In this document: one piece after another, positions 1 to 64,000 of the stretch
How the letters are laid out: each line of letters begins with the position of its first letter
Numbering within the stretch: the first letter of the stretch is position 1
Program-made: the position numbers and the translations under genes
Notes under the pieces: model-generated
What the model was told of the DNA's origin: nothing
The model's database searches: none
The model's input: the letters and a program-made list of their open reading frames with translations, nothing else
IMG/VR virus record: IMGVR_UViG_3300010163_000001
Coordinates: 96,001 to 160,000 of that record
Source: a virus
Lineage: Duplodnaviria > Caudoviricetes
Length of the DNA: 64,000 nt
Strand: one strand, 5' to 3'

Positions 1-256
1 CACTGTTACATTCTTTCTTATTAATTTCCTGTAGAATGAACATGGAAATATATCGCCTTTCTTGTACAAGAACCTCGTCAATAATATTTGTTACATCTGC
101 GATGAATCCTATTATAGAAATTACGCCAATTAATATGAGCGTCATCATAATTGCCTCAAATGATAGACCATAGGAATGTAAAATTCCTAATACAATGGCA
201 ACTACCAATAAAATTATTATATACATCCGATATGGTAATTTAATTTTATTATTCAT
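1..256 (-). CDS. Small membrane protein, truncated at the window edge (MNNKIKLPYRMYIIILLVVAIVLGILHSYG...)
   Basis: Manual translation: ATG at 256 overlaps the TGA of 253..504 (ATGA coupling); frame stays open to position 1; two hydrophobic stretches. Confidence 0.6.
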   Translation of the reverse strand, partial: MNNKIKLPYRMYIIILLVVAIVLGILHSYGLSFEAIMMTLILIGVISIIGFIADVTNIIDEVLVQERRYISMFILQEINKKECNS

Positions 257-504
257 TTTTCATACTTCCTTTCGTTGTATTCTTCATTTGTTCTACGGCT
301 GCTTCTTATTATTTCATATAAAAAGTTTAACACAATTATTACACATATCAAGAGTAACGTAGATAAACATCCAATTACCAGCACTAATCCTATAAGCAAA
401 TCAACTCCTATAACATTTGTAATATGGAGAAATACTAATGCTAAACATGTAGACATTAAAATTCCTACATAAAGTGCATATAATTTCTTAAATTTCTTTA
501 TCAT
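253..504 (-). CDS. Small membrane protein (2 predicted TM helices)
   Basis: 83 aa, two long hydrophobic segments, ATGA overlap with the ligase stop. Confidence 0.65.
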   Translation of the reverse strand: MIKKFKKLYALYVGILMSTCLALVFLHITNVIGVDLLIGLVLVIGCLSTLLLICVIIVLNFLYEIIRSSRRTNEEYNERKYEK

Positions 505-2537
505 CTGCTTAATCCTTTCAATACTTTGTCTGCATCGGAACGATGTTCAATTGAGATTCCTTTCTTCTGTGCAGCCTTACATTTCGTTGAGTCATGGTCA
601 TAGGATGCATCTATTACTGCTACAGTATCTCCATTTACATTGGATGATACCTCATAACCCAAGTTGTTGAATTCTGCTTCTAAATCAGAATTTCGAAATC
701 CAGTAAAAACCACATTCCCTTTGTAAGTAACATCGTTCACAATGTTCATGATTTCCATCAATTTTTTAATTAGTTTCTTATTTTCATGAATAAATTGAGC
801 AAATGTCTTTGCTGTCTTTTCTCCTGTGTTTTCTGCATCAATTAATTCCCATTCCAATGTTGATTGTTCCATTTTCAACATTTTCTTTAATGGTATCACT
901 TTTATGAGATTTTTACATTTCTTCTTTGATATTCCTGTAATTCCAAGTGCCCCTAATAAAGATGAAACTTCAATTGGTTTTTCTTTTATTTTATTAATCT
1001 CTCTGATAATAATTTCTGCAGAATCCTTACCATATTTTGGTAGCGGTTCTATTTGCTCTACGGTAAGTTCAAATAAATCTGGAATATCTTCTAATAAATG
1101 ATGATTCATCAAATCTTCAATTGTTTTATCAGAAACATCTTTTGCTTCTAATTTCACTAAGAAGTTTGAGATTCTTCCAGATATAATTCTTGGACAATCT
1201 TGATTTTCACATCGATATTGCCCCCCTGCTCCTACTCTATTTAATTTCTCTCCACAGTAAGGACACCTCTTTTTTATTTTTAATAGTTTTGCGTTTTCTT
1301 TATACCTTCTTATTTCTGGTAACTTTGCCTGTGGAATTACATCTCCAGCCGAATATACTAACACTTGTTCTCCCTCATGAATATCCATATTCACAAACTT
1401 ATCAAAAGAACCAAGTGAAACATCTTCAACAGTTGTTTCATTCACCTCAACAGGCATTACTTTTAACATTGGAACTGCAAAACCAAGCCTTCCAACTGAT
1501 ACATATCCGTAATCAACTTTTGCCAACGCTTCTTCTGTATTAACTTTGAAAGCAATCGCATTATCCATAATGTCATCATAATTTGTAAGTACATCATCTC
1601 CTAATGGATAGATTACAACACCATCTGTTCGAATGGGATATGATGCATCTCTTATAACAGATAACATCTTTTCAATTTCATCCATTAGATCTAATGGATT
1701 TCCTGCTGATATTTCTTTTGAATCCAATGGATTATATTCAATTTCCCCATTTGGCAATTGCACTGCTAATGGAATGACTGTTACATATTTTGCATATTGC
1801 AAATTCTTTGGCGAATTTACAATACCACTCGTAGCACTTCGCCTGTTCTTATACTTCTTCTCTTGAATTAAGTTGTTAAACGACTCTGTTGTCATTACCA
1901 ATTCCGTCTTAATCCAAAGATTTTCTCCAGATTTTAACTTTTCTGCATAGAAGGAACTAATCACTTTTCCATTTGAAGTTTGTCTTACCATTTTTGTAAT
2001 ATCTTGTCCTTCTTCTCCATCATTCCGAGTAACTCCCTTTACGACATTACCATCTTTATTTATCTTTATAGCAGATGATATTCCATCAAATTTAGGAGCA
2101 ATTCGAAATCTTCTTTTTCCATGAAATGGTTTCCATTTCATAAAATAAGCATAAAGCTCATCCATCGTATAGATTTTTTTAATAGATCCAACCATTCCAG
2201 GTTCTTCATGTTTTACAAAATCCCATTGCGATTGTGTAATTAACTTATCCGCATGAGATATTAATGACCCACCATTGTTAATATAGTGGGTCATTAATTG
2301 ATCATATTCATGATCAGAGATTAATACATCTCCATCTTCAGAATACGTGTAATAATCCAGAAATAATTTAATTAGTTCTTCCGCTTCATCAAATTCTTCC
2401 TGATGTAATACTTTAATATTTAAGAACCTGGAATGTAAAGATGCTAACTCTTCTCTATAGTTAGCTAAATCTGCAATTGATATTTCTCCTCTTCTTAATT
2501 TCTTTCGAAGTTCTGCTACCTTTTGCATTATCTTCAC
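501..2537 (-). CDS. ligA: NAD-dependent DNA ligase
   Basis: ISDHEYDQL (domain Ia), adenylation motif PKFDG, TRNDG, TDGVV, AIAFK, AGDVIP, Zn finger CPYC..C..C, HhH repeats, C-terminal BRCT (VVFTG). Confidence 0.95.
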   Translation of the reverse strand: MKIMQKVAELRKKLRRGEISIADLANYREELASLHSRFLNIKVLHQEEFDEAEELIKLFLDYYTYSEDGDVLISDHEYDQLMTHYINNGGSLISHADKLITQSQWDFVKHEEPGMVGSIKKIYTMDELYAYFMKWKPFHGKRRFRIAPKFDGISSAIKINKDGNVVKGVTRNDGEEGQDITKMVRQTSNGKVISSFYAEKLKSGENLWIKTELVMTTESFNNLIQEKKYKNRRSATSGIVNSPKNLQYAKYVTVIPLAVQLPNGEIEYNPLDSKEISAGNPLDLMDEIEKMLSVIRDASYPIRTDGVVIYPLGDDVLTNYDDIMDNAIAFKVNTEEALAKVDYGYVSVGRLGFAVPMLKVMPVEVNETTVEDVSLGSFDKFVNMDIHEGEQVLVYSAGDVIPQAKLPEIRRYKENAKLLKIKKRCPYCGEKLNRVGAGGQYRCENQDCPRIISGRISNFLVKLEAKDVSDKTIEDLMNHHLLEDIPDLFELTVEQIEPLPKYGKDSAEIIIREINKIKEKPIEVSSLLGALGITGISKKKCKNLIKVIPLKKMLKMEQSTLEWELIDAENTGEKTAKTFAQFIHENKKLIKKLMEIMNIVNDVTYKGNVVFTGFRNSDLEAEFNNLGYEVSSNVNGDTVAVIDASYDHDSTKCKAAQKKGISIEHRSDADKVLKGLSR

Positions 2538-2564
2538 CTTCCTTTCTAAAATAAGAATATATTA

Positions 2565-2819
2565 TTAAACGTTTTTATTCTTTTTCTTTGATGGTTTCTG
2601 AGGATTTACATCTGAAAACTTAATCGGAATCATATTGCCGTCATCTTCATCGTCCTCATCATCATGATCTTCTGGTTCCATAAGTGCATTAAGAACCTCA
2701 ATTATTTCATTTATTTTGGTTTCGATTAAGTATATTCTTTTCCCTATACTGTCAATATTGAAACTCACAGTTTCCTCGGGATTTTCCAATGGCTCAATCG
2801 GCTCATAATCTTCAAACAT
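2565..2819 (-). CDS. Hypothetical acidic protein (probable start MFEDY at 2819)
   Basis: GGAGG RBS just upstream of ATG 2819; the longer start in the ORF track overlaps DHFR. Confidence 0.6.
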   Translation of the reverse strand: MFEDYEPIEPLENPEETVSFNIDSIGKRIYLIETKINEIIEVLNALMEPEDHDDEDDEDDGNMIPIKFSDVNPQKPSKKKNKNV

Positions 2820-2823
2820 GAAT

Positions 2824-3315
2824 TTACCTCCTTCTAAGTTTGATGAATAAATAACTAACACCTTCATTCTCATCAAAATAATGAGGAGTTGATGTAATAA
2901 CATCCCAATCTTTATTTGTATCAAGTATTGGAAGTTTTCGATCAGAAGGTCTTTTTGCTTCTACATAAGTAATGTATGCAGTATCGCAATATGGAAGGAA
3001 AGTTTCATATGTATACTGCCCCCCTATCACAAATGCTTTATCTCCAGCTTTTTTCACAATCTCCTCAACTTTACTAGAGAATATAACTGTTTTACTTTTG
3101 TACTGATTTAAAAGAATGTCTGTATCTCTTGTGTATATGAAATTCGTCCTATTCGGAAGAGGTTTGCCAATGGATTTGAATGTTGCTTTTCCCATAATAA
3201 CAGACTCTCCAGTTGTTAATAATTTAAATAATTGCATATCCCTATGAATATGAAATAATAATCTCCCTTCATATCCAATTCCACGTTCACTATCTACACA
3301 TGCGATTAGATTCAT
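2824..3315 (-). CDS. folA: Dihydrofolate reductase
   Basis: IACVD..RGIG, DMQLFK, VIMGKATF.SIGKPLPNRTN, FVIGG motifs; adjacent to thyA. Confidence 0.95.
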   Translation of the reverse strand: MNLIACVDSERGIGYEGRLLFHIHRDMQLFKLLTTGESVIMGKATFKSIGKPLPNRTNFIYTRDTDILLNQYKSKTVIFSSKVEEIVKKAGDKAFVIGGQYTYETFLPYCDTAYITYVEAKRPSDRKLPILDTNKDWDVITSTPHYFDENEGVSYLFIKLRRR

Positions 3316-3327
3316 ATAAGTGTCCTC

Positions 3328-4305
3328 CTAAACCGCTACATCAAATTCCATTTTCTCCATATACTTATAACCTTCGATATGAATATCATCCACATTAATC
3401 TTAAAGAAATCAGTTTCATCTGTATTCCATGTCAGTTTTGGTTGGTTTCTTGATAATGTTAATGCTCTTACAATTTTTACAACCCCTGCGTCATTTTCTA
3501 ACGTATCATATGTAGAACAAATGTCCTCATAAATATCATTGTCAATTTTATTTGTCATTCTAATAAGCCTGTAATTATACAACATATCTGCATAATTATC
3601 CAAATGACTTTTATAGCAGTAGATATGAGCATCTGCCATGCAATGTGTCAAAATTCCAGGTTCAACACCAATATGTCTTGCAAATAAATGTGTTAATAAT
3701 GCATATTGTGTAGTATTAAATGGAACTCCTACAAGATAATCGGATGAACGCTGTACTAACATGCAGTTAAGCTTTCCATCTACAATTGTCCAAATTGAGG
3801 AATAACAGCATGGACAAAGATTCATATCGTTCAGATCATCTACATTCCATAAATCAATAACACACCTTCTATCACTGGAATCAGATGCTAATTTTTCTAG
3901 CACGTAATGCACCTGACTTTCATATGTCTTTCCTCCAATAGTAACATTCTTCGCTACTTGATAGCCATATGACTTTCCAATAGAACCATTTTCATCAGCC
4001 CAATCATCCCAAATGTGGGCTTTCAAATCATTTATATTATTACTTTGCTTCTGCATAATCCATAAAATCTCTTTTAATGCAGTTTTCCAGAATACATTCT
4101 TACATTTTAAAATCGGTACCGGTTCTTTCTCTAAATCTACCTCAATGATAGCATGAGGAACTCTTATTGTTTCAATTCCAGTTCTTTGATTCAATTGTCT
4201 GAATCCTGTTTCCATAATTTCTTGAGCAATACTCATATACTGCTCCTCATAAGGTACATATTTTTTTTTCATACTTTTCATCCCTCTTAAAATTATTTTA
4301 TTCAC
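3328..4305 (-). CDS. thyA: Thymidylate synthase (true start possibly 4281 or 4272)
   Basis: KEILW, IWDDWAD, YGYQ, catalytic LCPC, QRSSDYLVGVPFN, DAHIY motifs. Confidence 0.95.
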   Translation of the reverse strand: MNKIILRGMKSMKKKYVPYEEQYMSIAQEIMETGFRQLNQRTGIETIRVPHAIIEVDLEKEPVPILKCKNVFWKTALKEILWIMQKQSNNINDLKAHIWDDWADENGSIGKSYGYQVAKNVTIGGKTYESQVHYVLEKLASDSSDRRCVIDLWNVDDLNDMNLCPCCYSSIWTIVDGKLNCMLVQRSSDYLVGVPFNTTQYALLTHLFARHIGVEPGILTHCMADAHIYCYKSHLDNYADMLYNYRLIRMTNKIDNDIYEDICSTYDTLENDAGVVKIVRALTLSRNQPKLTWNTDETDFFKINVDDIHIEGYKYMEKMEFDVAV

Positions 4306-4362
4306 TTATCAAAAATGTTTTTTTGATTAAAATAATGTGTAAAACGGAATAAAAAACAAATC

Positions 4363-4374
4363 AACATAGAAATA
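4363..4374 (+). promoter_or_regulatory. Putative late promoter AACA-N6-TA upstream of the endolysin
   Basis: AACATAGAAATA. The same motif occurs at 31890-31901(-), 41782-41793(-), 46913-46924(-), 49077-49088(+) and 62942-62953(-), and matches the AR9 late-promoter consensus. Confidence 0.5.
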
Positions 4375-4392
4375 ATCTTAAAGAAAGGAAAG

Positions 4393-5490
4393 GTGATGTT
4401 TATGGCTATTACAATGTATAAGTCTATAGACGCTGCAATTTCTAAAGTAACAGAACTTGAATTTGAGGAAGTAGGCTATTTAGAAAAAGCTTCAAACGCA
4501 AGCCTTGATTCAAAAACTGAAAATGCTGGCTATAATAATTATACTAAATATTGGAGAGACCTCAATCAGCTCGGAATTATGGGTCAATCTTCTAATTTTG
4601 CCGGTGGAAATGTATGGTATTGGTGTGCTGGTTACCAGTCATGGATTTTTTACAAAGCATTTGGATTAGATGGTGCAAGAAAATTGTTGCTTCACATGCC
4701 TTATATCACATGTGCAGTATTAGGAGAAAAGGCAAAAGCTGCTGGAAGATTATATGATGATCCACAGGAAGGAGATATTTCATTGTTCTGGAATGGGTCC
4801 AGATATAGTCATACAGGATATGTATATGCAGTTGATAGTAACAAATTCTATACTGTAGAAGGAAATACGAATTCAAGTGCAGGTGTTGTTGCAAACGGTG
4901 GTGGAGTATTCAAGAAGTCCTACGTAAGATCTACAATGAAAAATAAAGGAACGAAATTCTTTAGACCGGATTATTCTTTGGTAGTTGACGGAAAAGGAAA
5001 TACTTCTTCTAATTCCAAGCCATCCAAACCAGCAACATCTTCAAATAATTCAAATTCTACAAAAGTTATCGGGGAAGCAAAAGTAACAACCAAGACAGAT
5101 CCACTTATGTGTAGGAAGAGTGCTTCTTCCAGTGCAAGTATTCTTGGTAAGTTTGCAAAAGGTGCAACGGTTTCAATCCTGGCAAAGACTAATTCTTCTT
5201 GGTGGAAGGTAAAAGGCAAATCCACAGATGGAAAGACAATTACGGGATATTGCTCAACAAAATATCTAACAGAATGTGCAGATAAAGTTTCTCTTAAGAT
5301 AACAACCAAGACAGACCCGCTCAGATGTAGAGCAACTGCTTCTTCAAACGGAAAAATTCTTGGTAAGTTTGCAAAAGGTGCAACGGTTACATTGGTTGAG
5401 AAAACAAATTCTTCTTGGTGGAAGGTAAAAGGCAAATCCACAGATGGAAAGACAATTACGGGATATTGCTCAACGGAATACTTGGGCTAA
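4393..5490 (+). CDS. Endolysin: CHAP amidase/peptidase plus two SH3b cell-wall-binding domains
   Basis: YWCAGYQSW (Cys), SHTGYV (His), TVEGNT; Ser/Asn linker; two near-identical SH3b repeats (ILGKFAKGATV...WWKVKG...TGYCST). Confidence 0.9.
   Translation: MMFMAITMYKSIDAAISKVTELEFEEVGYLEKASNASLDSKTENAGYNNYTKYWRDLNQLGIMGQSSNFAGGNVWYWCAGYQSWIFYKAFGLDGARKLLLHMPYITCAVLGEKAKAAGRLYDDPQEGDISLFWNGSRYSHTGYVYAVDSNKFYTVEGNTNSSAGVVANGGGVFKKSYVRSTMKNKGTKFFRPDYSLVVDGKGNTSSNSKPSKPATSSNNSNSTKVIGEAKVTTKTDPLMCRKSASSSASILGKFAKGATVSILAKTNSSWWKVKGKSTDGKTITGYCSTKYLTECADKVSLKITTKTDPLRCRATASSNGKILGKFAKGATVTLVEKTNSSWWKVKGKSTDGKTITGYCSTEYLG
5085..5474 (+). repeat. Intragenic 216-bp tandem duplication encoding the two SH3b domains
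   Basis: 5191-5258 is identical to 5407-5474 (68 nt); 5140-5172 is identical to 5356-5388. Confidence 0.9.
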
Positions 5491-5493
5491 AAT

Positions 5494-5530
5494 ATAAAGA
5501 GAGTATAGGAAAATCCTATACTCTCTTTAT
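5494..5530. terminator. Bidirectional intrinsic terminator
   Basis: ATAAAGAGAGTATAGGA-AAA-TCCTATACTCTCTTTAT, 17-bp inverted repeat between convergent genes. Confidence 0.85.
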
Positions 5531-5565
5531 TGCTGTTACATGAATATTATGCTAAATTTACAATT

Positions 5566-5991
5566 TTATGCCTTTTGAAATACAATTGTTGGTTTTGTAA
5601 CGTGTATTGTTTCTCCTTTTTCTGCGATAATAAACTCAGCATCTATACACCAGGCGCCCCAAGTCTTTTTTGTTTTATCATAAATTCTTGTCACTGTTTT
5701 TCCAAGATACGTATAAATCTGTCGTATTTCTTCATCAAGAACTATAACAGTGAGTTTTATCTGATCTCCAGATGCAGTATCATCATAACTATTCGTATAA
5801 TACTGAATAAAATAGTTCCCCTTCTCTACCATAGTATTTAAATCTATCTTTGCATCCACAGTAGATTCAACAATATGATCAGGTGAATCAGTCATCATCT
5901 TTCTTACGTATGTTATTGTCTCATCGATTTCTTCCCCTGTGTATGAGGAGAAATACTTGGCTTCTCTTTGATTTATACTTGATTCTGCCAT
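5566..5991 (-). CDS. Hypothetical protein, possibly virion-associated
   Basis: 141-aa ORF with AAGGAAGTG RBS and a late-type motif variant upstream; no recognised family. Confidence 0.6.
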   Translation of the reverse strand: MAESSINQREAKYFSSYTGEEIDETITYVRKMMTDSPDHIVESTVDAKIDLNTMVEKGNYFIQYYTNSYDDTASGDQIKLTVIVLDEEIRQIYTYLGKTVTRIYDKTKKTWGAWCIDAEFIIAEKGETIHVTKPTIVFQKA

Positions 5992-6078
5992 ATATTCACT
6001 TCCTTTTTCTTCCTATTTAGTATTAATAATCTGTAAAGAATTTAACAACCTAAATAAAATATATAAAAAGGAGGTTTA

Positions 6079-7230
6079 ATGTTGGATGCGAATTTATTTT
6101 CCGAAGGTGCGATTTACTATTATGAAAATAACACCAATACAAAAAAAGACTATAAGAATGAGAATCTAAATCATGATTTCTTAGTTAGTAGACCCGTCTA
6201 TATTATAGGGTCAAAAGATTCCTATGAAGATTACACAGTAAACGTATTCATTATTACAAGCAACTTAGATAGGGTTGGAATACCTATAAATGTCACTGGA
6301 TGGAGATCTGGGAAAATTATTCCATACAGTACCTATACTGTACACAAAAAATATTTGACAACTTATATGGGAACAGTTTCTGATGAAATAAAAAAAATTG
6401 TACGAGATGCCTATAAATATCATTGTGGTTTCTCTACAGAAAAGCCAATTTATCTTAAAAAAGAAAAAGAACGTATAAAAGAAATAAAAAATTTTGTTAA
6501 GGGACTAACTCCAAAGCAAAAAAGTATTTACTATTTCTTAAAATCGAAATGTGAAATTACTGAAAAAACTGGATATGTACATTTTTACGAACTATGGAAT
6601 TCTTATAAGAAATCTAAATCGAAAGTGAAGTATGAAACAGCAGGAAATTTCAGTAAAGAACTTAATAAGGTTCTAAAAATATTTCCAAATGTTCATATGG
6701 ATGAAAGCGAAGAAGACTACTCAATTATTTATTATGGATTATGTCTAAAAGGTCAAATTCATAATAAAACAATTTCTGATCAAGTAAAACGAGACAGTAG
6801 AAAGAACGTCATTACAAATGAAAAGAAAACTTTAACAGAGGCTGATACGAAAACAATGGATACGAATCAGTTATTAGATCACCTATCAGAAAATTCTCTT
6901 AAAATATACAAGAAGATGGATCTCATTGAAAAAATAAGTAACTGGAAATCTAATCCTGATTATATACAACTAGACATAAAAAATGTATCGGACTTATGGA
7001 TTATTAAACGGTTAATTTCAATAGAGATAGAAGCTATATTAGAGCATCTATTTAGAGATCTTGATAAAGGTATGAACCCAAATAATTTATCACCATCAAA
7101 GAAATATATATTAGTACGGTGCACAGATCAAGATTTAACAGATCATATTGATAAAAAGTACTTAAAAAAGGGACTAAATAAATTTAGAAAAAACCTTAAG
7201 AATAGTATTGGATATTTAATGAGGCAGTGA
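6079..7230 (+). CDS. PemK/MazF-like N-terminal domain fused to a winged-helix-like domain
   Basis: RPVYII...VFIITS...TYTVHKKYLTTYMGTVSDEIKKIVRDAYKYHCG resembles PemK/MazF; FLKSKCE...ELWNSYKKS...FSKELNKV...YYGLCLK resembles the D5-primase C-terminal/RFX winged helix; AGGAGG RBS. Confidence 0.55.
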   Translation: MLDANLFSEGAIYYYENNTNTKKDYKNENLNHDFLVSRPVYIIGSKDSYEDYTVNVFIITSNLDRVGIPINVTGWRSGKIIPYSTYTVHKKYLTTYMGTVSDEIKKIVRDAYKYHCGFSTEKPIYLKKEKERIKEIKNFVKGLTPKQKSIYYFLKSKCEITEKTGYVHFYELWNSYKKSKSKVKYETAGNFSKELNKVLKIFPNVHMDESEEDYSIIYYGLCLKGQIHNKTISDQVKRDSRKNVITNEKKTLTEADTKTMDTNQLLDHLSENSLKIYKKMDLIEKISNWKSNPDYIQLDIKNVSDLWIIKRLISIEIEAILEHLFRDLDKGMNPNNLSPSKKYILVRCTDQDLTDHIDKKYLKKGLNKFRKNLKNSIGYLMRQ

Positions 7231-7235
7231 TTTAT

Positions 7236-7265
7236 AAAACGGAATCTCGTACGAGATTCCGTTTT
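7236..7265 (+). terminator. Intrinsic terminator (perfect 30-bp palindrome)
   Basis: AAAACGGAATCTCGT/ACGAGATTCCGTTTT directly after the stop at 7230. Confidence 0.85.
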
Positions 7266-7283
7266 TCTCCTCTTTTTTCTAAT

Positions 7284-7344
7284 ATATTCTTTTAATAGCT
7301 ATAAGAAAAAATAAAACATAAGGAGGATAAAAGATTATGGCTAA
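7284..7344 (+). repeat. Copy 1 of a ~61-bp promoter-RBS-start direct repeat
   Basis: ATATTCTTTTAATAGCTATAAGAAAAAATAAAACATAAGGAGGATAAAAGATTATGGCTAA, about 4 differences from 17293-17353. Confidence 0.85.
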
Positions 7345-7489
7345 TTTAAATCACAAACAAATGGAAACTTTAGTAAAAGTGTTAAAGGATGCACAGAACA
7401 GCGCAATCGATAAACAGGAGTTCTCACTGCTGGATGATCTCTTTCATATTGAAAAAGTTGTGGAAGAGGTTATCCCAGTAAAAGGATAA
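7337..7489 (+). CDS. Small hypothetical protein, 50 aa (MANLNHKQMETLVKVLKDAQNSAIDKQEFSLLDDLFHIEKVVEEVIPVKG), absent from the ORF track
   Basis: AAGGAGG RBS, promoter-like motif upstream, terminator directly after TAA. Confidence 0.75.
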   Translation: MANLNHKQMETLVKVLKDAQNSAIDKQEFSLLDDLFHIEKVVEEVIPVKG

Positions 7490-7519
7490 GTGGTGACCAT
7501 CTGGGTCACCACTTTTTTT
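7488..7519 (+). terminator. Intrinsic terminator
   Basis: AAGTGGTGACC-ATCTG-GGTCACCACTT followed by a T run. Confidence 0.85.
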
Positions 7520-7521
7520 GT

Positions 7522-10500
7522 TTATAATCTTGAGTCATCTGCAAATGATGGCATATCATCTGTAGGATTATATTTTAATATTTCCTTGGGTTTTATTGTC
7601 CTGGTGGAAATAAGTGCCCATGTCTCTTCTCCTGTTCTATTATCATAGGAATATTCAAATCTTACATTTCCAGGTTCTCCTTTTTTTGTAGGATTAGCAA
7701 AAACTGAAGAACCTATCTTGCTCATTTTGAGATTTTCAAATTTTCCATCCGAATCAATTGGATACCATGCAGATATTTTTTCTATAATAGTATCTTCCGG
7801 TATTGTCTGTAATACCGTGGATGATTCATATTGGAAATACACTTGATGTGAAATATATTCGGATAATTTTGATTTTGGTATTTGATCTCTTATTATTATT
7901 TGAGATGGCTCTGGTTCTTGTAAAAACTCATCAATTAAAGCAGATTCTTGCGCTTTTAACAAAGTTTTAAAATTGTTAATTGTTTCATCTTCTGTAAGTT
8001 CTGTCTTTGTAATAACTGCATCTGTCATATCTTTCGACCATGAAAGAATTTGATCCATTCGAGTGGATAAGTTTGATTCACCATTTGTATTTAAGGATAC
8101 AATGTAAATATAGCAATCATCTGTTTGTCCTATTCGATGAATTCGATCAGAACATTGTTCAAAATCCGCATTTCTCCACGGAGGTCCAAAGAAAAACATC
8201 TGATTTGCTTCCACTAATGTCACACCAGTTCCTAATGTTTGAGAAGTGGCTACTAGTACCATAATGTTATTATTCTCTTTAAATTCTTTTAATATTTCTA
8301 ATCGATTCTTCACATCTCCAGTAATCATAACAGTTCCAATTCCGTTATCATTTAAATCTTTATAAATATGCTCTACTACTCCTTTAAATTGAGAAAAGAT
8401 AAGAGTCTTTTTTGTATTTTCTGTGATCATCTTATAAAATACATCCTTATTCTCAGAATATAAAGAAATGTACATATCCCTTCGATATGGAGGCATAATT
8501 TCTCCATATGCAATTCCTAACCAATGTGCTTTATATCTTACATAATTCTTAATAAGAAAATTATAATAATCTTTATCTTCTTTCTTTTGTATCTTCTTTA
8601 AAACTGCTTTCATGTATTTTTCTACATATATTTGATCTATTTCATGCAAATTCTCATGTTTTCGAACCATAATATCCATAAGATCGATAAATTGATCTGC
8701 ATTCATATCATCAGGAGCATATTTTCTACTCATATCATAGAATGGTTTTCGTAACTCCATCATTTCACTCAAATGTAAGTCATAATAGTAACTAAATTTT
8801 TCAGATACTTCTTTAAATACATTAGATAAAGTGTATTTATCTTTATCTAACGTAGATAATTCTAGTGGAAGTATATGTTTTTCAGGAAGTGTTCCATCCA
8901 ACACATCCTTTTCTTTCCGATACATAATTTTACCAAATCTAGCTTGTACCAAAGATGTTCCTAATGAGGTTTTTAACTTGAAAGCCTTATCAAATATCTT
9001 AGCGGCTTCCATTGTAAAGGTTGGATCGATCATTAATAAAGCAGGAACAATCTCATTTGGTGTTGCTTTAATTGGGGTACCACTCATTACAAGAGTATCT
9101 TTACATTTCAACTTATCTCTTAATTCAATCAATTGATGAACTCTTTTTGATTCTATATTCCTAAAGTTGTGACTTTCATCGACAATTAATATATTTTTGC
9201 CAGACATTACGTATGGAAACATTTTTTCTATAGATTCGTTATTTGTAATAATAAACTTTGTAGTATTTTCATTAAACTTCGTAGGTCTATCGCTACAAAT
9301 GAATACTTCTTGTTTCCATAAATCTTCATCTTGATATTTTTCATAATATTTTTGAATTTCTAATGCCCAGTTTGCTTTTAATGAATTTGGACATACGATA
9401 TATACATGATCAGCGCTAAGGCACTCCGTTAATCCTATCGCAGTTAATGTCTTTCCAAGACCTTGCTCAAATGCCAGGATATATCCTTTCAAATTTAGTT
9501 GTGCTTTTAATCTCGGATAATTTTGAATAAAATCTATCTGATAATCATTCAATGTCAATGTCAAATTCTTTAATTTGGATGTATTTAGTGGAGCAGTAAT
9601 CTGTGCATTTCTATCTGCTTCAGCTAACCAAGAATTCTCATAAATTGTAACAGCAAATGCTTTATAAGTTTTATCTCTGAATCGTTTCCCTAAATCAGTA
9701 AATAATCTTACTAATTCTAAGGCAAAGAACTCTGGAGTATACATATAATCAATTTTAATATCTGCTCTCTGTATTCTCTTCTTTTCAAATCTCTTATATG
9801 ATAATGCATTGTATTTAGGAAGAAAGATATTTCCTAGGGATTTATCTTTATAGTGTCTTGAAATACGTGATTTTAATAATTTATAATTAATCCCCCATAT
9901 TTCAATATAGCCATCTTTAATTTTTACTCCCGTATATCCATAGTTAGCTATTCCACCAACTAAATTCTTCTCACCAAAAATCTTATGATGCCAAGTATCT
10001 AATTCTTCCTGTTTTGATTTGCCTGTAAATAAATCTAAAAATCCTTCTTTTGCTACTTGTACTTCTGAAAAGTCCATAAAGTATTGATGATCACCTTTTG
10101 ATTGAAATCCTAATTTCTCTGCTAATTTTTCAGAAGGTTCATTTCCTTCCTTACGTACTTTCCAATCTAAATAGGTAATATTATTTTCTTTTGCCCATCG
10201 AATTGCTTCATCTACTAAAATACCAGTGAACCCTTGTCTCCGATATTCAGGTTTACAAGCTATACATATAACTGCAGTATTTTTCTCCATATCTGGTAAT
10301 GTATACAGTTCAATGAATGCGGCTGGATCTTTATCTGTTAAAATTACATTTCGATAAATTACATAAGGACTCTTTTTAAAGGTTCCATTACAAATTAAAT
10401 GTAACTCTTCATCTGTTAAAGTTTTTACAATACTTTTTACATGATTAAAATTCTTAGAGAATGAGATAATATTATTTCCAAACCAAGATTCATTTACCCC

Positions 10501-12471
10501 ACCAGTTATTTCTTCTGGTAACATCCCATTCTTTCTGAGGTATTTCTGTAATGCCTGTTGGTGTACTGGATGTAAGTCATGATAAATATTACTGATTTTA
10601 ACCCATCCTAATGTATCAAAATGAGTTTCTTCATCTTCTGGCTTTACATAACCAGTATAATTTCCGTTCCATCTTCCAACATATAGTTCATTATAGTGTC
10701 CATACCACCATTTATCTTTTGGATAATTTTCCCTCATCCAATGTGGTATTTTCTTTCTCCTATTTACATAAGAACCAAAATACTCTACATCTTTTACATT
10801 TTGATGTACTTCTTCTTGTGCTTCCCGAATAGCGGTAGCCATATGGTCTTCTCCTTCATTCCACCCACCACCAGGAAAGTCATATTCTCTCTTTTTCTCA
10901 AATCCTTTTCGTAAATTAACAAGAATCTCTTCTTCATCATTCACAATGATAATTTCGGATCTCCCTCTCAATAACTTATCGGATTTATCACATTTGACAT
11001 AAGAATCTATTTCTCCTTTATAATTGCGATAGTACCATGTCCCTTCAATTAAAATTGAAGAACCATTTTGAGAAAAGAAATATTTATCTTTTGCAGATGA
11101 TTCATTTGCATAATCAAAATCTATCTGAGCATATCTCTTTTCTTTAATTAATTCCATATTTCGTTCCGTAACACTTGGATCATACTTTGAAAAATCTAAT
11201 CCATGATTCACCAATGTAGCATCATCCATATTACAAAAGTCTTCTGGTAAATATAAACTTGGATCTTTATCTATCTCTTTTCCTGCACTAAGTATCTCTG
11301 CACAAAATTCACTGCAAAAATGTTTCGTATCATGATGCGTTTTCTTCTGTAAGAATACAAAGGGCAATCGATAAAATCCATATCGCATCTCTTTTTCTCT
11401 TGCTTTAAATTTCTCAAGTGCTTCATTCATTTTCAAATACATTTGTTTATTCACAAATGTAACGTATACACTATAATATGCCTTTCCCTTCTTTATAAAA
11501 TCAGAAGTAGGATTCATATCTGTTAATCCCATCTTATGTCCAGGCTCATCTTTTAAACCAAAGGAATACATCGGAATTAAAGACGGATTAAATGATATAC
11601 AGACATGAGAAAATTCTGCTTTTGTAATCATTTTTATAGCTGCCATCATTGGAGTCTTATAACTTAACATAATAAAAAAGATAGGATAAGAATTTTCCTT
11701 TGTCCATACTGCTGCTTCAAATGCAATTGCATCAAATTTTCGCTGCTTTACAAGTTCTAAATTTCTTTTTGTAATTTCTGGATCATATTCAATGAAATTT
11801 AGCCCATGATTTACTAATGTAATATCATCTAAGCCAGCAAGATCTTGTGGTTTGTGTAAACTTGGTAACTTGTCCAATTTCCTTCCAGCATTTATAATTT
11901 CTGCAACAAATCTACTGCAGAAGTATTTCTTGGAATGCTCTGATGATCTTTGTAATTGACAACTGATAAGGTTAAAAATGTCAAATTTCCATTCTTTATA
12001 ATGTTCCATGAATTTATTTAAAGTTTCCTGCATCTTATCATATGTCTCTTTGTCTACATACATGACATATACTCCATAATAGGATTGCCATTTATCATAA
12101 TCGCCGGAATCATATGAATTCAATGTCATTCCCATACGACCTTTCCCATCTATATATTCCAATCCGAATGAATATAACGGCTTTAAAGATGGATCAAAAG
12201 AAATTCCTGCATGGGAATATTCATCTTTTGTAACTGCTTTAATTGCGTGTGCTAATGGTGTTCCAGTATGCATCAATACAATAAATACCGGATATTTATT
12301 CTTTTTTGAATAATGTGCTTCTTCTTGAACGATTTCTATATTATTCATGCCATGACAACAAGAAGCACAAGTTTGTGTTTTTTCATATTGCTGGCATAAA
12401 CCAAAGCATTCACAGTTAGAATGCCTCATATTAATAAGAGCGGCTTCTGTTGCTTTAGTTAGCATAAACAA
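7522..12471 (-). CDS. Multidomain polyprotein: Cys-rich leader, 2x permuted papain-like (YiiX/NlpC-P60-type) domain, Nudix hydrolase, GNAT acetyltransferase, SNF2-family helicase
   Basis: YSHAGISFD...FCSRFVAE and FSHVCISFN...FCSEFCAE (His before Cys); Nudix box GGGWNEGEDHMATAIREAQEE; GNAT motif A PEYRRQGFTGILV; SNF2 motifs EQGLGKT, VDESH, SGTP, QCSDRIHRIGQ. Confidence 0.85.
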   Translation of the reverse strand: MFMLTKATEAALINMRHSNCECFGLCQQYEKTQTCASCCHGMNNIEIVQEEAHYSKKNKYPVFIVLMHTGTPLAHAIKAVTKDEYSHAGISFDPSLKPLYSFGLEYIDGKGRMGMTLNSYDSGDYDKWQSYYGVYVMYVDKETYDKMQETLNKFMEHYKEWKFDIFNLISCQLQRSSEHSKKYFCSRFVAEIINAGRKLDKLPSLHKPQDLAGLDDITLVNHGLNFIEYDPEITKRNLELVKQRKFDAIAFEAAVWTKENSYPIFFIMLSYKTPMMAAIKMITKAEFSHVCISFNPSLIPMYSFGLKDEPGHKMGLTDMNPTSDFIKKGKAYYSVYVTFVNKQMYLKMNEALEKFKAREKEMRYGFYRLPFVFLQKKTHHDTKHFCSEFCAEILSAGKEIDKDPSLYLPEDFCNMDDATLVNHGLDFSKYDPSVTERNMELIKEKRYAQIDFDYANESSAKDKYFFSQNGSSILIEGTWYYRNYKGEIDSYVKCDKSDKLLRGRSEIIIVNDEEEILVNLRKGFEKKREYDFPGGGWNEGEDHMATAIREAQEEVHQNVKDVEYFGSYVNRRKKIPHWMRENYPKDKWWYGHYNELYVGRWNGNYTGYVKPEDEETHFDTLGWVKISNIYHDLHPVHQQALQKYLRKNGMLPEEITGGVNESWFGNNIISFSKNFNHVKSIVKTLTDEELHLICNGTFKKSPYVIYRNVILTDKDPAAFIELYTLPDMEKNTAVICIACKPEYRRQGFTGILVDEAIRWAKENNITYLDWKVRKEGNEPSEKLAEKLGFQSKGDHQYFMDFSEVQVAKEGFLDLFTGKSKQEELDTWHHKIFGEKNLVGGIANYGYTGVKIKDGYIEIWGINYKLLKSRISRHYKDKSLGNIFLPKYNALSYKRFEKKRIQRADIKIDYMYTPEFFALELVRLFTDLGKRFRDKTYKAFAVTIYENSWLAEADRNAQITAPLNTSKLKNLTLTLNDYQIDFIQNYPRLKAQLNLKGYILAFEQGLGKTLTAIGLTECLSADHVYIVCPNSLKANWALEIQKYYEKYQDEDLWKQEVFICSDRPTKFNENTTKFIITNNESIEKMFPYVMSGKNILIVDESHNFRNIESKRVHQLIELRDKLKCKDTLVMSGTPIKATPNEIVPALLMIDPTFTMEAAKIFDKAFKLKTSLGTSLVQARFGKIMYRKEKDVLDGTLPEKHILPLELSTLDKDKYTLSNVFKEVSEKFSYYYDLHLSEMMELRKPFYDMSRKYAPDDMNADQFIDLMDIMVRKHENLHEIDQIYVEKYMKAVLKKIQKKEDKDYYNFLIKNYVRYKAHWLGIAYGEIMPPYRRDMYISLYSENKDVFYKMITENTKKTLIFSQFKGVVEHIYKDLNDNGIGTVMITGDVKNRLEILKEFKENNNIMVLVATSQTLGTGVTLVEANQMFFFGPPWRNADFEQCSDRIHRIGQTDDCYIYIVSLNTNGESNLSTRMDQILSWSKDMTDAVITKTELTEDETINNFKTLLKAQESALIDEFLQEPEPSQIIIRDQIPKSKLSEYISHQVYFQYESSTVLQTIPEDTIIEKISAWYPIDSDGKFENLKMSKIGSSVFANPTKKGEPGNVRFEYSYDNRTGEETWALISTRTIKPKEILKYNPTDDMPSFADDSRL

Positions 12472-12478
12472 ATCCTCC

Positions 12479-12901
12479 TTATTTAATATATTTTACTAAA
12501 TCTTTAGTACTGCCAATCCACTTCATGGTATAATCTGCCGCTTTATCGGAATTTACGAATAGGACTCCTAAAAATTTCCCAAGATAACGGTTATTCACAC
12601 TAATAACAGTATATACGTATATGTTACCAATCTTTTTTACTCCTAACATTTTATGATCAGGACTATTTATCACAGCGTTTTCAACATGTTCTCTCAATTC
12701 AGGAATAATCGGCTTACAATCCGACGCACGAACGTTCAATTTATCTTCCATGTAATCTGGAACATACTTTATTAAATCCTCAATTTCGTATTTTTTACTT
12801 AATTCGTTAAGTCTCTTTTTCTCTTTCATTTTATTAATTAGTCCCTCATTTGCAATAACCATGTTATTGCAATATGAGATAAAATCAGTCATTTGATTCA
12901 T
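12479..12901 (-). CDS. Putative head/internal protein with shared N-terminal propeptide (FISYCNNMVIANEG)
   Basis: N-terminus shared with 13929..15260 and 32245..32772; GAGGTG RBS. Confidence 0.65.
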   Translation of the reverse strand: MNQMTDFISYCNNMVIANEGLINKMKEKKRLNELSKKYEIEDLIKYVPDYMEDKLNVRASDCKPIIPELREHVENAVINSPDHKMLGVKKIGNIYVYTVISVNNRYLGKFLGVLFVNSDKAADYTMKWIGSTKDLVKYIK

Positions 12902-12935
12902 ACGTTAAATCACCTCTATTCTTATAGGAAAGTAT

Positions 12936-13904
12936 TTATTCATAAACGAAAAGGTCTATAAAAATATGCCCTTCGTCTCCATCTCCAGTCCCAACTTCTA
13001 AATTAAATTCATCAGAACCTTCTATCATAGTAAGGGGTTCTTTTCCATAGTCTTTTCTAAGAGCATTACCTAGAGCTTTCATTCTTATACCCTCTGTTGC
13101 AGGGATCATACTATCTTCATATTCAAAATCAACTTGATCAAATTGTTTATTTCTTACAAGTTTCATATTACGTTTTGTAACTTTTGGATTGTATTGATAA
13201 AAATCAAATCCATGATTCACTAACGAAATATCATTTAATTCTGATAAATCACTAGGTCTAGTAATGGAAGGATCTTTTCCAATATCTTTGCCGGAATTTA
13301 AAATTGTAGCAACTAATTCACTACAAAACATATAGTTTGTTTCTTTTCTCTTCTTAATTTGTAAAGCACCTCTTGTAACTATTCCGATCACTGCAAACCC
13401 ATAATCATTCTCATTCTCAAGAAAATATTCCATTTTCTTTTTCATTTTGTCTCTTGTAGCTTTATCCACATACATGACATACACGCTGTAGTATGTCTTG
13501 ATATCTTTATAATATTTTGATTTTGGAGTTGTTTTTCTTATTCCTAAACGATTATCCGGATTTTCTTCTTTTGAATTAGCTCCCATAGTATAACAAACTT
13601 TTAAATCTGGTTCAAATGCAATCATTGCATGAGTAAATTCGCTCTCTGTAAACTTCTTCGTCAAAATACTTAATCCTATTCCAGTATAAGTTAGAATTAT
13701 AAAGATAGGATATTTATTTTTCTTAGACCAGTCTGCTTCTTCTGTAACCACCCCATAATATGGATTAGTTACAATTGACTGTTCCAAACCAGCTTGACAA
13801 GCGGCACAATGACCGACTTGTTCAAACTGTTGACATAAACCAAAGCACGGACATTTAGAATGTCTAGCATTGATTATCTCTTTTTTAGCTTCGTTTGATA
13901 ACAT
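12936..13904 (-). CDS. Cys-rich leader plus permuted papain-like domain protein
   Basis: RHSKCPCFGLCQQ leader shared with the 1649-aa ORF; FTHAMIAFE...FCSELVA; paralogous domain end NHGFDFYQYNPKVTKRNMKLV. Confidence 0.75.
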   Translation of the reverse strand: MLSNEAKKEIINARHSKCPCFGLCQQFEQVGHCAACQAGLEQSIVTNPYYGVVTEEADWSKKNKYPIFIILTYTGIGLSILTKKFTESEFTHAMIAFEPDLKVCYTMGANSKEENPDNRLGIRKTTPKSKYYKDIKTYYSVYVMYVDKATRDKMKKKMEYFLENENDYGFAVIGIVTRGALQIKKRKETNYMFCSELVATILNSGKDIGKDPSITRPSDLSELNDISLVNHGFDFYQYNPKVTKRNMKLVRNKQFDQVDFEYEDSMIPATEGIRMKALGNALRKDYGKEPLTMIEGSDEFNLEVGTGDGDEGHIFIDLFVYE

Positions 13905-13928
13905 AAATAAATAGCCCCCTAAATAATA

Positions 13929-15260
13929 TTAATATTCAAAATCTATATTGTCAAAATTCTGTTGTCTTACCAATTTCATATTTTTCTTTGTCACTTCTGG
14001 GTCATAATCATAGAAATCATATCCATGATTTACAAGTGAAATATCTTCTAACTCAGTAAGATCTCCAGGTCTAGTGATAGATGGATCTTTATGACCTTTA
14101 TCACCAGCTTTTAGTATCTCTGCAACTAACTGACTACAGAAGAATTTAAAGTTAGGGTCTTTTTTCTTAATCTGTAATCCTCCTCCGGTAATCAATCCTG
14201 CTTGTGCGAATTTAATATCTTTCTCGTGTTCTGCAAAATACTTAACTTTATTCAGCATTTTATCTCTTGTGGCTTTATCTACATACATTACGTATACGCT
14301 ATAATAGGTACCTTTTTTAATTATTTCTCTATAATAATAGGATTTTGGTCCGAAATGAACTAAACCGTATTTATCACTACCTTTGTATCTTCCACCACCA
14401 AATTCATCTTTCAGTCTCTCAGACATAGACCAACATTGATTCAATTCTGGGTCAAACGCAATCATCGCATGAGAGAATTCACTTCCTGTAAATGGTTTAA
14501 TTACCATGGATAATGGTCCACCTGTATAAGTGAATATAAGAAAAATTGGATATCTATTTTTATGAGACCACGTTGCTTCTTCTGTTGCAGGAGTTGAATT
14601 TGCTGCTAATGCATATTTATCCATGATTTTATCCATAGTATCAATACTTAAATCAAATTGAATACGAATTAAATAATCAGCGTCATATACTTTCTCTCCA
14701 GAATGTGGTTCCAATAATTTCGCATCTTTATCAGTTCTTGAAAAATTATATACAGCATCACTAATTGCGATTATAAAATCGTCTATAACGTTTTCCGTTT
14801 CATCGTATTCTTCCCGAGATAATTTACATGTCCATTCATCGAGCTGTTTGATACAATAATAGTTTCCAAACCATTTTTCTACCTTTGGTGTTTCAATATT
14901 ATCCTTTATTACTTTATATTTTGGGTCATTTAATAATTTCTTCATAAATTGAAGTGTTTTATTTGCGATTCTTAAATTAATAGAATCTTCTAATTCTTTT
15001 ATCTTATTTAGTCCTTTTTTACTACCTTCTACCCCATATTTATGACGATAATCACTTGGTACATAATCTTTACCATATTTATCCTCTAATTTTCCTTCCC
15101 TTTTTAAGTCCTTAAGGTTTTTACGAAAAGCTTTAAAAGATCTTTTTCCGTTTTCATCTCCCAATCCAGCAGCTATTAGAATATCAAGCATTCCTGTTTT
15201 TTCATTAGCAACTTTCATACTATCACAGTATGATATAAATTCACTAACTTGATTATCCAT
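13929..15260 (-). CDS. Propeptide plus unknown domain plus permuted papain-like domain protein
   Basis: FISYCDSMKVANE leader; TPATEEA junction; FSHAMIAFD...FCSQLVAE. Confidence 0.75.
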   Translation of the reverse strand: MDNQVSEFISYCDSMKVANEKTGMLDILIAAGLGDENGKRSFKAFRKNLKDLKREGKLEDKYGKDYVPSDYRHKYGVEGSKKGLNKIKELEDSINLRIANKTLQFMKKLLNDPKYKVIKDNIETPKVEKWFGNYYCIKQLDEWTCKLSREEYDETENVIDDFIIAISDAVYNFSRTDKDAKLLEPHSGEKVYDADYLIRIQFDLSIDTMDKIMDKYALAANSTPATEEATWSHKNRYPIFLIFTYTGGPLSMVIKPFTGSEFSHAMIAFDPELNQCWSMSERLKDEFGGGRYKGSDKYGLVHFGPKSYYYREIIKKGTYYSVYVMYVDKATRDKMLNKVKYFAEHEKDIKFAQAGLITGGGLQIKKKDPNFKFFCSQLVAEILKAGDKGHKDPSITRPGDLTELEDISLVNHGYDFYDYDPEVTKKNMKLVRQQNFDNIDFEY

Positions 15261-15272
15261 CTATAAATCACC

Positions 15273-17237
15273 TCATTTTCGTTTTAAAAATAGGGTATTG
15301 TAATTATCAATACCTATTTTATATTTACTACTATCAATAATTTCTTTTAAATCTTTTGCAATCTTTTTATATTCAGAGTGGGATATGATAAATAAAGAAT
15401 TAGATTCTCCTGAATTAAATTTCTTTAAACCCCAATCTCCATTTGGTTTAATTCCGGACTTATAATTATGATCTGAGAAATATTTGTTTATTACAGTAAT
15501 TACATCATCTTCTTTGGAAGTAGATGATTCTGATGCATTTGTTAACATCTTTACTTTAAAATATTTTCTGTACATTTGAAGTTTTTCCTCTACTTCCTTC
15601 ATTCTTTTCAAATTCCATGTAAATGAATCAATTCCGTCTTTAATACCTTTATATTCTGGTATATCTCGTTTCGTTGCTCGTAATAAACTCTTTATTCCAC
15701 TCGTTCCTTTTATATAAACCGCATAATCTTGTAATAATTCTGGGGAGATAAATTCATAAAACCAAATTCCCTCCAGTACGAACTTTCTATCTTTATGAGT
15801 CTCTGCAAACCTAAGTACAAAATTAGTAAACGCTAAAGTAATCTTTTTATCAAAATCCTTTAAATCTGGATTACCACAAATTTCTCCTAACGGGACTCTA
15901 AATTTCTTACCTATTTTATCTTTAAATAAAAACTTATGGAATAAATCCCATTTCTTATATGGCCCTCCATACGTTTTATAATATTCTTCCGAATATTCAT
16001 CCTGATATATCAATAGATCTACATCGTAATGTTCTGCGACATCCGACATATCTTTACCCATTGTGGATTTTCCACTTCCTGAATATCCTGTGATAAAACA
16101 GATATTCGTCTCTCCAGAATCGAATTTATCTTTATTATAATAAAAGTCCTCTTCATCAAATACATAGGACTCTGTTGCTTTATCTTTCACCCAATCTTCA
16201 TCTGGATCAGCACTATTTTCTAATTCCCATTTCTTTTGTGCTTCTCTAGCATTTGATACTACCGGATTAGATTTCTTATCCCCATATATCCCGTTTCTAG
16301 TCATACTTGCTCCATCTGTAACAATAAAGAAATTAGCGTTATATTTCTTTCCAATTTTATCTACATCTTGTAGAAACTTTCTTGCTTCATTAACATTCTT
16401 ACATGATTCAGAAGCAACTGCTAATGTTTCTCTTGAATTCTCATCTTTTTCTTCTGGTATTTCTTCTTTGGCTTTCATGAGAAACTCAAAGAATTCCGTA
16501 AAGTTATTATCATTAATCTTTAAGTATCTTACATTTTTATTGCTAGCCATTACTTCATCTTTTAGTTTTTCTTTCACACGATTAATATCATTGAATGCTT
16601 TATTTGTAGAAGTTTGTTGTTTAATTTCAATCTCTAAGTTTAAACTTGGGATATAAAAATCTGGTATGTAAAATTTTCTACCCCAATTCTTCTTATCATC
16701 TTTTGGATTCTCATAATCGTAATAGTAAATATGTGGAGATGGTGATATCAAATCATTAGAATCCCATTCCATCATAGTATTCAACATTTCTAAAAAGTTT
16801 CTTTCATATTGTCCAACATATTCAAATTTCGTTCCATCATCAAAAGTGTATTTACCACTGATCTTTCGATTAGAAACCATTTTCTTTTGAATATTTGGAT
16901 CATCTAACAAATGTTCTTTTCCATACTTTCCTACCATTCTGCTTTTTGCTAATTTTACATAAGCTTTTTTACATTCTGGATTTGTACAATACTGGTCATA
17001 TTTCCAACTATTTTCATTCCATGGAGTAGGACCCTTACAAGTTCTACAAATTCCATGTGTTTTCCCAGTCATCGTGAAATAGAAATATCTCGCTACAGAA
17101 TAACCTTCTGGTCTAAGTCCGGGATGCATTTTATCAATATGATCCCCCCACCCATTTAAAGTTTTAAATTTCTTATTACAGGATGGACATTTATAATATT
17201 TCACTGTCATCATCGAAATATTCACACATCCTTTCAT
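15273..17237 (-). CDS. Zn-finger plus PD-(D/E)xK-like nuclease plus P-loop kinase-like multidomain protein
   Basis: CPSC..H...H C2H2 finger, CRTC...CTNPEC, YIPDFYIPSLNLEIEIK nuclease motif, ITGYSGSGKST Walker A. Confidence 0.65.
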   Translation of the reverse strand: MKGCVNISMMTVKYYKCPSCNKKFKTLNGWGDHIDKMHPGLRPEGYSVARYFYFTMTGKTHGICRTCKGPTPWNENSWKYDQYCTNPECKKAYVKLAKSRMVGKYGKEHLLDDPNIQKKMVSNRKISGKYTFDDGTKFEYVGQYERNFLEMLNTMMEWDSNDLISPSPHIYYYDYENPKDDKKNWGRKFYIPDFYIPSLNLEIEIKQQTSTNKAFNDINRVKEKLKDEVMASNKNVRYLKINDNNFTEFFEFLMKAKEEIPEEKDENSRETLAVASESCKNVNEARKFLQDVDKIGKKYNANFFIVTDGASMTRNGIYGDKKSNPVVSNAREAQKKWELENSADPDEDWVKDKATESYVFDEEDFYYNKDKFDSGETNICFITGYSGSGKSTMGKDMSDVAEHYDVDLLIYQDEYSEEYYKTYGGPYKKWDLFHKFLFKDKIGKKFRVPLGEICGNPDLKDFDKKITLAFTNFVLRFAETHKDRKFVLEGIWFYEFISPELLQDYAVYIKGTSGIKSLLRATKRDIPEYKGIKDGIDSFTWNLKRMKEVEEKLQMYRKYFKVKMLTNASESSTSKEDDVITVINKYFSDHNYKSGIKPNGDWGLKKFNSGESNSLFIISHSEYKKIAKDLKEIIDSSKYKIGIDNYNTLFLKRK

Positions 17238-17292
17238 ATTTAAATATCTTATTAATTAGTTCAACTTCCGTGTTTTACCTATTTAGATAAAG

Positions 17293-17353
17293 ATATTCTT
17301 TTAGTAGCTATAAGAAAAAATAAAACAATAAGGAGGATAAAGTTTATGGCTAA
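17293..17353 (+). repeat. Copy 2 of the ~61-bp promoter-RBS-start direct repeat
   Basis: ATATTCTTTTAGTAGCTATAAGAAAAAATAAAACAATAAGGAGGATAAAGTTTATGGCTAA. Confidence 0.85.
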
Positions 17354-17777
17354 AATACAATATAAAGAAGTTTTTACAGCAAAGGGTGGCGTACCAACTC
17401 TTAAATTGGTTATACCGCCGGATGAAAACGACCCCGAATCATATGAAGGTTACTTAACACCTTTCCGCTGCTACAGATTCCAAGTATCCAAGGATGTGCA
17501 TGGTTCAGGAGACTATGGATCATCAGCAGTCATTGGATTGAAACATATTATGACGATAAGGTCTGGTGAAAAAGGACCAGGGTGGCAATCTAGCTGTAAT
17601 TTGGAAGAAACATGCAAAGAATTATTGCTTGGTCAGGCAATGATTGCAATTGCTAATTGGGCAGCAGGCATGGGAGCGGTTATGGCCGTAGCTCCAACTA
17701 GGCGTGAAAATTTTGTAGAAAAAACGCTGATTGGACAATTTATCGATCAGTGTTACGATTGGATTAAGAGTGTATAA
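17346..17777 (+). CDS. Hypothetical protein in a standalone plus-strand cassette
   Basis: 143 aa, AAGGAGG RBS, own promoter-like leader and terminator. Confidence 0.75.
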   Translation: MAKIQYKEVFTAKGGVPTLKLVIPPDENDPESYEGYLTPFRCYRFQVSKDVHGSGDYGSSAVIGLKHIMTIRSGEKGPGWQSSCNLEETCKELLLGQAMIAIANWAAGMGAVMAVAPTRRENFVEKTLIGQFIDQCYDWIKSV

Positions 17778-17802
17778 AAACATTCAATGAGCCAATCAAG
17801 AT

Positions 17803-17840
17803 AAAAAAAGAAACCCTGTGTGAGCAGGGTTTCTTTTTTT
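17803..17840. terminator. Bidirectional intrinsic terminator
   Basis: A-run-GAAACCCTG-TGTGAG-CAGGGTTTC-T-run between convergent genes. Confidence 0.85.
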
Positions 17841-17845
17841 ATTCA

Positions 17846-18631
17846 TCATTCCGCTAATTGTTCATCGTTATCGTTACTTGAGATTTCTTCCACCTCATCC
17901 TTCTGAACAGGAATTTCTTCTGTTATAACATTTTCTGGAGTCTCTTCTATGCTTTCTCCATCATGCTCATCGACAGCTTCAATCACTGCAACTGATAGTT
18001 CATGAATTACTCGTCTAACAGAGCCTTCATCTGTCTTTTTAATAAAACATCTGGACTGAAGTCTCCCACTAATATACACAGTATCACCTTTCTTTAAACG
18101 ACTGGCATATAGAGAATTCCTATTCCATAAAATGCATGGAAGAAAGTAATTGTACTTGCTAACGTGCCGTTTTACGAACATGTCACAGATTCGTTTGTTT
18201 TGAGCAACCGTCTTTCTCAATGTTGGATCGGTATGCAATTGCGCTGTCAGATGAAAATTATTGTAATGGTGGAATCCATCATCAACAATGTCAATAGTTT
18301 CTGCTGCAACATATACCTCGAGAGATTTATTATTATATCTGGATCTGAGTTCCCCAGAAATTATTACGGTTTTACCTTCTAAGTCTTCCAAATCATTTTT
18401 TGCGATAATATGATCGGATATCATAACTATCAACGTATCAACAGTTTTAGAGTTTCTTTTTGTATCAAGAGATACAATATAGAAATCTTCTCTCTTTTTT
18501 TCACTTCTATAACTAAATACTGGTTCGCTTGATACTTTTCCGACAACAACTCCACCACTCTCATTGTTTTGTACTTCTGCTCTTCTTTCTTTTAATAATT
18601 CTCTTGTTTGTTTTAATACTTCATTGTTCAT
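17846..18631 (-). CDS. ssb: Single-stranded DNA-binding protein (double OB-fold, clostridial type) with acidic tail
   Basis: Two OB-like halves (KRNSKTVDTLIVMIS...ISGELRS; LPCILWNRNS...GDTVYISGRLQSR...ELSV); acidic C-terminus. Confidence 0.8.
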   Translation of the reverse strand: MNNEVLKQTRELLKERRAEVQNNESGGVVVGKVSSEPVFSYRSEKKREDFYIVSLDTKRNSKTVDTLIVMISDHIIAKNDLEDLEGKTVIISGELRSRYNNKSLEVYVAAETIDIVDDGFHHYNNFHLTAQLHTDPTLRKTVAQNKRICDMFVKRHVSKYNYFLPCILWNRNSLYASRLKKGDTVYISGRLQSRCFIKKTDEGSVRRVIHELSVAVIEAVDEHDGESIEETPENVITEEIPVQKDEVEEISSNDNDEQLAE

Positions 18632-18728
18632 TTTTTGTAATTCCTCCTTAAATTCTTAAATTGTGTTTTATTTAGATTAACGTTTGATAATCAATGAAAT
18701 AATATGTTTTTATTTATTGTGGGTAATT

Positions 18729-19421
18729 TTATTTTATATTAACTCTTATCACGCCAATTATTGCAGATTTATCAATCTTATTGATATCTCTTTCAATATA
18801 AACGTATGGAACATATCTCTGTTTTCGAATTTCATCAAATTTATATAATGTATTCATTATGGGGATTATATTGCCTAGATCATCTTTAGGATCCTTCTGT
18901 CTTTTCATTTCTTTAAAAGCAAAGTTTACCAGAAATCTTAGAGTTTCTTCAACACTTGATCGTTTTAATAATTGACCTTTTTGAGATTTATATTGCGAGG
19001 ATGTAATAATATCTTTAAGTCTCAATTCCTTTAATAAGTCAACAAATACCTTTGATAATTCTTCTTCATTCATTCGCCGATATCTTTGGATAGTAACTGA
19101 ATTGGCGTTGATAATATTTATGTTAAAAGAATCAAAATATTTTATTTTATACAATAATTCATCGCATACTTCTCGTATGCTTTTATCAACAAACCCTATT
19201 ATTGTATCCGGATCAACATTATCATATAAACCATAAATAAACACGTTGACATAAGGATTGCTTTCATCCTCACAATGAGCTTCAACTGAAAATTGTAAAT
19301 TAGAATAATATGGATTCATGTTTATAGCTCTTCGAAATACCTCATAACAAAAAGACCCTCGATCTCTTATCGGTTCACTATTGTGTAATGATAAAACTTC
19401 TCGAATTTTTTTTAAACTCAT
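18729..19421 (-). CDS. Hypothetical protein
   Basis: 230-aa ORF with AAGGAGG RBS; no recognised motif. Confidence 0.7.
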   Translation of the reverse strand: MSLKKIREVLSLHNSEPIRDRGSFCYEVFRRAINMNPYYSNLQFSVEAHCEDESNPYVNVFIYGLYDNVDPDTIIGFVDKSIREVCDELLYKIKYFDSFNINIINANSVTIQRYRRMNEEELSKVFVDLLKELRLKDIITSSQYKSQKGQLLKRSSVEETLRFLVNFAFKEMKRQKDPKDDLGNIIPIMNTLYKFDEIRKQRYVPYVYIERDINKIDKSAIIGVIRVNIK

Positions 19422-19469
19422 ATTAGATTCCTCCTTTTATTTTCTATTCAAGAATATTATATTTGTATT

Positions 19470-19506
19470 AAGACAGAGAGTAATTTTCAATTTCACTCTC
19501 TGTCTT
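19470..19506 (-). terminator. Putative terminator hairpin after the RNAP subunit gene
   Basis: AAGACAGAGAGT...ACTCTCTGTCTT, 12-bp inverted repeat. Confidence 0.6.
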
Positions 19507-19512
19507 GGGTCC

Positions 19513-21963
19513 TTAAACTAATGATACACCTTTGTTCTTAGAAGCTGTAATTATCATTTCTTTTATTTCCTTCGGAATGTTTAATTCTTCTACTTCTGGA
19601 AGTTTGAATATCTCTTTCCATACGTAATCTTCTTTTTCTCCAGGATAGGATTCCATGAAAGAGATACTTTCCATTTGATCTATGAATTTTGCAAATAACT
19701 TCACATACATAGAACGATTCATTGGAGTATCATATATCGTAAATTCTCCTATTTGTAAAGGCATAATAGCATCTTCTATCATAATATCATCATATTCATG
19801 TTCCTTCACAAACTTTGTCCTTAATCCTATACCTTTCAATTTCGCGTTAAAAATGTCCGCATTTGTATTAATATAATTATCCTTTACTACAAGTCTCTTG
19901 ATTTCCAATGGATTTCCATCTGTCTCTAAAATTTGTTTTAATGCTTTCTTTCCAAGAGTAGAAGAACGCATAAAGATATTATATTCCGCCAATAATCTCC
20001 CAGATATTGCAGCCATCAAATTATAAGCTTCACCAATTCGCACTGGTGATTTTGAATATTGACTGCGATTATCTCTCTTTGTGGTGTCTTTAACAGGGAG
20101 ATTCGCTCTATCAATTCGAAAAGTGCTTCTTGCAGAGAAGTTCTTGTTATTATTATGCTTGAGAACCATCATATATTTCTCAGCAACAATACCATCCTTA
20201 ATAATTCTTCTTCTTTTCGTTCCAAATATATCAATATACAATGGAAGTGGTTTGATAAAATCGAAAGTGTCATAAATCTTTCGTATTGTTTCATATCGAA
20301 TCGGAGAATCTTGTTCCTTTCGAATATAAAATCCATGTTCTTCTACATTTCGTATAAATCTTTCTTTCTCTTTCTGATTAACTAATGCAATATTATGACT
20401 TCTAATTGTTAACTTTTGATCAAATGAATTATACATATCATAGAAGAAATTACATTCAGACTCATTAATCAATCCCAAATATTCGAATATTAAGTCTTCT
20501 TTTTCTTCCATTGTATCTAACGATACTACTTTCTTACGAATTTCCTCTGAACAGAAATTCAAATCCAATTCGTCTAATTGTCCAGGATTTAATCTTCGAA
20601 GTGCTCCAGATGCATTTAACATAATATCAACAGGATACTCATCAGTATAAGGCATCTCAGAATCCGGAACTATTTCTATATTAGATGCCAATTTTGCACG
20701 CTCTTCATCATTGATCGGTCTTCCTAACATGTCTAATATGGAGTCTATTGTATCAGTTATCATATCAGCAACACCTGGTTCTGAAACCACATTTGAAACT
20801 ACTCCTTTATCTCCATACCTACCGGCAACTTTTGACCCGGGTACTAACCCTAATACGGATTGAACCTTAAATTCCACTATCATATTTCCAAACGGTTTAT
20901 TTTTCTCTTTTCCACACCAAAGCCATTCCGGATCATTGAAATGCTGATATTTACTTTTGAAGAACGGAATATTATCTGTATACTTTGATCCTGACTTTTT
21001 AATCTTACTGCTCCACTCTGTCATCTTATCTGCATATGCACATATCTCATCATACCATCCTTTTAACTGTTTAAAGAAAGTCGTTTCTGGAAATGGATCT
21101 GGATTATTGTAATAAATATTAACATCGTAAATGAAACTGTAATCCGCCTCACCAATGTAATAATCAAAATCTGTACTGTAAATTCTTCTCAGATTATCAT
21201 TCTGAAAATCTGTTACAATATGATCTTTGTTGATTGGTCTTAAAGCCATCAGTACGCTATCTTTAATATTTTCTCCAAAATTTGGGCATATTTGATAGGC
21301 ATTTTCATCCCCATATAAGTTCAGAGGAATATGATTCATATTAATAGGTATCGTTACCGTATCAATTTCGACTGATTTTACTCCATCTGCCCATCCTTTT
21401 CGAATTTTAACTGCGTCTTCTAATGTATCTGTAGAAGTTGAATAATACACTTTCGCATTCTTACCATACCGATAATTCATGTGCTCATCATATGCAGTAG
21501 ACTTATAGATTACTTTATCTGTAATAACATCTCCTACTTCTAGTTCATCCATTACTTTCGTATTATATACAAATCCAAATTTCTCAATTAGATTCTCTGC
21601 AATTGGTTTTTCTATCATATCATATAAATCTTTCTCTGGATTATATAATACGAGTGTATAAATCATTCCGTTTTTAAATTTTCTTATAATATCTTTTACT
21701 TCCCAAGTTCCTTCTAATCTTTTATAAGAGCGATCTTTATTTAATTTTCCTAATGGATTTTCCCATCCAGTAGATATTCTCGGAACATCAGGATTCAATA
21801 AGGTCAAACTTTGTATTGTCTCTGCTGTGTTCATGTATAACCTAGAAGCATCTATATCACTAGGCCATGTCAATAGCGTATTCGCAGACATTTTATAAGT
21901 TTGACCTTCATACATTTCATCCATTTTGACATAGTCATCTTTAAAAGCAATCGCCATCTTCAA
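19513..21963 (-). CDS. rpoB: Phage multisubunit RNA polymerase, beta subunit C-terminal half (probably non-virion RNAP)
   Basis: DASRLYM, EDAVKI, GSKVAGRYGDKGVVS (= GDK.AGRHGNKGVV), VDIMLNASGALRRLNPGQL, KYMMVLKH...FSARST, PVRIGE. Confidence 0.9.
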   Translation of the reverse strand: MKMAIAFKDDYVKMDEMYEGQTYKMSANTLLTWPSDIDASRLYMNTAETIQSLTLLNPDVPRISTGWENPLGKLNKDRSYKRLEGTWEVKDIIRKFKNGMIYTLVLYNPEKDLYDMIEKPIAENLIEKFGFVYNTKVMDELEVGDVITDKVIYKSTAYDEHMNYRYGKNAKVYYSTSTDTLEDAVKIRKGWADGVKSVEIDTVTIPINMNHIPLNLYGDENAYQICPNFGENIKDSVLMALRPINKDHIVTDFQNDNLRRIYSTDFDYYIGEADYSFIYDVNIYYNNPDPFPETTFFKQLKGWYDEICAYADKMTEWSSKIKKSGSKYTDNIPFFKSKYQHFNDPEWLWCGKEKNKPFGNMIVEFKVQSVLGLVPGSKVAGRYGDKGVVSNVVSEPGVADMITDTIDSILDMLGRPINDEERAKLASNIEIVPDSEMPYTDEYPVDIMLNASGALRRLNPGQLDELDLNFCSEEIRKKVVSLDTMEEKEDLIFEYLGLINESECNFFYDMYNSFDQKLTIRSHNIALVNQKEKERFIRNVEEHGFYIRKEQDSPIRYETIRKIYDTFDFIKPLPLYIDIFGTKRRRIIKDGIVAEKYMMVLKHNNNKNFSARSTFRIDRANLPVKDTTKRDNRSQYSKSPVRIGEAYNLMAAISGRLLAEYNIFMRSSTLGKKALKQILETDGNPLEIKRLVVKDNYINTNADIFNAKLKGIGLRTKFVKEHEYDDIMIEDAIMPLQIGEFTIYDTPMNRSMYVKLFAKFIDQMESISFMESYPGEKEDYVWKEIFKLPEVEELNIPKEIKEMIITASKNKGVSLV

Positions 21964-21984
21964 ATTCCTCCTATATAAATATTT

Positions 21985-22362
21985 TTAATAAACGGATTTA
22001 TTTTGATTTAACATATTATTATATTTAGTAATCTTTATCATTTTTATTTTCTTTATAAGTTCATCTGGAACGCCAGTAAGCTGTTTTATATATCCTATCC
22101 CAAGTTCAACATCACAAATCTCCTCTGCTAAAGATACCATATCAATATCTCCGTTTTTTCGTATAAATTTAGATACCTCCTGTTGTAATTCTGAAAGTTC
22201 TTCTATGGCAATTATCAAATTAGCAGTCCCATGAGGTAGAGGATTGTCTTCCATAGCCTCAATCAGCATGTTTCTGTTTAGTGTTATTTCTTTTTCAAGT
22301 TCCTCATCAGACATAACATCATCAATTTTTTCTAACTCTTCTTTAATTTTAGCTAATTCCAT
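21985..22362 (-). CDS. MazG-like nucleotide pyrophosphohydrolase
   Basis: IEELSELQQEVSK...LAEEICDV (EExxE...EExxD). Confidence 0.75.
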   Translation of the reverse strand: MELAKIKEELEKIDDVMSDEELEKEITLNRNMLIEAMEDNPLPHGTANLIIAIEELSELQQEVSKFIRKNGDIDMVSLAEEICDVELGIGYIKQLTGVPDELIKKIKMIKITKYNNMLNQNKSVY

Positions 22363-22427
22363 ATTTCTTATCCTCCTTTTATAAAATAAGGGATTGTTAT
22401 GCTAAATAACAATCCCTATATATTTGA

Positions 22428-23666
22428 TTAAGCTGCTACAGCAGTATCAGTTTCTTTCATTTGCTCTTCATTGGCTTTCATAAAATCACCATAGAGAACT
22501 TTATCATTATTACTTAATTCTTTAGAGCCAAGTAATGCTTCTAAATGAGGCTGTAACTCACCCATGAATGCATCTCGGAATGGTTTTTCACCAAGGAACT
22601 TTGCACGAAAATCCTTTCTACTAAATTTATATTCACTTAATCCATGCATATGAAGAAATGGATTCCTTCCATCAATTAACCCAATTGATTTTGAATATTC
22701 ATATAGAGAATAAATAGGATCAAATCCAATTTCCCCATTAAAGCAAACATCAACTGAACTTCCGACAAATGCAGTTTTTGTTTTTGCAATTTGTAACGAT
22801 GCTTTAACACCATCAAATCCAACATCATCTCTTTTGTACATATTAGATTTAATCATATCTAATCGGAAATAATTCTGACTATAATACTGTGCTGCATAAC
22901 CTCTATTTACTTGCTCATTCGGCTTCAACATCATCAGACCCTTTGGTGCTTGGTTATATGGATCTGGATTTACTTTGGGCACAATATGATTAATCGTAAA
23001 CACGGTAATATTGTATCTCATCATACGATCAAGACAATTTGTGAAGAATCTCGTTACATCCTTTGCTGCTCTTGCTGCATCCATATTCGTTCCGAGATCC
23101 TTATCATTTCTATTATCTCTACTATTAAAGGACGGAAGGGAATCTATCACAAATACAGTAGGAACATAAGCCAAAAACTTCCGATTATCAAAGGACTTAG
23201 ATTCAACCTCGTATTTATATAAGTTTCCACTATTTTCTTTCACTTCACAGATTTGATTAAACATATCCATGACATCTTCAATAGAACTATAATCTTTCTT
23301 TAATCTCAATCGATCGTCCCTTGGGTCTGTTCCTGTTATTTGGACCATTCTAGGTTTCAAGTTCGTCTTTTCACAATCAATATGAAATAACATACCATCT
23401 TCAAATGGCTTGATGATATTAAATCCCATTTGATCTGCAAGAGTGGACTTTCCTGAACCAGTTGGTCCTATAATTGATATAAATGTTCCTCCCATAACTC
23501 CGATAACAGGTACCTTACGGTATGTACCGTCACCATTGTCTATTGTCATCCAAAATCCATTTGCATAATCTAATGGTAAAATACCTGTAGAATAATTTAC
23601 AAATGTATCATTTGATGTAAATAATCCTTTTTTGTCACCTGCGTCTAATTCCGCCATCAAACTCAT
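22428..23666 (-). CDS. recA: RecA/UvsX-like recombinase
   Basis: YSTGILPLD, Walker A GPTGSGKST, HIDCEK, Walker B VIDSL, FTINH, KTK. Confidence 0.85.
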   Translation of the reverse strand: MSLMAELDAGDKKGLFTSNDTFVNYSTGILPLDYANGFWMTIDNGDGTYRKVPVIGVMGGTFISIIGPTGSGKSTLADQMGFNIIKPFEDGMLFHIDCEKTNLKPRMVQITGTDPRDDRLRLKKDYSSIEDVMDMFNQICEVKENSGNLYKYEVESKSFDNRKFLAYVPTVFVIDSLPSFNSRDNRNDKDLGTNMDAARAAKDVTRFFTNCLDRMMRYNITVFTINHIVPKVNPDPYNQAPKGLMMLKPNEQVNRGYAAQYYSQNYFRLDMIKSNMYKRDDVGFDGVKASLQIAKTKTAFVGSSVDVCFNGEIGFDPIYSLYEYSKSIGLIDGRNPFLHMHGLSEYKFSRKDFRAKFLGEKPFRDAFMGELQPHLEALLGSKELSNNDKVLYGDFMKANEEQMKETDTAVAA

Positions 23667-23720
23667 ATTTTAATACCTCCTTTTCAAATAAAAAAATATG
23701 GAGTAGTTTATAAAAATATT

Positions 23721-23753
23721 ATAAGGATGTCATAAATTGTATATGACATCCTT
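23721..23753 (-). terminator. Putative terminator hairpin
   Basis: ATAAGGATGTCATA-AATTG-TATGACATCCTTAT. Confidence 0.7.
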
Positions 23754-23758
23754 ATTTA

Positions 23759-24637
23759 TTACCGTCTCTTCTTATTTTTTCCTTTCTTTCCATGTTTCTT
23801 CGCCGGATATTTCGATTTGTAATCCGAATTCATCTTTTCAATCATATCATCAAGAGAATCCTGTGTTACATAATTATCACAAGGAATTTCTTCTCCTATT
23901 GTGGGGTTATGCTTATTGTTAACTGGTGGCTTATCAGAAACTTCCGGTTTCTGATATTCCATCTTATTGGGTTTCTCTGTAAGTTTTTCTTTTTTATCCT
24001 TAACTGTATAAATTGGGAACGTTTGAGCACCCTTGAATTCTGCTACATCAACATCAGAACAATCAGAACGTTTCTTCAAATAAACAATACCTTCTTCTGT
24101 AAACTCTATCGTATGTTCCGTACACACTGTATGTTTGTCTTCATTATAACCTTCAATGTTATAAGACTCAATTTTAAGTGTAAGGACATCCTTATGATAC
24201 TTATGCGTTTTGTTAAAAAGAGATACATTCGGAACTATAACCATATACGCAATCTTCTTAAACAACGCATCATCATATTCAATATCTCTCCGCTCACTTT
24301 GAATAATAGACCCTCTGAAGATGCGATATTCAAAAGATGATTCAATCGGTTTTAATATACCGTTAAATGGTATTGCAACAATATATACATCAGTGTCAAA
24401 TCGATTTTTGGCGGAGGAATTCATTTTAAATACAGATTTTCCTTCCGAGTTATTACTCATCCAAATTCTTAGATTGTTATCAGAATAATTCTGAGTATCA
24501 GAAATAACGCTTGCTAGTCTGATTTGTTTTTGATTCTGTCCAACACCAATAGAATTAAAATGGGTAATTGTCTGATTACTATTATACTTTGATTCTACTG
24601 TAGTATGGATCAAATCCTTATTTAAAAACTTTAACAT
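23759..24637 (-). CDS. Hypothetical protein with basic C-terminal tail; partial paralog of 24690..25523
   Basis: VAIPFNGILKPIESSFEYRIFRGSII resembles GGYGFNGIISPIRKSPFYTLFNGKFI of the neighbour. Confidence 0.7.
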   Translation of the reverse strand: MLKFLNKDLIHTTVESKYNSNQTITHFNSIGVGQNQKQIRLASVISDTQNYSDNNLRIWMSNNSEGKSVFKMNSSAKNRFDTDVYIVAIPFNGILKPIESSFEYRIFRGSIIQSERRDIEYDDALFKKIAYMVIVPNVSLFNKTHKYHKDVLTLKIESYNIEGYNEDKHTVCTEHTIEFTEEGIVYLKKRSDCSDVDVAEFKGAQTFPIYTVKDKKEKLTEKPNKMEYQKPEVSDKPPVNNKHNPTIGEEIPCDNYVTQDSLDDMIEKMNSDYKSKYPAKKHGKKGKNKKRR

Positions 24638-24689
24638 TTTTTGTTTCCTCCATATCTGGTTTTTTATTTATAGCTTGGTTTTCTTTAAA

Positions 24690-25523
24690 TTAAAGTTTCA
24701 TCTCTATTGTATTTTTCATTTTTTTAACTATATTATGAGGCATATCACTCAAGTGAAATAAATTTCTATTTGGTTTTTCAAATAAATGTTCATTTCCTTC
24801 ATATGGGACATAATACTTAGTTTGTGATTGAATCAGATAAACTCCTTTATCTCTTCTATCCCAACTAAAGTGCCATTCGTGGTTGATCATCATTGGGTAA
24901 TCTAATTTTACAGGGGTGGCTGATTTCAGATCTTTTATAAATTCATAAATATTAAACTTAACACGAATATCTACAAATACGTACACTAATTCAGTCACTG
25001 CTTCTTGATATCCCATTTGATAAGTGAGTAAAGGTTTTCTTAACTTGATAAATTTTCCATTGAATAATGTGTAAAAAGGAGATTTTCGAATTGGAGAAAT
25101 AATCCCATTAAATCCATATCCTCCGATTAATAAAAAGTGAGTATCTGTTTCTTTTTCCTTTTCCTCTAAAGGAATGGGACATTCTATATAGTAAATAATG
25201 GTATGAAATTTTCTTTCATAAAACCCATGTATAACATCAACATATTCAGAATCTGTATAAAGATTCAATATTTTTCCTCCATATGATTCTGACATTTTTT
25301 CTAAAGTTCTAACAAGCGAATCCGAATCTTTATATTCATGATAAACCCGACATGTATTATCTATAATAATTGAAGCAAATGGAGTATCAACATCAATTTT
25401 CGGAATATTTTGATCTGTCTTAATATAAAGATTTATAGATACAGTAACCATTCCTGAAATGGATCTATGTGGAATTATTTTGGTATCAAAATAAAAAAGA
25501 TTCAAATTTTCAATTTTTAACAT
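24690..25523 (-). CDS. Hypothetical protein; partial paralog of 23759..24637
   Basis: 277 aa, AGGAGG RBS, shared FNGI motif. Confidence 0.7.
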   Translation of the reverse strand: MLKIENLNLFYFDTKIIPHRSISGMVTVSINLYIKTDQNIPKIDVDTPFASIIIDNTCRVYHEYKDSDSLVRTLEKMSESYGGKILNLYTDSEYVDVIHGFYERKFHTIIYYIECPIPLEEKEKETDTHFLLIGGYGFNGIISPIRKSPFYTLFNGKFIKLRKPLLTYQMGYQEAVTELVYVFVDIRVKFNIYEFIKDLKSATPVKLDYPMMINHEWHFSWDRRDKGVYLIQSQTKYYVPYEGNEHLFEKPNRNLFHLSDMPHNIVKKMKNTIEMKL

Positions 25524-25551
25524 TTAAAAACCTCCTTTTAACGTCTAGTAT

Positions 25552-25581
25552 TGAACCCCGGGAGAAACATCCCGGGGTTCA
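25552..25581 (-). terminator. Putative terminator hairpin
   Basis: TGAACCCCGGGA-GAAACA-TCCCGGGGTTCA. Confidence 0.7.
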
Positions 25582-25589
25582 TTTAAGTT

Positions 25590-26576
25590 TCATTTTTTCA
25601 AGATTTTTACAATCTTATCCGCATATTTTGTAATCGTATCAGCCAACTTCGGAAAGATACTCTCATCAATATCCATCAAGTTAACACGAAGGTCAAATGA
25701 CTTATTCAGGAACATCTTTTCGATTCTCTTGATATAAAGTTCAATCATCTGCTCACGAAGCTGTTGTGGAGAATTATTTAATTCTTCCAGAGCAAAATTG
25801 GTAAGTGAATCCCAACATTCTCTCACGTCATCGGAATTCTTGTATTTGTTAACTCGATTGACTCCCTCTAATAAGACAAATGTTGCAGCCTCAATTACAT
25901 TATCCTTTCCAAACACATGCCGGAAGAAGTCTCTCCATTTTACATTTCTCTCAAATTCTCCATTCTGCTCTACTTCTGAATAGATTGTATTCAGAGTATT
26001 ATTCAAATAGAATCCAATCTGATATTTTCCAATATATTTCGGTTCCGGTATAGAAGTTAATGCTGTTACCGCAATATATTTCGGGAGTCTGCATTGCTTT
26101 GCGATATTAATCGCGTCTCGTTTAACAATTTTTCTTGCACATTTTAAAAGATCTGCGATGATGATATTGATATCTTTAATCTCATCTACCAATCGCATTG
26201 CTTCTCGTCTGCTGTAATCCCCAGCTTTCCTTTTTTCTTCAATATCGTTAATTTCGTTATTATTTGCATCAATTGCAATATTTGCAATTGATGTGAGAAA
26301 TGTTGCGTGACTTCTGGTAAATTCTCTGTACCCTTCATCCTCAATAACATCTACAATTGCTTCCATTACGAATGGTTTCGTAAATTCGGCATACATCGAA
26401 CTTACAATTTCATTTAAATTCGGAACCTTCTTTGGCTGGAACATCCATTCAATAAAGTCATCATCGTAAAACAGGGAACGTATCATTCTACGCCTTTTCT
26501 TTTTTCCCATATACTTGAAATCTCTTAACACATCCAATGCCATTTCATAATCAAACATTGCCATTTCCTCCTTCAT
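25590..26576 (-). CDS. Hypothetical helical protein
   Basis: 328-aa ORF with an early-type promoter motif upstream (26609-26618). Confidence 0.7.
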   Translation of the reverse strand: MKEEMAMFDYEMALDVLRDFKYMGKKKRRRMIRSLFYDDDFIEWMFQPKKVPNLNEIVSSMYAEFTKPFVMEAIVDVIEDEGYREFTRSHATFLTSIANIAIDANNNEINDIEEKRKAGDYSRREAMRLVDEIKDINIIIADLLKCARKIVKRDAINIAKQCRLPKYIAVTALTSIPEPKYIGKYQIGFYLNNTLNTIYSEVEQNGEFERNVKWRDFFRHVFGKDNVIEAATFVLLEGVNRVNKYKNSDDVRECWDSLTNFALEELNNSPQQLREQMIELYIKRIEKMFLNKSFDLRVNLMDIDESIFPKLADTITKYADKIVKILKK

Positions 26577-26657
26577 TTTTTAATATTTGAATGTTGATTT
26601 CACAATGAAATAATATATATGTCTAATAAAAAAGTAAAAAAATAGGTGCGTACGCAC

Positions 26658-27167
26658 CTAATACTTTCTGCATTCATCTGACATCAATTCCTTTTTTGTT
26701 TCCTGCTTCCAGCGTTTCCTTATATTTTCCAAGTCCTTTTCCGTTGCATTATATTCCTGCCCTGGAATATGCCTGAAATCGTCTAAGGCGTCCCCTAAAA
26801 AAGAAACAGGAATAAATTCTTCGCTTTCCCCTCCATATACTCCGCTTATATCGTATGGGATATCTTTATAAAGGTAGATGATATGCCCAAACGGTGCTGC
26901 CCAGCAGACAGTGCCCCCTGGGAAAGCATCTTCTAACATCCGTGCAAAATAGTAACAATAACCGGTTGCAAATAAACTGTAGATGGTTTCTATAGTATCA
27001 TCACTTGTCCCGCCGTTTAATTCAATATCTGAAATAAATGACAGTACTCTTGTATCCGCATCCGCGCAAAACTGCAGATGCCTGTGGATGAATTCTTTTT
27101 TCATTTTTTCTTTATCCCTTTCGTTTTCCGCTTTCTTTATATGTTTAATGTGTTCTTGTGTTATCAT
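26658..27167 (-). CDS. Hypothetical protein with a Cys/His/Asp arrangement (papain/transglutaminase-like?), directly downstream of the periodic array
   Basis: GYCYYFARML...FGHIIY...PYDISG; AAAGGGGG RBS favours the start at 27167. Confidence 0.6.
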   Translation of the reverse strand: MITQEHIKHIKKAENERDKEKMKKEFIHRHLQFCADADTRVLSFISDIELNGGTSDDTIETIYSLFATGYCYYFARMLEDAFPGGTVCWAAPFGHIIYLYKDIPYDISGVYGGESEEFIPVSFLGDALDDFRHIPGQEYNATEKDLENIRKRWKQETKKELMSDECRKY

Positions 27168-27193
27168 GCCACAACCCCCTTTCAAGTTTGACA

Positions 27194-27222
27194 AACGGCA
27201 TGGGACAAGTTCCCATGCCGTT
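27194..27222 (-). terminator. 12-bp hairpin closing the periodic array
   Basis: AACGGCATGGGA-CAAGT-TCCCATGCCGTT. Confidence 0.7.
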
Positions 27223-27237
27223 CATTTTCAGCTTTCC

Positions 27238-27871
27238 TTTACTTCATAACACCCAACAAGACAAAGCTATTCCATATCTTTACTAAACAACTCAACTCAT
27301 CTCTATACCTCCACACTACATCACTTTGAAGCACAAATCCATAACCATCCATACCTAACTTCACTGCACCCAACATGTCGCAACTACTCCATAACTTTAC
27401 TATACTATTCTTTGCAAGGCTACTCCATTTCTATACAAAACTCAACATGACAGTTCAGCGCCTCAACTTAACTATACTATCATAATATTTCATAGCTTCA
27501 CATCACCTGTTGCTACCAAACGATACGGTACTTTACCATTGCAATACCTCACCCCGCAATACTCATCCATCACATCACAAAACGAATCCTTTCTCTTCCT
27601 TTACTTATCATAACAATACGTTACTCTACATTAACAGTACAACTCATCTCTATGCAGTTCTTTACTTGACTGAATTATTCCCTTACATTTCATCACGTAA
27701 TCAAACCATACCATTCCCCTACTTTACAACACAACTCGTCACATTACCATTCCCAGGCGTCACGCCGCGATACGTTTCCACTCAATTCCGATGCTTTTCG
27801 CCTCATCTCTCAACAAATCCTTTACTTCACTTCACTCCACACAACGAAACCATGCCTTTACGGTGCTTTTC
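27238..27871 (-). repeat. Pentamer-periodic non-coding array: (NNNNC)6-7 + C on the plus strand, i.e. G(GHNNN)6-7 on the minus strand; 36/31-nt units
   Basis: Manual parse, e.g. 27821-27856 TTTAC TTCAC TTCAC TCCAC ACAAC GAAAC CATGC C; nine exact 36-nt units and four 31-nt units; all three minus-strand frames are closed within 27821-27835. Confidence 0.85.
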
Positions 27872-27888
27872 TTATTTATTTTACTTAA

Positions 27889-29136
27889 TTAAAAGAGATC
27901 ATTTAACACAGAATCAATCTCATCTTGTGAGGCTTCTGTATCGGATGCTAATTTATCCTGAGAGTTATTAACTAATTCTTGTACAAGTGAAGCATCATTT
28001 GATGTATCAATTGTCTTTGTCCTCTTCAGAAATTCAGCCTGCTCTTTTACTGTGTCAATATAATACCCAATCCGATTAATCGGGTATGTCATTCCAGAAA
28101 GAATCACAACAATCTGACCATCTGTTCCTTCTGTAACGCCGTAATTTTCATATACCCCATTTTTTGGTTTATGACCAATAAAATCAAAAATTTCTTGATA
28201 ATTTCCACTTCTGGAAACTTCTGTCATATCATCTGGGCAATTGATAATTACTGCCATATGAACAGCAATTCCATCTTTTTGTATCATAACAGCAGGTCCT
28301 TTTCGGATCTCTTCAATGACACATTGCTGCATAGTCTTCTTTTCAAGAGTATTGGATGTGATATTATTCACCACATACGCTGCAAGATATCCCGGTTCCG
28401 AAATAACCGATTTCACATCATTTTCATCCATCATCTGCGAGGATGACATTCGCAAAAATTCTCCGCTGATTGCTTTAATCGTCTGAATTGCATGTTGATC
28501 CGCTTTGATAAATGCCTTATCGTTTGGCTCATCCGCAAACTGGTTCAGATCAGTTAAGCTGTATGGAATCCCAAGTTTCTGAATCTCATCCAAGCAATAT
28601 GCCGTATTGCTGAATGCAATATTGCTATCAGTATTCTTCGGAGTAATTCCATGATACATGATAATTTTCTTTGTGAACATCCTGGTCAATACTCTGCATA
28701 TTTCTGGAGAAACAGAAGGACCTGTTCCACCACCAGTTGCAGATGTTACTACAATGACATCTGCTGCCTGACATGAATTCATGAAGAACTCATTTTCTGT
28801 AAATAATTCACGTCCATTTTCCTTCCAAAGAGCGACACCTTTTCCCACATTCTTTCCTGATCCACGAGCTTCTTTTCCAACGATGAAACATGGGATCGTT
28901 CCGTCCATGATTTGATCACTCATATCTTTTACAGAAGAATTAACTGCGAATACGTCCATTCCTTCTCTGTAGCCATATGAAATAGTTTGATTACCAGCAT
29001 TTCCAACACCAATAACAAATACTCGAAGATGTACATCTTTTTCAATTTTGGTTTTAATCTTCGTTACTGGGTGTTGAACTTTTTGAGCAGCAGTTGTAAT
29101 TACTTCATGCTCTTGAATATTTTCGTTCTCTGACAT
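27889..29136 (-). CDS. Tubulin/FtsZ-family GTPase (PhuZ/TubZ-like)
   Basis: VIGVGNAGNQ, GKEARGSGKN, signature ATGGGTGP, MDENDVKSV (T7-like loop). Confidence 0.85.
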   Translation of the reverse strand: MSENENIQEHEVITTAAQKVQHPVTKIKTKIEKDVHLRVFVIGVGNAGNQTISYGYREGMDVFAVNSSVKDMSDQIMDGTIPCFIVGKEARGSGKNVGKGVALWKENGRELFTENEFFMNSCQAADVIVVTSATGGGTGPSVSPEICRVLTRMFTKKIIMYHGITPKNTDSNIAFSNTAYCLDEIQKLGIPYSLTDLNQFADEPNDKAFIKADQHAIQTIKAISGEFLRMSSSQMMDENDVKSVISEPGYLAAYVVNNITSNTLEKKTMQQCVIEEIRKGPAVMIQKDGIAVHMAVIINCPDDMTEVSRSGNYQEIFDFIGHKPKNGVYENYGVTEGTDGQIVVILSGMTYPINRIGYYIDTVKEQAEFLKRTKTIDTSNDASLVQELVNNSQDKLASDTEASQDEIDSVLNDLF

Positions 29137-29183
29137 TTACTTGTCCTCCTTTAATTTTATTTAGATATTTTCATATCTATTGA

Positions 29184-29193
29184 AATAATATAT
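29184..29193 (-). promoter_or_regulatory. Putative early-type promoter core ATATATT(A/C)TT
   Basis: Also at 2553-2562(-), 7282-7291(+), 26609-26618(-), 32126-32135(-), 38611-38620(-), 38915-38924(-), 42715-42724(-), each intergenic and oriented with the downstream gene or element; TATATT core as in phiKZ-like early promoters. Confidence 0.5.
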
Positions 29194-29206
29194 TATCATT
29201 ATTTCA

Positions 29207-29929
29207 TTATATTGTTGGAGATGGTATAACTTCTGGTGGATAAACTAAATTTGTTCTAAATCCCTGCATTGTAAAATATGCATCTAAGCTATTAATTGCA
29301 ACTTTATCTTCTTGATTGTTAGATAATTCCTCTAGAGATACATATCCATCTCGATTAATTGCATTATACATTTCATTCTTTGCTCTCATATTATCAGCTC
29401 TCGGTCCTAATAATTCTTTTAGTGCATATAGAGAATCTGTTGCAACCATAGAGTATGTCTCAACGTTGGAGTTAACAGCGTTTTTATCATCACCTACAAC
29501 TTGACCAGTTTTTGGATTCCTTTGATCAATATGAATAGAGCCGGAACTTTTCTTCAACAAGGTCTGTTGCATACGTTTCTCATGAATATAACCAACTGGG
29601 ACTGGCTCTGGTGTCACGATCGGATTATCTGGGTCACCATTAATATGAGAGATTAATACATATTCAAATAATGGGATTCCTAATTCATCTGAACACTTAA
29701 AAATGTTCTCCAATGTAAGATCTCTTTCATACTCAATAATCTCCAAATAAAATCCTTTTTGCGTATCATCATTAAGAAATTCTTCAAACTTTTCTGCAAA
29801 GTCTTTATCCGATAAACTTTCATATTTTTTTTTAAATATTTTAAAATTTTCTCCAGATGGATCTAAACTATCATATAATCTTTGTACATAATCCATCACA
29901 TATTTTCGTTTTTCTTTTATTGATTTCAT
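29207..29929 (-). CDS. Second RNA polymerase beta C-terminal fragment (probably a virion RNAP subunit)
   Basis: PVPVGYIHEKRMQQTLLKK...KTGQVVGDDK...VETYSMVA...ALKELLGPRADN...MYNAINRDG aligns by eye with the RpoB C-terminus VTVGYMYMLKL.H.VDDK...TQQPLGG...MEVWALEA...LQEMLTVKSDD...YEAIVKG. Confidence 0.75.
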   Translation of the reverse strand: MKSIKEKRKYVMDYVQRLYDSLDPSGENFKIFKKKYESLSDKDFAEKFEEFLNDDTQKGFYLEIIEYERDLTLENIFKCSDELGIPLFEYVLISHINGDPDNPIVTPEPVPVGYIHEKRMQQTLLKKSSGSIHIDQRNPKTGQVVGDDKNAVNSNVETYSMVATDSLYALKELLGPRADNMRAKNEMYNAINRDGYVSLEELSNNQEDKVAINSLDAYFTMQGFRTNLVYPPEVIPSPTI

Positions 29930-29941
29930 AAAATCACTTCC

Positions 29942-30580
29942 TTACATACTAAATTCACTGCTACTCGTTGGATTATTTAATGGAGTGATATTTTCAGAAT
30001 CTTTTCCTTTTCCAAAAGTAAATACCTTGGATATCACAATTAGTCTTAATTGAATCAATTGAACATGTGCATCTGTTAATGCAATACTATCTTCATCATG
30101 AGGTCTATCTTTTCCAACTCCACGTTCTCTCTTAATTAATTCAATTTTCATTTTCTCTAATTCTTTATTCATATCTTGCATTTTCTTTATCATTAATTTC
30201 TTATCAACTTCAATGGTTGGAATCCCATCGTAATCTTCCGGCTTTGCGTACATAACTTGTGCATATTTTTTCGATGTCTTTGTCATATCAATTAACGTCA
30301 TGACATCATCAGCATCTACACTCCCTCGCTTTATATTTTTATCAACCGCTGCTAAACCATTGTCAATCTGATGGATATACATCATGATTTGATTTGGTAT
30401 TGTTGTTTTTTTCAAACGATTTGCATAGTATAATAATCTTTGTACGAAACTAATTAATTTAGTTATAAGGATTTGAATTCCTGCTATAATGTGATTTCCA
30501 GCAGATTTCATAGTGTCAGAAAACCCTTCGTTTACAATTTTATAATCTTCATAAATATTAAGATAATTCATAATATTCAC
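29942..30580 (-). CDS. Putative head/internal protein
   Basis: Short leader ending IVNEG followed by an amphipathic helix, similar in layout to 32245..32772. Confidence 0.55.
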   Translation of the reverse strand: MNIMNYLNIYEDYKIVNEGFSDTMKSAGNHIIAGIQILITKLISFVQRLLYYANRLKKTTIPNQIMMYIHQIDNGLAAVDKNIKRGSVDADDVMTLIDMTKTSKKYAQVMYAKPEDYDGIPTIEVDKKLMIKKMQDMNKELEKMKIELIKRERGVGKDRPHDEDSIALTDAHVQLIQLRLIVISKVFTFGKGKDSENITPLNNPTSSSEFSM

Positions 30581-30586
30581 CTCTTT

Positions 30587-31855
30587 CTAGTTATTCGTAA
30601 CTAATAAAATGAAATAAAAAAAGACAGCTTTACGATAATTTGTTTTTGTGCCATCTCGATTGGTTAAACGGAACGTATTTGATCCATGATTTAGCCATTT
30701 ATCCATGTGCTTTCTAACATTTACAATGTTTTTATCCACTGAATTTCCTTTTTTAATTACATCTTTCATCAATGCTAAGAATTTTAATGAATGAATCGAT
30801 TCTATAGTTGCTCTCGGATCATCCAATGTAAGATAAATATAAAACATTGATGTGTAAAAATCATGTACCTCATCACTACTTATTTCATTATGAACATATT
30901 GAAGTGTAGTTTCCAACTCTTTCACACTCACTTCTTTCGCTAACGTTGCTGCTTGTTTTGCTCTAGAAGAGCTAATACTCTCCATGAAGAATTTATTTGT
31001 ATACCTTTGTGCATAGGATTCTACAGATGCAATGATGGATGTATCTAATCTTTGTGTTCCCTGGTCATCTAATTTAGAAACACCAGTATAGACACGATTA
31101 TTATTATCATGATTTTTATAATATGCATTTGCAATTTTATTCACTTTACTACCGATATCGGATTGGATTTGATCCAGTATATATCGAATATCCTCATCAC
31201 ATGCGTTTATAACTCCTTCATGATAGTACTCAAATTTTGATTGTACTACATTTACTAATAAAGCTTTCAAGGAGCCAAGTTTCTTTATCAGACTATGGTA
31301 TGTTAAATTATTAATTGTATATACCATAACCTGCTCATCCACAGTTCCTAATGGAAATGACTTATTAAATCTTTTCCAGTAAATAGAATACCCATAATAC
31401 CCATAAAGTGCCTTTAATTTTTCTGGTTGCTTTGTAATAATGTAATATCTGGCAATTAAAAACATCGTTACCTGTAAGGGTAAAAATGCCGCTTTTTCTT
31501 TTACGTTTGGAGGCAATGGGACTTTTTTAATGTCTGCTCTTAATTCTTCCTGATTAATATTTGTGCTTCGAAATACGATATCATAATCCTCTCCTTTTTC
31601 ATTGGTTCCAAATGGAAGTATCTTTAGAAGATATGGAGAATTTATGATGTAACCATATTTATCTTCATATTTTGCAATATGTCGAAATAAATGTTTTTCT
31701 GTCTTTGGAAGAAAACTTTCAATGTTTACAAAATATTTATCCCTTAATGTAAATTCTTCTTTGAATTGATGATTGATACTATTTTCTCCTTCAAGAGCAA
31801 AATCATTATCATCCATCTCTCTCGGTATATCAAAAATAGGACTATTATAATACAT
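30587..31855 (-). CDS. Hypothetical protein, probably virion-associated
   Basis: 422 aa; acidic leader ending FALEG; late-type promoter at 31890-31901. Confidence 0.65.
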   Translation of the reverse strand: MYYNSPIFDIPREMDDNDFALEGENSINHQFKEEFTLRDKYFVNIESFLPKTEKHLFRHIAKYEDKYGYIINSPYLLKILPFGTNEKGEDYDIVFRSTNINQEELRADIKKVPLPPNVKEKAAFLPLQVTMFLIARYYIITKQPEKLKALYGYYGYSIYWKRFNKSFPLGTVDEQVMVYTINNLTYHSLIKKLGSLKALLVNVVQSKFEYYHEGVINACDEDIRYILDQIQSDIGSKVNKIANAYYKNHDNNNRVYTGVSKLDDQGTQRLDTSIIASVESYAQRYTNKFFMESISSSRAKQAATLAKEVSVKELETTLQYVHNEISSDEVHDFYTSMFYIYLTLDDPRATIESIHSLKFLALMKDVIKKGNSVDKNIVNVRKHMDKWLNHGSNTFRLTNRDGTKTNYRKAVFFYFILLVTNN

Positions 31856-31978
31856 GATTTATTTCCTCCTTTCTTTTTTTTAATTAAATTACTACTTTGT
31901 TGTTTTTACGAGTGAATCAACAAAAAAAGAGGCGACACATTGCTATTCTTATCTTTACAGTATGTAATTGATAGCAGA

Positions 31979-32095
31979 TTATTCTGCTATCAATATTACG
32001 GATTCTTCTAACCAATCACGGTCTTCAAAATCCAGTACTTCTACTTCTTCATCTTCGTCATCTATGAAGTTTCTGTACCTTTTACAATTTAGCAT
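31979..32095 (-). CDS. Small acidic peptide, 38 aa (MLNCKRYRNFIDDEDEEVEVLDFEDRDWLEESVILIAE)
   Basis: GAGGTGA RBS, early-type motif at 32126-32135, hairpin 31967-31994 over the stop codon. Confidence 0.5.
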   Translation of the reverse strand: MLNCKRYRNFIDDEDEEVEVLDFEDRDWLEESVILIAE

Positions 32096-32244
32096 GTATC
32101 TCACCTCTTTCTCTTTTGCTATATAAATAATATATAAATCAAGATACTTACTCTTCGTGTCTGTAGATTTTTTATATAATCTTTACTATGAACTTTTATA
32201 TAATATTAAAATTCTTATAGATCTAAAGGAGGATTATATATATT

Positions 32245-32772
32245 ATGGATAATTCATATGCTATTGAAAGTTTTATTGAATATTGTGATGGTATGATGAT
32301 TGCAACAGAAGGAGTAAAAGAAGGATTTGAAAAAGTAAAAGCTTGGTTGATAAAACAGTTCACAAAACTAATAAATGCAATTCATGGGTGGGTACGCAAA
32401 AAGCAGCTCAAACATAATATAAAAGATACTATTAACAATAAAATGGGTGGATCAGCGTTAGCACATGCTTATGATGCATTAGATGGGTTATTGGTAAGAT
32501 GCAAAGCTGGTTTAGCGAAATCAAAAGCTCTTAATAATCAGAATCCAGAATTAGCAGAACAATTAAAACAAGAAGTAGAATTCTGCTCCAAAATATATAA
32601 AGAACAACTTAAAATATTAAATGGCAATATTGAGGCTGGTCAAGATATAGTTAGTGGTAGTGGTTATAAATACAATGATAAAGAAATGAGCAAATTAAAA
32701 AGAAATCAAAAACGAATACAAAAGAGAGATGATAAGTTAAAAAAATCAATGGAATCTTACATGATATATTAA
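32245..32772 (+). CDS. Putative head/internal protein with shared propeptide (FIEYCDGMMIATEG)
   Basis: AAGGAGG RBS, AACT-N6-TA motif at 32191-32202, leader shared with 12479..12901 and 13929..15260. Confidence 0.7.
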   Translation: MDNSYAIESFIEYCDGMMIATEGVKEGFEKVKAWLIKQFTKLINAIHGWVRKKQLKHNIKDTINNKMGGSALAHAYDALDGLLVRCKAGLAKSKALNNQNPELAEQLKQEVEFCSKIYKEQLKILNGNIEAGQDIVSGSGYKYNDKEMSKLKRNQKRIQKRDDKLKKSMESYMIY

Positions 32773-32780
32773 AAAAGAAG

Positions 32781-32805
32781 AGAGGCGACATATAATGTCG
32801 CCTCT
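32781..32805. terminator. Bidirectional terminator hairpin
   Basis: AGAGGCGACA-TATAA-TGTCGCCTCT between convergent genes. Confidence 0.75.
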
Positions 32806-32812
32806 ATTTATA

Positions 32813-35380
32813 TTATTTGATTCCTACTGATATAATATTATCACCAAGCGGTACAGGAACCATTTTTACACATTTTGCTTTTCTTGCTTTTATAGGGATA
32901 TTTTCTGCAGTAAACATCTGGTAAGATGTCCTTGTACACACTGTAATGTCAGAATCTTCTTTAATCCCATCAACATATATAATCTTGTCATTTGTTTCTA
33001 ATGTAGCTAAATAAGAAGAAACTTTGCGTTTTCCTGGCTGACCTAAATAACCCAGTTCACATCGTTTCATATGCCCTCTTTCTGTAACTATTAAAAGATG
33101 TGTATCATCATCTCCAATTACGCACATACCTTTACATGCATCGTCTGGAAGCAAATTGATAGATAGTAAACCAGATGCATCTTTAGATTGTACTGGAATG
33201 CGATCTGATTCAATATATGCAAAATTTCCTTTTTCCGTATAGATCAATAGATTAACTGGAACATTTCTTCTATCTAATATAATCCTTCCAGATACCAATT
33301 CATCATCTTCACGTATTTTCATTGCGCGAACATTCTTTTGGTTTCTTTTTGTTGTAAATTCTTTGATATCTGTCTTCTTAAGATATCCATTTTTTGTTAA
33401 AGTCATAATAGATACCTCACCGTCTAATTCATCTTTAATATATTTTTGTGTATCTTCCGCAAAGTATTGAAATGCTTCTACAATCTCACCATTCAACTTC
33501 CCAACATCATAAACTGATACACCATACTGTGATGGTTCACAACTATCAATTTCATGAACTGGAACACATGAATACCTACCAAAATTATCAAACATCATTA
33601 AGGAATCATGATTGTTAATCGTAATTCCATGTAATGGATAATCTTGATTCTTGAAAACCCCTAAAGATGGAGTTTTCTTTTTCAACATAACTGTTTCATC
33701 ATAAGGAAGTTTTTTAACCATTCCCAATTTTGATATCATGACAAAATGATTGGTATCTGCAATTTCCATGGAATCTTCTCCGGAAACAACTCTACTCTTT
33801 CTTCCAGTATCATATTTCAGAAGGTCATCCAACTCGACATCAATACTATCGTCAATTATTTTTGATGATTTTGTCATTGACATGTATCTTTCAAGGTCCT
33901 TTTCTAACTTCTTTTTCTCTTCTACATACTTATCATGTGCATCTCTAGAAAGCATACGTAACTTCATTTCTATAATCTTTTCTGCCTGATAAGAATTAAT
34001 TTTTATCTCTTTATTCGCCGTAAGAGCTTTCACACAATCAGCATCATTATTATTACGGATAATATTCAAAGTCTTATCAGCATTCTTCCCGGATGTTAAC
34101 ACGATTAGTATATCTAAGAATTGTAATCTGGCTTTAATTTTTGTAATTCTCTTATTGATTAGTCGTCTTTTGTATTCTCTCCTGGTATAAATCCAAGAGA
34201 GAATTAACTCTCTCATATTTAGCATTCCAATACTAAGAGCATCTTCTACAACTTTAAAGTTGACAGAAATTGGCTTCTCTAATTGGGTTAATGAGTATAA
34301 TTTCTTTATTATTTTATTCGGATCATGTGCTTTATTAACGATAATATCATACTTTAACTTCTTAGAAGTAATCATATCACCATTTGGACTTTTTTCTCTT
34401 ATTGGATAACTATGATCTTCGATATCTTTAATTGGTAATGTACCTGCTTTTGTTAATTGTGCAAGCTTCTTTCCTATGGAATCCAGTTCAACCATCCATG
34501 GAAGATTATGAACTCTCAGAATCCAAACATTTGGTCTTTTTGGATTTTCCTCCACGGTTATTGTAGCTCGCATTTTTAAAGTTCCATTTCCTGTATCACA
34601 AATTTCTCTTAATGATCCGTTATCTACAATATCACATCCAGTTGGAATATCTGGTATCATGTAGATATTCGGAGCATCTGGGTTACGTAATAATTTCTTT
34701 GTCAGTTTTACAATATCTTGAATTTGATATGGAGGAACGCAAAATGTATTTCCAGTTGCAATTCCAAATCCCCCATTTACCAATATATTCGGAAATTTGC
34801 TTGGAAGGGATAATGGTTCTTCCTCATCCTTTGAAGTATTGAAGATCGTTTCAATACAATCTTCATCATAATCTTTAAAGAAACATTCATATGCGTATTT
34901 ACTCATTACCATTTCAGTATAACGCATGTGAGCATAACCTTTTGGGTGTTCACTATTCCCGAAATTACCAGTTCCTTTAATCAAGGGAACTGTATTTGTA
35001 AAAGGTTGCGCCATTCCCACTAATGTGCCATAAATAGATCCGTCGCCGTGTGGGTGATACGTCATTGTATCACCCGTAACTACAGCACTCTTTTTATTTT
35101 TCCTATCTGGAAGAGCTCCCATTTTAAACATTGTATATAGACTTCTTCGTTCTACCGGTTTCAGCGAATCTGCCAACCTAGGAAGGTGTCTCATCAGATT
35201 AACATTCTGGATGAATAAAGTCATTGCCTGTTTATCAAATTCTCCAGTGTCTTCATCAATAATATTATCTGATTCACCTAAGAAATCTTCCTCCGTAATA
35301 TTATGCCATAAAAGGAGATCATCCTTCTTTTTCTTCTTCACTGTTTTCACCCCCTTTAAACATATAGACATATAATCCAT
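32813..35380 (-). CDS. gyrA: Type IIA topoisomerase subunit A (GyrA/ParC-like) with beta-pinwheel CTD
   Basis: LPRLADSLKPVERR, KKSAVVTGD, YHPHGDGSIY, GNFG, catalytic AHMRYTE, LVNGGFGIATG; repeated T..G..K blades. Confidence 0.92.
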   Translation of the reverse strand: MDYMSICLKGVKTVKKKKKDDLLLWHNITEEDFLGESDNIIDEDTGEFDKQAMTLFIQNVNLMRHLPRLADSLKPVERRSLYTMFKMGALPDRKNKKSAVVTGDTMTYHPHGDGSIYGTLVGMAQPFTNTVPLIKGTGNFGNSEHPKGYAHMRYTEMVMSKYAYECFFKDYDEDCIETIFNTSKDEEEPLSLPSKFPNILVNGGFGIATGNTFCVPPYQIQDIVKLTKKLLRNPDAPNIYMIPDIPTGCDIVDNGSLREICDTGNGTLKMRATITVEENPKRPNVWILRVHNLPWMVELDSIGKKLAQLTKAGTLPIKDIEDHSYPIREKSPNGDMITSKKLKYDIIVNKAHDPNKIIKKLYSLTQLEKPISVNFKVVEDALSIGMLNMRELILSWIYTRREYKRRLINKRITKIKARLQFLDILIVLTSGKNADKTLNIIRNNNDADCVKALTANKEIKINSYQAEKIIEMKLRMLSRDAHDKYVEEKKKLEKDLERYMSMTKSSKIIDDSIDVELDDLLKYDTGRKSRVVSGEDSMEIADTNHFVMISKLGMVKKLPYDETVMLKKKTPSLGVFKNQDYPLHGITINNHDSLMMFDNFGRYSCVPVHEIDSCEPSQYGVSVYDVGKLNGEIVEAFQYFAEDTQKYIKDELDGEVSIMTLTKNGYLKKTDIKEFTTKRNQKNVRAMKIREDDELVSGRIILDRRNVPVNLLIYTEKGNFAYIESDRIPVQSKDASGLLSINLLPDDACKGMCVIGDDDTHLLIVTERGHMKRCELGYLGQPGKRKVSSYLATLETNDKIIYVDGIKEDSDITVCTRTSYQMFTAENIPIKARKAKCVKMVPVPLGDNIISVGIK

Positions 35381-35960
35381 TTAAAAATCCTTCCTCAAAA
35401 GCTCCCGGGAAATATATATCACATTCTTCTTTTAATTTCTTTATCTCCGGATTATTCTCTATGTCTGAAAGGACAACATTCTCAATTGTTGGCAACAATT
35501 TTGCAACTTTAGTTGTTACTATCTTTACTATATCTTTATATGATTTAGTGTTCACGACAATATCCAAACTCCAGCTTGCACATTTTATATATGAAGAAAG
35601 AAGTCTGTTTTCATCTTTTATAACACCACTTTTGCTCATACCAACAAAATTTCTCGAATTAATTGATCTGAGTTCATCTATAATTATTTCTTTTATATTT
35701 TTACCAACCATTTCATAGTTTATTATCTTATTCTCCCCATTATTTTCGTCCTCTTTCCTCTCTTCTTCACACATGTCAATGTAAATTTTCCATTTTATCT
35801 TTTTAGCATTAGGGAAATTCTTTTTCGTTTCTGTTCCAGGATTTGTAAGGATAAATTCTCCCTCTGTTTGGTCATCTTCCAATTTCGATATAATTTTATT
35901 TACAAGGTCATCCCTATCTTCCCCGGCTAATTTTGAATATAAAATATCATTTTTATTCAT
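35319..35960 (-). CDS. Hypothetical protein between the topoisomerase subunit genes
   Basis: 213-aa ORF coupled to its neighbours. Confidence 0.65.
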   Translation of the reverse strand: MNKNDILYSKLAGEDRDDLVNKIISKLEDDQTEGEFILTNPGTETKKNFPNAKKIKWKIYIDMCEEERKEDENNGENKIINYEMVGKNIKEIIIDELRSINSRNFVGMSKSGVIKDENRLLSSYIKCASWSLDIVVNTKSYKDIVKIVTTKVAKLLPTIENVVLSDIENNPEIKKLKEECDIYFPGAFEEGFLNGLYVYMFKGGENSEEEKEG

Positions 35961-36108
35961 TTTCCTTGTCCCCCTTTATAATAATGCCATTATAAGATTT
36001 CGTCGCGTCTGCTTCCCTTTTACATATTTCAATTATCTTTTCCCAAAATTCTCTAAACGAACTTCCTTGAAATTCCAACATTAAAAGTCCATTTCTATTT
36101 TCTACCAT
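35953..36108 (-). CDS. Small hypothetical protein, 51 aa (MVENRNGLLMLEFQGSSFREFWEKII...)
   Basis: GGAGG RBS straight after the gyrB stop; fills the gap and overlaps the next start. Confidence 0.55.
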   Translation of the reverse strand: MVENRNGLLMLEFQGSSFREFWEKIIEICKREADATKSYNGIIIKGDKENE

Positions 36109-36117
36109 CTTTTCCTC

Positions 36118-38529
36118 CTAATTATCAAGATCCATATAACTAATTTCTGCATTATCTAGCAAGTCTCTCCTAAGTTGTCTCACTTCTGCTGTCTTTCCAT
36201 GTAACAAATGGAATGTTTTTAACGTCTCTTCCATATCATTAATGTTAAATCTGATTAGCTTTCTGATTTTTGGATTCAAGGTCGTAGCAAATATTACTTC
36301 TGGATCCATTTCTCCAATACCTTTGTAACGCTGGTCAATCTTAATTGTAAAGGTTCTTTCCATCATATATAGGAAATCCCCTATTGTATATCGATCATAA
36401 TCATCATTATTATCATTTCTATTTTTTACAAATACAAAGACAGAAAAATTCTTTTCTAATATATTCATAAATTTCTTTGCTGCTCTCCAGAAAATATCAT
36501 CTACAATTAAAGAGATCGATTGTTTCTCATGTGATCCATCAATCAACTTCTCTTTTATATCATAGGTTAATTCTGGAAACTCTTTTTCAATTGCTTCCTT
36601 AAATTCAAACTCATCTTTCGTGTTTTCCTTCGCAAAACATACGAATTCTAATACAGATGTTACTTCACAAGACGTCCTAGCTTTCAATCGTGTTAACTCA
36701 TCTGTATATTCCACATTTGTCTTTAGCCATTTCTTAGCATCTTTCTTCTTTAATTCAATTGCATCATTAGAATGCCACTCATGCAATACTATGTTTGTAT
36801 TGTCAGAAATGATCTTGTTAAGTACATCATAATACTCCTCTCTACTATATAAATATAGAGATCCATTATACCATTTCTTTACAGTTTTTGGATTGAGAAT
36901 TAATAATGGTGGAAGTGCTTTGTACACTTTCCCTTGTATAATGAGTTCTGGCATACATAACACAATGAATAATAATATCAAAGATGAAATATTATTCCCG
37001 TCTGTATCTGCATCTGACTCAATAATAATCTTGTCATACTTCAACTTTGTAATGTCAAAATTTGGTCCAATCCCACAGCCCAATACAACTGTCAGATTAT
37101 GAAATACTTTACATTCCTGAAATACTTTCAATGGGGACATTCCAGAAACATTGTTAACTACTCCCATGACTCCAAATACTGCTTGATATCTACTATTTCT
37201 TGCAGTATCAATTGCAACTCCTGCAGATTCTCCTTCAGCAATAATAATCTCACTGTATCCATTATAATTCCGATCTGCCAATGGATACCACATTGGTATT
37301 TCAGTATCGTCTAAGAAAGTCGTCTGCTTCTTCATAACAGCACCTTTTATTTTATGTGCTTCCATACGAATTTTTGCAATTGTTCTCAGGTATGATATAA
37401 TCCTTCGAAGTAATGCATTATTCGCATTAAAGTATTTATATAATGCTTCTGTCAATCCTTTCTTTCCATTCTTTAATACGTCCGCATTTGATACTCTAGT
37501 TTTATGCTGTCCTTCATAAGCAGGATCAATATGCTTACAATTTATACAATAAATCAATCCTTTCTTACAGTCTTCAAATGTAACTTCATACTTCGCATTT
37601 GGATCTAATTTCTTTGCTTCTCTACAGAAGAAATCACAAATTGCTCTTAATGCAACCGTTTCATGATTTCCTCCCTCTGTCGTATTTACATAATTACAAT
37701 AACTATTCACGATCGTGTCATCAATTGTCTTATCATAAGAAAATGCCAATTCCAAATCAAAGTCATCTGTAATAGATACAACTTCCACTGGATTAAATTC
37801 CAAACTGGAACTGAGGTATCGCACATTCTCAGCTAATCCTTGCCTCTTATATTTTATTACCCGAGACGGTTTCTTTTTTGCATAATCCTTCGGATCAATG
37901 TCTTTATCATATTCATAAAGATTAACCTTAATATCATTTCTCATGATATAAGACATTCTTCGAAAGTAATCTTCTATTTGATAACACTCTAATTTCACAT
38001 CTCCTTTCAAATATTCTGAAGAGGGAATAAATTTTACTGCTAATCCATATTTCGGACTTTTTAGTTTTACCGGTTTATGATCCTTAATCTCTCCATCAAC
38101 AACTTCTACCATTTTAGATTCATTTCCTCGATAAGATATCATGGAGAAATACTTAGCACATGCCGCAGATACTACCAAACCGACGCCATTCCTACCACAT
38201 TGCTCTTTCATTTGTTGACCTTCACGAATGAATTTTGTAGATGTATGCTTTTTTGTACATACATCTAGTAACTTATCAAATGGGATTCCTCTACTAGAAT
38301 CAATTGTCATAAAACTTTGCTCTACTTCATCAAATATTGCATCAAATTCTGTAGATAATGCTTCTGGATTTACAGCTTCATCAAATTCATTATTCACTAA
38401 TTCTTTGATGATGTGTTTTGCTCCGTCCGTACCTAATTTTGAAATATACATACCGAGAGCAGTTCGAATTTGTTCGAACTCATCATCAATTTCCATATAA
38501 ACATCATCTTTAATGTTTTTTAACTCCAT
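36118..38529 (-). CDS. gyrB: Type IIA topoisomerase subunit B (GyrB/ParE-like)
   Basis: GMYI, ELVNNEFDE, DSSRGIP, GRNGVGL, EGGNHE, TOPRIM AEGESAG and DADTDG, QRYKGIGEM. Confidence 0.92.
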   Translation of the reverse strand: MELKNIKDDVYMEIDDEFEQIRTALGMYISKLGTDGAKHIIKELVNNEFDEAVNPEALSTEFDAIFDEVEQSFMTIDSSRGIPFDKLLDVCTKKHTSTKFIREGQQMKEQCGRNGVGLVVSAACAKYFSMISYRGNESKMVEVVDGEIKDHKPVKLKSPKYGLAVKFIPSSEYLKGDVKLECYQIEDYFRRMSYIMRNDIKVNLYEYDKDIDPKDYAKKKPSRVIKYKRQGLAENVRYLSSSLEFNPVEVVSITDDFDLELAFSYDKTIDDTIVNSYCNYVNTTEGGNHETVALRAICDFFCREAKKLDPNAKYEVTFEDCKKGLIYCINCKHIDPAYEGQHKTRVSNADVLKNGKKGLTEALYKYFNANNALLRRIISYLRTIAKIRMEAHKIKGAVMKKQTTFLDDTEIPMWYPLADRNYNGYSEIIIAEGESAGVAIDTARNSRYQAVFGVMGVVNNVSGMSPLKVFQECKVFHNLTVVLGCGIGPNFDITKLKYDKIIIESDADTDGNNISSLILLFIVLCMPELIIQGKVYKALPPLLILNPKTVKKWYNGSLYLYSREEYYDVLNKIISDNTNIVLHEWHSNDAIELKKKDAKKWLKTNVEYTDELTRLKARTSCEVTSVLEFVCFAKENTKDEFEFKEAIEKEFPELTYDIKEKLIDGSHEKQSISLIVDDIFWRAAKKFMNILEKNFSVFVFVKNRNDNNDDYDRYTIGDFLYMMERTFTIKIDQRYKGIGEMDPEVIFATTLNPKIRKLIRFNINDMEETLKTFHLLHGKTAEVRQLRRDLLDNAEISYMDLDN

Positions 38530-38651
38530 TGGTTTTCACTCCTTTCTAAATGATTTGTTTTGATATATTTTTATTTTAAAAATATATCAAGGTATTCCCA
38601 CTTACATAAAAAGAATATATTTACATTTAAAAAATAAAAAAAGAGCAGCGA

Positions 38652-38906
38652 TTAATCGCTGCTCTCCTCGTTTTCAAGGCGATTGATCACCTGATCAAAC
38701 AGAGGTTTAATATCGTTTCTGACTTGATATTGAACCTTTGATATGTTTGTTACGAATACATCCTGATTAGGATAACGTTCACCCGTAACCTTGATCATGT
38801 CAATTGCCCTATCAACTAAAGCACATGCCTTTGCAAGCATATCTTTTTGTTCTTCATGCGATAAAGCATTCCATTGTTCTTGTGTCATACTTATTCCTCC
38901 TTTCAT
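38652..38906 (-). CDS. Small hypothetical protein, paralog of the C-terminal part of 40285..40743
   Basis: ACALVDRAIDMIKV...QYQVRNDI vs ACDVIDRACDTIKI...QYRVRNEI; probable start at MTQEQ. Confidence 0.65.
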   Translation of the reverse strand: MKGGISMTQEQWNALSHEEQKDMLAKACALVDRAIDMIKVTGERYPNQDVFVTNISKVQYQVRNDIKPLFDQVINRLENEESSD

Positions 38907-38951
38907 CTTAATAAAAGAATATATAGAGGAAAGTATGAATTATGCGTAATA

Positions 38952-40205
38952 TTAATCTTTAATAGTTCTTGTCCCTCGTGTTTCGCGAATAATATTTTGA
39001 TTATCTTTCACGACAGTATAACCGTCATCATATAATTCTGTTAACGTATCTTTGTAAAAGACTGGATAACGAGAAGACCATCCTGCTGCATGTTCATGTC
39101 CTCCACCATTCATACCAAATGCTTTAAAGAAGCATGTAGCAACAATTTCACAATTTAATCCGTTATTTTTCTTTGAATACATGCTATATTTATATTGCTC
39201 TCCATCAAATGTAAAGATAGAAACAGCATCATATTCTTCAAATTTATCTCCAAATACTTCACTATTTCCTCTTGCATTCACGCATAAAATTTTTGCGACC
39301 CTTTTATAGTCTTTCATGTCTATTTTTATTCCGGCTTCAAATGATGAATTAGCAATTAGTTGCTCATTGCGTACTTTATCAATTTCAGAAACTGTTCTTC
39401 CTTTATTAATCAGATAGCTTAGTTGTTGATCACCTAAAGGTATTATTTTCCAAGCAAGATTTATATCATTAATATCGGATTTTGAAATTTCTTTATAAAC
39501 TGCCCGATACCAAACGCAATCTTTATTCATTTCTAACCATCTTGAAGATACGCTCCTAAGATCTTTCATAATATATATAAAAAATGGATATACATCTTCG
39601 CCGTTATACTTTAAAAATGCATTGTTCAATCCAGTAATATTACATCCCATAACAAAGTTTGTCGATTCAGATAATTCTTGCCTCCAGGTATCATAATCAG
39701 AAACTAATTCAACAACCCGAGGAACATAAGGTTTATTTAGTCCTTCTAAAGCGCTTTCTTTAGAAGGACATATTATAGACATTGAACTACTGAGCTTATT
39801 CCAGATGTAAAGCATGTAAATATATGTTAAATAACATCCTGCATATTTTGGATCTTTTGTATAAACAAATCCTTTCTTTGCTAATTCTTCGAGTTCTGAA
39901 TGCTCTTTAATTAACCGATTAGATGAATCATGGTGGTCAATCCAGATAATATCAACCCCTTCATCCATCAGACGGATAACATTCTCGATATCATTTGTTC
40001 TCGTAAATGAATAATCCACAATAAACATCCGGTCTCCTGATTTAACTTCTGAGACATCCATATCTTTCGAATGTTCTACTGATTGAAATATCATTTCGAT
40101 GTTTTCTGCATGATAGGGATGACTTTCAAATGAAAGCAATGCTTTCAAAACTGCTGCTGCACAATAACCATCTGCATCAAAGTGATGAAAAATAAAAGTG
40201 TTCAT
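38952..40205 (-). CDS. DHH/DHHA1-family phosphoesterase (probable start MNTFIF at 40205)
   Basis: HHFDADG, IVDYS, WIDHH, DYDTW, GGGHEHAAG; AGGAGG RBS before 40205. Confidence 0.88.
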   Translation of the reverse strand: MNTFIFHHFDADGYCAAAVLKALLSFESHPYHAENIEMIFQSVEHSKDMDVSEVKSGDRMFIVDYSFTRTNDIENVIRLMDEGVDIIWIDHHDSSNRLIKEHSELEELAKKGFVYTKDPKYAGCYLTYIYMLYIWNKLSSSMSIICPSKESALEGLNKPYVPRVVELVSDYDTWRQELSESTNFVMGCNITGLNNAFLKYNGEDVYPFFIYIMKDLRSVSSRWLEMNKDCVWYRAVYKEISKSDINDINLAWKIIPLGDQQLSYLINKGRTVSEIDKVRNEQLIANSSFEAGIKIDMKDYKRVAKILCVNARGNSEVFGDKFEEYDAVSIFTFDGEQYKYSMYSKKNNGLNCEIVATCFFKAFGMNGGGHEHAAGWSSRYPVFYKDTLTELYDDGYTVVKDNQNIIRETRGTRTIKD

Positions 40206-40284
40206 TAAATAAAAACCTCCTTTTAATAAAAAATAATTATTGGAATGGCTTATAAAGAAAGCCATTCCAATATAAATTTCATAA

Positions 40285-40743
40285 TTAGCGATGTACTTCC
40301 GGTTTTGCCCATGAAGAATTCCCGCCGCTTCTTCCTCGGCTTCCATTTCCTCGTGACTTGTTATTCGATTTTAATGCCGCTCCGTACATCTTAATTATTT
40401 CGTTCCTTACCCGATATTGGGTTTCTGAGACATTGTCTCGCATCTTTTGTTCTGACTCCTTAGATAAATCTAAGGAAATCTTAATTGTGTCACATGCTCT
40501 GTCGATAACATCACATGCAAATCTTAAATCGTCTTCCGGAATGGGATCGAGATACAAGTCTTTTTCACATTCATTGCACACATATTTTAATTCACCATGT
40601 TGCCTGTCTCTTGCTGGAATGATATCAAGATCTCCGGTTTTTGGCTTTGTATGTGTACAATCACACATATTTTTCTCATTCAACTTGTGAAGGTTCCTCT
40701 CCTGCTCTCGGATCGCTCCCTTCCTTTTCTTTGGATTTGCCAT
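40285..40743 (-). CDS. Basic Zn-binding hypothetical protein
   Basis: CDCTH...CNEC, K/R-rich N-terminus, RG-rich C-terminus; AAGGAG RBS. Confidence 0.65.
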   Translation of the reverse strand: MANPKKRKGAIREQERNLHKLNEKNMCDCTHTKPKTGDLDIIPARDRQHGELKYVCNECEKDLYLDPIPEDDLRFACDVIDRACDTIKISLDLSKESEQKMRDNVSETQYRVRNEIIKMYGAALKSNNKSRGNGSRGRSGGNSSWAKPEVHR

Positions 40744-40905
40744 TTTGCATTTCTCCTTTCAATTTGTTTGTGTTATTGCGCAAGAACACAATACGGTTTC
40801 CCGATTACGGTAAAGTTCGATATCATATAAAAATCTATTTTAATCGTACTTCTGTAATCGGGAAACCATCGGTTGTATTCCTCATAAACAATATATTCTT
40901 ATTTT

Positions 40906-41211
40906 TTATCTTAATGTAATTGGGTCAATACGTTTGTCTTTATCCTTTTCAGATAAAACATTTATTGTCTCAATAAATTCAGTCGTTAAAAATGTTTCAA
41001 ATTCGATTGCGGGATATCCATGACTAATATCTTTATGTTTTATTATCATGCAATCGGCCCCTCCAATTGTATCGAACGAAATATCGCTGAGTTGTGGAGA
41101 ACTTTGATATCCTATGAATAGATGTTTTCCATTATTCAAACTAATTGAATTTATTCGATCTCCATATTTGTCAAACATTTCCTTGACACCTTCATTTGTC
41201 CATAATGCCAT
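40906..41211 (-). CDS. Hypothetical protein
   Basis: 101 aa, AAGGAGG RBS. Confidence 0.65.
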   Translation of the reverse strand: MALWTNEGVKEMFDKYGDRINSISLNNGKHLFIGYQSSPQLSDISFDTIGGADCMIIKHKDISHGYPAIEFETFLTTEFIETINVLSEKDKDKRIDPITLR

Positions 41212-41231
41212 CTCGTAATCCTCCTTATATC

Positions 41232-41708
41232 TTATATGATAATTTTAATTAATCGGGTGTTTATCTCAGATTCTTTTTCTCTATGCGCATGTATTTCTTT
41301 CTGCATCTTTGAGGTTTCTTCTGCATTTAACACATCTGATAAGCTAAGACACTCACCAACAGTCGTTACGACATTGCTTAAACTTTGAATATATTCAAAG
41401 TTTGTGGCACCTACTGTATGAAGGTTTGATAATTGAGTTTCGATTTCTTCAATGGAGAAACTTTCACGAACATCTTTTAGCCCCGCAGATAACGATTCAA
41501 TTGAATTCTCTATCCTAGTCAATCTTTCGTCCTCCTCTATTCTGCGTTGTTCTTCTTGCTCTCGTCGTATATTTTCATTTTCTTCTACGAGAGCTTTAAA
41601 GTCTTCCGACTCTTTTGCTCTCTTATTCTGGTTAACTCCTATCAATGCTACAATAATTGTAGTTGCTGCTGAAATTAAGATACTAAGAATAGAAATGAAA
41701 TATTCCAT
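41232..41708 (-). CDS. Membrane-anchored coiled-coil protein (lysis accessory?)
   Basis: N-terminal TM helix followed by coiled coil; near the holin; late-type promoter at 41782-41793. Confidence 0.6.
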   Translation of the reverse strand: MEYFISILSILISAATTIIVALIGVNQNKRAKESEDFKALVEENENIRREQEEQRRIEEDERLTRIENSIESLSAGLKDVRESFSIEEIETQLSNLHTVGATNFEYIQSLSNVVTTVGECLSLSDVLNAEETSKMQKEIHAHREKESEINTRLIKIII

Positions 41709-41802
41709 CTATGTCACCACCTTATCCTCCTTTTTCGGATTATTTTTTAAAAGACTTATGATATTCTTAGTACCGTAATTTTATTTAAATGTTACGGAAT
41801 AA

Positions 41803-41836
41803 AATCATGTCAGACTTTTAAAAGTCTGACATGATT
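41803..41836 (-). terminator. Perfect 34-bp palindrome, probable terminator
   Basis: AATCATGTCAGACTTTT/AAAAGTCTGACATGATT. Confidence 0.65.
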
Positions 41837-41908
41837 CATGAGGGGTAACACATCAATTATAAATACTTTAGGATAGCCTTTTGCTTTAGTATAAAGTTTA
41901 TGTGTGTA

Positions 41909-42079
41909 TTAAAATTTATTCTTTAATACATATTTTCGATATTCTTCCTCTGTCATTTCTGTAATACGTCCACATTTCGAACAAGGGAAGTCTATCTTTC
42001 CATTATTTTTATTTAGATGATAGTTTTCTATCAGTTCTCCACACTTTTTACATTTAATAGGAAACGCAATGGCAATCAT
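41909..42079 (-). CDS. Small Zn-ribbon protein, 56 aa (MIAIAFPIKCKKCGELI...FPCSKCGRITE...)
   Basis: TAATG overlap with the holin stop; two CxxC pairs. Confidence 0.65.
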   Translation of the reverse strand: MIAIAFPIKCKKCGELIENYHLNKNNGKIDFPCSKCGRITEMTEEEYRKYVLKNKF

Positions 42080-42402
42080 TACAAATCTCCATTCTTATAA
42101 TTAGTAATCTGCTTCTTGATCTGATTTACATACGTACTTGCTGCGGCACAAATGATACCTTGTACAATGATTTCAAGAATCATGCCGATTACCTCTTGAT
42201 ATGTTTTTGGTGTTGGAGTAACTGAACAGATATAAAAAGCTGCCAGTAATATTCCAAATACCCCATTAATCATTGGAATCCAGCAATCTGCAACAAGAGA
42301 AGTCCTCTTCAGAGCGATTCCAATAAAATAAAGGGCAACCGCCAGTACAACCATTTCAGGTTTAAGATACTGTGCAATAACTTCATATTCCATATATATC
42401 AC
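42079..42402 (-). CDS. Phage holin (3-TM clostridial type)
   Basis: YLKPEMVVLAVALYFIGIALK...WIPMINGVFGILL...IVQGIICAAASTYVNQIKKQ. Confidence 0.85.
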   Translation of the reverse strand: MIYMEYEVIAQYLKPEMVVLAVALYFIGIALKRTSLVADCWIPMINGVFGILLAAFYICSVTPTPKTYQEVIGMILEIIVQGIICAAASTYVNQIKKQITNYKNGDL

Positions 42403-42450
42403 ATCCTTTTTTTATTTTTAAATAAATGTAATTATTCTTAAATAAAAAAA

Positions 42451-42709
42451 GATGAAAGAGTACTGCTGTCATCCAGTGGATCAGGACTTACGAGAGAGTT
42501 GCCTTTTATTGACAACTTCAGTTTGTCCACTGGAATCTTGCAGTACTCCAAGTTACTGTTTTAACAATGATAAAAGGTTTCCGTGTGAATTTACCATTAA
42601 TATAATATGATTCTGATTGTTTTTCGGTAATATAGGCATGACTTCCCTACCTACTAAACTGATACTAATGATAATATAATACCGGAAGTCACACTTCTTT
42701 CCTTTCATC
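42451..42709 (-). ncRNA. Candidate ~260-nt structured non-coding RNA
   Basis: Closing stem GATGAAAG/CTTTCATC (42451-42458 with 42702-42709); internal stems GAGTACTGC/GCAGTACTC, TCCAGTGGA/TCCACTGGA, TGACTTCC/GGAAGTCA; promoter motif at 42715-42724; T run after the 3' end; no ORF. Confidence 0.5.
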
Positions 42710-42746
42710 ATTATAAGAATATATCATTGTATTTTCAAAGTTTAAC

Positions 42747-43988
42747 TTAAATACTATATCTATAATTACCATAATTGTAATAAACACGCTTTGGTTCTGG
42801 TAATTTGATATAATCTATAGAATCTCTTGCTCTTGTAATGGCAGTATATCGCAATCTCTTTATCATATCTCTTTTCGCATGACCAAAAGGTTCATCCATA
42901 AATAATACTCTTGGATATTCAGAACCCTGTGATAGATGAACTGTAATTGCATATGCATATTCAAATCTTGATAAATTTGTAAATCCAAAATCTTTTCGTT
43001 CCTCATGATTTGCTTTTAGATATTTATAATCAACTTTTAGTTTTTCAAATGAATCTTCCATAAAGTCTGGTTTAAAATCCATATATAATATATCACGATG
43101 AAGGCTACAATAATTTGCATCTGTTACATATCCAATTAATCCATTTGTAAGATAAATGCCATTTAGACATTCTCCCCAATCATTTTTCCTACAAATCATT
43201 TTTTCATTCAAGATTGGTTTTGGAGAATCAAGATGAAGAATTTCTTTTCGAATCCGGTTATTAAATTCATCTCTTGTCTTATTTTTTGCACATAAAATGA
43301 TATCATAATCGCGCAATAAGTTTTCTCCGAAATCGACAGTAGAGATAACTCTGGATTTTCCATATGTGCCATAATCAATCGGGATATCATTTAAAATGCA
43401 TTGAGAAAGATGAATAATTGGGTCACCTTCCGCTTGTCTCATAATTTTTGTTAATACAAAATCCGGATTATCTAAATCAGATGCGTTTCCAAATACGGGA
43501 GGCAACTGATTTTGATCTCCAGCCATAACTATTGGAATACCAAAGGATAATAAATCTGCCAACATGGAATCATTTACCATACCACGTTCATCAATAAATA
43601 TTAATTTTAAATCTTTTGAAACATGACTTTTTAATATAAATTTTAAAGATTTTCTGAATTTCTCTTCTGGGTTTCCAAATTCATCAAATACAACTTCTTT
43701 TTCCTTTACTATAGTTGGTGTATATGCAAAAGAGTGGATTGTACTTGCATTTAATCCCTGTCTCATCAATACTAAGACAGCTTTTCCGACGTATGCGCAA
43801 GCAATTACTTCATCATTTGTTAAATTGAGTTCTTCTATCATAGACTTCATAACTGTTGTTTTTCCCGTCCCAGCGGCTCCAGAATAATAAAAATATGGTT
43901 TTCCAGAACCAAAATGATGATACCAATGAATCATTTTTCGTTTCAGTTCTTTCTGTTCATCTGTCAGTTCAATTGACAAAGTCATCAC
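42747..43988 (-). CDS. SF1B helicase (RecD/Dda/exonuclease V alpha-like)
   Basis: GAAGTGKT, ASTIHS, IDERGM, GDQNQLPPV, LTKIMRQ, NGLIG, YAYAITVHLSQGSEY, YTAITRA. Confidence 0.9.
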   Translation of the reverse strand: MMTLSIELTDEQKELKRKMIHWYHHFGSGKPYFYYSGAAGTGKTTVMKSMIEELNLTNDEVIACAYVGKAVLVLMRQGLNASTIHSFAYTPTIVKEKEVVFDEFGNPEEKFRKSLKFILKSHVSKDLKLIFIDERGMVNDSMLADLLSFGIPIVMAGDQNQLPPVFGNASDLDNPDFVLTKIMRQAEGDPIIHLSQCILNDIPIDYGTYGKSRVISTVDFGENLLRDYDIILCAKNKTRDEFNNRIRKEILHLDSPKPILNEKMICRKNDWGECLNGIYLTNGLIGYVTDANYCSLHRDILYMDFKPDFMEDSFEKLKVDYKYLKANHEERKDFGFTNLSRFEYAYAITVHLSQGSEYPRVLFMDEPFGHAKRDMIKRLRYTAITRARDSIDYIKLPEPKRVYYNYGNYRYSI

Positions 43989-44065
43989 TCCTTTCTTTTT
44001 TTATTCGTTATATTTTTAAAACTTTTCTATAATAAATGTTTGACAATAAATGGAGGTGAAAATAT

Positions 44066-44467
44066 ATGGGAAGCAATTGGAAATTGGGAAATGTAGAAGC
44101 TGGTTACACAATCGGAGAACAAACTGGAAATAAATTAAAAGTTTATATTCCAAAAATAACCCCATTAATGGGATTGCCTGATAAACCAGAAGAAACAACA
44201 TTTCCCCTTACTGGAAGTTGTTTTATTAATGATGATAAATGTAAACCGTCTGTTAGTAGTTCTGTTACTGTAAGAAATTATATTGAAGTCCCCCTTAGCA
44301 CAACAGCAAAGGATATTCAATCATTATCAAATTCGGTATCGAAACTGACAGGCGGTGATTCTAAAGAATTTAATCCATCGAAAGGAATCCCTCATAAAAC
44401 AAAAGTATCTATCGAAATTCAAAATAATGATGTTGCGTATATGAAAATTAAAAATCTATATAATTAG
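44066..44467 (+). CDS. Hypothetical protein, possibly baseplate-associated
   Basis: GGAGGTG RBS, late-type motif at 44020-44031, co-transcribed with the wedge-like gene. Confidence 0.55.
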   Translation: MGSNWKLGNVEAGYTIGEQTGNKLKVYIPKITPLMGLPDKPEETTFPLTGSCFINDDKCKPSVSSSVTVRNYIEVPLSTTAKDIQSLSNSVSKLTGGDSKEFNPSKGIPHKTKVSIEIQNNDVAYMKIKNLYN

Positions 44468-44478
44468 GGGGTGATAGT

Positions 44479-44988
44479 TTGGCAGAGATTCAAGGATCTT
44501 CAATTGATGAGTTTATTGAAAATTATAGGGATATGGATATTAACTTTGATAAGATGCACTTAAAAGAAATAGCTAATCTCACAGATGATGGTTCATCAAC
44601 TTCTGAAGTAATTATATTAGACGAACCACTGATGGATAAATATAGAGAAGACTTAGAAACTATTCTTACACAAAAAACTTTTACAAGTAAAGAGAAAAGT
44701 GTATACTTATATAATCCCTGGAAATTGTCTTATGATCTTTATGGTTCTACAGAATATTGGTGGTTATTGCTAGATGCAAATCAGATGCATTCGGTTACAG
44801 AATTTAATAAAACAACAATCAATGTATATGAGGGAATATTGCCAACTATGATAGGGTATATTCTAAATCTAGAAGAAGCTACGATTAAAAAGAATAATTC
44901 TGAATTGGAATTGTCTGAATTATTTGACAATATTGATTATGATAATAGTGATAGCTACGACGATATTTCTGAAGATAGTTTTGACTGA
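44479..44988 (+). CDS. Baseplate wedge-like protein (T4 gp53/LysM-like motif)
   Basis: YNPWKLSYDLYGSTEYWWLLLDAN motif. Confidence 0.6.
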   Translation: MAEIQGSSIDEFIENYRDMDINFDKMHLKEIANLTDDGSSTSEVIILDEPLMDKYREDLETILTQKTFTSKEKSVYLYNPWKLSYDLYGSTEYWWLLLDANQMHSVTEFNKTTINVYEGILPTMIGYILNLEEATIKKNNSELELSELFDNIDYDNSDSYDDISEDSFD

Positions 44989-45022
44989 AATAGGTAGATG
45001 GTTTTTAACCATCTACCTATTT
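44988..45022. terminator. Bidirectional terminator
   Basis: AAATAGGTAGATGG...CCATCTACCTATTT between convergent genes. Confidence 0.8.
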
Positions 45023-45025
45023 ATT

Positions 45026-45196
45026 TTAAGATTTTGGAATATTTGGATCTTCAATTTCTTTATTTAAATACATTTCTCGTGCTTTATCTACACTCATTTT
45101 TAATTTTACAGATGGATTTTCTTTATCTTCCAGAATGATTCCAGTAACAATGTCCGGATGATCTGGAACATGTGCATATCCTGCAATATTATACAT
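45026..45196 (-). CDS. Small hypothetical protein, 56 aa (MYNIAGYAHVPDHPDIVTGIILED...)
   Basis: AAGGAG RBS 8 nt upstream; fills the gap between dnaB and the terminator. Confidence 0.55.
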   Translation of the reverse strand: MYNIAGYAHVPDHPDIVTGIILEDKENPSVKLKMSVDKAREMYLNKEIEDPNIPKS

Positions 45197-45213
45197 ATAT
45201 CATTCTCCTTTCT

Positions 45214-46884
45214 CTAACTAGCTTTTATCAAACCATCTAAGGGTATTTCTTCAAACTTTTTAATATCTGGTTTCTTATAATTTATAACATCTGCGACTTT
45301 TGGTCTTTTCTTTACTCCAGTATCCATATTGGAATCATCAATAGAAACTAAATCAGATGCTAAAGATATAATAGAAATTGGTTCTGGTTTATTTACATCT
45401 GGTTCTAATCGAATACCATTGTTATTTTCAAACGGGTGATTGAAATAATCCACTGCAGTAAGATCTTTCTTTCCACGAATTTTTGTTCTCTTAAATGACA
45501 AGAACCACTTTCCAGTAGATTTCTGCATTTCCAAATTGATAAAGCATACCCATGTTGCTTCTTGAATTAAATCCCAACATTGCCCGACATATTGATTTCC
45601 TATAAATCTTCCAATATCTTCTTTATTTTCTTGCATAGATGCTTCTAATATTCCATTACCTTCACGGTTTAACTGCATCGCTGTAATAACTGGAATATCA
45701 AATTCTTGCGCTAATGCTCGAAGTTCTCTTCCAGCATAACTTAATCTTGTACGCTCGTCTCCATAATGCTCTTTAATAGAATCTAACTTTAAAATGTAGT
45801 CAAGGACTAATGCAATTACTTTCTTTCCTTGATTTGCTAAGTCTCGAATTAAAACTCTTATATCATTACAATTAATTTCAAGATCAGAATAATACCGCAT
45901 TTCAATGTCAATACCATCTTCTGAACTAAAAATAAATTTTCCATTTTCTCTTAATATTTTTGCTACCTCTTCAACTTCCATTTCGCGGATTTCTTTTTGT
46001 GTTGGATTATACATATCGAAGAGTCGGATAATCGTTTCATAAATTGTATTCTCTAATGTAACAAATAGAATTACTTTCCGCATTCCATCTTCTACTGGTT
46101 TAATATGTGGATTAAATTGTCTTAACTGATCTGCAATATTCCACAAAGTACCTGATTTAAATCTTCCTGTTCCGCCTAAGAATAAATACAATTCTCCAGA
46201 CTGAAATCCTGGAGATAATACGGCATTCAACTGTCTAATACCAGTTTGTAATATCGTAGATGGCTTTTTAGCTTTATTAACAATTTTCGTCAATAAATCT
46301 ATATATTGGTCTCCAGAGAAATTAAATGAACGTATCAACTCTTCTGGCGCTGATACGTTCTGCAATTTTATCATTAGGTTTGACAATTTCACTTTCATAT
46401 CATTAATGATATCATAATACGAAGTAAACCCAACTGTATCAAAGTCATTTAAACTATTTATAATGTCATCTTTTACTTGATAAATGTAAATATATTGAAG
46501 TCTTTCATTGACTGCTTTATTCATCAACACACAGTCTGAATTTGTTAATTGGTTTTTCTCAAAGTTCACCTTTCCTAATATATCTTCGGAATCTTCTAAA
46601 TTTTCTTTTATATATAGTTTCAAAACAGAATCATCTGAAATTCTTTCTTCCGATATTCCTTTACTCGCGACTTTCAATAGTTTTAATCTATCTAAAATAT
46701 CTGGATTATATTTATAATCGTCAAAATTTAATTGTGATAATAATTTATATAAAACAGAAACTTGTGCTTGTGTTGTATAGTCACATCTTATATATTTAAT
46801 CAAAGCATCAACCATCTCAATATCAAAGTTCATTGAAATAGAATTGCTCTCTAATGATTTACGTTTTTTAATCATTTTTGGCAT
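45214..46884 (-). CDS. dnaB: Replicative DNA helicase (DnaB/SF4)
   Basis: LQTGIRQLN, GELYLFLGGTGRFKS, FVTLEN, VLDYI, PVITAMQLNREG. Confidence 0.88.
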   Translation of the reverse strand: MPKMIKKRKSLESNSISMNFDIEMVDALIKYIRCDYTTQAQVSVLYKLLSQLNFDDYKYNPDILDRLKLLKVASKGISEERISDDSVLKLYIKENLEDSEDILGKVNFEKNQLTNSDCVLMNKAVNERLQYIYIYQVKDDIINSLNDFDTVGFTSYYDIINDMKVKLSNLMIKLQNVSAPEELIRSFNFSGDQYIDLLTKIVNKAKKPSTILQTGIRQLNAVLSPGFQSGELYLFLGGTGRFKSGTLWNIADQLRQFNPHIKPVEDGMRKVILFVTLENTIYETIIRLFDMYNPTQKEIREMEVEEVAKILRENGKFIFSSEDGIDIEMRYYSDLEINCNDIRVLIRDLANQGKKVIALVLDYILKLDSIKEHYGDERTRLSYAGRELRALAQEFDIPVITAMQLNREGNGILEASMQENKEDIGRFIGNQYVGQCWDLIQEATWVCFINLEMQKSTGKWFLSFKRTKIRGKKDLTAVDYFNHPFENNNGIRLEPDVNKPEPISIISLASDLVSIDDSNMDTGVKKRPKVADVINYKKPDIKKFEEIPLDGLIKAS

Positions 46885-46929
46885 CTATGTCACCTCGTTC
46901 TACAATCTGATTTATTTCAATGTTACTTC

Positions 46930-47562
46930 TTAATTTTGATTCGGATTTCCTTTCATATATAGATGATAATAATCCGGATGATTGTCATGCAATATATTCA
47001 TCATTGCAGGGGTTAATGCTTTTAAATAAGCACAGATGTTTGGATACTCTTTAATAGCACCACAAATAATTTCTTCACTTGGTTCCTTTACATACTTAAT
47101 TGCATAAGGTTTTTCTCTAATTAGTTTCTCTTGATACTCTGGTCTTATATCACTAAAATATTCCATTAATGATGGATCTTCATCAAAAGCAATTTCCATT
47201 AAATCATTTGACAAGAACTTTTTTGGAACTGATAAGATTGCTTTTGGATTACTTTTCACTGATTTTAAAACCATAGCATCCGTTATCGTTACGTATGTAA
47301 ACTTGTTTTTGATAGTTTTCAAGTTTGCACCATCTATTTCACAAGCAAACATACAAAGTTCTGAAGAGGGGTGCTTCATTTTTCGAAAAAGAGAAGGCTC
47401 TCTTTCTATACAAAACTTCCATACTTCTTCATCTACATACTTTTCTTTTAGCAGTAACACGATTTCGGGGTCACTGATAATTGCATTTAGAATTTTTTGT
47501 TTTATCCCCGTAATATCATCTAGTAACATTTCGCACCTCACTCTCCAAGTGTTTTGAAACAT
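46930..47562 (-). CDS. Helical repeat protein (DUF4116-like repeats)
   Basis: Repeats of the type AIKYVKEPSEEIICGAIKEYP / SVKSNPKAILSVP. Confidence 0.55.
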   Translation of the reverse strand: MFQNTWRVRCEMLLDDITGIKQKILNAIISDPEIVLLLKEKYVDEEVWKFCIEREPSLFRKMKHPSSELCMFACEIDGANLKTIKNKFTYVTITDAMVLKSVKSNPKAILSVPKKFLSNDLMEIAFDEDPSLMEYFSDIRPEYQEKLIREKPYAIKYVKEPSEEIICGAIKEYPNICAYLKALTPAMMNILHDNHPDYYHLYMKGNPNQN

Positions 47563-47818
47563 TTAAACGATTTATCTTCATTTTTTCTTCTACATCTCTC
47601 GTAAATTCTTCCCATGTCATAGCCTTCCAAGGCGGCATTTCTTTTTTATAGAAGTCTTTCATTCTCTTCTTATCTTCATCTATTTCTTTTTTACGTTCTT
47701 TTTTATATTCTTGATCAATCCTTTTTCGTTTCTTTATAAGATATTCTAATATCGCGCTATTCAGTTCTGCATTAAACATTTTACTATATTCCATATTTAT
47801 TTTCCTCCTATTTTGCAT
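47516..47818 (-). CDS. Hypothetical charged protein
   Basis: 100-aa ORF coupled to its neighbours; probable start MEYSK. Confidence 0.55.
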   Translation of the reverse strand: MQNRRKINMEYSKMFNAELNSAILEYLIKKRKRIDQEYKKERKKEIDEDKKRMKDFYKKEMPPWKAMTWEEFTRDVEEKMKINRLNVSKHLESEVRNVTR

Positions 47819-48981
47819 TTTTCTTTTATAAAACCCATCGGAATATCAACTTTCTCAGGTGATGTTTCCAATATAAAATCATGAATAATTTCATATGGTT
47901 TCTTATTTTGACTATCATAAATAAAGCCAAGCTTTTTTTCTACCTCTTCATTCTTCTTTTTCTGCTCTTTCTTTAGTTTGTCTTTTAATTTATTCTTAAT
48001 CTTTAACTTTACGTTTTTATATCTAGTTATTTCGCTTCTCAATGAAGATATTAATACATCATTATCTGTTTTGTCATCTAACACATATACGACTATTTTT
48101 AATTTATGTGGTAAATTAAGTATATCTTCATCAAACTTCTTAAGTATATTCCTGATATCATCAATTATCTTTTGGTAGTCTTCTTTAGAGTTGTATAAAT
48201 TTGTGTAAACTTCATAAGTTATATATTCTGCACATAAGGGATTCAATACTTTTTTTACATAATACTTATGGTTTTCTGTATTATACCTTACAAATAAGAT
48301 TCCTTTTGGTTCTTCTTCTCCAAATTCATATCGAAATGGTGTTCCACAATAATACAGATTATCATATTGCTTTCCATCGTGCCAATGTCCTGCTATCATT
48401 GGTCCATAGATAGTTTTATTCCATAAATCATATCGAAAGATTACATTATTTTTCTTTAATAATTCAGGTTTTCTTTTTAATAATTCTCCATACACCACAT
48501 CAAAAGAACCATGAAAGAAACCAATATCTTTTAAAGATAATATTTCATCTAAATATAAATCTTCATATTCAGATGTTTCTATCGTCTCATCGGGACAATA
48601 TATACATTTCAGATCTGGTAATGTCTCTTCCAAAGTAGTTTTAAAAAAGATTTGAAACATGTCATCTGTCAATGGAGAAAATACTTCTAATTGATCATTA
48701 TCATGAGAAGAAGTTCCTTGTACCATTCTGATCTTTATATTATACTCTTTGCATAGAGATAAGATAGAATGGAACCATTCATTCGCCCAAATTGCTTGAG
48801 GACTATTTAAAGAAAGTTTATTATCAAAATAATCTCCGAGAATTACCAATAAATCAATTTCTTTTCCATATAATTTTATAAATACCTTTATAAATTCCAA
48901 ATATTTACATTGTAAATCCGGTTCTATTACTCCCCAATGTAGATCTGAAATTATGATAATATTATAATTCATACATTTCAT
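47797..48981 (-). CDS. sbcD: SbcD/Mre11 (gp47-like) metallophosphoesterase nuclease
   Basis: ISDLH, LGDYFD, GTSSHD, FHGSFD, AGHWH, YCGTP...FGEEEPKG. Confidence 0.88.
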   Translation of the reverse strand: MKCMNYNIIIISDLHWGVIEPDLQCKYLEFIKVFIKLYGKEIDLLVILGDYFDNKLSLNSPQAIWANEWFHSILSLCKEYNIKIRMVQGTSSHDNDQLEVFSPLTDDMFQIFFKTTLEETLPDLKCIYCPDETIETSEYEDLYLDEILSLKDIGFFHGSFDVVYGELLKRKPELLKKNNVIFRYDLWNKTIYGPMIAGHWHDGKQYDNLYYCGTPFRYEFGEEEPKGILFVRYNTENHKYYVKKVLNPLCAEYITYEVYTNLYNSKEDYQKIIDDIRNILKKFDEDILNLPHKLKIVVYVLDDKTDNDVLISSLRSEITRYKNVKLKIKNKLKDKLKKEQKKKNEEVEKKLGFIYDSQNKKPYEIIHDFILETSPEKVDIPMGFIKEKCKIGGK

Positions 48982-49194
48982 CCTTTCTATTCATATCAAA
49001 AAATATATATAAATTTAATTTATTAAACATTTGTAAATATTTAAATCAAATCTGTATAGTTTTTTAAATATTAGATAACATTGATGTAAGGATGAAATAT
49101 TTGCAACTCACTCCATATTGTTATCTTCCCCGATCATATGTATTTTACTCATTGTTGCAATACTCATCTGTTACAATTTGTTACATTATTTTAG

Positions 49195-49235
49195 ATGAAG
49201 AGGAGATGTTAATTCATCTCCTCTTCATCCTTTTT
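49195..49235. terminator. Terminator hairpin downstream of the giant tail gene
   Basis: GATGAAGAGGAGATG...CATCTCCTCTTCATC with a T run on the plus strand. Confidence 0.8.
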
Positions 49236-49240
49236 TGTAT

Positions 49241-52200
49241 TTATTTCTTTGCAATTGCTTCATGTATTTTTGTCAATGACATCTTTGAATAATCCTTATC
49301 AGATTTACTTGAAGATGTTTTATATGTCCTTGGTAACTTAGTATTCCCGTTTCCATAAGAAACGACTGTATTGTTATTTGTAACACTATTATATGACATT
49401 TCTTTGTTATTTTTTTCTTCTCTTTCTACAAACGTCTTTAATACATCTATAATTGTATCCATCTTACTCTCAATATCTCTTGTATTAAGAGCAACTGTTA
49501 ATTTCTCTTTTACTTGTGAATTGGTATTCATTGTTCCAGAACCATATCCAATATCTTCTTCTGTTTCATATTTTTTAGTATCGTATTTATAACTCGTTGG
49601 ATCTATTGTAGAGTTATGACTATCATTTCTTCTTAATTCATAATGTAAATGACTTCCAGTTGACTTACCAGAAGAGCCAACTTTTCCTATTACGCTATCT
49701 TTATACACATGTGTTCCTGGACCATACCCTACTGGTTCATCCATATGCGCAAATAAATGCTGTGTCCCGTCATTGTCTTTTACAACTGCATAGTTACCAT
49801 AACCAGCAACATCAGTACCTGTTGAAATAACATCTCCTTCTATTGGGGATTTAATATCAGTACCATAAGGTGCTCCAATATCCAGACCCCTATGAAACTC
49901 GCTTCCTAATTCTGAATTTCTATGTCCATACCCAGAAGTTACGATTCCTCCAAGAGTATTTGTAAAGTATCCCTCTGGAGTGTCCATGTTCTTATTTGAT
50001 GGTCCGGGACCAAATCCTATAAGATTCTGATTATATGCTCCTGCGACTTCATTTAATCCTCCAAGTAGGGCATCCAGTCCGCTACCCGCTTTTACTACAC
50101 CAGAGCTTCCTGTATTACCACTATTTGTATTGGTATAATTAGTACCTGAATTAGCTACTGATAAATTGTTAATTGCTGCAGATCCACCTTCTGGAGATCT
50201 CCATACTACAGTATATGCTGATCTACTACTATGAGTAATTCCCGGATTATTTACAGATGAATTAGATCCACAATTGTAAACCATATTTGTATTTCCATCT
50301 CGTCCTGCAAATATTTCCGTATGTCCACTAATTACTAAAATATCTCCTGGAACTAGATTTGTCCATCCAGTCCATGGCATATAAGTAAATCCTGAATTTG
50401 TGAGTAAACTATTATTAGATGATAATAATCCGCTAGAACTTGTTAAGAAATCCTGTCCTGTATAATAAGATACACAAGCACTTACAAATCCAGAACAGTC
50501 AGTTCTAACAGATTTTTGTATACCACCTACATTTATTGTGATATAATTGCTTTGTGAATATCCAGGCTGTTGTGCAGCGATTGCTTGTTTTACAGCTTGT
50601 ACAATATTTAACCATGGTGCTCCATAACCAATTGCTTTAGATTTTCCTAATATATTATATCTCAAATAAGACGACTTACCCGGTCCATAGGAAACATTTG
50701 CAGAGGTCGTATTATTTGATGCAACCATAGTATTATTCCCACCGCCATATCTAGCAAGCCAACTATTTGAATATCCAATACGTTCATTTTCTTCTCTAGT
50801 GCTTTGGTCAGCCGGTTGTTCATATACATGTAACATATCATTAGATGCTTTTGATACATCATTTGTTGTAGTTAAGGTATTCAAAAGGGATGGATATCCT
50901 TGAAGTTCATCTTTAAAATATTGAACCTGAGCACTAATATCCCCGACAGAAAGTCCCTGTCCGTGAGCTTTGTCAACTAAACCTTTCTTTCTTGACCAAT
51001 ATGTCCATTGTGCTAATCCATAACCTTTCTTATCATGAATAAAGGAGTCTGGATTCGCATCTGCATTCTTCGTATACTCTTTTGATTTTTCATATCCACT
51101 ACTAAAGTCTCCTTGTACTCTAACTGCATGATTTCCAGATTCTTTCTGCCAGTTACCCATAACACCTGCAGCACCAGCAGGAGTAAATCCTACTTTTATA
51201 AGTTCATTCCAAATATATCCTGTTTCATCATTTGCATCTGTTAATGCATAACTACCACCAGATGCAGTTGTATCTCCACTATTGTCAGGAGACAAATCCA
51301 TTAATTGTATAAGTGCATTTTGTTTTGCTTTTTCATAGTCATCACCTGAAGCCTGTGCAGAAATTGCAAATCCTATTGCTTGTAACTTTTGAGAAACTGT
51401 TGCATTACTCGTATCTACATTCATTGTATCTGATGAATTTGTAAGCATGGTATATCCCGTATTTTGTGGAGAGTTAACCATATAGCCACCAACTCCATCA
51501 GTTGCATAATTTACTCCAGAAACTTTTGGAGTTACCGTATATCTTGAATCTGTTTTTGTATTCACTCCGGATGGGACACCGTACTTCTTCCCTATGGAAA
51601 GAGCACCATTTCTCATCATTGCAACTATACCTTGTCCGGCACCATTGGATTTTAATCCATTTGTCATTGCTACACTAGCTACTGCAGAAGCAGCCTTCTT
51701 AAAGGCTTTATTTCCAGTTCCGATTCCATATCCTACATTTAACGTAAATGGTCCCTTTGAATTTCCACTAGGAGTGGGTTTTGCAAATGGATTGTTTTTA
51801 AAGAACGGACTATTTGCAGTTTTCTTTTTATTTGTGTTTATTTGCTGTTGAAATACCTTAGCTGCATTTTTCTTAACTTCAGGTGAGATATTACCAACAA
51901 CAGAATCTTTTTCGTAATTTATTCCAGAAACTTTCGGAGCTGTATGATAAGAATATGGCATACCCATTTCATACATTTTCTTTGCATATGCAATCTTTTG
52001 TGTTACAATTGTATTGTAATTTTCATAATCAGGAGTTCCAGGTGGCGCTCCTGCATATTGAAGTTCATCTGTAAATTGTGTTGTCAATGCCATAATTCCT
52101 TGCTCTGTGAGCTGGAACTTCTTTATTGCTTCTTCAACAGTTTTTGGATCATTGCTTGTCAATCCTGCTTTTTCAGCAGCTTCTGCAGCTCCTTTATTTG

Positions 52201-55200
52201 TTGCATTGGCTTTTGGGTCAACCATATAGCCACCCACAGAATCTTTTTCATAATTTATTCCAGAAACCTTCGGATCACTTATATTTGCAGTTGCTCCTGC
52301 AGCGACACCTATACCAGAATTATCAGCACCAGATTCATCAAATGGATTAACTTCTTTAATAGAACGATATTCTTTTCCTCCCATTAAAGCGTCCATCATA
52401 TGTTCAAAAACCGCTGTAAAGTTATTGAATATAGCACCTATTTTTCCAGTAAGTCCTTCTGCCTCAGAAACGGATTGGTAATCGGATGTTCCTCCCACTT
52501 TGTTGCTAAAATCTACTGGACCACTGATTCCTTCTCCATTTGGCCCTGTAACTACATATGCACTCTTAATTGCATTCTTCTGTCCTACTTTATCTTTCAA
52601 TCTCTTAACATTAAATACAGATGGTTGTTCTAATGTTGTAAACGGGTCATTTACTGCAAGATAATCTCCTTGCGCTGCTCTAGCTACTAATGTTCCATAA
52701 GAATCTGGATTGCTATCATCAAGAGCAGATGCATTTTCTGGATGATTTTTACCATCTGCAGTATATCTCCAATCTGTATTGGTGTTAAAAGCACCAATAT
52801 TGTTATATTCTCCTTTATCATAGAATCCATTAAAAATAGATCCATTGTAACGATAACCTGTTAGTACAACAGGTTTATTACTTCTAAGCGCATTAATAAC
52901 TGAATCCATAGATTCTAGTTTCTTAACTTGTAATCTTTTTCCATCAACTTGAGTTTCTCTTAATGCATTGAAACCACCGTCTTGATAGATCGTGTCTTGG
53001 TTCAATCCAGTACCGGGTGAAGACCATCCAGTATATCGTCCATCCAACCAATTAGAATTAATATAATCCGGAGTGATGATATTATTTCCAAATGCACTAG
53101 ACACCATTGCAAGCGATGCTAAATCTCCTCCACGGAATCTAACTGTAGATCCTCTCCATGGTATATTACTCCATCTTGGATCATCTGTCTGGAAAAATGG
53201 GAACCCATTCTTATATTCGAAAGAATCACCATATGTTCCAAAACCACCAAACATTTCTGATAGTTCTTGTTTCCCCTTAATTCCTTCTAGTTCAGATGTT
53301 GTAATTACATGATTGTCTTTATAATCACCAGAATCGACAAATAAATAGTATACTTCTCTAAAAAGAGGAATTCTGCCATCAGATAACAGATCTTTCTTAT
53401 AAGTAACCATATTTTTGATATCTTTTACTTTTAATCCATTATAAAAGTCGATTCTATTAAATCCATACTCACCATTTGTCTGAGTGAGACCAGATGCAAT
53501 CTTACGTTGCATTCTTACAGCAGTATTTAATGTTGCCCCTTTCAAATTCGAAGTAATATCAGTATTCAAATAATAACTCGAATTTCCATATATTTCTGCA
53601 ACAGTAGCATTTGATTTTGCTTTCTTATAATTAGCAAATGCATTATTTGCCACAGTTGCTCCCAATTTTGCTAAATCTATTGCAGATTTAGTAGCAATAA
53701 CACCAGGAGTCGTTTTCTTAGAAGGCTTTATCGCCCTCCCATTAGAATCTGTTACTTTTATATCTATTCCACTAGCTTCTTTTTCTGCTTGCGCATTTCC
53801 ATTAAGATATTCATAAAAACTATCGGGTAATCTCCCCTGTGTTCCTTCTTTGATTAAATTATTTTCGTCCTTTAAATTCTCTAGATCGTATCTATTATCC
53901 ATCTTTCTATATGTAATCGAATTATCACCTTCAATTACATAATAATAGTCATCTCCGTATTTAAACCATGGTAAATCTTCATCCCCAGGTCCAAAACCTA
54001 AAGATTTGCTTGGTTTCCATTTTATTTTAGCAGAACCAGTGCCAAAACCAATGGAACCTTTCTTTTTGTATTGATCTGTATACCACTCTGCCAATGATAA
54101 GTTTCCACCGTTAGCTTTATACGAATCATAAGCCCGATGTTCTTTTTCTGTAATTGCATAAGTATCTTGTAAATTGTAAATGTTATTCCATTCTGTCATA
54201 TCTCCGCCAGATATTTTTGCTCCTACCCATGAGAAACCTTTTTGAACCTGACCAAATATTCCAGCATCTTTATTTGATTTATTATTCCAATCGTTAACAG
54301 TTAAATTCGTACCATTGATTGCATTATATTTTGCAACCTGTGCTTCAAATTCATCTGTTGCAGTATCTAATTTTTCTTTATCAAAGAATGTACTGTATAA
54401 CCACCTAGCAACAATCTGTTTTATATCCCATTGTGGATTGATCATACTGATAATTTCAAGTACAAGGTCAACACAAGATGCTCCTGGTAAACCTAATAAA
54501 ACTTGAAGTACCGATGATATTGTTTTCATTTCCCATGTAACATCATGTTTTGCAATACCAAATAATCTAGCTGCAGATGTCCAACCATCTACACCATCAT
54601 AAACTGCTCCTATAATTAGTGGAATAATTGCTGCTGATGCACCAGTTCTTATAGATATTTCTGCTAATTTTTGTGAAATTTCATTAGCAATTGCAGAAAT
54701 AGTACTAACTGGACATCTTCTCACCATACTTATGATTTTTTCTCCAAATCGTTTGATTCCATCGCTCCAATCTCTTGATGAAAACCATGCTGCAAATCTA
54801 TCTCCATATTTTGCTGCAAATTTAACAAATTGATTTATTACTTTATTAATCAAAGTAATTGGATGTACACTCGTAGCATCTATAATCCCAGCATTCACAG
54901 CAGCATCTTTAGCTGTCATTGTTGTATCATAAATGTCATACATATTAGAAGCTTTATCACTTATATTAACAATATCACTTGCAGCCCCATATCCAACTGC
55001 CTTTCTTCTGTAACTCCATCCATGTGTCATTCCGGATGTCAAATTACTAAGTTTCTCTGTTCTAGTTCCTCTCATCGGATCATTAATTCTTACATTTCCA
55101 TTGTTATCAATGCCAGAAGCAACTACAATATGACCTGCTTTTGTATAAGGTCCATTCATAGAAGACTTTCCAGACACAATAACCGGTTCTCCACTTTGGA

Positions 55201-58200
55201 GGGATTTTTTAATAGAACTCTTATTTACTTCAGTCGGAGATAACCCCATATCAGAAGCACCTTTTGTAAATAATCCGGCAGTAGAACCACCATCTTTAAT
55301 ATATCCATTATTCTGTGCATAAGATGCTACAGATACTGGATCTGTATTTGATTTTAATTGAGATGCTACCATGGATAATGCAGTAGGACCACAACCTCCT
55401 GTAGCCATTGTACTTGTAGTACCATCTGGGAATTTTCCTATTGGTATATTTCCCCATCTAGGGTCATTCTGCATAACAGTACCATATCCTAATACTTTCT
55501 GTCTATTGCTAATTTTTATTGGTCCAGGACCATTATAAGTTTCTTCTGTAGATTCTTTTGGATTATTAGATTGAATTGTCGGAGCAAATTTCATATTTAC
55601 CCAATCTTCAAACTTTGCATCCTTATTATTAGCTTTATATGCATCCCATTCTCTTTGTTCTGCATCGGTCAATGTGTCTTGCTCTTGAGTTTTCCATTTA
55701 TCTTTATATGCTTGGGTATTTCCCCCACCACTCCATAACCAATCCCATCCTTGATGAATTTTTCCAAATATGTTGCGGCTATTATTTGTTAAGTTACTAT
55801 ATTCCTCAGTAGTTAAATTCGTACCATGTTTTGCGTTATGAATCGCAACTTTTTTGTCGAATTCCTCAATTGCATCATCTAATTGCTTCTTTCCACCAAG
55901 ATTCGAATAGATTGCTCTTGCAAGCATTCTCTTAAAATCCAATTTCGGGAAAAATGCTTTAATGACCTCTAATACTATGTCAATATATGCCATTGGTCCA
56001 ATACCAAGTATAACTTCCATAATAGAAGATGTAAGTCGCATTCCCCATGTAACATCAGAAGCGGCAACTCCAAACAAATCTGCAGCAGATATTGCTCCAT
56101 TAAGTGCATCAAATGCACCAAGAACTAACGCTAAAACACCAGTTCCATCGGCAGCAGTTCTCGCAGTTGCTTCCGTCATTTTTGTACTAATTAATTCACC
56201 AATTTTTCTAATAAGTTTAACGTCACTCTCTAAAAATTTCTTTGATAAGCTTTCAATAAGTTCTTTAATAGTTTTAGTCCAATTAGCCTTTGTTATAACA
56301 CCCGTAATCTTTTTATCAAAGGATGTATAAACTTTATTTAATCCATCAAGTAATTTATTTAATAATTTCTTTATGATTCCTTTATTTGCTGCAATATCAT
56401 CTACATTCTTTGCAGCAGTATCTACTGCAAGTTTTGCAGAATTAACAGCAGCTTTATTTGCTGCAACATCTGCCTCTAAAAATACTTCAGCACTTCTTGC
56501 GGCATTTGTTGATATATTTCGAGTAGTATCTAAGATTGCTTCTGAATTCTTTAATGTTTGCTCTGCAGCACTTAATCCTTCTTGTGCAGTTAATAATGCA
56601 GATTGTGCATCTTGCACCCTTTGTGCTAACTTAGTTGCTTTTGAGCCCATAACTTTACTAGATATCTTACTAGCAACTTTTCCGGTTCCTTTTGCTGCAC
56701 CTTTAGCAACTTTTGATGCCATTCCCATTCCTGGAATCATTCCGATTGCACCAATTCCACCCATAGCAGCACCACCGGCAATAACTCCTCCAGTTTTTAA
56801 TGCTCCTTTTGCTAATTTATTTGCAAATGGTCTTGAAATTCCGCGTATATATTTCGTACCAGCTCTTAATCCAGAATATAATGTACCACTACTAAATCCA
56901 GATACTTTCTTTGTAGCATGGAATACTCCATTTTCATCAATATATCCATCAAATCCTTCTTCACCAGTAACTTGACCAGTTTCATCATCAACTTGATATC
57001 CTTCTTCGTATTCTACAGAACCATCTTCATTGTATTTCTTTATTTGATGACGTGCATTTTTTGTTTTTTCTTGAGCTTCTTCCTTTGTTTCAAATTTTTG
57101 TGTATCACCTTTATCAAATGGATCTTTAAATCCAAATACTCCTGCAACTTTACTAATGAGACATTTTCCAATCGAGGTCGCTGCTGCATATAATAAATCC
57201 CAAGATGTCTTTACAATAGTATCCATGTTGTCGATAATTAGTCCTGTGACATCTGCCACAAATTTAGGTGCTTTTTCAAATACAAGATCCTTCACATTGA
57301 TAAGGAAATCTTTTACCGGAGGTATAATATTCGTTTCAATGAAAGGTAATGCTTTCTCTTGCATCCAAGGTTTAAATTTGTCATTATAAAATTCTTTGAT
57401 TTGTTCCCCAAATACTGCGTAGATACTAAAACTTCCGAGTGCTAATTTCCAGAATGTTTTACTCGTAAATAACTTACCAGCCACACCAAATACATTTTTA
57501 AAGAAACCACCAACAGATCCAAATACTGTTTTCTTATCTTCGTCAGTCACTCCTTTAATATCCGCTTTGCTTTTATCTTTTTTATCTTTCTCTTCATCTT
57601 GGTAGGATTTCCCACCACTTCTAGCGCGTTCACTTTCTTTCTGTTCTTTTTCGTCTCGTTTCTTCTTTTTATCACTATCTCTTCGTGCATCAATAATATC
57701 ATCTGCACGGTTAACAGTTTCACTATTTGTAGCATCTCGTAAATCAGATATAGATGCTCCTGTTTCTATTGCTGTATCAGCAGTATTCATAGCAGCATTT
57801 GCTTCTGTTGCTTCTTCAATATTCTCTAATGCATTTATAACTGCTTCTTCTGTAGAATTATCTTCATCTTTCTTCTTAAAATGTTCTGTAATTGGTGTTA
57901 TTGCTTCTTTTATCCAATCATAGAATTTCTTTGTTCTTTCTCTATCTTGCTGCTGATCAGGAGATTCTTGAATCTTAAGACCATCGGAAACAGCCATTTC
58001 TTCGAAACTTTTCTCTTCATCCTTCTTTTTATCTTTATCAGGATTAAATCTCTCATAAAAATCTTCTTTATTGTAAAGAAGATCATTTAAATCTTTATTA
58101 TTCTTTATCCATGATATATCTAATCCAGCATCTTGTAATTCATCTTTTGCTTTCGCAAGTTCTACATCATCTAAAGAACCATTTACGTATCCAAATTTCT

Positions 58201-61200
58201 TAGCATAATCATGTCTAACGCGATCAATTCTTGACTGTACTTTCCTATCTTTCTTAAACTTTTCATGTTTTTTTACTGCTTCTTTAAGTTCTCTTCTTGC
58301 AGACATCCATTTAAAATGATTCTTACCTTCTTCACTAAGTCCATCTTCATATTTTTGTAATTCCGCATTATAAGAATTCCGTAAACTTCCTTTGAAATCT
58401 TTAACCATAGTCAAACCACGATTAATTCCTCCAAAGAATCCATTAAATTCATTTTGATCATATGCAGCACTCTGTGCTTTTACATTATCAATTGCACCAC
58501 GTATTAATTCAAATGGTCTTGACGCAACTGCTCGTTTTTCTTTCTTCAGTGCTTTGTGTCTCATCTTAGCAGTTCCCAATCTAGCTAAATTTAAACCAGC
58601 AGTAACCGGGAATAGAGATAACTTCATTGCATCAAATGGCAACCTTACAGCACGTTTTCCAACAAACTTAAGTGCGCTTGTTAATGGAGAAAATGCTTTT
58701 CCTATCGTATTTTGGAATATCTTAGTTACACTAATTCCAACTTTTTCAAAAACATCATGAATTGTATCTGATACATCTTTTTTAATACCATGAATATTAT
58801 CAGCAATTACTCCAGCAACCTCTTTGAACGGAGTAGTAAGTTTCTTTTTAAGCCATAATGCAAAATCTTCTGTATGTCCCTGTAATTTATTTTTCACTGG
58901 TTCAAATACATTAAGAACCATCATATTTTTCATTTTAGTAAGAAGACCATTATTTTTTCTTCCTATTACATTTCCATGTTCATCAACTTCTTCGTCACCG
59001 AATAATAATTTCTTAAATGCTTCTGTCTGAGATGCAATCCCTATACCAAGTCCAGCAAGTCCCATTCCAACAGGTCCACCTAATGATACAGCAGAACCTA
59101 AGAAACCTAAATGACTAAGTGTTGCACCTGCAACTGCACCTACTCCAAGTCCTTTTAAGCCACCTTTTACAAAGTGACCAGACTTTTCCATAAATTTTGC
59201 GAATTTTCCATTTTCTTTGCTGAATAATCCACCAGCACGTTTTCCATTTTCGTCTTTTTCTCCAAATAATATCTCTTGGAATTTATCGTTACTTTTTAAT
59301 AGCGAGAATCCGATTCCTAATAATGCTCCACCAATAGGACCACCAGGTAATAACGTATTTAAAAGAAAACTTCCTTGTCCAATACCTAACATACCTTTTG
59401 CAGCACCTAATACAGCTCCTCCTGCAATCATTGGAGCATTGTCTTTAAAGAATTTCTGTGTCTTCTGAGAAATGAGACCTCCAGTTTTATTTCCGTCTTC
59501 ATCTTCCTTTCCAAACACAAATTCATTAAACTTTTTAGATCTTGATAGCATGGATAATCCTATACCAGCAATTGCTCCACTGATAGGACCACCGGGCAAT
59601 AGTGCAGCTCCTAAAATACCACTACCAGAAAACATAACCGAGGTTCCAACTGCAGCACCAATTGTTGCACCAGTTAATCCGGTTGGTAAAAATTCTTTAA
59701 ATTTTTCTTGTATACTTTTATTGCTTCTCTCTTGTTGCTTTTGTATATCTTCTTCTGAGCCAACAATTCTATCTACAATATCTCCTGTTGAGTCAGCTAA
59801 TTCATTTGCAATATTTGTTAATTGACTTGATATCTTTGAAGAACTTTCCCTTATCTTATCTTCTTCCTCTTTGATAAAAGTTTCAAAGTCTCCACCATAT
59901 AATTGACCTTGTTGCATGGGATCCATTTTATCCCATGATTTCTTATATTTATCACGTAATTCTTTTTCCTTTTTCTTCTTAGCTTTTTCTTCTTCCTCTT
60001 TTATGAAATTCTCTATATCATCTCCATATAACTGTCCCTGTTGCATAGGGTTCATCTTTTCCCATGCATCTTTATATCTCTCTTGTAATTTTATATTCGC
60101 TTCATTCGTTTCTTCTTTTTTATTCTCATTTGCTTCCTTTATAATTGCAGAATCTGTATTATTAGCTTCTACTTCTTCCGTTGCATTATTTAATCTATCT
60201 TGTCGTTTTTTATCTCGCTTAGCTTTAAAATCAAACCATTTAAAGTATTTATTGTAAGTATCATTCTCTTCATAATCATCTCCGAACCAATATTTCATTG
60301 CGTTCTTGTAAATTCTATCATATCCATTTGCAATCTTATCAAAAACACTGTCTTCTTTTTCATTATATGTGTTACCATTGGAATCGGTGTAACCTTTTCC
60401 AGTAAATACATATTTGATATAATTCATCTGGTCTTTCATCCAGACTGTCACTCCACCAAATACACCAGTTTCTTCATCAAATAACTTTTCTCTTATTTTC
60501 TTTACGCGTTCATTATTTAATACATCTTTGAAGAATGATCGAACAATTCCATCTTTTCCAAAAATCCCACTAACCATAGGACTTAAGAAATTATGATGTA
60601 ATGATAACACCATAGCTTTTATGGAATTTTTATCCTCTTCTGTCCCATTTATTTTAGCTGATTTATTATTCTCTAAATTCTTCATAACGCGTTCTGTACG
60701 ATTCGCGTTAGATTCTATTTTAGAGCGATCCATTTTTAATGTATCTTTTAAGGTTTCTTTATTTGCTTTTGATACTTCTTTATTGATATTCTTTTCCGCT
60801 GAAGTATTACCAGTATTAATGATCGCTTGAGAAGTCGCTGGTGGGGGAGTAGAACCTCCACTCATATCACTAATTACGGAATTTACTTCATTCCAGAATT
60901 CTTCGTCACTAGATCTATAAAATCCATTTCCTCGGTCATATAAAATATTAGCAAGACGATCCAATGAATCAGAAAAATTTGCAAATAATCCAGTTTTTCC
61001 ACCGTTTTTGCTTTTTCCAGAATTCTTTAATCTATCTTTAATTTTATCAATTATACCTTTTTTATTCTTTTCCTTTTCAGCTTCTGCTCTTTCTTCTTCT
61101 GTTAATTGATCTAATCTCTTACCGGTAGATGTAAAACCTACGTCTGTAAAGATATTTATTTTCCTCAGAGTTTCCTCATCAATTACTTTTTCAACATCTG

Positions 61201-62890
61201 TTTCGTATTTTCCAAGTTTTTGATTGAAGAGGTTTCTTGATGCCGAACTAAGTGTCTGAGCTGCCTTATTCATACTACTCATGGTTTCATCATAGGATGA
61301 TGTTAAAGACATAACGACATCACGCAAATCATTTCCACCAAGTTTTGCATCATAAAGGGTATCGAAAACTCCTTTTAAAAAGTCTTGTCTCGTATCTTTT
61401 GATTTTCCTGTAAGTTGATTTACTACTCTTTCATTGATGGACTTCTTTACATTATCTAAAGTCTCATCATCAATGTCTATTTTACTAAGTGCCTTTTGCA
61501 TATCTGTAGCAAAAGAGTTCATTCCATATTCTAACGTAGTTGTATATTCTTCTTTATATGCATCTTTAAGCTGACTTTCTGTATTAAATCTCCCTGTATT
61601 CATGTCGTAATAACGAGCTTCATTCTTTGTAAGGGCAGATTCAATTTTCGCTAAATAATTAGGAATTACCTCAACCAAGGTTTGTTGAGCAATTCCATTC
61701 CAACTCATTGCATCTTTTTTAAATTCTCCTAATTCTAATTTAGTGACTGCTTTCTTTCTCTTTTTACCAAATATACTACCGATCATAGATTTAAAAAGGT
61801 CATCACTTTCTGACATGTCTCCCAAACGGTATACTAGATTATTCATTGTCTGAGTGAACATTTTATCTGATCTTCCTAGAGAATTTCGTAAATTCTTTGG
61901 GATTAATTTCGGTAAAATGCCTCCTAATGCCATTTCTAATGGAGTCTCTCCACCAATTGCGCTTGACATACCAAGCATTGTTTTACCCATTTCTAGCATA
62001 GACCAAACCATACTAGACTTTACATTTTTCTTAAGCATCTCTTTATAAGAGTATAAATTAAATCCACCAGAAAAATCAAATTCATCCCATTCTGGTTCTT
62101 CTTCTTTTTCAATTTTCTTATAGCCTTCCATGAAATCTTTAATACCTGAAATGGTTTCTCCCATAGCATTAAGCATTTCAGATGAAGTTCTATAAAATTC
62201 AGATGCTTGTTGATTTACAATTGAAACATTTTCATTTTGAAAGTCTATTAACGATACAATATTAGAATTAATTGCATCTAATCTATTATTTATTCCAGCT
62301 AATTGTGCATTTGTTTGATTAATTCCTATTAGTGCAACACTTGTCAGTTGTTTCGAAGTTGCACTTGCTGCTTTTAATTGTGTATTCGAAATTGTCTGAG
62401 TCATATTCTGCATACCAACAATGGTTGCAGCATTTCCCTCAGAAATAGCTTTTCCAAGCATAGCCGTATTCTTTTTTGATTCTCCTAATGCAACTGAATC
62501 TGGATCATTATAGTCTACATCATAGTCATCTACCATATCTGAAAAATCATCAGATGTATCGTATGATTGATTCGTTAATTTATCTAAACTGAAATTTCCG
62601 CTTTTTATGTCATCAAATGCAGATGAAATGGTATCAGCAACTTCTTTACCGACAAGCGTATGACCTAGACTTTTCGCTTGTTGCTTAATTTGTGACTTTG
62701 ACTCTGTTATAAAATATCGTGAATCTCTAAGAATTTCGGCAGTGGATGTTGTGGTATCATAAATTCCTGGAATTGTACCCTTTAATGTGATGCTACCTAA
62801 TTTTTTCATTGTTGGGGCAACGGAACGAAAGGCACTAGTCCATTTATCTAAGTTACCAGTCTTCTTGTCTTTCATTATTATTTTCACCAC
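49241..62890 (-). CDS. Giant (4549 aa) tape-measure/tail-associated lysin: C39-like peptidase, degenerate C39, phage tail lysozyme, NlpC/P60-like amidase and M23 peptidase domains
   Basis: QNDPRW...GGCGPTALSMV...GHIVV; GAAGVMGNWQKESG...GYGLAQWT; RTDCSGFVS...GHTEIF; HRGLDIG...LFAHM...STGSHLHYE; long helical and Gly-rich hydrophobic N-terminal half. Confidence 0.85.
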   Translation of the reverse strand: MVKIIMKDKKTGNLDKWTSAFRSVAPTMKKLGSITLKGTIPGIYDTTTSTAEILRDSRYFITESKSQIKQQAKSLGHTLVGKEVADTISSAFDDIKSGNFSLDKLTNQSYDTSDDFSDMVDDYDVDYNDPDSVALGESKKNTAMLGKAISEGNAATIVGMQNMTQTISNTQLKAASATSKQLTSVALIGINQTNAQLAGINNRLDAINSNIVSLIDFQNENVSIVNQQASEFYRTSSEMLNAMGETISGIKDFMEGYKKIEKEEEPEWDEFDFSGGFNLYSYKEMLKKNVKSSMVWSMLEMGKTMLGMSSAIGGETPLEMALGGILPKLIPKNLRNSLGRSDKMFTQTMNNLVYRLGDMSESDDLFKSMIGSIFGKKRKKAVTKLELGEFKKDAMSWNGIAQQTLVEVIPNYLAKIESALTKNEARYYDMNTGRFNTESQLKDAYKEEYTTTLEYGMNSFATDMQKALSKIDIDDETLDNVKKSINERVVNQLTGKSKDTRQDFLKGVFDTLYDAKLGGNDLRDVVMSLTSSYDETMSSMNKAAQTLSSASRNLFNQKLGKYETDVEKVIDEETLRKINIFTDVGFTSTGKRLDQLTEEERAEAEKEKNKKGIIDKIKDRLKNSGKSKNGGKTGLFANFSDSLDRLANILYDRGNGFYRSSDEEFWNEVNSVISDMSGGSTPPPATSQAIINTGNTSAEKNINKEVSKANKETLKDTLKMDRSKIESNANRTERVMKNLENNKSAKINGTEEDKNSIKAMVLSLHHNFLSPMVSGIFGKDGIVRSFFKDVLNNERVKKIREKLFDEETGVFGGVTVWMKDQMNYIKYVFTGKGYTDSNGNTYNEKEDSVFDKIANGYDRIYKNAMKYWFGDDYEENDTYNKYFKWFDFKAKRDKKRQDRLNNATEEVEANNTDSAIIKEANENKKEETNEANIKLQERYKDAWEKMNPMQQGQLYGDDIENFIKEEEEKAKKKKEKELRDKYKKSWDKMDPMQQGQLYGGDFETFIKEEEDKIRESSSKISSQLTNIANELADSTGDIVDRIVGSEEDIQKQQERSNKSIQEKFKEFLPTGLTGATIGAAVGTSVMFSGSGILGAALLPGGPISGAIAGIGLSMLSRSKKFNEFVFGKEDEDGNKTGGLISQKTQKFFKDNAPMIAGGAVLGAAKGMLGIGQGSFLLNTLLPGGPIGGALLGIGFSLLKSNDKFQEILFGEKDENGKRAGGLFSKENGKFAKFMEKSGHFVKGGLKGLGVGAVAGATLSHLGFLGSAVSLGGPVGMGLAGLGIGIASQTEAFKKLLFGDEEVDEHGNVIGRKNNGLLTKMKNMMVLNVFEPVKNKLQGHTEDFALWLKKKLTTPFKEVAGVIADNIHGIKKDVSDTIHDVFEKVGISVTKIFQNTIGKAFSPLTSALKFVGKRAVRLPFDAMKLSLFPVTAGLNLARLGTAKMRHKALKKEKRAVASRPFELIRGAIDNVKAQSAAYDQNEFNGFFGGINRGLTMVKDFKGSLRNSYNAELQKYEDGLSEEGKNHFKWMSARRELKEAVKKHEKFKKDRKVQSRIDRVRHDYAKKFGYVNGSLDDVELAKAKDELQDAGLDISWIKNNKDLNDLLYNKEDFYERFNPDKDKKKDEEKSFEEMAVSDGLKIQESPDQQQDRERTKKFYDWIKEAITPITEHFKKKDEDNSTEEAVINALENIEEATEANAAMNTADTAIETGASISDLRDATNSETVNRADDIIDARRDSDKKKKRDEKEQKESERARSGGKSYQDEEKDKKDKSKADIKGVTDEDKKTVFGSVGGFFKNVFGVAGKLFTSKTFWKLALGSFSIYAVFGEQIKEFYNDKFKPWMQEKALPFIETNIIPPVKDFLINVKDLVFEKAPKFVADVTGLIIDNMDTIVKTSWDLLYAAATSIGKCLISKVAGVFGFKDPFDKGDTQKFETKEEAQEKTKNARHQIKKYNEDGSVEYEEGYQVDDETGQVTGEEGFDGYIDENGVFHATKKVSGFSSGTLYSGLRAGTKYIRGISRPFANKLAKGALKTGGVIAGGAAMGGIGAIGMIPGMGMASKVAKGAAKGTGKVASKISSKVMGSKATKLAQRVQDAQSALLTAQEGLSAAEQTLKNSEAILDTTRNISTNAARSAEVFLEADVAANKAAVNSAKLAVDTAAKNVDDIAANKGIIKKLLNKLLDGLNKVYTSFDKKITGVITKANWTKTIKELIESLSKKFLESDVKLIRKIGELISTKMTEATARTAADGTGVLALVLGAFDALNGAISAADLFGVAASDVTWGMRLTSSIMEVILGIGPMAYIDIVLEVIKAFFPKLDFKRMLARAIYSNLGGKKQLDDAIEEFDKKVAIHNAKHGTNLTTEEYSNLTNNSRNIFGKIHQGWDWLWSGGGNTQAYKDKWKTQEQDTLTDAEQREWDAYKANNKDAKFEDWVNMKFAPTIQSNNPKESTEETYNGPGPIKISNRQKVLGYGTVMQNDPRWGNIPIGKFPDGTTSTMATGGCGPTALSMVASQLKSNTDPVSVASYAQNNGYIKDGGSTAGLFTKGASDMGLSPTEVNKSSIKKSLQSGEPVIVSGKSSMNGPYTKAGHIVVASGIDNNGNVRINDPMRGTRTEKLSNLTSGMTHGWSYRRKAVGYGAASDIVNISDKASNMYDIYDTTMTAKDAAVNAGIIDATSVHPITLINKVINQFVKFAAKYGDRFAAWFSSRDWSDGIKRFGEKIISMVRRCPVSTISAIANEISQKLAEISIRTGASAAIIPLIIGAVYDGVDGWTSAARLFGIAKHDVTWEMKTISSVLQVLLGLPGASCVDLVLEIISMINPQWDIKQIVARWLYSTFFDKEKLDTATDEFEAQVAKYNAINGTNLTVNDWNNKSNKDAGIFGQVQKGFSWVGAKISGGDMTEWNNIYNLQDTYAITEKEHRAYDSYKANGGNLSLAEWYTDQYKKKGSIGFGTGSAKIKWKPSKSLGFGPGDEDLPWFKYGDDYYYVIEGDNSITYRKMDNRYDLENLKDENNLIKEGTQGRLPDSFYEYLNGNAQAEKEASGIDIKVTDSNGRAIKPSKKTTPGVIATKSAIDLAKLGATVANNAFANYKKAKSNATVAEIYGNSSYYLNTDITSNLKGATLNTAVRMQRKIASGLTQTNGEYGFNRIDFYNGLKVKDIKNMVTYKKDLLSDGRIPLFREVYYLFVDSGDYKDNHVITTSELEGIKGKQELSEMFGGFGTYGDSFEYKNGFPFFQTDDPRWSNIPWRGSTVRFRGGDLASLAMVSSAFGNNIITPDYINSNWLDGRYTGWSSPGTGLNQDTIYQDGGFNALRETQVDGKRLQVKKLESMDSVINALRSNKPVVLTGYRYNGSIFNGFYDKGEYNNIGAFNTNTDWRYTADGKNHPENASALDDSNPDSYGTLVARAAQGDYLAVNDPFTTLEQPSVFNVKRLKDKVGQKNAIKSAYVVTGPNGEGISGPVDFSNKVGGTSDYQSVSEAEGLTGKIGAIFNNFTAVFEHMMDALMGGKEYRSIKEVNPFDESGADNSGIGVAAGATANISDPKVSGINYEKDSVGGYMVDPKANATNKGAAEAAEKAGLTSNDPKTVEEAIKKFQLTEQGIMALTTQFTDELQYAGAPPGTPDYENYNTIVTQKIAYAKKMYEMGMPYSYHTAPKVSGINYEKDSVVGNISPEVKKNAAKVFQQQINTNKKKTANSPFFKNNPFAKPTPSGNSKGPFTLNVGYGIGTGNKAFKKAASAVASVAMTNGLKSNGAGQGIVAMMRNGALSIGKKYGVPSGVNTKTDSRYTVTPKVSGVNYATDGVGGYMVNSPQNTGYTMLTNSSDTMNVDTSNATVSQKLQAIGFAISAQASGDDYEKAKQNALIQLMDLSPDNSGDTTASGGSYALTDANDETGYIWNELIKVGFTPAGAAGVMGNWQKESGNHAVRVQGDFSSGYEKSKEYTKNADANPDSFIHDKKGYGLAQWTYWSRKKGLVDKAHGQGLSVGDISAQVQYFKDELQGYPSLLNTLTTTNDVSKASNDMLHVYEQPADQSTREENERIGYSNSWLARYGGGNNTMVASNNTTSANVSYGPGKSSYLRYNILGKSKAIGYGAPWLNIVQAVKQAIAAQQPGYSQSNYITINVGGIQKSVRTDCSGFVSACVSYYTGQDFLTSSSGLLSSNNSLLTNSGFTYMPWTGWTNLVPGDILVISGHTEIFAGRDGNTNMVYNCGSNSSVNNPGITHSSRSAYTVVWRSPEGGSAAINNLSVANSGTNYTNTNSGNTGSSGVVKAGSGLDALLGGLNEVAGAYNQNLIGFGPGPSNKNMDTPEGYFTNTLGGIVTSGYGHRNSELGSEFHRGLDIGAPYGTDIKSPIEGDVISTGTDVAGYGNYAVVKDNDGTQHLFAHMDEPVGYGPGTHVYKDSVIGKVGSSGKSTGSHLHYELRRNDSHNSTIDPTSYKYDTKKYETEEDIGYGSGTMNTNSQVKEKLTVALNTRDIESKMDTIIDVLKTFVEREEKNNKEMSYNSVTNNNTVVSYGNGNTKLPRTYKTSSSKSDKDYSKMSLTKIHEAIAKK

Positions 62891-63017
62891 CTTTTTAATT
62901 ATAATATAATCGATTATAATAATTAAAAATAGCTATTATTTTAATCTTTTGTTGATTTTTGAACTAATAGGTTTTATAATACAGAGGCTACTTAATTATA
63001 AAAATGAATAAAAGGAG

Positions 63018-63230
63018 ATGTATGTTATGAGTATTAAACAATCATGTTCAAATTGTATGAAAAAAGATGTTTGTAAATTTAAAGATGAGATTGATTCGCT
63101 TAATAAAGATATTGCAAAAGTCCTGAATCAACATGATGAAGTTTTACGTTCAATAATTGATGTTAGACTGATATGCAATAGTTGGAAGCAGGAAACACCC
63201 GATATAGCATATCGTGGAATACCATCATAA
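63018..63230 (+). CDS. Small Cys-rich hypothetical protein
   Basis: CSNCMKKDVCKF motif; AAGGAG RBS. Confidence 0.6.
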   Translation: MYVMSIKQSCSNCMKKDVCKFKDEIDSLNKDIAKVLNQHDEVLRSIIDVRLICNSWKQETPDIAYRGIPS

Positions 63231-63249
63231 AGATGGTGATTTAATTGAC

Positions 63250-63288
63250 AAAAAGATCCCGGTAGGAATAATTTCCTACCGGGATCTT
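63250..63288. terminator. Strong hairpin terminator (T run on the minus strand)
   Basis: AAGATCCCGGTAGGAA-TAAT-TTCCTACCGGGATCTT, 16-bp stem. Confidence 0.85.
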
Positions 63289-63304
63289 AAAACATGATAT
63301 CAAT

Positions 63305-63735
63305 ACATTATTGGAGCCGCCAATCGATTCATTGCCGATAGCGGCTCTCGTTGTTTCAAGCAGAATCCTACAGAGTTCTTTATGGGATTCCCTACCCATG
63401 ACAGATTTCCAGCTTTGCGGACTGCATTATATCCTCAACCGATGCTCATAGCCAATAAAGCCGTATTCCATATTCACGGCAAAGCAACCTTCCTCTTATA
63501 GGCCATCCTGCTAATGGCAGGCATTCGCGAATATATTCAGGAGCAGCCTTCCATATAGGTCTGCCACCAAATAATGTTATCGCCTGCCAGCACTTTTCCT
63601 TACTTTGCAAGAATGACCGTGTTGCAATATGACTGATGAGGGATCTATAAAACCCGACTGTTCTCCCAGCCAGGTCATTGCTAGCTAAATCCGCGCTTAC
63701 AATCTATTCTACTCACCAATAGCAATTCTGCTTTT
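63305..63735 (-). ncRNA. Candidate large (~430-480 nt) structured non-coding RNA of unknown class
   Basis: GC-richer, ORF-free island with many stems whose G-U pairs favour the minus strand; AACT-N6-TA motif at 63735-63746; terminator at 63250-63288. Confidence 0.6.
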
Positions 63736-64000
63736 AATATAAAGTTATTCGTATTTAAAAAAATATTATACCAGGAAATAGTACCACCATTTCCTTCGTT
63801 TCATGATTATGTATATTGAAAATATTCAAGTATTATATAAAATACAATCTATAAAAATCAGATTATACATTGATAAATATCATAGTGTATCATCTGCAAA
63901 CTATTTTTAAAATAATTAAAATAGTTCTTTTTGATTATAGGAATATTTTCTATTATATCAAATATTAAAAATACACATAATCAATATGGTATTGGCTCTG

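Follow-up and report, generated by a model that had tools for sequence, protein, structure and literature searches.

In giant phages, prohead proteases such as phiKZ gp175, SPN3US gp245 and that of 201phi2-1 cut after Glu in small/aliphatic-x-Glu sites, preferring Val/Ile at P4 and Ser at P1'; they remove short N-terminal propeptides, several sites per protein are possible, and the products are ejection proteins. The measured specificity of SPN3US gp245 is A-X-E, with Val at P4 and Ser at P1' and propeptides of 20–24 residues, and all measured cuts except the protease's own strip N-terminal propeptides (PMC10052503). In T4, unrelated single-domain cargo proteins, i.e., IPI–III and Alt, share a short tag at the N-terminus whose last residue is Glu; the head protease gp21 removes this capsid-targeting sequence, and the proteins enter the host together with the DNA. 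Phage P1 packages DarB, a large helicase-containing protein of the Dar antirestriction system, into its head, and the injected protein protects the incoming DNA. AR9 gp077, in which an HD hydrolase and a subunit of the virion RNA polymerase are joined, is annotated in its GenBank record as proteolysed, with the RNAP domain alone found in virions; its junction carries I-S-E↓S, I-K-E↓S and L-L-E↓A (arrows mark putative cut positions). Finally, polyvalent proteins combine many unrelated enzyme domains, including SNF2 ATPase, GNAT and Nudix-type domains, in one phage polypeptide; they show extensive mosaicism between relatives and are predicted to be packaged, injected and processed by a peptidase (Iyer 2017, PMC5512222).

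The locus described here consists of five adjacent genes within a window of 64,000 nucleotides (positions 96,001 to 160,000 of the IMG/VR record IMGVR_UViG_3300010163_000001) and shares features with all of these systems. Its chains carry small/aliphatic-x-Glu motifs in agreement with the gp245 preference, although P3 here also takes Val and Ile, and the sites would part enzyme domains rather than strip propeptides. Two of its proteins bear a leader that ends in Glu like the T4 tag; however, this leader is about 20 residues long, differs in sequence and occurs internally in the chain of one relative. AR9 gp077 comes from the same phage lineage but has two modules only. The largest protein of the locus, P0001, resembles DarB as a large helicase-containing protein, whereas neither a methyltransferase domain nor Dar partner genes were identified here. 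Like polyvalent proteins, P0001 and P0004 each join two or more disparate activities in one polypeptide and have mosaic relatives. In contrast to those described by Iyer, the chain is split over five genes, and the hub domain is of the YiiX/C92 type instead of a zincin-like MPTase, assemblin-like, DD or LonC peptidase, none of which was found in the cluster by Pfam or PHROG; the terms "papain-like" and "NlpC" do not occur in that paper, and text searches of it found no explicit cut-site motif at every junction (PMC5512222).

Five genes and their modules

The source phage is an uncultured jumbo phage with a genome of 254.6 kb. Judged by its sequence, it is a distant AR9/PBS1-like phage, with core proteins only about 26–28% identical to those of that group. 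The five genes (7522-17237, minus strand) are separated by gaps of 12–35 nt, and their features are as follows (window coordinates, all on the minus strand).

17249..17261, minus: promoter-like site AAC-N7-TAA upstream of the cluster's first gene
15273..17237, minus: gene 1, P0004, 654 aa as listed
16407..16415, minus: P0004 junction A-S-E↓S, residues 275-277; homology of the next module starts at 273-278
16170..16178, minus: P0004 junction A-T-E↓S, residues 354-356, before the P-loop module
15528..15536, minus: P0004 junction A-S-E↓S, residues 568-570
13929..15260, minus: gene 2, P0003, 443 aa
15201-15260, minus: P0003 leader, residues 1-20, ending V-A-N-E (A-N-E, residues 18-20)
14580-14588, minus: P0003 A-T-E, residues 225-227
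12936..13904, minus: gene 3, P0002, 322 aa
13740-13748, minus: P0002 V-T-E↓E, residues 53-55
13092-13100, minus: P0002 P-A-T-E↓G (A-T-E, residues 269-271)
12479..12901, minus: gene 4, P0005, 140 aa
12845-12901, minus: P0005 leader, about 19 residues, ending I-A-N-E↓G, followed by an orphan domain
7522..12465, minus: gene 5, P0001, 1647 aa from Met3; residue numbers of its motifs below follow the 1649-aa listing
12445-12453, minus: P0001 ATE, residues 7-9
12322-12330, minus: P0001 VQE
11716-11724, minus: P0001 AFE, residues 250-252
11101-11109, minus: P0001 ANE, residues 455-457
10489-10497, minus: P0001 VNE, residues 659-661
10045-10053, minus: P0001 AKE, residues 807-809, before the SNF2 module
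7945-7953, minus: P0001 AQE, residues 1507-1509
7488..7514, minus: terminator-like hairpin with an 11 bp stem just 3' of the last gene

An earlier sequence-only reading had described four of these open reading frames as modular polyproteins with A-x-E sites at domain junctions. All four frames and all 13 motifs that it named are present where it placed them, and P0005 is a cluster member absent from its list. Two of its protein lengths need adjustment, in that P0001, listed as 1649 aa, most likely starts at Met3, and the start of the 654-aa P0004 is most likely Met9 at 17213. Its Nudix, GNAT and SNF2 calls are borne out by Pfam, its "papain" domain is better described as a YiiX/C92 type, and its "kinase" can be shown only as a P-loop NTPase. 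Altogether, the five genes appear to hold about a dozen enzymes in roughly 14 modules. Four of these are papain-like domains of the YiiX/C92 type and two are Cys knuckles; the others are a nuclease-like Zn-finger module, a P-loop NTPase, Nudix, GNAT, an SNF2 ATPase, a SET-like module and a number of orphan modules.

P0004 comprises four modules, i.e., a C2H2 Zn-finger with a DUF7487 nuclease-like part (9-274), a small module (278-353), the P-loop NTPase (357-567) and a C-terminal module (571-654) that ends NTLFLKRK-stop; its profile matches are PHROG 15137, PHROG 2071 and Pfam DUF7487 (33 bits). Each module is found at other positions in relatives, which start MMKVKYY and run on into Nudix and SNF2 in one polypeptide. 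In P0003, the leader is followed by an orphan middle part, P-A-T-E↓E at 224-227 and a C92-like domain that terminates exactly at the stop codon. P0002 opens with a short peptide that terminates in S-N-E↓A, after which come a Cys knuckle, V-T-E↓E, a C92-like domain (56-262), P-A-T-E↓G and a 51-residue tail. The order in P0001 is Cys knuckle, two C92 domains (C92a, C92b), Nudix, GNAT, SNF2 helicase and a C-terminal SET-like module, with Pfam matches for Nudix (507-642), GNAT (706-795), SNF2 (984-1220) and Helicase_C (1344-1448). For the SNF2 region there is a match to PHROG 62 and a weak one to PHROG 11801, both of them families of long helicases and methylases; no DNA methylase was identified as a partner of this module. 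The C-terminal module has an Atlas score of 0.81 for the SET-like lead; the SET profile PF00856 gave no Pfam match in P0001, and in three homologs it reached 14–19 bits (cut-off 22.4), with only the final third of the profile aligned. A SET methyltransferase is thus no more than a sub-threshold lead.

The C92-like domain appears to be of the YiiX/C92 type, with His and Cys in permuted order. Across 39 sequences, the residues equivalent to H92 and C194 of P0002 do not vary, the His preceding the Cys as in a circular permutation, and the SH and FCS motifs are kept in all four copies of the cluster. The Peptidase C92 profile PF05708 scores 27.1 bits (cut-off 27) with the ortholog P0006, and P0002 has no match even at E up to 1. 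Foldseek with the AlphaFold model gave as best matches PDB 3kw0 (probability 1.00, E=1.6e-3, TM by target 0.55) and the E. coli YiiX structure 2if6, with no match at E<=0.001. The domain is present in 726 representative clusters (50% identity) and occurs at any position in proteins of 124–2424 aa; in relatives L003-L009, the C92 genes lie 4–6 kb from the capsid-protein gene.

With regard to transcription, a near-identical copy of the AAC-N7-TAA site (AACTTATTAATAA) precedes the head-protease gene. The site resembles the late promoter consensus of AR9, AACA-N6-TW. Because the motif is loose, this call is weak evidence, and late expression of the cluster is only weakly suggested. The hairpin at 7488..7514 would close a five-gene unit of about 9.8 kb. 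The neighbours of the cluster are replication and transcription genes, and the syntenic slot in AR9 holds small genes under early promoters, which counts against a late cargo.

A glutamate motif at module borders

P0001 contains 12 A-x-E tripeptides (5.3 expected) and P0004 contains five (2.1 expected). However, 7 of the 12 in P0001 fall within folded domains, including one in the Nudix box; by itself, the A-x-E tripeptide is therefore no junction mark. Module borders were set independently of the motif, from BLAST breakpoints against shuffled relatives, and they agree with the earlier claim that motif and domain boundaries coincide: phi-x-E-[SGAE] is present at all eight cluster borders (per-window background 0.20) and [AV]-x-E-[SG] at four of the eight (background 0.062). 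Almost every joint of the five chains carries a Glu motif. Across 39 related proteins, the border segments (3973 residues) hold 40 copies of [AV]-x-E-[SG] and the remaining 53235 residues hold 107, a 5-fold enrichment over background (p=4e-14, although homologous junctions are counted more than once and the p-values therefore overstate independence); D or K in place of the Glu at P1 has zero border occurrences. After removal of similar windows, the motif is present in 36 of 128 border windows against a background of 6.2%.

In 176 relatives (<=50% identity, outside the C92 domain), the motif occurs 372 times (135 expected), as compared with 79 times (65 expected) in the remaining proteins of the phage. 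Glu is the sole enriched residue at P1 (2.66x), P3 prefers V, A and I (2.0–2.4x), P1' prefers S (2.7x) and P4 prefers P and I, suggesting a refined site of [P/I]-[V/A/I]-x-E↓[S/G/A]. Shuffling at these sites, which the earlier reading had proposed to look for, is seen: modules are swapped, fused and split there among relatives, gene ends of this cluster are module ends in other proteins, and 32 relatives (947–2545 aa) differ in the order in which they combine SNF2, Nudix, GNAT, HAD, DUF362, AAA and phosphatase domains. The resulting "plug-and-play" architecture is not new in kind, since it corresponds to the polyvalent protein concept (Iyer 2017, PMC5512222). Ahead of the SNF2 module, [IV]-A-x-E↓[GS]-hydrophobic-...-KKK is kept in 13 relatives with differing upstream modules; the linkers contain additional P-[VA]-x-E↓S sites, and no such sites are present in stand-alone SNF2 homologs. 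The motif is thus a conserved, Glu-specific feature of module borders throughout a large family of phage proteins in which several enzymes are combined and shuffled.

Structure models bear on the exposure of these sites. In the AlphaFold model of P0002, pLDDT exceeds 90 in the core (60-260) and is below 50 at 42-51 and 265-274, which places P-A-T-E↓G within a low-confidence linker and V-T-E↓E directly after one. The P0001 model shows pLDDT dips at 36-48, 252-257 and 447-482 and is too poor in the Nudix-GNAT part to reveal linkers. The low-confidence segments in both proteins would fit exposed small/aliphatic-x-Glu sites.

A natural experiment is provided by the P-loop module, which is present twice in the genome, once stand-alone behind the leader (genome 37882-38529) and once inside the P0004 chain. 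The leader end ..GNE↓GYIF aligns residue for residue with ..ATE↓SYVF in the chain, so the two copies match exactly at x-x-E↓[GS]. The leader itself (about 20 residues, FxxYC[DN]..M.I-A-x-E, with the motif at its end) is common to about 14 proteins encoded by the phage. In the cluster it is found on P0003 and P0005, and in the relative P0026 it lies internally, directly ahead of the SNF2 module. The Cys knuckle has x-x-E↓S sites on either side.

Candidate protease and competing explanations

A head-maturation protease gene of the T4/phiKZ class (MEROPS S77/S80) is located at genome 241521-242378, as indicated by a tblastn match to AR9 gp113 and by matches to PHROG 3014 (4e-13) and PHROG 207 (2e-10), both annotated "head maturation protease"; the Pfam protease model PF03420 has no match in the phage. 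The capsid protein carries S-V-A-N-E↓A in its propeptide, just before the conserved body, and the motif recurs in a scaffold-like head protein, which ranks first among all phage proteins in motif excess, with P0004 third and P0001 seventh. Since nearly every joint carries the Glu motif, cutting of the chains into individual enzymes is probable. The favoured explanation, with a probability of roughly 0.6, is that the five genes encode a split polyvalent protein whose chains are cut by the prohead protease in the capsid and injected with the DNA. Each module bears [P/I/V]-[A/V/I]-x-E↓[S/G/A/E] at its N-terminal edge. The chains would be produced alongside the head proteins and enter the prohead, two of them with the shared FxxYC...A-x-E leader, where the T4/phiKZ-class protease would cleave after Glu; the freed enzymes would remain with the packaged DNA and be ejected into the next host, acting ahead of any phage gene expression. 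We infer the cleavage, the protease responsible, packaging, injection and the roles of the enzymes in the host from the features above.

Coincidence in A- and E-containing sequence would account for the A-x-E sites inside P0001 domains and for [AV]-x-E occurring about once per 130 residues of the phage proteome. This hardly credible reading is refuted by the family-wide statistics, i.e., by a 3- to 5-fold enrichment specific for Glu at P1 and Ser/Gly at P1', and by conservation of the motif across relatives with different neighbouring modules. It is also unlikely that the chains are ordinary multidomain proteins of the infected cell, never cut, in which phi-x-E-[SG] is an N-terminal cap or linker element moving with each module. 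The motif is indeed among the first conserved residues of each module, the cluster sits amid replication and transcription genes, and no recognisable leader was found on P0004 or on the fused relatives that share its first module. For the C92 domain in particular, phi-x-E-E-A is kept in 34 N-terminal copies with only 4–8 residues ahead, where a cut would be needless, and in the model it is coil (pLDDT about 75) running into the first strand; it may therefore be part of the C92 fold, and the motif ahead of each papain-like domain, read earlier as a cut site, may be structural. However, SNF2, P-loop, GNAT, Nudix, Zn knuckle and orphan modules, whose folds are unrelated, would all have to bear such a cap. 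Tandem extra sites lie within variable linkers, an identical motif closes the shared leader and recurs at sites in head proteins, and specificity for Glu over Asp suits a protease better than linker composition.

Improbable, too, is that the chains are cut by their own C92 domains, in cis or trans, in the style of RNA virus polyproteins, possibly in the cytoplasm with no need for a capsid. Polyvalent proteins are predicted to process themselves through an embedded hub peptidase (Iyer 2017, PMC5512222). The C92-like domain is the hub of this family, occurring at any position and four times in the cluster with invariant catalytic His and Cys, and 129 internal copies conserve phi-x-E-[EAS]-A at the N-terminal boundary of the domain itself. 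Nevertheless, the YiiX/C92 family is not known to have endopeptidase activity, and the complete relatives P0028, P0034 and P0037 retain junction motifs without a C92 domain in the chain. The motif also ends the leaders of about 14 unrelated proteins and recurs in the propeptide of the capsid protein as well as in the scaffold-like protein, and prohead proteases of giant phages have been measured to cut after Glu with a small residue at P3.

Possible meaning for phage cargo

Proteins injected with phage DNA act before phage genes are read and are thus the first line of host takeover and counter-defence; to our knowledge, very few are known beyond T4, P1, N4 and some giant phages. As a tentative generalization, which we hold to be somewhat less than an even chance, several giant-phage lineages may use a portable cargo grammar in which modules flanked by [P/I]-[V/A/I]-x-E↓[S/G] are moved, fused or split, a loading tag of about 20 residues ends in the same site, and one head protease frees a dozen or more injected enzymes. 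C92 would then be a major injected effector, with a lipid or peptide bond of the host envelope as its possible target. If this grammar is real, the capsid cargo of uncultured jumbo phages would be predictable from sequence alone, and the free exchange of unrelated enzymes between phages would be accounted for. The C92-like domain, with its 726 clusters, would then point to a large unexplored effector family. If true, the role of the prohead protease would widen from trimming propeptides to freeing whole enzymes from polyproteins.

Genome context and layout of the cluster

The virus is represented by a single contig of 254,592 bp (31% G+C, inverted terminal repeats), of which the window is bases 96001-160000; positions on the whole contig are called genome positions. 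Its core genes encode split RNA-polymerase (RNAP) beta subunits, a PhuZ-like tubulin, topoisomerase II, DnaB, Dda, SbcD, UvsX and an NAD ligase. The nearest annotated phages are Bacillus AR9, PBS1, Goe21, Listeria LPJP1 and Staphylococcus S6, with a protein identity of only 26-30%, and the minus-strand gene order matches that of AR9 across 1 to ~80 kb. Neither megablast of the region nor tblastn of the cluster protein P0002 gave a match among 50,697 GenBank phage records, showing that there is no annotated close relative in that set. The cluster consists of five tightly packed minus-strand genes with intergenic gaps of 12-35 nt.

Features of the cluster in transcription order (window positions)
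15273-17237, minus strand: P0004, first gene
13929-15260, minus strand: P0003, second gene
12936-13904, minus strand: P0002, third gene
12479-12901, minus strand: P0005, fourth gene, missing from the list of the sequence-only reading
7522-12471, minus strand: P0001, fifth gene
7488-7514: terminator-like hairpin, which closes the five-gene set

The true starts are likely Met3 for P0001 and Met9 for P0004. On either side, the cluster is bordered by the genes for the non-virion RNAP beta subunit and the ligase; the same slot of AR9 contains small genes only. A ~100-nt direct repeat (window 7257-7360 and 17266-17369, plus strand; 74% identity, with a near-identical core of ~60 nt) contains a promoter-like stretch, an AAGGAGG ribosome-binding site and ATGGCTAA. 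Its two copies head two unrelated small plus-strand genes and flank the whole 10-kb cluster; the repeat could be a cassette border, or a route to cluster loss by recombination. Elsewhere in the window, a 4549-aa ORF is found at 49241-62890 (minus strand).

Throughout the genome, many genes are preceded, at a distance of 40-55 nt, by the 8-mer TATATTAT, mostly as ATATATTATT (window examples: 26617, 29192 and 32134, minus strand). This 8-mer is identical to the core of the early promoters annotated in AR9 (AAATATATATTAT), and the virion RNAP promoter therefore seems to be conserved between the two phages despite roughly 27% protein identity. The early core precedes 24 genes of the phage and is absent upstream of the five-gene cluster. 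An AAC-N7-TAA site, located 24 nt before the listed P0004 start, is near-identical to the site preceding the head-protease gene, and the late-type pattern AAC-N7-TAW is present at 70 of 252 genes and thus too loose to decide the promoter class.

Modules and the motifs at their borders

Every motif listed in the sequence-only reading is present in the proteins, and its calls of Nudix, GNAT, SNF2 and Helicase_C hold, all scoring above the Pfam cut-offs. The repeated domain that it called papain occurs in four copies, all in the cluster and none elsewhere in the genome. An invariant His precedes an invariant Cys in this domain; the PF05708 model (Peptidase_C92, YaeF/YiiX; hereafter C92), with a cut-off of 27 bits, is reached in one ortholog at 27.1 bits, and the predicted structure (pLDDT >90) is best matched in the PDB by 3kw0 and YiiX, 2if6. 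The supposed kinase of P0004 is a P-loop NTPase, and nothing indicates a kinase; P0004 also contains a C2H2 finger and a DUF7487 or 'endonuclease' module. In an exhaustive profile search, 726 clusters at 50% identity contained the C92-like domain (274 at E<=1e-10), which occurs at any position within proteins of 124 to 2424 aa. A CRISPR_Cas2 match in the metagenomic ortholog P0006 (residues 335-364; 27 bits vs. a cut-off of 23.8) covers only 30 residues inside the second C92 domain of that protein and is probably spurious.

The tripeptide A-x-E is over-represented ~2.3-fold in P0001 and P0004, and because 7 of the 12 sites in P0001 lie inside folded domains, the tripeptide by itself is weak proof. 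Using residues 1-900 of P0001 as query, 32 metagenomic proteins of 947-2545 aa were retrieved, which contain the same modules reordered and additionally carry HAD, DUF362, AAA and phosphatase domains. Module borders were defined as the breakpoints where all-against-all BLAST similarity begins or ends, which are ~45, 250, 470, 665, 800, 1505 and 1630 in P0001 and ~265-280, 355 and 568-580 in P0004. These breakpoints coincide with the sites that had been placed at domain boundaries from the sequence alone. The motif is enriched at borders: in 28-residue windows at the breakpoints of 39 proteins, [AV]-x-E-[SG] is 5 times commoner than in the remaining sequence (40/3973 vs. 107/53235, p=4e-14, a generous value because related junctions are counted repeatedly), and the motif with Asp or Lys replacing Glu is absent from these windows. 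After similar windows were collapsed, the motif was present in 36 of 128 border windows, against a background of 6.2%. Pure chance is excluded.

Outside the C92 domain of 176 C92-containing proteins, the motif was observed 372 times vs. 135 expected by composition. At P1, the residue preceding the predicted cut, Glu alone is enriched (2.66-fold, all other residues <=1.2-fold), accompanied by Val, Ala and Ile at P3 (2.0-2.4-fold), Ser at P1' (2.7-fold), Pro and Ile at P4, and Met, Thr, Gln and Asn at P2. Related junctions recur in these counts too, but linker composition cannot account for such a pattern of specificity. In the remaining proteome of the phage, 79 motifs were observed vs. 65 expected. 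The observation of motifs at module borders is confirmed and sharpened.

The junction motif moves together with its downstream module. In 13 relatives, [IV]-A-x-E↓[GS] (the arrow marks the predicted cut) and then a hydrophobic, Lys-rich stretch stand in front of the SNF2 module; the upstream neighbour of this module varies (GNAT, C92 or another module), and the variable linkers frequently contain one or two extra P-[VA]-x-E↓S sites. As a negative control, stand-alone SNF2 homologs from three IMG/VR contigs (L015-L017; 634-655 aa, 32-36% identity to the SNF2 module, without flanking modules) show no junction motifs except the DESH helicase box. A search for loci related to another relative, P0037, gave no match. 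A Cys knuckle (H-x-x-C-x-C...C-x-x-C), which is N-terminal in P0001 and P0002, lies within the chain in five relatives, with x-x-E↓S on either side. The gene ends of the phage are module ends in the relatives: P0004 terminates at NTLFLKRK, which in five relatives continues directly into x-I-A-T-E-E-A and a C92 domain. Four relatives have the N-terminal module of P0004 first, then Nudix and SNF2, in one protein, and the C-terminus of P0003 is the exact end of its C92 domain.

In the predicted structure of P0002, the C92 core (60-260) is confident and pLDDT falls below 50 at residues 42-51 and 265-274, which places P-A-T-E↓G (268-272) in a linker and V-T-E↓E (53-56) after one. For residues 1-1000 of P0001, the AlphaFold model is confident in its first and second C92 domains (C92a, C92b) and pre-SNF2 parts, with pLDDT dips at 36-48, 252-257 and 447-482 matching VQE, AFE and ANE; over the Nudix and GNAT modules, pLDDT is <50, which probably reflects poor alignment of the shuffled relatives.

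Leader, head proteins and the case for processing

About 14 proteins of the genome start with a ~20-residue leader, M..(E/D).F(I).YC(D/N)..M.I-(A/V)-x-E, in most cases with Gly and an amphipathic stretch behind it, and their bodies are unrelated. This leader is a candidate tag for capsid loading. At genome 23172, a fragment resembles a decayed leader copy.

Leader copies and proteins discussed with them
Window 12845-12901: leader of P0005
Window 15201-15260: leader of P0003
Window 32245-32310: further leader copy
Genome 553, 3873, 5326, 25321, 32927, 34929, 37903, 59880, 61498, 62088, 174653: leader proteins outside the window
Genome 37882-38529, plus strand: stand-alone leader protein, paralog of the P0004 P-loop module
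Genome 223639-225024 (locus L011), minus strand: scaffold-like protein, 461 aa

The stand-alone paralog (27% identity) and the in-chain P-loop copy align from the predicted cut motif on (..D-I-G-N-E↓G-Y-I-F.. vs. ..D-K-A-T-E↓S-Y-V-F..) with the Glu in register, showing that the leader and a further module are interchangeable as the upstream neighbour of this one module. In the relative P0026, the leader is found inside the chain, immediately before the SNF2 module.

A head-maturation protease is encoded by the phage (genome 241521-242378; tblastn to AR9 gp113; PHROG 3014 at 4e-13, PHROG 207 at 2e-10), and the Pfam Peptidase_S77 model (PF03420) had no match in the genome. The capsid protein carries S-V-A-N-E↓A three residues ahead of its conserved body. 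Ranking the 252 predicted proteins by their excess of [AV]-x-E-[SGA] places the 461-aa scaffold-like protein first, P0004 third and P0001 seventh, and the top 17 include the protease, the capsid protein and a match to a PHROG 'virion structural protein'. With seven [AV]-x-E↓[AGS] sites, the 461-aa protein has a larger excess than any other protein of the phage; its ends are very acidic, its middle is basic, and it contains two triplets of repeats of ~30 residues (DPITTKPGSIG type). It has no PHROG match and is probably a scaffold or core protein. In seven related viral contigs, the distance between the C92 gene and the gene for the capsid protein is 4-6 kb.

The proposal that these chains are polyproteins which are cut, packaged and injected is partly supported, namely by the border motifs of the relatives, the leader and the sites in head proteins. 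However, P0004 and the fused relatives are without the leader, which weakens the cargo reading. The C92 domains might instead cut the chains themselves, since they are the hub of the family, like the zincin peptidase in the chains of Iyer et al. 2017 (PMC5512222). However, the same motif is found on leaders and head proteins unrelated to C92, chains without C92 retain it, and specificity for Glu is a known habit of the head protease, all of which makes self-processing less likely. Before the C92 domain, the Glu of phi-x-E-[EAS]-A is present in 86% of 129 internal copies and is also kept in 34 N-terminal copies; these pre-C92 sites (4 of 13) may be no more than the opening residues of the fold. 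That the chain as a whole is an uncut multidomain protein with a conserved cap motif is possible but rather unlikely.

Comparison with known systems

Cut sites of the S-x-E type are also used in phiKZ. For SPN3US gp245, the specificity was measured as A-X-E with P4 Val and P1' Ser; this protease strips propeptides of 20 and 24 residues from two proteins (PMC10052503). However, the known SPN3US cuts take off propeptides, whereas the sites here would part enzymes, which weakens the cargo-cutting reading. The internal proteins of T4 are loaded via a short capsid-targeting sequence, which is removed by gp21 (PMC5694885). For AR9 gp077 (L002, the AR9 locus, 12476-13400), an HD hydrolase joined to a virion RNAP subunit, the record annotates proteolysis, with only the RNAP part in virions, and three x-x-E↓[SA] sites (I-S-E↓S, I-K-E↓S and L-L-E↓A) stand right before the RNAP domain. 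Near its N-terminus, L-V-Q-Y-C-D is reminiscent of the leader; among the proteins encoded in the first 100 kb of AR9, gp077 alone shows a sequence similar to the FxxYC leader, which is thus not a general AR9 feature.

Judged by its architecture, the five-gene cluster fits the polyvalent proteins defined by Iyer et al. 2017, for which packaging, injection and peptidase processing (assemblin-like peptidases included) were predicted in that paper (PMC5512222). In contrast to the chains described there, which have a zincin peptidase as hub, the hub here is the papain-like C92 domain, of which the paper makes no mention. The chain here is also split into five genes, and, as a further difference, its junctions show an explicit, conserved grammar of putative cut sites, which also occurs in the candidate loading leader. 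A literature search found no paper on such junction sites in jumbo-phage cargo chains.

The ~140 C-terminal residues of P0001 (window 7525-7944, minus strand; ..NVRFE..ISTRxIKPxE.L) may be SET-like, with sub-threshold matches in three homologs and no match in a sequence search of this module against the PDB. If the SET reading is true, SET-like, SNF2 and GNAT modules would form a chromatin-modifier-like trio within one phage cargo protein.

What the first reader, a model, noticed from the sequence alone, without database searches (positions are those of the whole stretch)
27238..27871. Non-coding array with strict 5-nt periodicity in 36/31-nt units: candidate non-CRISPR guide-RNA array
Seen: about 120 pentamers NNNNC with an extra base (almost always C) after every 6-7. 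Exact 36-nt units lie at 27238-273, 27274-309, 27355-390, 27391-426, 27427-462, 27682-717, 27718-753, 27754-789 and 27821-856; 31-nt units at 27310-340, 27569-599, 27600-630 and 27790-820. On the minus strand (co-oriented with the flanking genes) this reads G-GHNNN-GHNNN..., e.g. G GCATG GTTTC GTTGT GTGGA GTGAA GTGAA GTAAA. The units are not copies of each other: only the phase-fixed G (and mostly T/A after it) is kept, while NNN varies freely. A decayed microsatellite would not keep one base per period. Period 5 and mixed 31/36 lengths are incompatible with codon structure, and GTGAAGTGAAGTAAA closes all three minus frames. The array begins about 17 nt after the tubulin stop and ends at a 12-bp hairpin. 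Inference: an RNA read by an oligomeric protein with a 5-nt step (compare the 6-nt step of Cas7 filaments), with fixed bases as protein handles, variable bases as a gapped target code, and the GG phase shift as a unit/processing boundary. I recall reports of phage RAMP/Cas7-like proteins beside pentamer-periodic RNAs with a GGY-NN pattern but cannot verify that here; this motif differs, and no recognisable Cas7/RAMP gene is in the window.
Basis: partly seen in the sequence, partly recalled or inferred. Interest (0 to 1): 0.92.

Follow-up and report, generated by a model that had tools for sequence, protein, structure and literature searches.

The report
Jumbo-phage VIPR guide-RNA array
The odd 640-base tract with a fixed letter every five bases is most likely a guide-RNA array of a VIPR system, a CRISPR-like phage system first described in 2026 preprints. 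Its Cas7-like partner protein is encoded 93 kb away in the same 255-kb phage genome, so this is a new example of a known kind.

Summary
At window 27228-27871, 120 of 126 phase positions are C on the + strand (G on the gene-sense minus strand). There are 109 steps of 5 nt and 15 of 6 nt. The strict 36/31-nt units are only the commonest spacings.

The complete 254.6-kb genome has six such arrays and one lone Cas7-like gene (P0001).

- Homologues of P0001 abut same-grammar arrays in 54 of 59 phage contigs found by DNA pattern alone.
- 79 of 80 bacterial loci found by protein alone carry such an array.
- The predicted P0001 fold matches Csm3/Cas7.
- The family profile aligns with the characterised SUSP1 Vipr. 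The two residues that read the first G are replaced, which fits the one-G repeat (G-H-N-N-N).

Differences from the type example are short abutting units with a 1-nt GG stagger, no 3' tail, and arrays placed after unrelated genes. Transcription and targets are untested.

This scan had already noted the sister arrays in this genome and VIPR-like arrays in other genomes.

The parts
27228..27871 (-). Pentamer-phased array. On the minus strand it reads (G-H-N-N-N)n with GG phase slips. It has 126 repeats in about 17 units of mostly 6-8 repeats. It is a candidate staggered vrRNA array.
   Evidence: Parse score 90.5 against a shuffle maximum of 9, and 120 of 126 phase positions fixed. The RNA is no more structured than shuffles, z -1.25. 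The same grammar sits next to Vipr homologues elsewhere.
27191..27225 (-). Stable hairpin at the 3' end of the array on the minus strand. It is probably a terminator or a protective 3' end of the gene-plus-array transcript.
   Evidence: 15-pair stem, -23.7 kcal/mol, z -5.0. The simple terminator scan did not call it because the U tract is weak. Its function is inferred.
27889..29136 (-). Tubulin/FtsZ-family gene (415 aa) whose stop lies 17 nt upstream of the array. It is the likely source of read-through transcription. It is not itself part of the system.
   Evidence: Pfam Tubulin, E = 4.4e-8. All six arrays of the genome lie 5-44 nt after the stop of a minus-strand gene.
26658..27194 (-). Next gene downstream (YunG-like). 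The likely start is the ATG at 27168, preceded by a ribosome-binding site. It marks the 3' limit of the array transcript.
   Evidence: Pfam Phage_YunG-like, E = 1e-8. Sequence read.

Best explanation
**What it is.** The tract is one of six guide-RNA (vrRNA) arrays of a VIPR-type system carried by a complete 254.6-kb gut jumbo phage.

**How it most likely works.**
- It is transcribed on the minus strand as the 3' extension of the tubulin mRNA and ends at the hairpin (inferred).
- The phage's single Vipr protein is P0001: 253 aa, a lone Cas7-like RAMP, at genome 29115-29873 on the minus strand, about 93 kb away.
- P0001 is expected to polymerise on the RNA, one protomer per pentamer. It would hold the fixed G and the following non-G base and expose the variable bases (by homology with SUSP1 Vipr).
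- Each GG is the last G of one unit plus the first G of the next, shifting the phase by one base. The array is thus cut into about 17 short guides of mostly 6-8 repeats with no tail between them (sequence shows the stagger; processing is inferred).
- The loaded filaments would bind matching double-stranded DNA of competing phages, prophages or satellites through a gapped code and silence it, as shown for type II VIPR (inferred here; no target found).
For: **The array is real.** It is strand-specific and occurs six times in the genome, always 5-44 nt after a minus-strand stop codon.

**From array to protein.**
- A DNA pattern for two 31-nt units found more than 118 IMG/VR loci.
- 59 of them carry arrays of the same grammar.
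- In 54 of the 59, a ~200-aa protein sharing about 30-56% identity with P0001 lies a median of 5 nt from the array, always on the G strand.
- The five further records checked encode it elsewhere in the record.

**From protein to array.** 79 of 80 bacterial or prophage loci found by protein homology alone have a G-phased array on the gene's strand. Their scores are 21-130, against a shuffle maximum of 19.5.

**P0001 is a RAMP.**
- The family profile hits type VII Cas7 (E = 4.9e-6) and Csm4 (E = 4.5e-4) among PDB sequences.
- The AlphaFold model has pLDDT 79.5.
- The Foldseek top 50 matches are Cas7-type RAMP chains of class 1 CRISPR effector complexes (type III-A/III-B, IV-B, VII and Cas7-11 entries), with E down to 9e-7.

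**P0001 is a Vipr homologue.**
- hhalign of the family against the SUSP1 Vipr gives probability 84%, E = 7.5e-6, over 172 columns. The SUSP1 gene (KT454805.2, 28474-29061) was confirmed by its flanking GGYNN arrays.
- The G-loops align: GVGDWR in SUSP1 against GLGQW(R/H) here.
- In SUSP1, H17 and D177 read G1; here they are S/T and Q.
- W178, which stacks on G2, is nearly invariant in the family.
- R179, which holds Y3, is kept in at least 90% of members.
- This fits a repeat that kept G2 and Y3 and lost G1.

**The system is lone.** The genome has a single copy, no Pfam RAMP hit elsewhere and no CRISPR-like repeats.

**The arrays behave like guide libraries.**
- Phages about 95% identical in the flanks differ in one array cassette.
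- Relatives share whole units in a mosaic: 834 distinct units, 50 of them seen in more than one locus.
- Only the G phase resists substitution: 4 polymorphic columns against 17-25 in the other phases.
Against: - There is no expression evidence: no sequencing run was listed.
- No target was found in the phage's own genome, in 1.7 Mb of related loci, or in three remote pattern scans.
- The arrays are more than 20 kb from vipr. By the operational rule of 10.64898/2026.10.15.759431 they would count as 'solo'.
- There is no conserved 3' tail, pseudoknot or ribozyme between units.
- Units have 4-8 repeats, not the published 9-16.
- No vap gene was recognised next to P0001.
- P0001 has His where most relatives have the Arg that holds Y3.
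- hhalign probability to SUSP1 Vipr is moderate (84%).
Confidence: 0.85

Rival explanations
1. The arrays are RAMP-bound RNA, but they act on the phage itself rather than as guides. P0001 would coat the 3' UTRs of six operons to stabilise, localise or time those mRNAs, or to buffer free Vipr.
For: All six arrays are 3' extensions of unrelated genes, not stand-alone transcription units next to vipr. No targets were found.
Against: Relatives keep the arrays directly beside vipr, not in UTRs. Units turn over as cassettes between near-identical phages, as guide libraries do. The characterised homologue is a DNA-targeting silencer.
Confidence: 0.06
2. The arrays are decoy or competitor guides, like the published 'solo vrRNAs'. 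They would redirect or soak up the Vipr protein of a rival element rather than serve the phage's own protein.
For: The arrays lie more than 20 kb from vipr, which meets the published operational definition of solo vrRNAs. Such RNAs exist in satellites and VIPR-null phages.
Against: This genome is VIPR-positive, with one intact copy. The array grammar is the one that accompanies its own protein clade.
Confidence: 0.04
3. It is a DNA-level element: phased protein-binding or structural DNA. The mean step of 5.11-5.19 bp equals half a helical turn of about 10.3 bp.
For: The mean step computed from the parses is 5.11-5.19 nt, close to half of 10.3-10.4 bp. This was my first idea.
Against: - GG spacings range from 6 to 81 nt, so helical phase would drift by up to 4 bp.
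- There is strict strand polarity, with G on the sense strand of the upstream gene in all six arrays and in 54 of 54 relatives.
- The partner is an RNA-binding RAMP.
Confidence: 0.03
4. It is a neutrally decayed pentanucleotide microsatellite or a compositional accident with no function.
For: None beyond the 5-nt period itself.
Against: One position is kept at 95-97% while the others are near-random, P about 1e-21. TRF sees no repeat. The same grammar recurs in hundreds of unrelated phage and prophage loci beside one protein family.
Confidence: 0.01

Closest known systems
VIPR systems (Vipr protein + vrRNA), bioRxiv 10.64898/2026.04.26.720920; structures in 10.64898/2026.04.26.720927. The type II exemplar is Escherichia phage SUSP1 (KT454805.2).
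   Same: - It is phage-encoded.
- The partner is a lone minimal Cas7-like RAMP with a G-loop that aligns to SUSP1 Vipr.
- The RNA is built of 5-nt repeats with fixed G/Y and variable bases on the gene's strand.
- There is no CRISPR array.
- The repertoire is hypervariable.
   Different: - The repeat is G-H-N-N-N, with one fixed G, not GGY-NN. The G1-reading residues are replaced.
- Units have 4-8 repeats, not 9-16.
- There is no tail or pseudoknot.
- Units abut with a 1-nt GG stagger.
- In this genome the arrays are dispersed behind six unrelated genes, 23-207 kb from vipr.
- No vap gene was recognised.
The preprint's alternative vrRNA forms: YNNNG/NNNNG repeats and 'staggered vrRNA arrays' (its methods and Fig. 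S18 legend).
   Same: The legend describes vrRNAs that overlap by 1 nt, so that the end of one marks the start of the next. That is what the GG phase slip does here. YNNNG is the cyclic form of G-Y-N-N-N.
   Different: I could read only the legend, not the figure or the data tables. So I cannot say whether this protein clade is the one shown, or which of the seven types it belongs to.
Class 1 CRISPR backbones (Csm3/Cmr4/Cas7/Csf2 filaments on crRNA).
   Same: They are the best structural matches of P0001. They also use one RAMP protomer per fixed RNA step, with a thumb that flips bases.
   Different: They use a 6-nt step, repeat-spacer arrays, multi-protein effectors, and adaptation genes. None of these is present here.
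TIGR-Tas (tandem interspaced guide RNA arrays, 36-nt tigRNAs).
   Same: These are phage-borne non-CRISPR guide arrays, and 36 nt is a common unit length.
   Different: TIGR arrays have an 18-nt periodicity with conserved repeat segments and a Nop-domain Tas protein (as summarised in 10.64898/2026.10.21.760802). Here only every fifth base is fixed and the partner is a RAMP.

Membership tests
VIPR | A stand-alone minimal RAMP (Vipr) with an RRM core, a glycine-rich loop and a thumb. | tested here: met
   P0001 has a G-loop, GLGQWHNSGKGRF. The family profile hits Cas7 and Csm4 sequences. The Foldseek top 50 matches are all Cas7-type RAMP chains of class 1 effector complexes, with E down to 9e-7.
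VIPR | Homology to an experimentally characterised Vipr. | tested here: met
   hhalign of A1 against SUSP1 Vipr gives probability 84%, E = 7.5e-6, over 172 aligned columns, and the G-loop blocks align. The support is moderate. Type assignment was not possible.
VIPR | No CRISPR array and no further RAMP genes in the system. | tested here: met
   The genome has no CRISPR-like spaced 20-mer repeats, no Pfam RAMP hit and a single Vipr-family match. Other cas families were not searched one by one.
VIPR | RNA gene made of tandem pentanucleotide repeats with fixed G(G)Y and variable bases, on the vipr strand. | tested here: met
   The variant form is G-H-N-N-N (YNNNG), with 95-97% G at the phase position. 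The G strand equals the gene sense strand in all six arrays, in 54 of 54 viral relatives and in 79 of 80 genome loci.
VIPR | vrRNA genes flank the vipr gene. | tested here: not met
   In this genome the nearest array is 23 kb from vipr and the studied one about 93 kb. In relatives, 52 of 56 arrays abut the gene.
VIPR | Each vrRNA has 9-16 repeats capped by a conserved structured 3' tail (type II). | tested here: not met
   Units have 4-8 repeats, with a mode of 6. No conserved tail lies between units. The array RNA is no more structured than shuffles. Only one hairpin closes the whole array. The preprint allows other architectures.
VIPR | An accessory vap gene next to vipr. | tested here: inconclusive
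   The neighbours of P0001 have no Pfam hit and no homologue in the related loci. Relatives often sit near Rha/antirepressor genes.
VIPR | The array is transcribed and the RNA is loaded into a Vipr filament. | not testable with these tools
   No sequencing run was listed for this DNA.
VIPR | Non-contiguous recognition of double-stranded DNA targets (NN pairs with a 1-nt skip). | tested here: inconclusive
   No specific target was found under any rule. There is only a compositional resonance at target periods 3 and 6.
Class 1 CRISPR-Cas | A repeat-spacer array and a 6-nt backbone step. | tested here: not met
   The period is 5 nt and there are no direct repeats.

The most novel reading that the evidence does not exclude
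This clade may use a pairing code of its own. With the G1 pocket lost, three bases per repeat may be exposed, and guides would be only 6-7 repeats long. Guides would be released from tail-less arrays at the GG stagger by Vipr itself or by a host nuclease. The jumbo phage would then have turned six mRNA 3' UTRs into a dispersed guide library of about 70 guides, whose supply follows the expression timing of the genes that carry them.
Probability: 0.2. Interest if true: 0.7.

Novelty: new member of a known kind. Interest (0 to 1): 0.45.

Why it matters
VIPR is only months old as a concept, and its experiments cover type II systems of E. coli and Pseudomonas phages.

- **Extends the range.** This locus puts VIPR in a gut jumbo phage. 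It also shows a large clade with the minimal one-G repeat: more than 160 hits in bacterial genomes, mostly gut Clostridia and Coriobacteriia, plus many viral contigs.
- **A testable residue-to-RNA link.** The residue swaps at the positions that read G1 in SUSP1 (H17 to S/T, D177 to Q) match the RNA motif change. That links Vipr residues to the RNA code in a way an experiment can check.
- **A caveat for surveys.** The dispersed arrays show that guides need not sit near the protein gene. Surveys that call distant arrays 'solo', and gene finders that see G-poor pseudo-ORFs there, should take note.

Tried and rejected
**Searches that found nothing.**
- TRF, Rfam and blastn against phage records found nothing.
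- A tubulin-based search for syntenic viral loci found none. The related 258-kb phage (L059) has arrays, but not in synteny.
- Sequencing runs: none was listed.
- Full-text searches for 5-nt periodicity found nothing relevant. The VIPR lead came from earlier notes of this scan, and I then checked it in the papers.

**Ideas considered and dropped.**
- A double-stranded DNA half-turn model (mean step 5.11-5.19), TRAP-like or Rho-loading RNA, and TIGR were set aside once the RAMP link appeared.

**Target searches.**
- There were no self-targets under 16 rules.
- The apparent period-5 hits in local loci were copies of the same arrays.
- Remote scans of one GC-rich unit gave 0 hits with a 1-nt skip. 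With 0 skip they gave 7 hits, all without matching flanks and in GC-rich contigs, so they are chance. The full 24-nt pattern gave 0 hits in genome contigs.

**Which variable positions carry the code.**
- Pairwise counts suggested that positions 3-4 vary most.
- After collapsing related units the difference vanished, p = 0.66.
- At a 1-nt skip, exact matches exceeded letter-shuffled guides (z = 5.5). They did not exceed block-order shuffles, so the effect is compositional only.

Full report
**Observation.** The + strand of window 27238-27871 has 32% C and 7% G. C autocorrelation peaks at lags 5, 10, 31 and 36.

A dynamic-programming parse allowing steps of 5, 6 or 4 nt places the array at 27228-27871. 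It has 126 phase positions, 120 of them C, with 109 steps of 5 nt, 15 of 6 nt and one of 4 nt. Its score is 90.5, against 7-9 for shuffled genomes and 6 for the opposite strand.

The four other positions of the pentamer are close to random; the best-kept one is 58% A. A decayed satellite therefore cannot explain 95% retention at one phase (P about 1e-21). TRF, Rfam and blastn against phage records find nothing.

However, 31 and 36 nt are only the commonest GG-to-GG spacings, which range from 6 to 81 nt.

The flanks are as described:
- a tubulin-family gene ends 17 nt upstream on the minus strand;
- a stable hairpin at 27191-27225 closes the tract;
- the array RNA is no more structured than shuffles.

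**The whole genome.** The window is bases 96001-160000 of a complete 254,592-bp virus record with inverted terminal repeats and 31% GC. Its RNA polymerase beta subunit is about 28% identical to those of AR9/PBS1-like jumbo phages.

The same parse finds six arrays, at genome 53212-53509, 77978-78108, 123228-123871 (this one), 211944-212449, 214948-215393 and 236732-236856. All have C on the + strand. Each begins 5-44 nt after the stop codon of a minus-strand gene. Together they hold 418 repeats in about 72 units.

**Relatives and the partner protein.** A DNA pattern for two consecutive 31-nt units (16 specified C) retrieved more than 118 IMG/VR loci. Fifty-nine of them, at 32-59% GC, carry arrays of the same grammar: NNN(G/A)C pentamers and NNNNCC hexamers.

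All-against-all BLASTP of the ORFs in those loci and in this genome gave one dominant cluster:
- 55 proteins from 54 sources, median length 207 aa;
- a median of 5 nt from the array;
- always encoded on the G strand.

That cluster includes one ORF of this genome, P0001 (253 aa, genome 29115-29873, minus strand). It is about 30-56% identical to the others. Five further records (L015, L019, L059, L094, L107), four of which lacked it inside the fetched stretch, all have it in the record.

The reverse test used the family alignment A1 against bacterial genomes. It gave 162 relatives, mostly gut Clostridia and Coriobacteriia MAGs. Of the 80 loci kept, 79 carry a G-phased array on the gene's strand, usually starting at the stop codon.

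So the array and the protein predict each other almost perfectly.

**What the protein is.** Pfam is silent. The A1 profile matches type VII Cas7 (E = 4.9e-6) and Csm4 (E = 4.5e-4) among PDB sequences, through the glycine-rich loop.

The AlphaFold model has pLDDT 79.5 and pTM 0.73. Its best 50 Foldseek matches are Cas7-type RAMP chains of class 1 CRISPR effector complexes (type III-A/III-B, IV-B, VII and Cas7-11 entries), at probability 0.98-1.00.

The genome has a single copy, no other RAMP hit and no CRISPR-like repeats.

**Link to the literature.** Earlier notes of this scan pointed to VIPR. I read the papers.
- 10.64898/2026.04.26.720920 describes phage-encoded lone RAMPs (Vipr) with vrRNAs of 9-16 YNNGG repeats plus a 3' tail. 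It reports NN pairing with a 1-nt skip, silencing of rival elements and seven types. It also mentions alternative NNNGG, YNNNG and NNNNG repeats and 'staggered' arrays whose vrRNAs overlap by 1 nt.
- 10.64898/2026.04.26.720927 shows one protomer per repeat. G1 is read by H17 and D177, G2 stacks on W178, and Y3 is held by R179.

I fetched phage SUSP1 (KT454805.2). I identified its vipr gene (28474-29061, minus strand) by the GGYNN arrays and tail hairpins beside it.

hhalign of A1 against that protein gives probability 84%, E = 7.5e-6, over 172 columns. In the aligned G-loop and first strand:

| SUSP1 residue | Role in SUSP1 | In this clade |
|---|---|---|
| H17 | reads G1 | S/T |
| D177 | reads G1 | Q |
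| W178 | stacks on G2 | kept; nearly invariant |
| R179 | holds Y3 | kept in at least 90%; His in P0001 |

That matches the RNA. The fixed G would be G2, the following non-G base Y3, and the former G1 position is free. This mapping is an inference from the alignment.

**Unit structure.** Aligned on GG, 201 family units of 31 nt and 152 of 36 nt share one pattern:
- a start of G-G-(C/h)-A-n-A;
- internal G-H-N-N-N repeats, with G at position 2 in 7% or less;
- a last repeat of G-S-A-A-N.

The first G of GG continues the phase of the previous unit and the second G starts the next. This is a 1-nt stagger, as in the preprint's Fig. S18 legend. I could not see that figure, so identity with that form is unproven.

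**Guide-like evolution.**
- L002 and L006 are about 95% identical across the flanks, vipr and one array, but their second array is replaced.
- Related phages share whole units in a mosaic.
- Among 37 clusters of near-identical units, only the G phase resists change: 4 polymorphic columns against 17-25 elsewhere. The four other phases do not differ (p = 0.66).

**Targets.** None was found.
- There is no self-target under 16 rules.
- There are no cross-targets in 1.7 Mb of related loci once the array copies are discounted.
- Three remote scans of one GC-rich unit (27749-27789) gave nothing convincing.

One weak signal remains. Real dinucleotide blocks match coding DNA more often than letter-shuffled blocks only at a 1-nt skip (z = 5.5). 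Block-order shuffles do equally well, so this shows only that the blocks resemble same-phase codon dinucleotides. The pairing rule of this clade stays open.

**Verdict.** The system is a member of the VIPR kind described in 2026, so it is not new in kind.

What is particular here:
- the minimal one-G repeat, with matching changes in the protein pocket;
- short tail-less staggered units;
- a jumbo-phage layout in which the vipr gene stands alone while about 70 guide units ride on the 3' ends of six unrelated operons.

Expression, processing and targets remain to be shown.

Noticed in passing
genome 29115-29873, minus strand (L119:4115-4873), outside the window: P0001 has a roughly 30-aa Lys/Glu-rich C-terminal tail (KKKSKGRGRKKKEDKEEAEA) that most ~200-aa homologues lack. 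It also has His in place of the family's G-loop Arg. The gene stands alone between a promoter-like AT-rich region and a terminator hairpin.
   Followed up: partly
genome 212330-212385 and 215335-215390 (L121): Two arrays 3 kb apart share about 40 nt at their 5' ends on the G strand (TCACCATTCCATTACTTAACTCTACCATTCCACTCCTTT on the + strand). This could be a duplicated guide pair or a common leader.
   Followed up: no
window 27510-27971, + strand: A 153-aa ORF runs antisense through the array and into the tubulin gene. It is open only because the + strand is G-poor. Similar pseudo-ORFs formed an 85-member BLAST cluster across the related loci, which is a trap for gene callers.
   Followed up: partly
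L016 6289-7026; L101 472-1462; L075 3091-4313; L023 801-1448: GC-rich viral contigs hit by the same DNA pattern carry long, low-diversity period-5 tracts with C at 40-55%. Some score on both strands. They could be canonical GGYNN VIPR arrays or plain repeats.
   Followed up: no
L007:1745-2485, L012:3979-4779 and 14 further loci: In the smaller, probably temperate relatives, the vipr-array module often lies within about 1 kb of Rha or KilAC antirepressor genes, that is, in the lysis-lysogeny control region.
   Followed up: partly
window 27889-29136: The phage tubulin has only one weak relative among deposited phages (Bacillus phage G gp137, 23.6% identity) and no close relative in IMG/VR.
   Followed up: partly
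window 27749-27789: One 8-repeat unit is far more GC-rich than the 31% GC genome (GAGTG GAAAC GTATC GCGGC GTGAC GCCTG). This is what would be expected if its variable bases copy a foreign target.
   Followed up: partly
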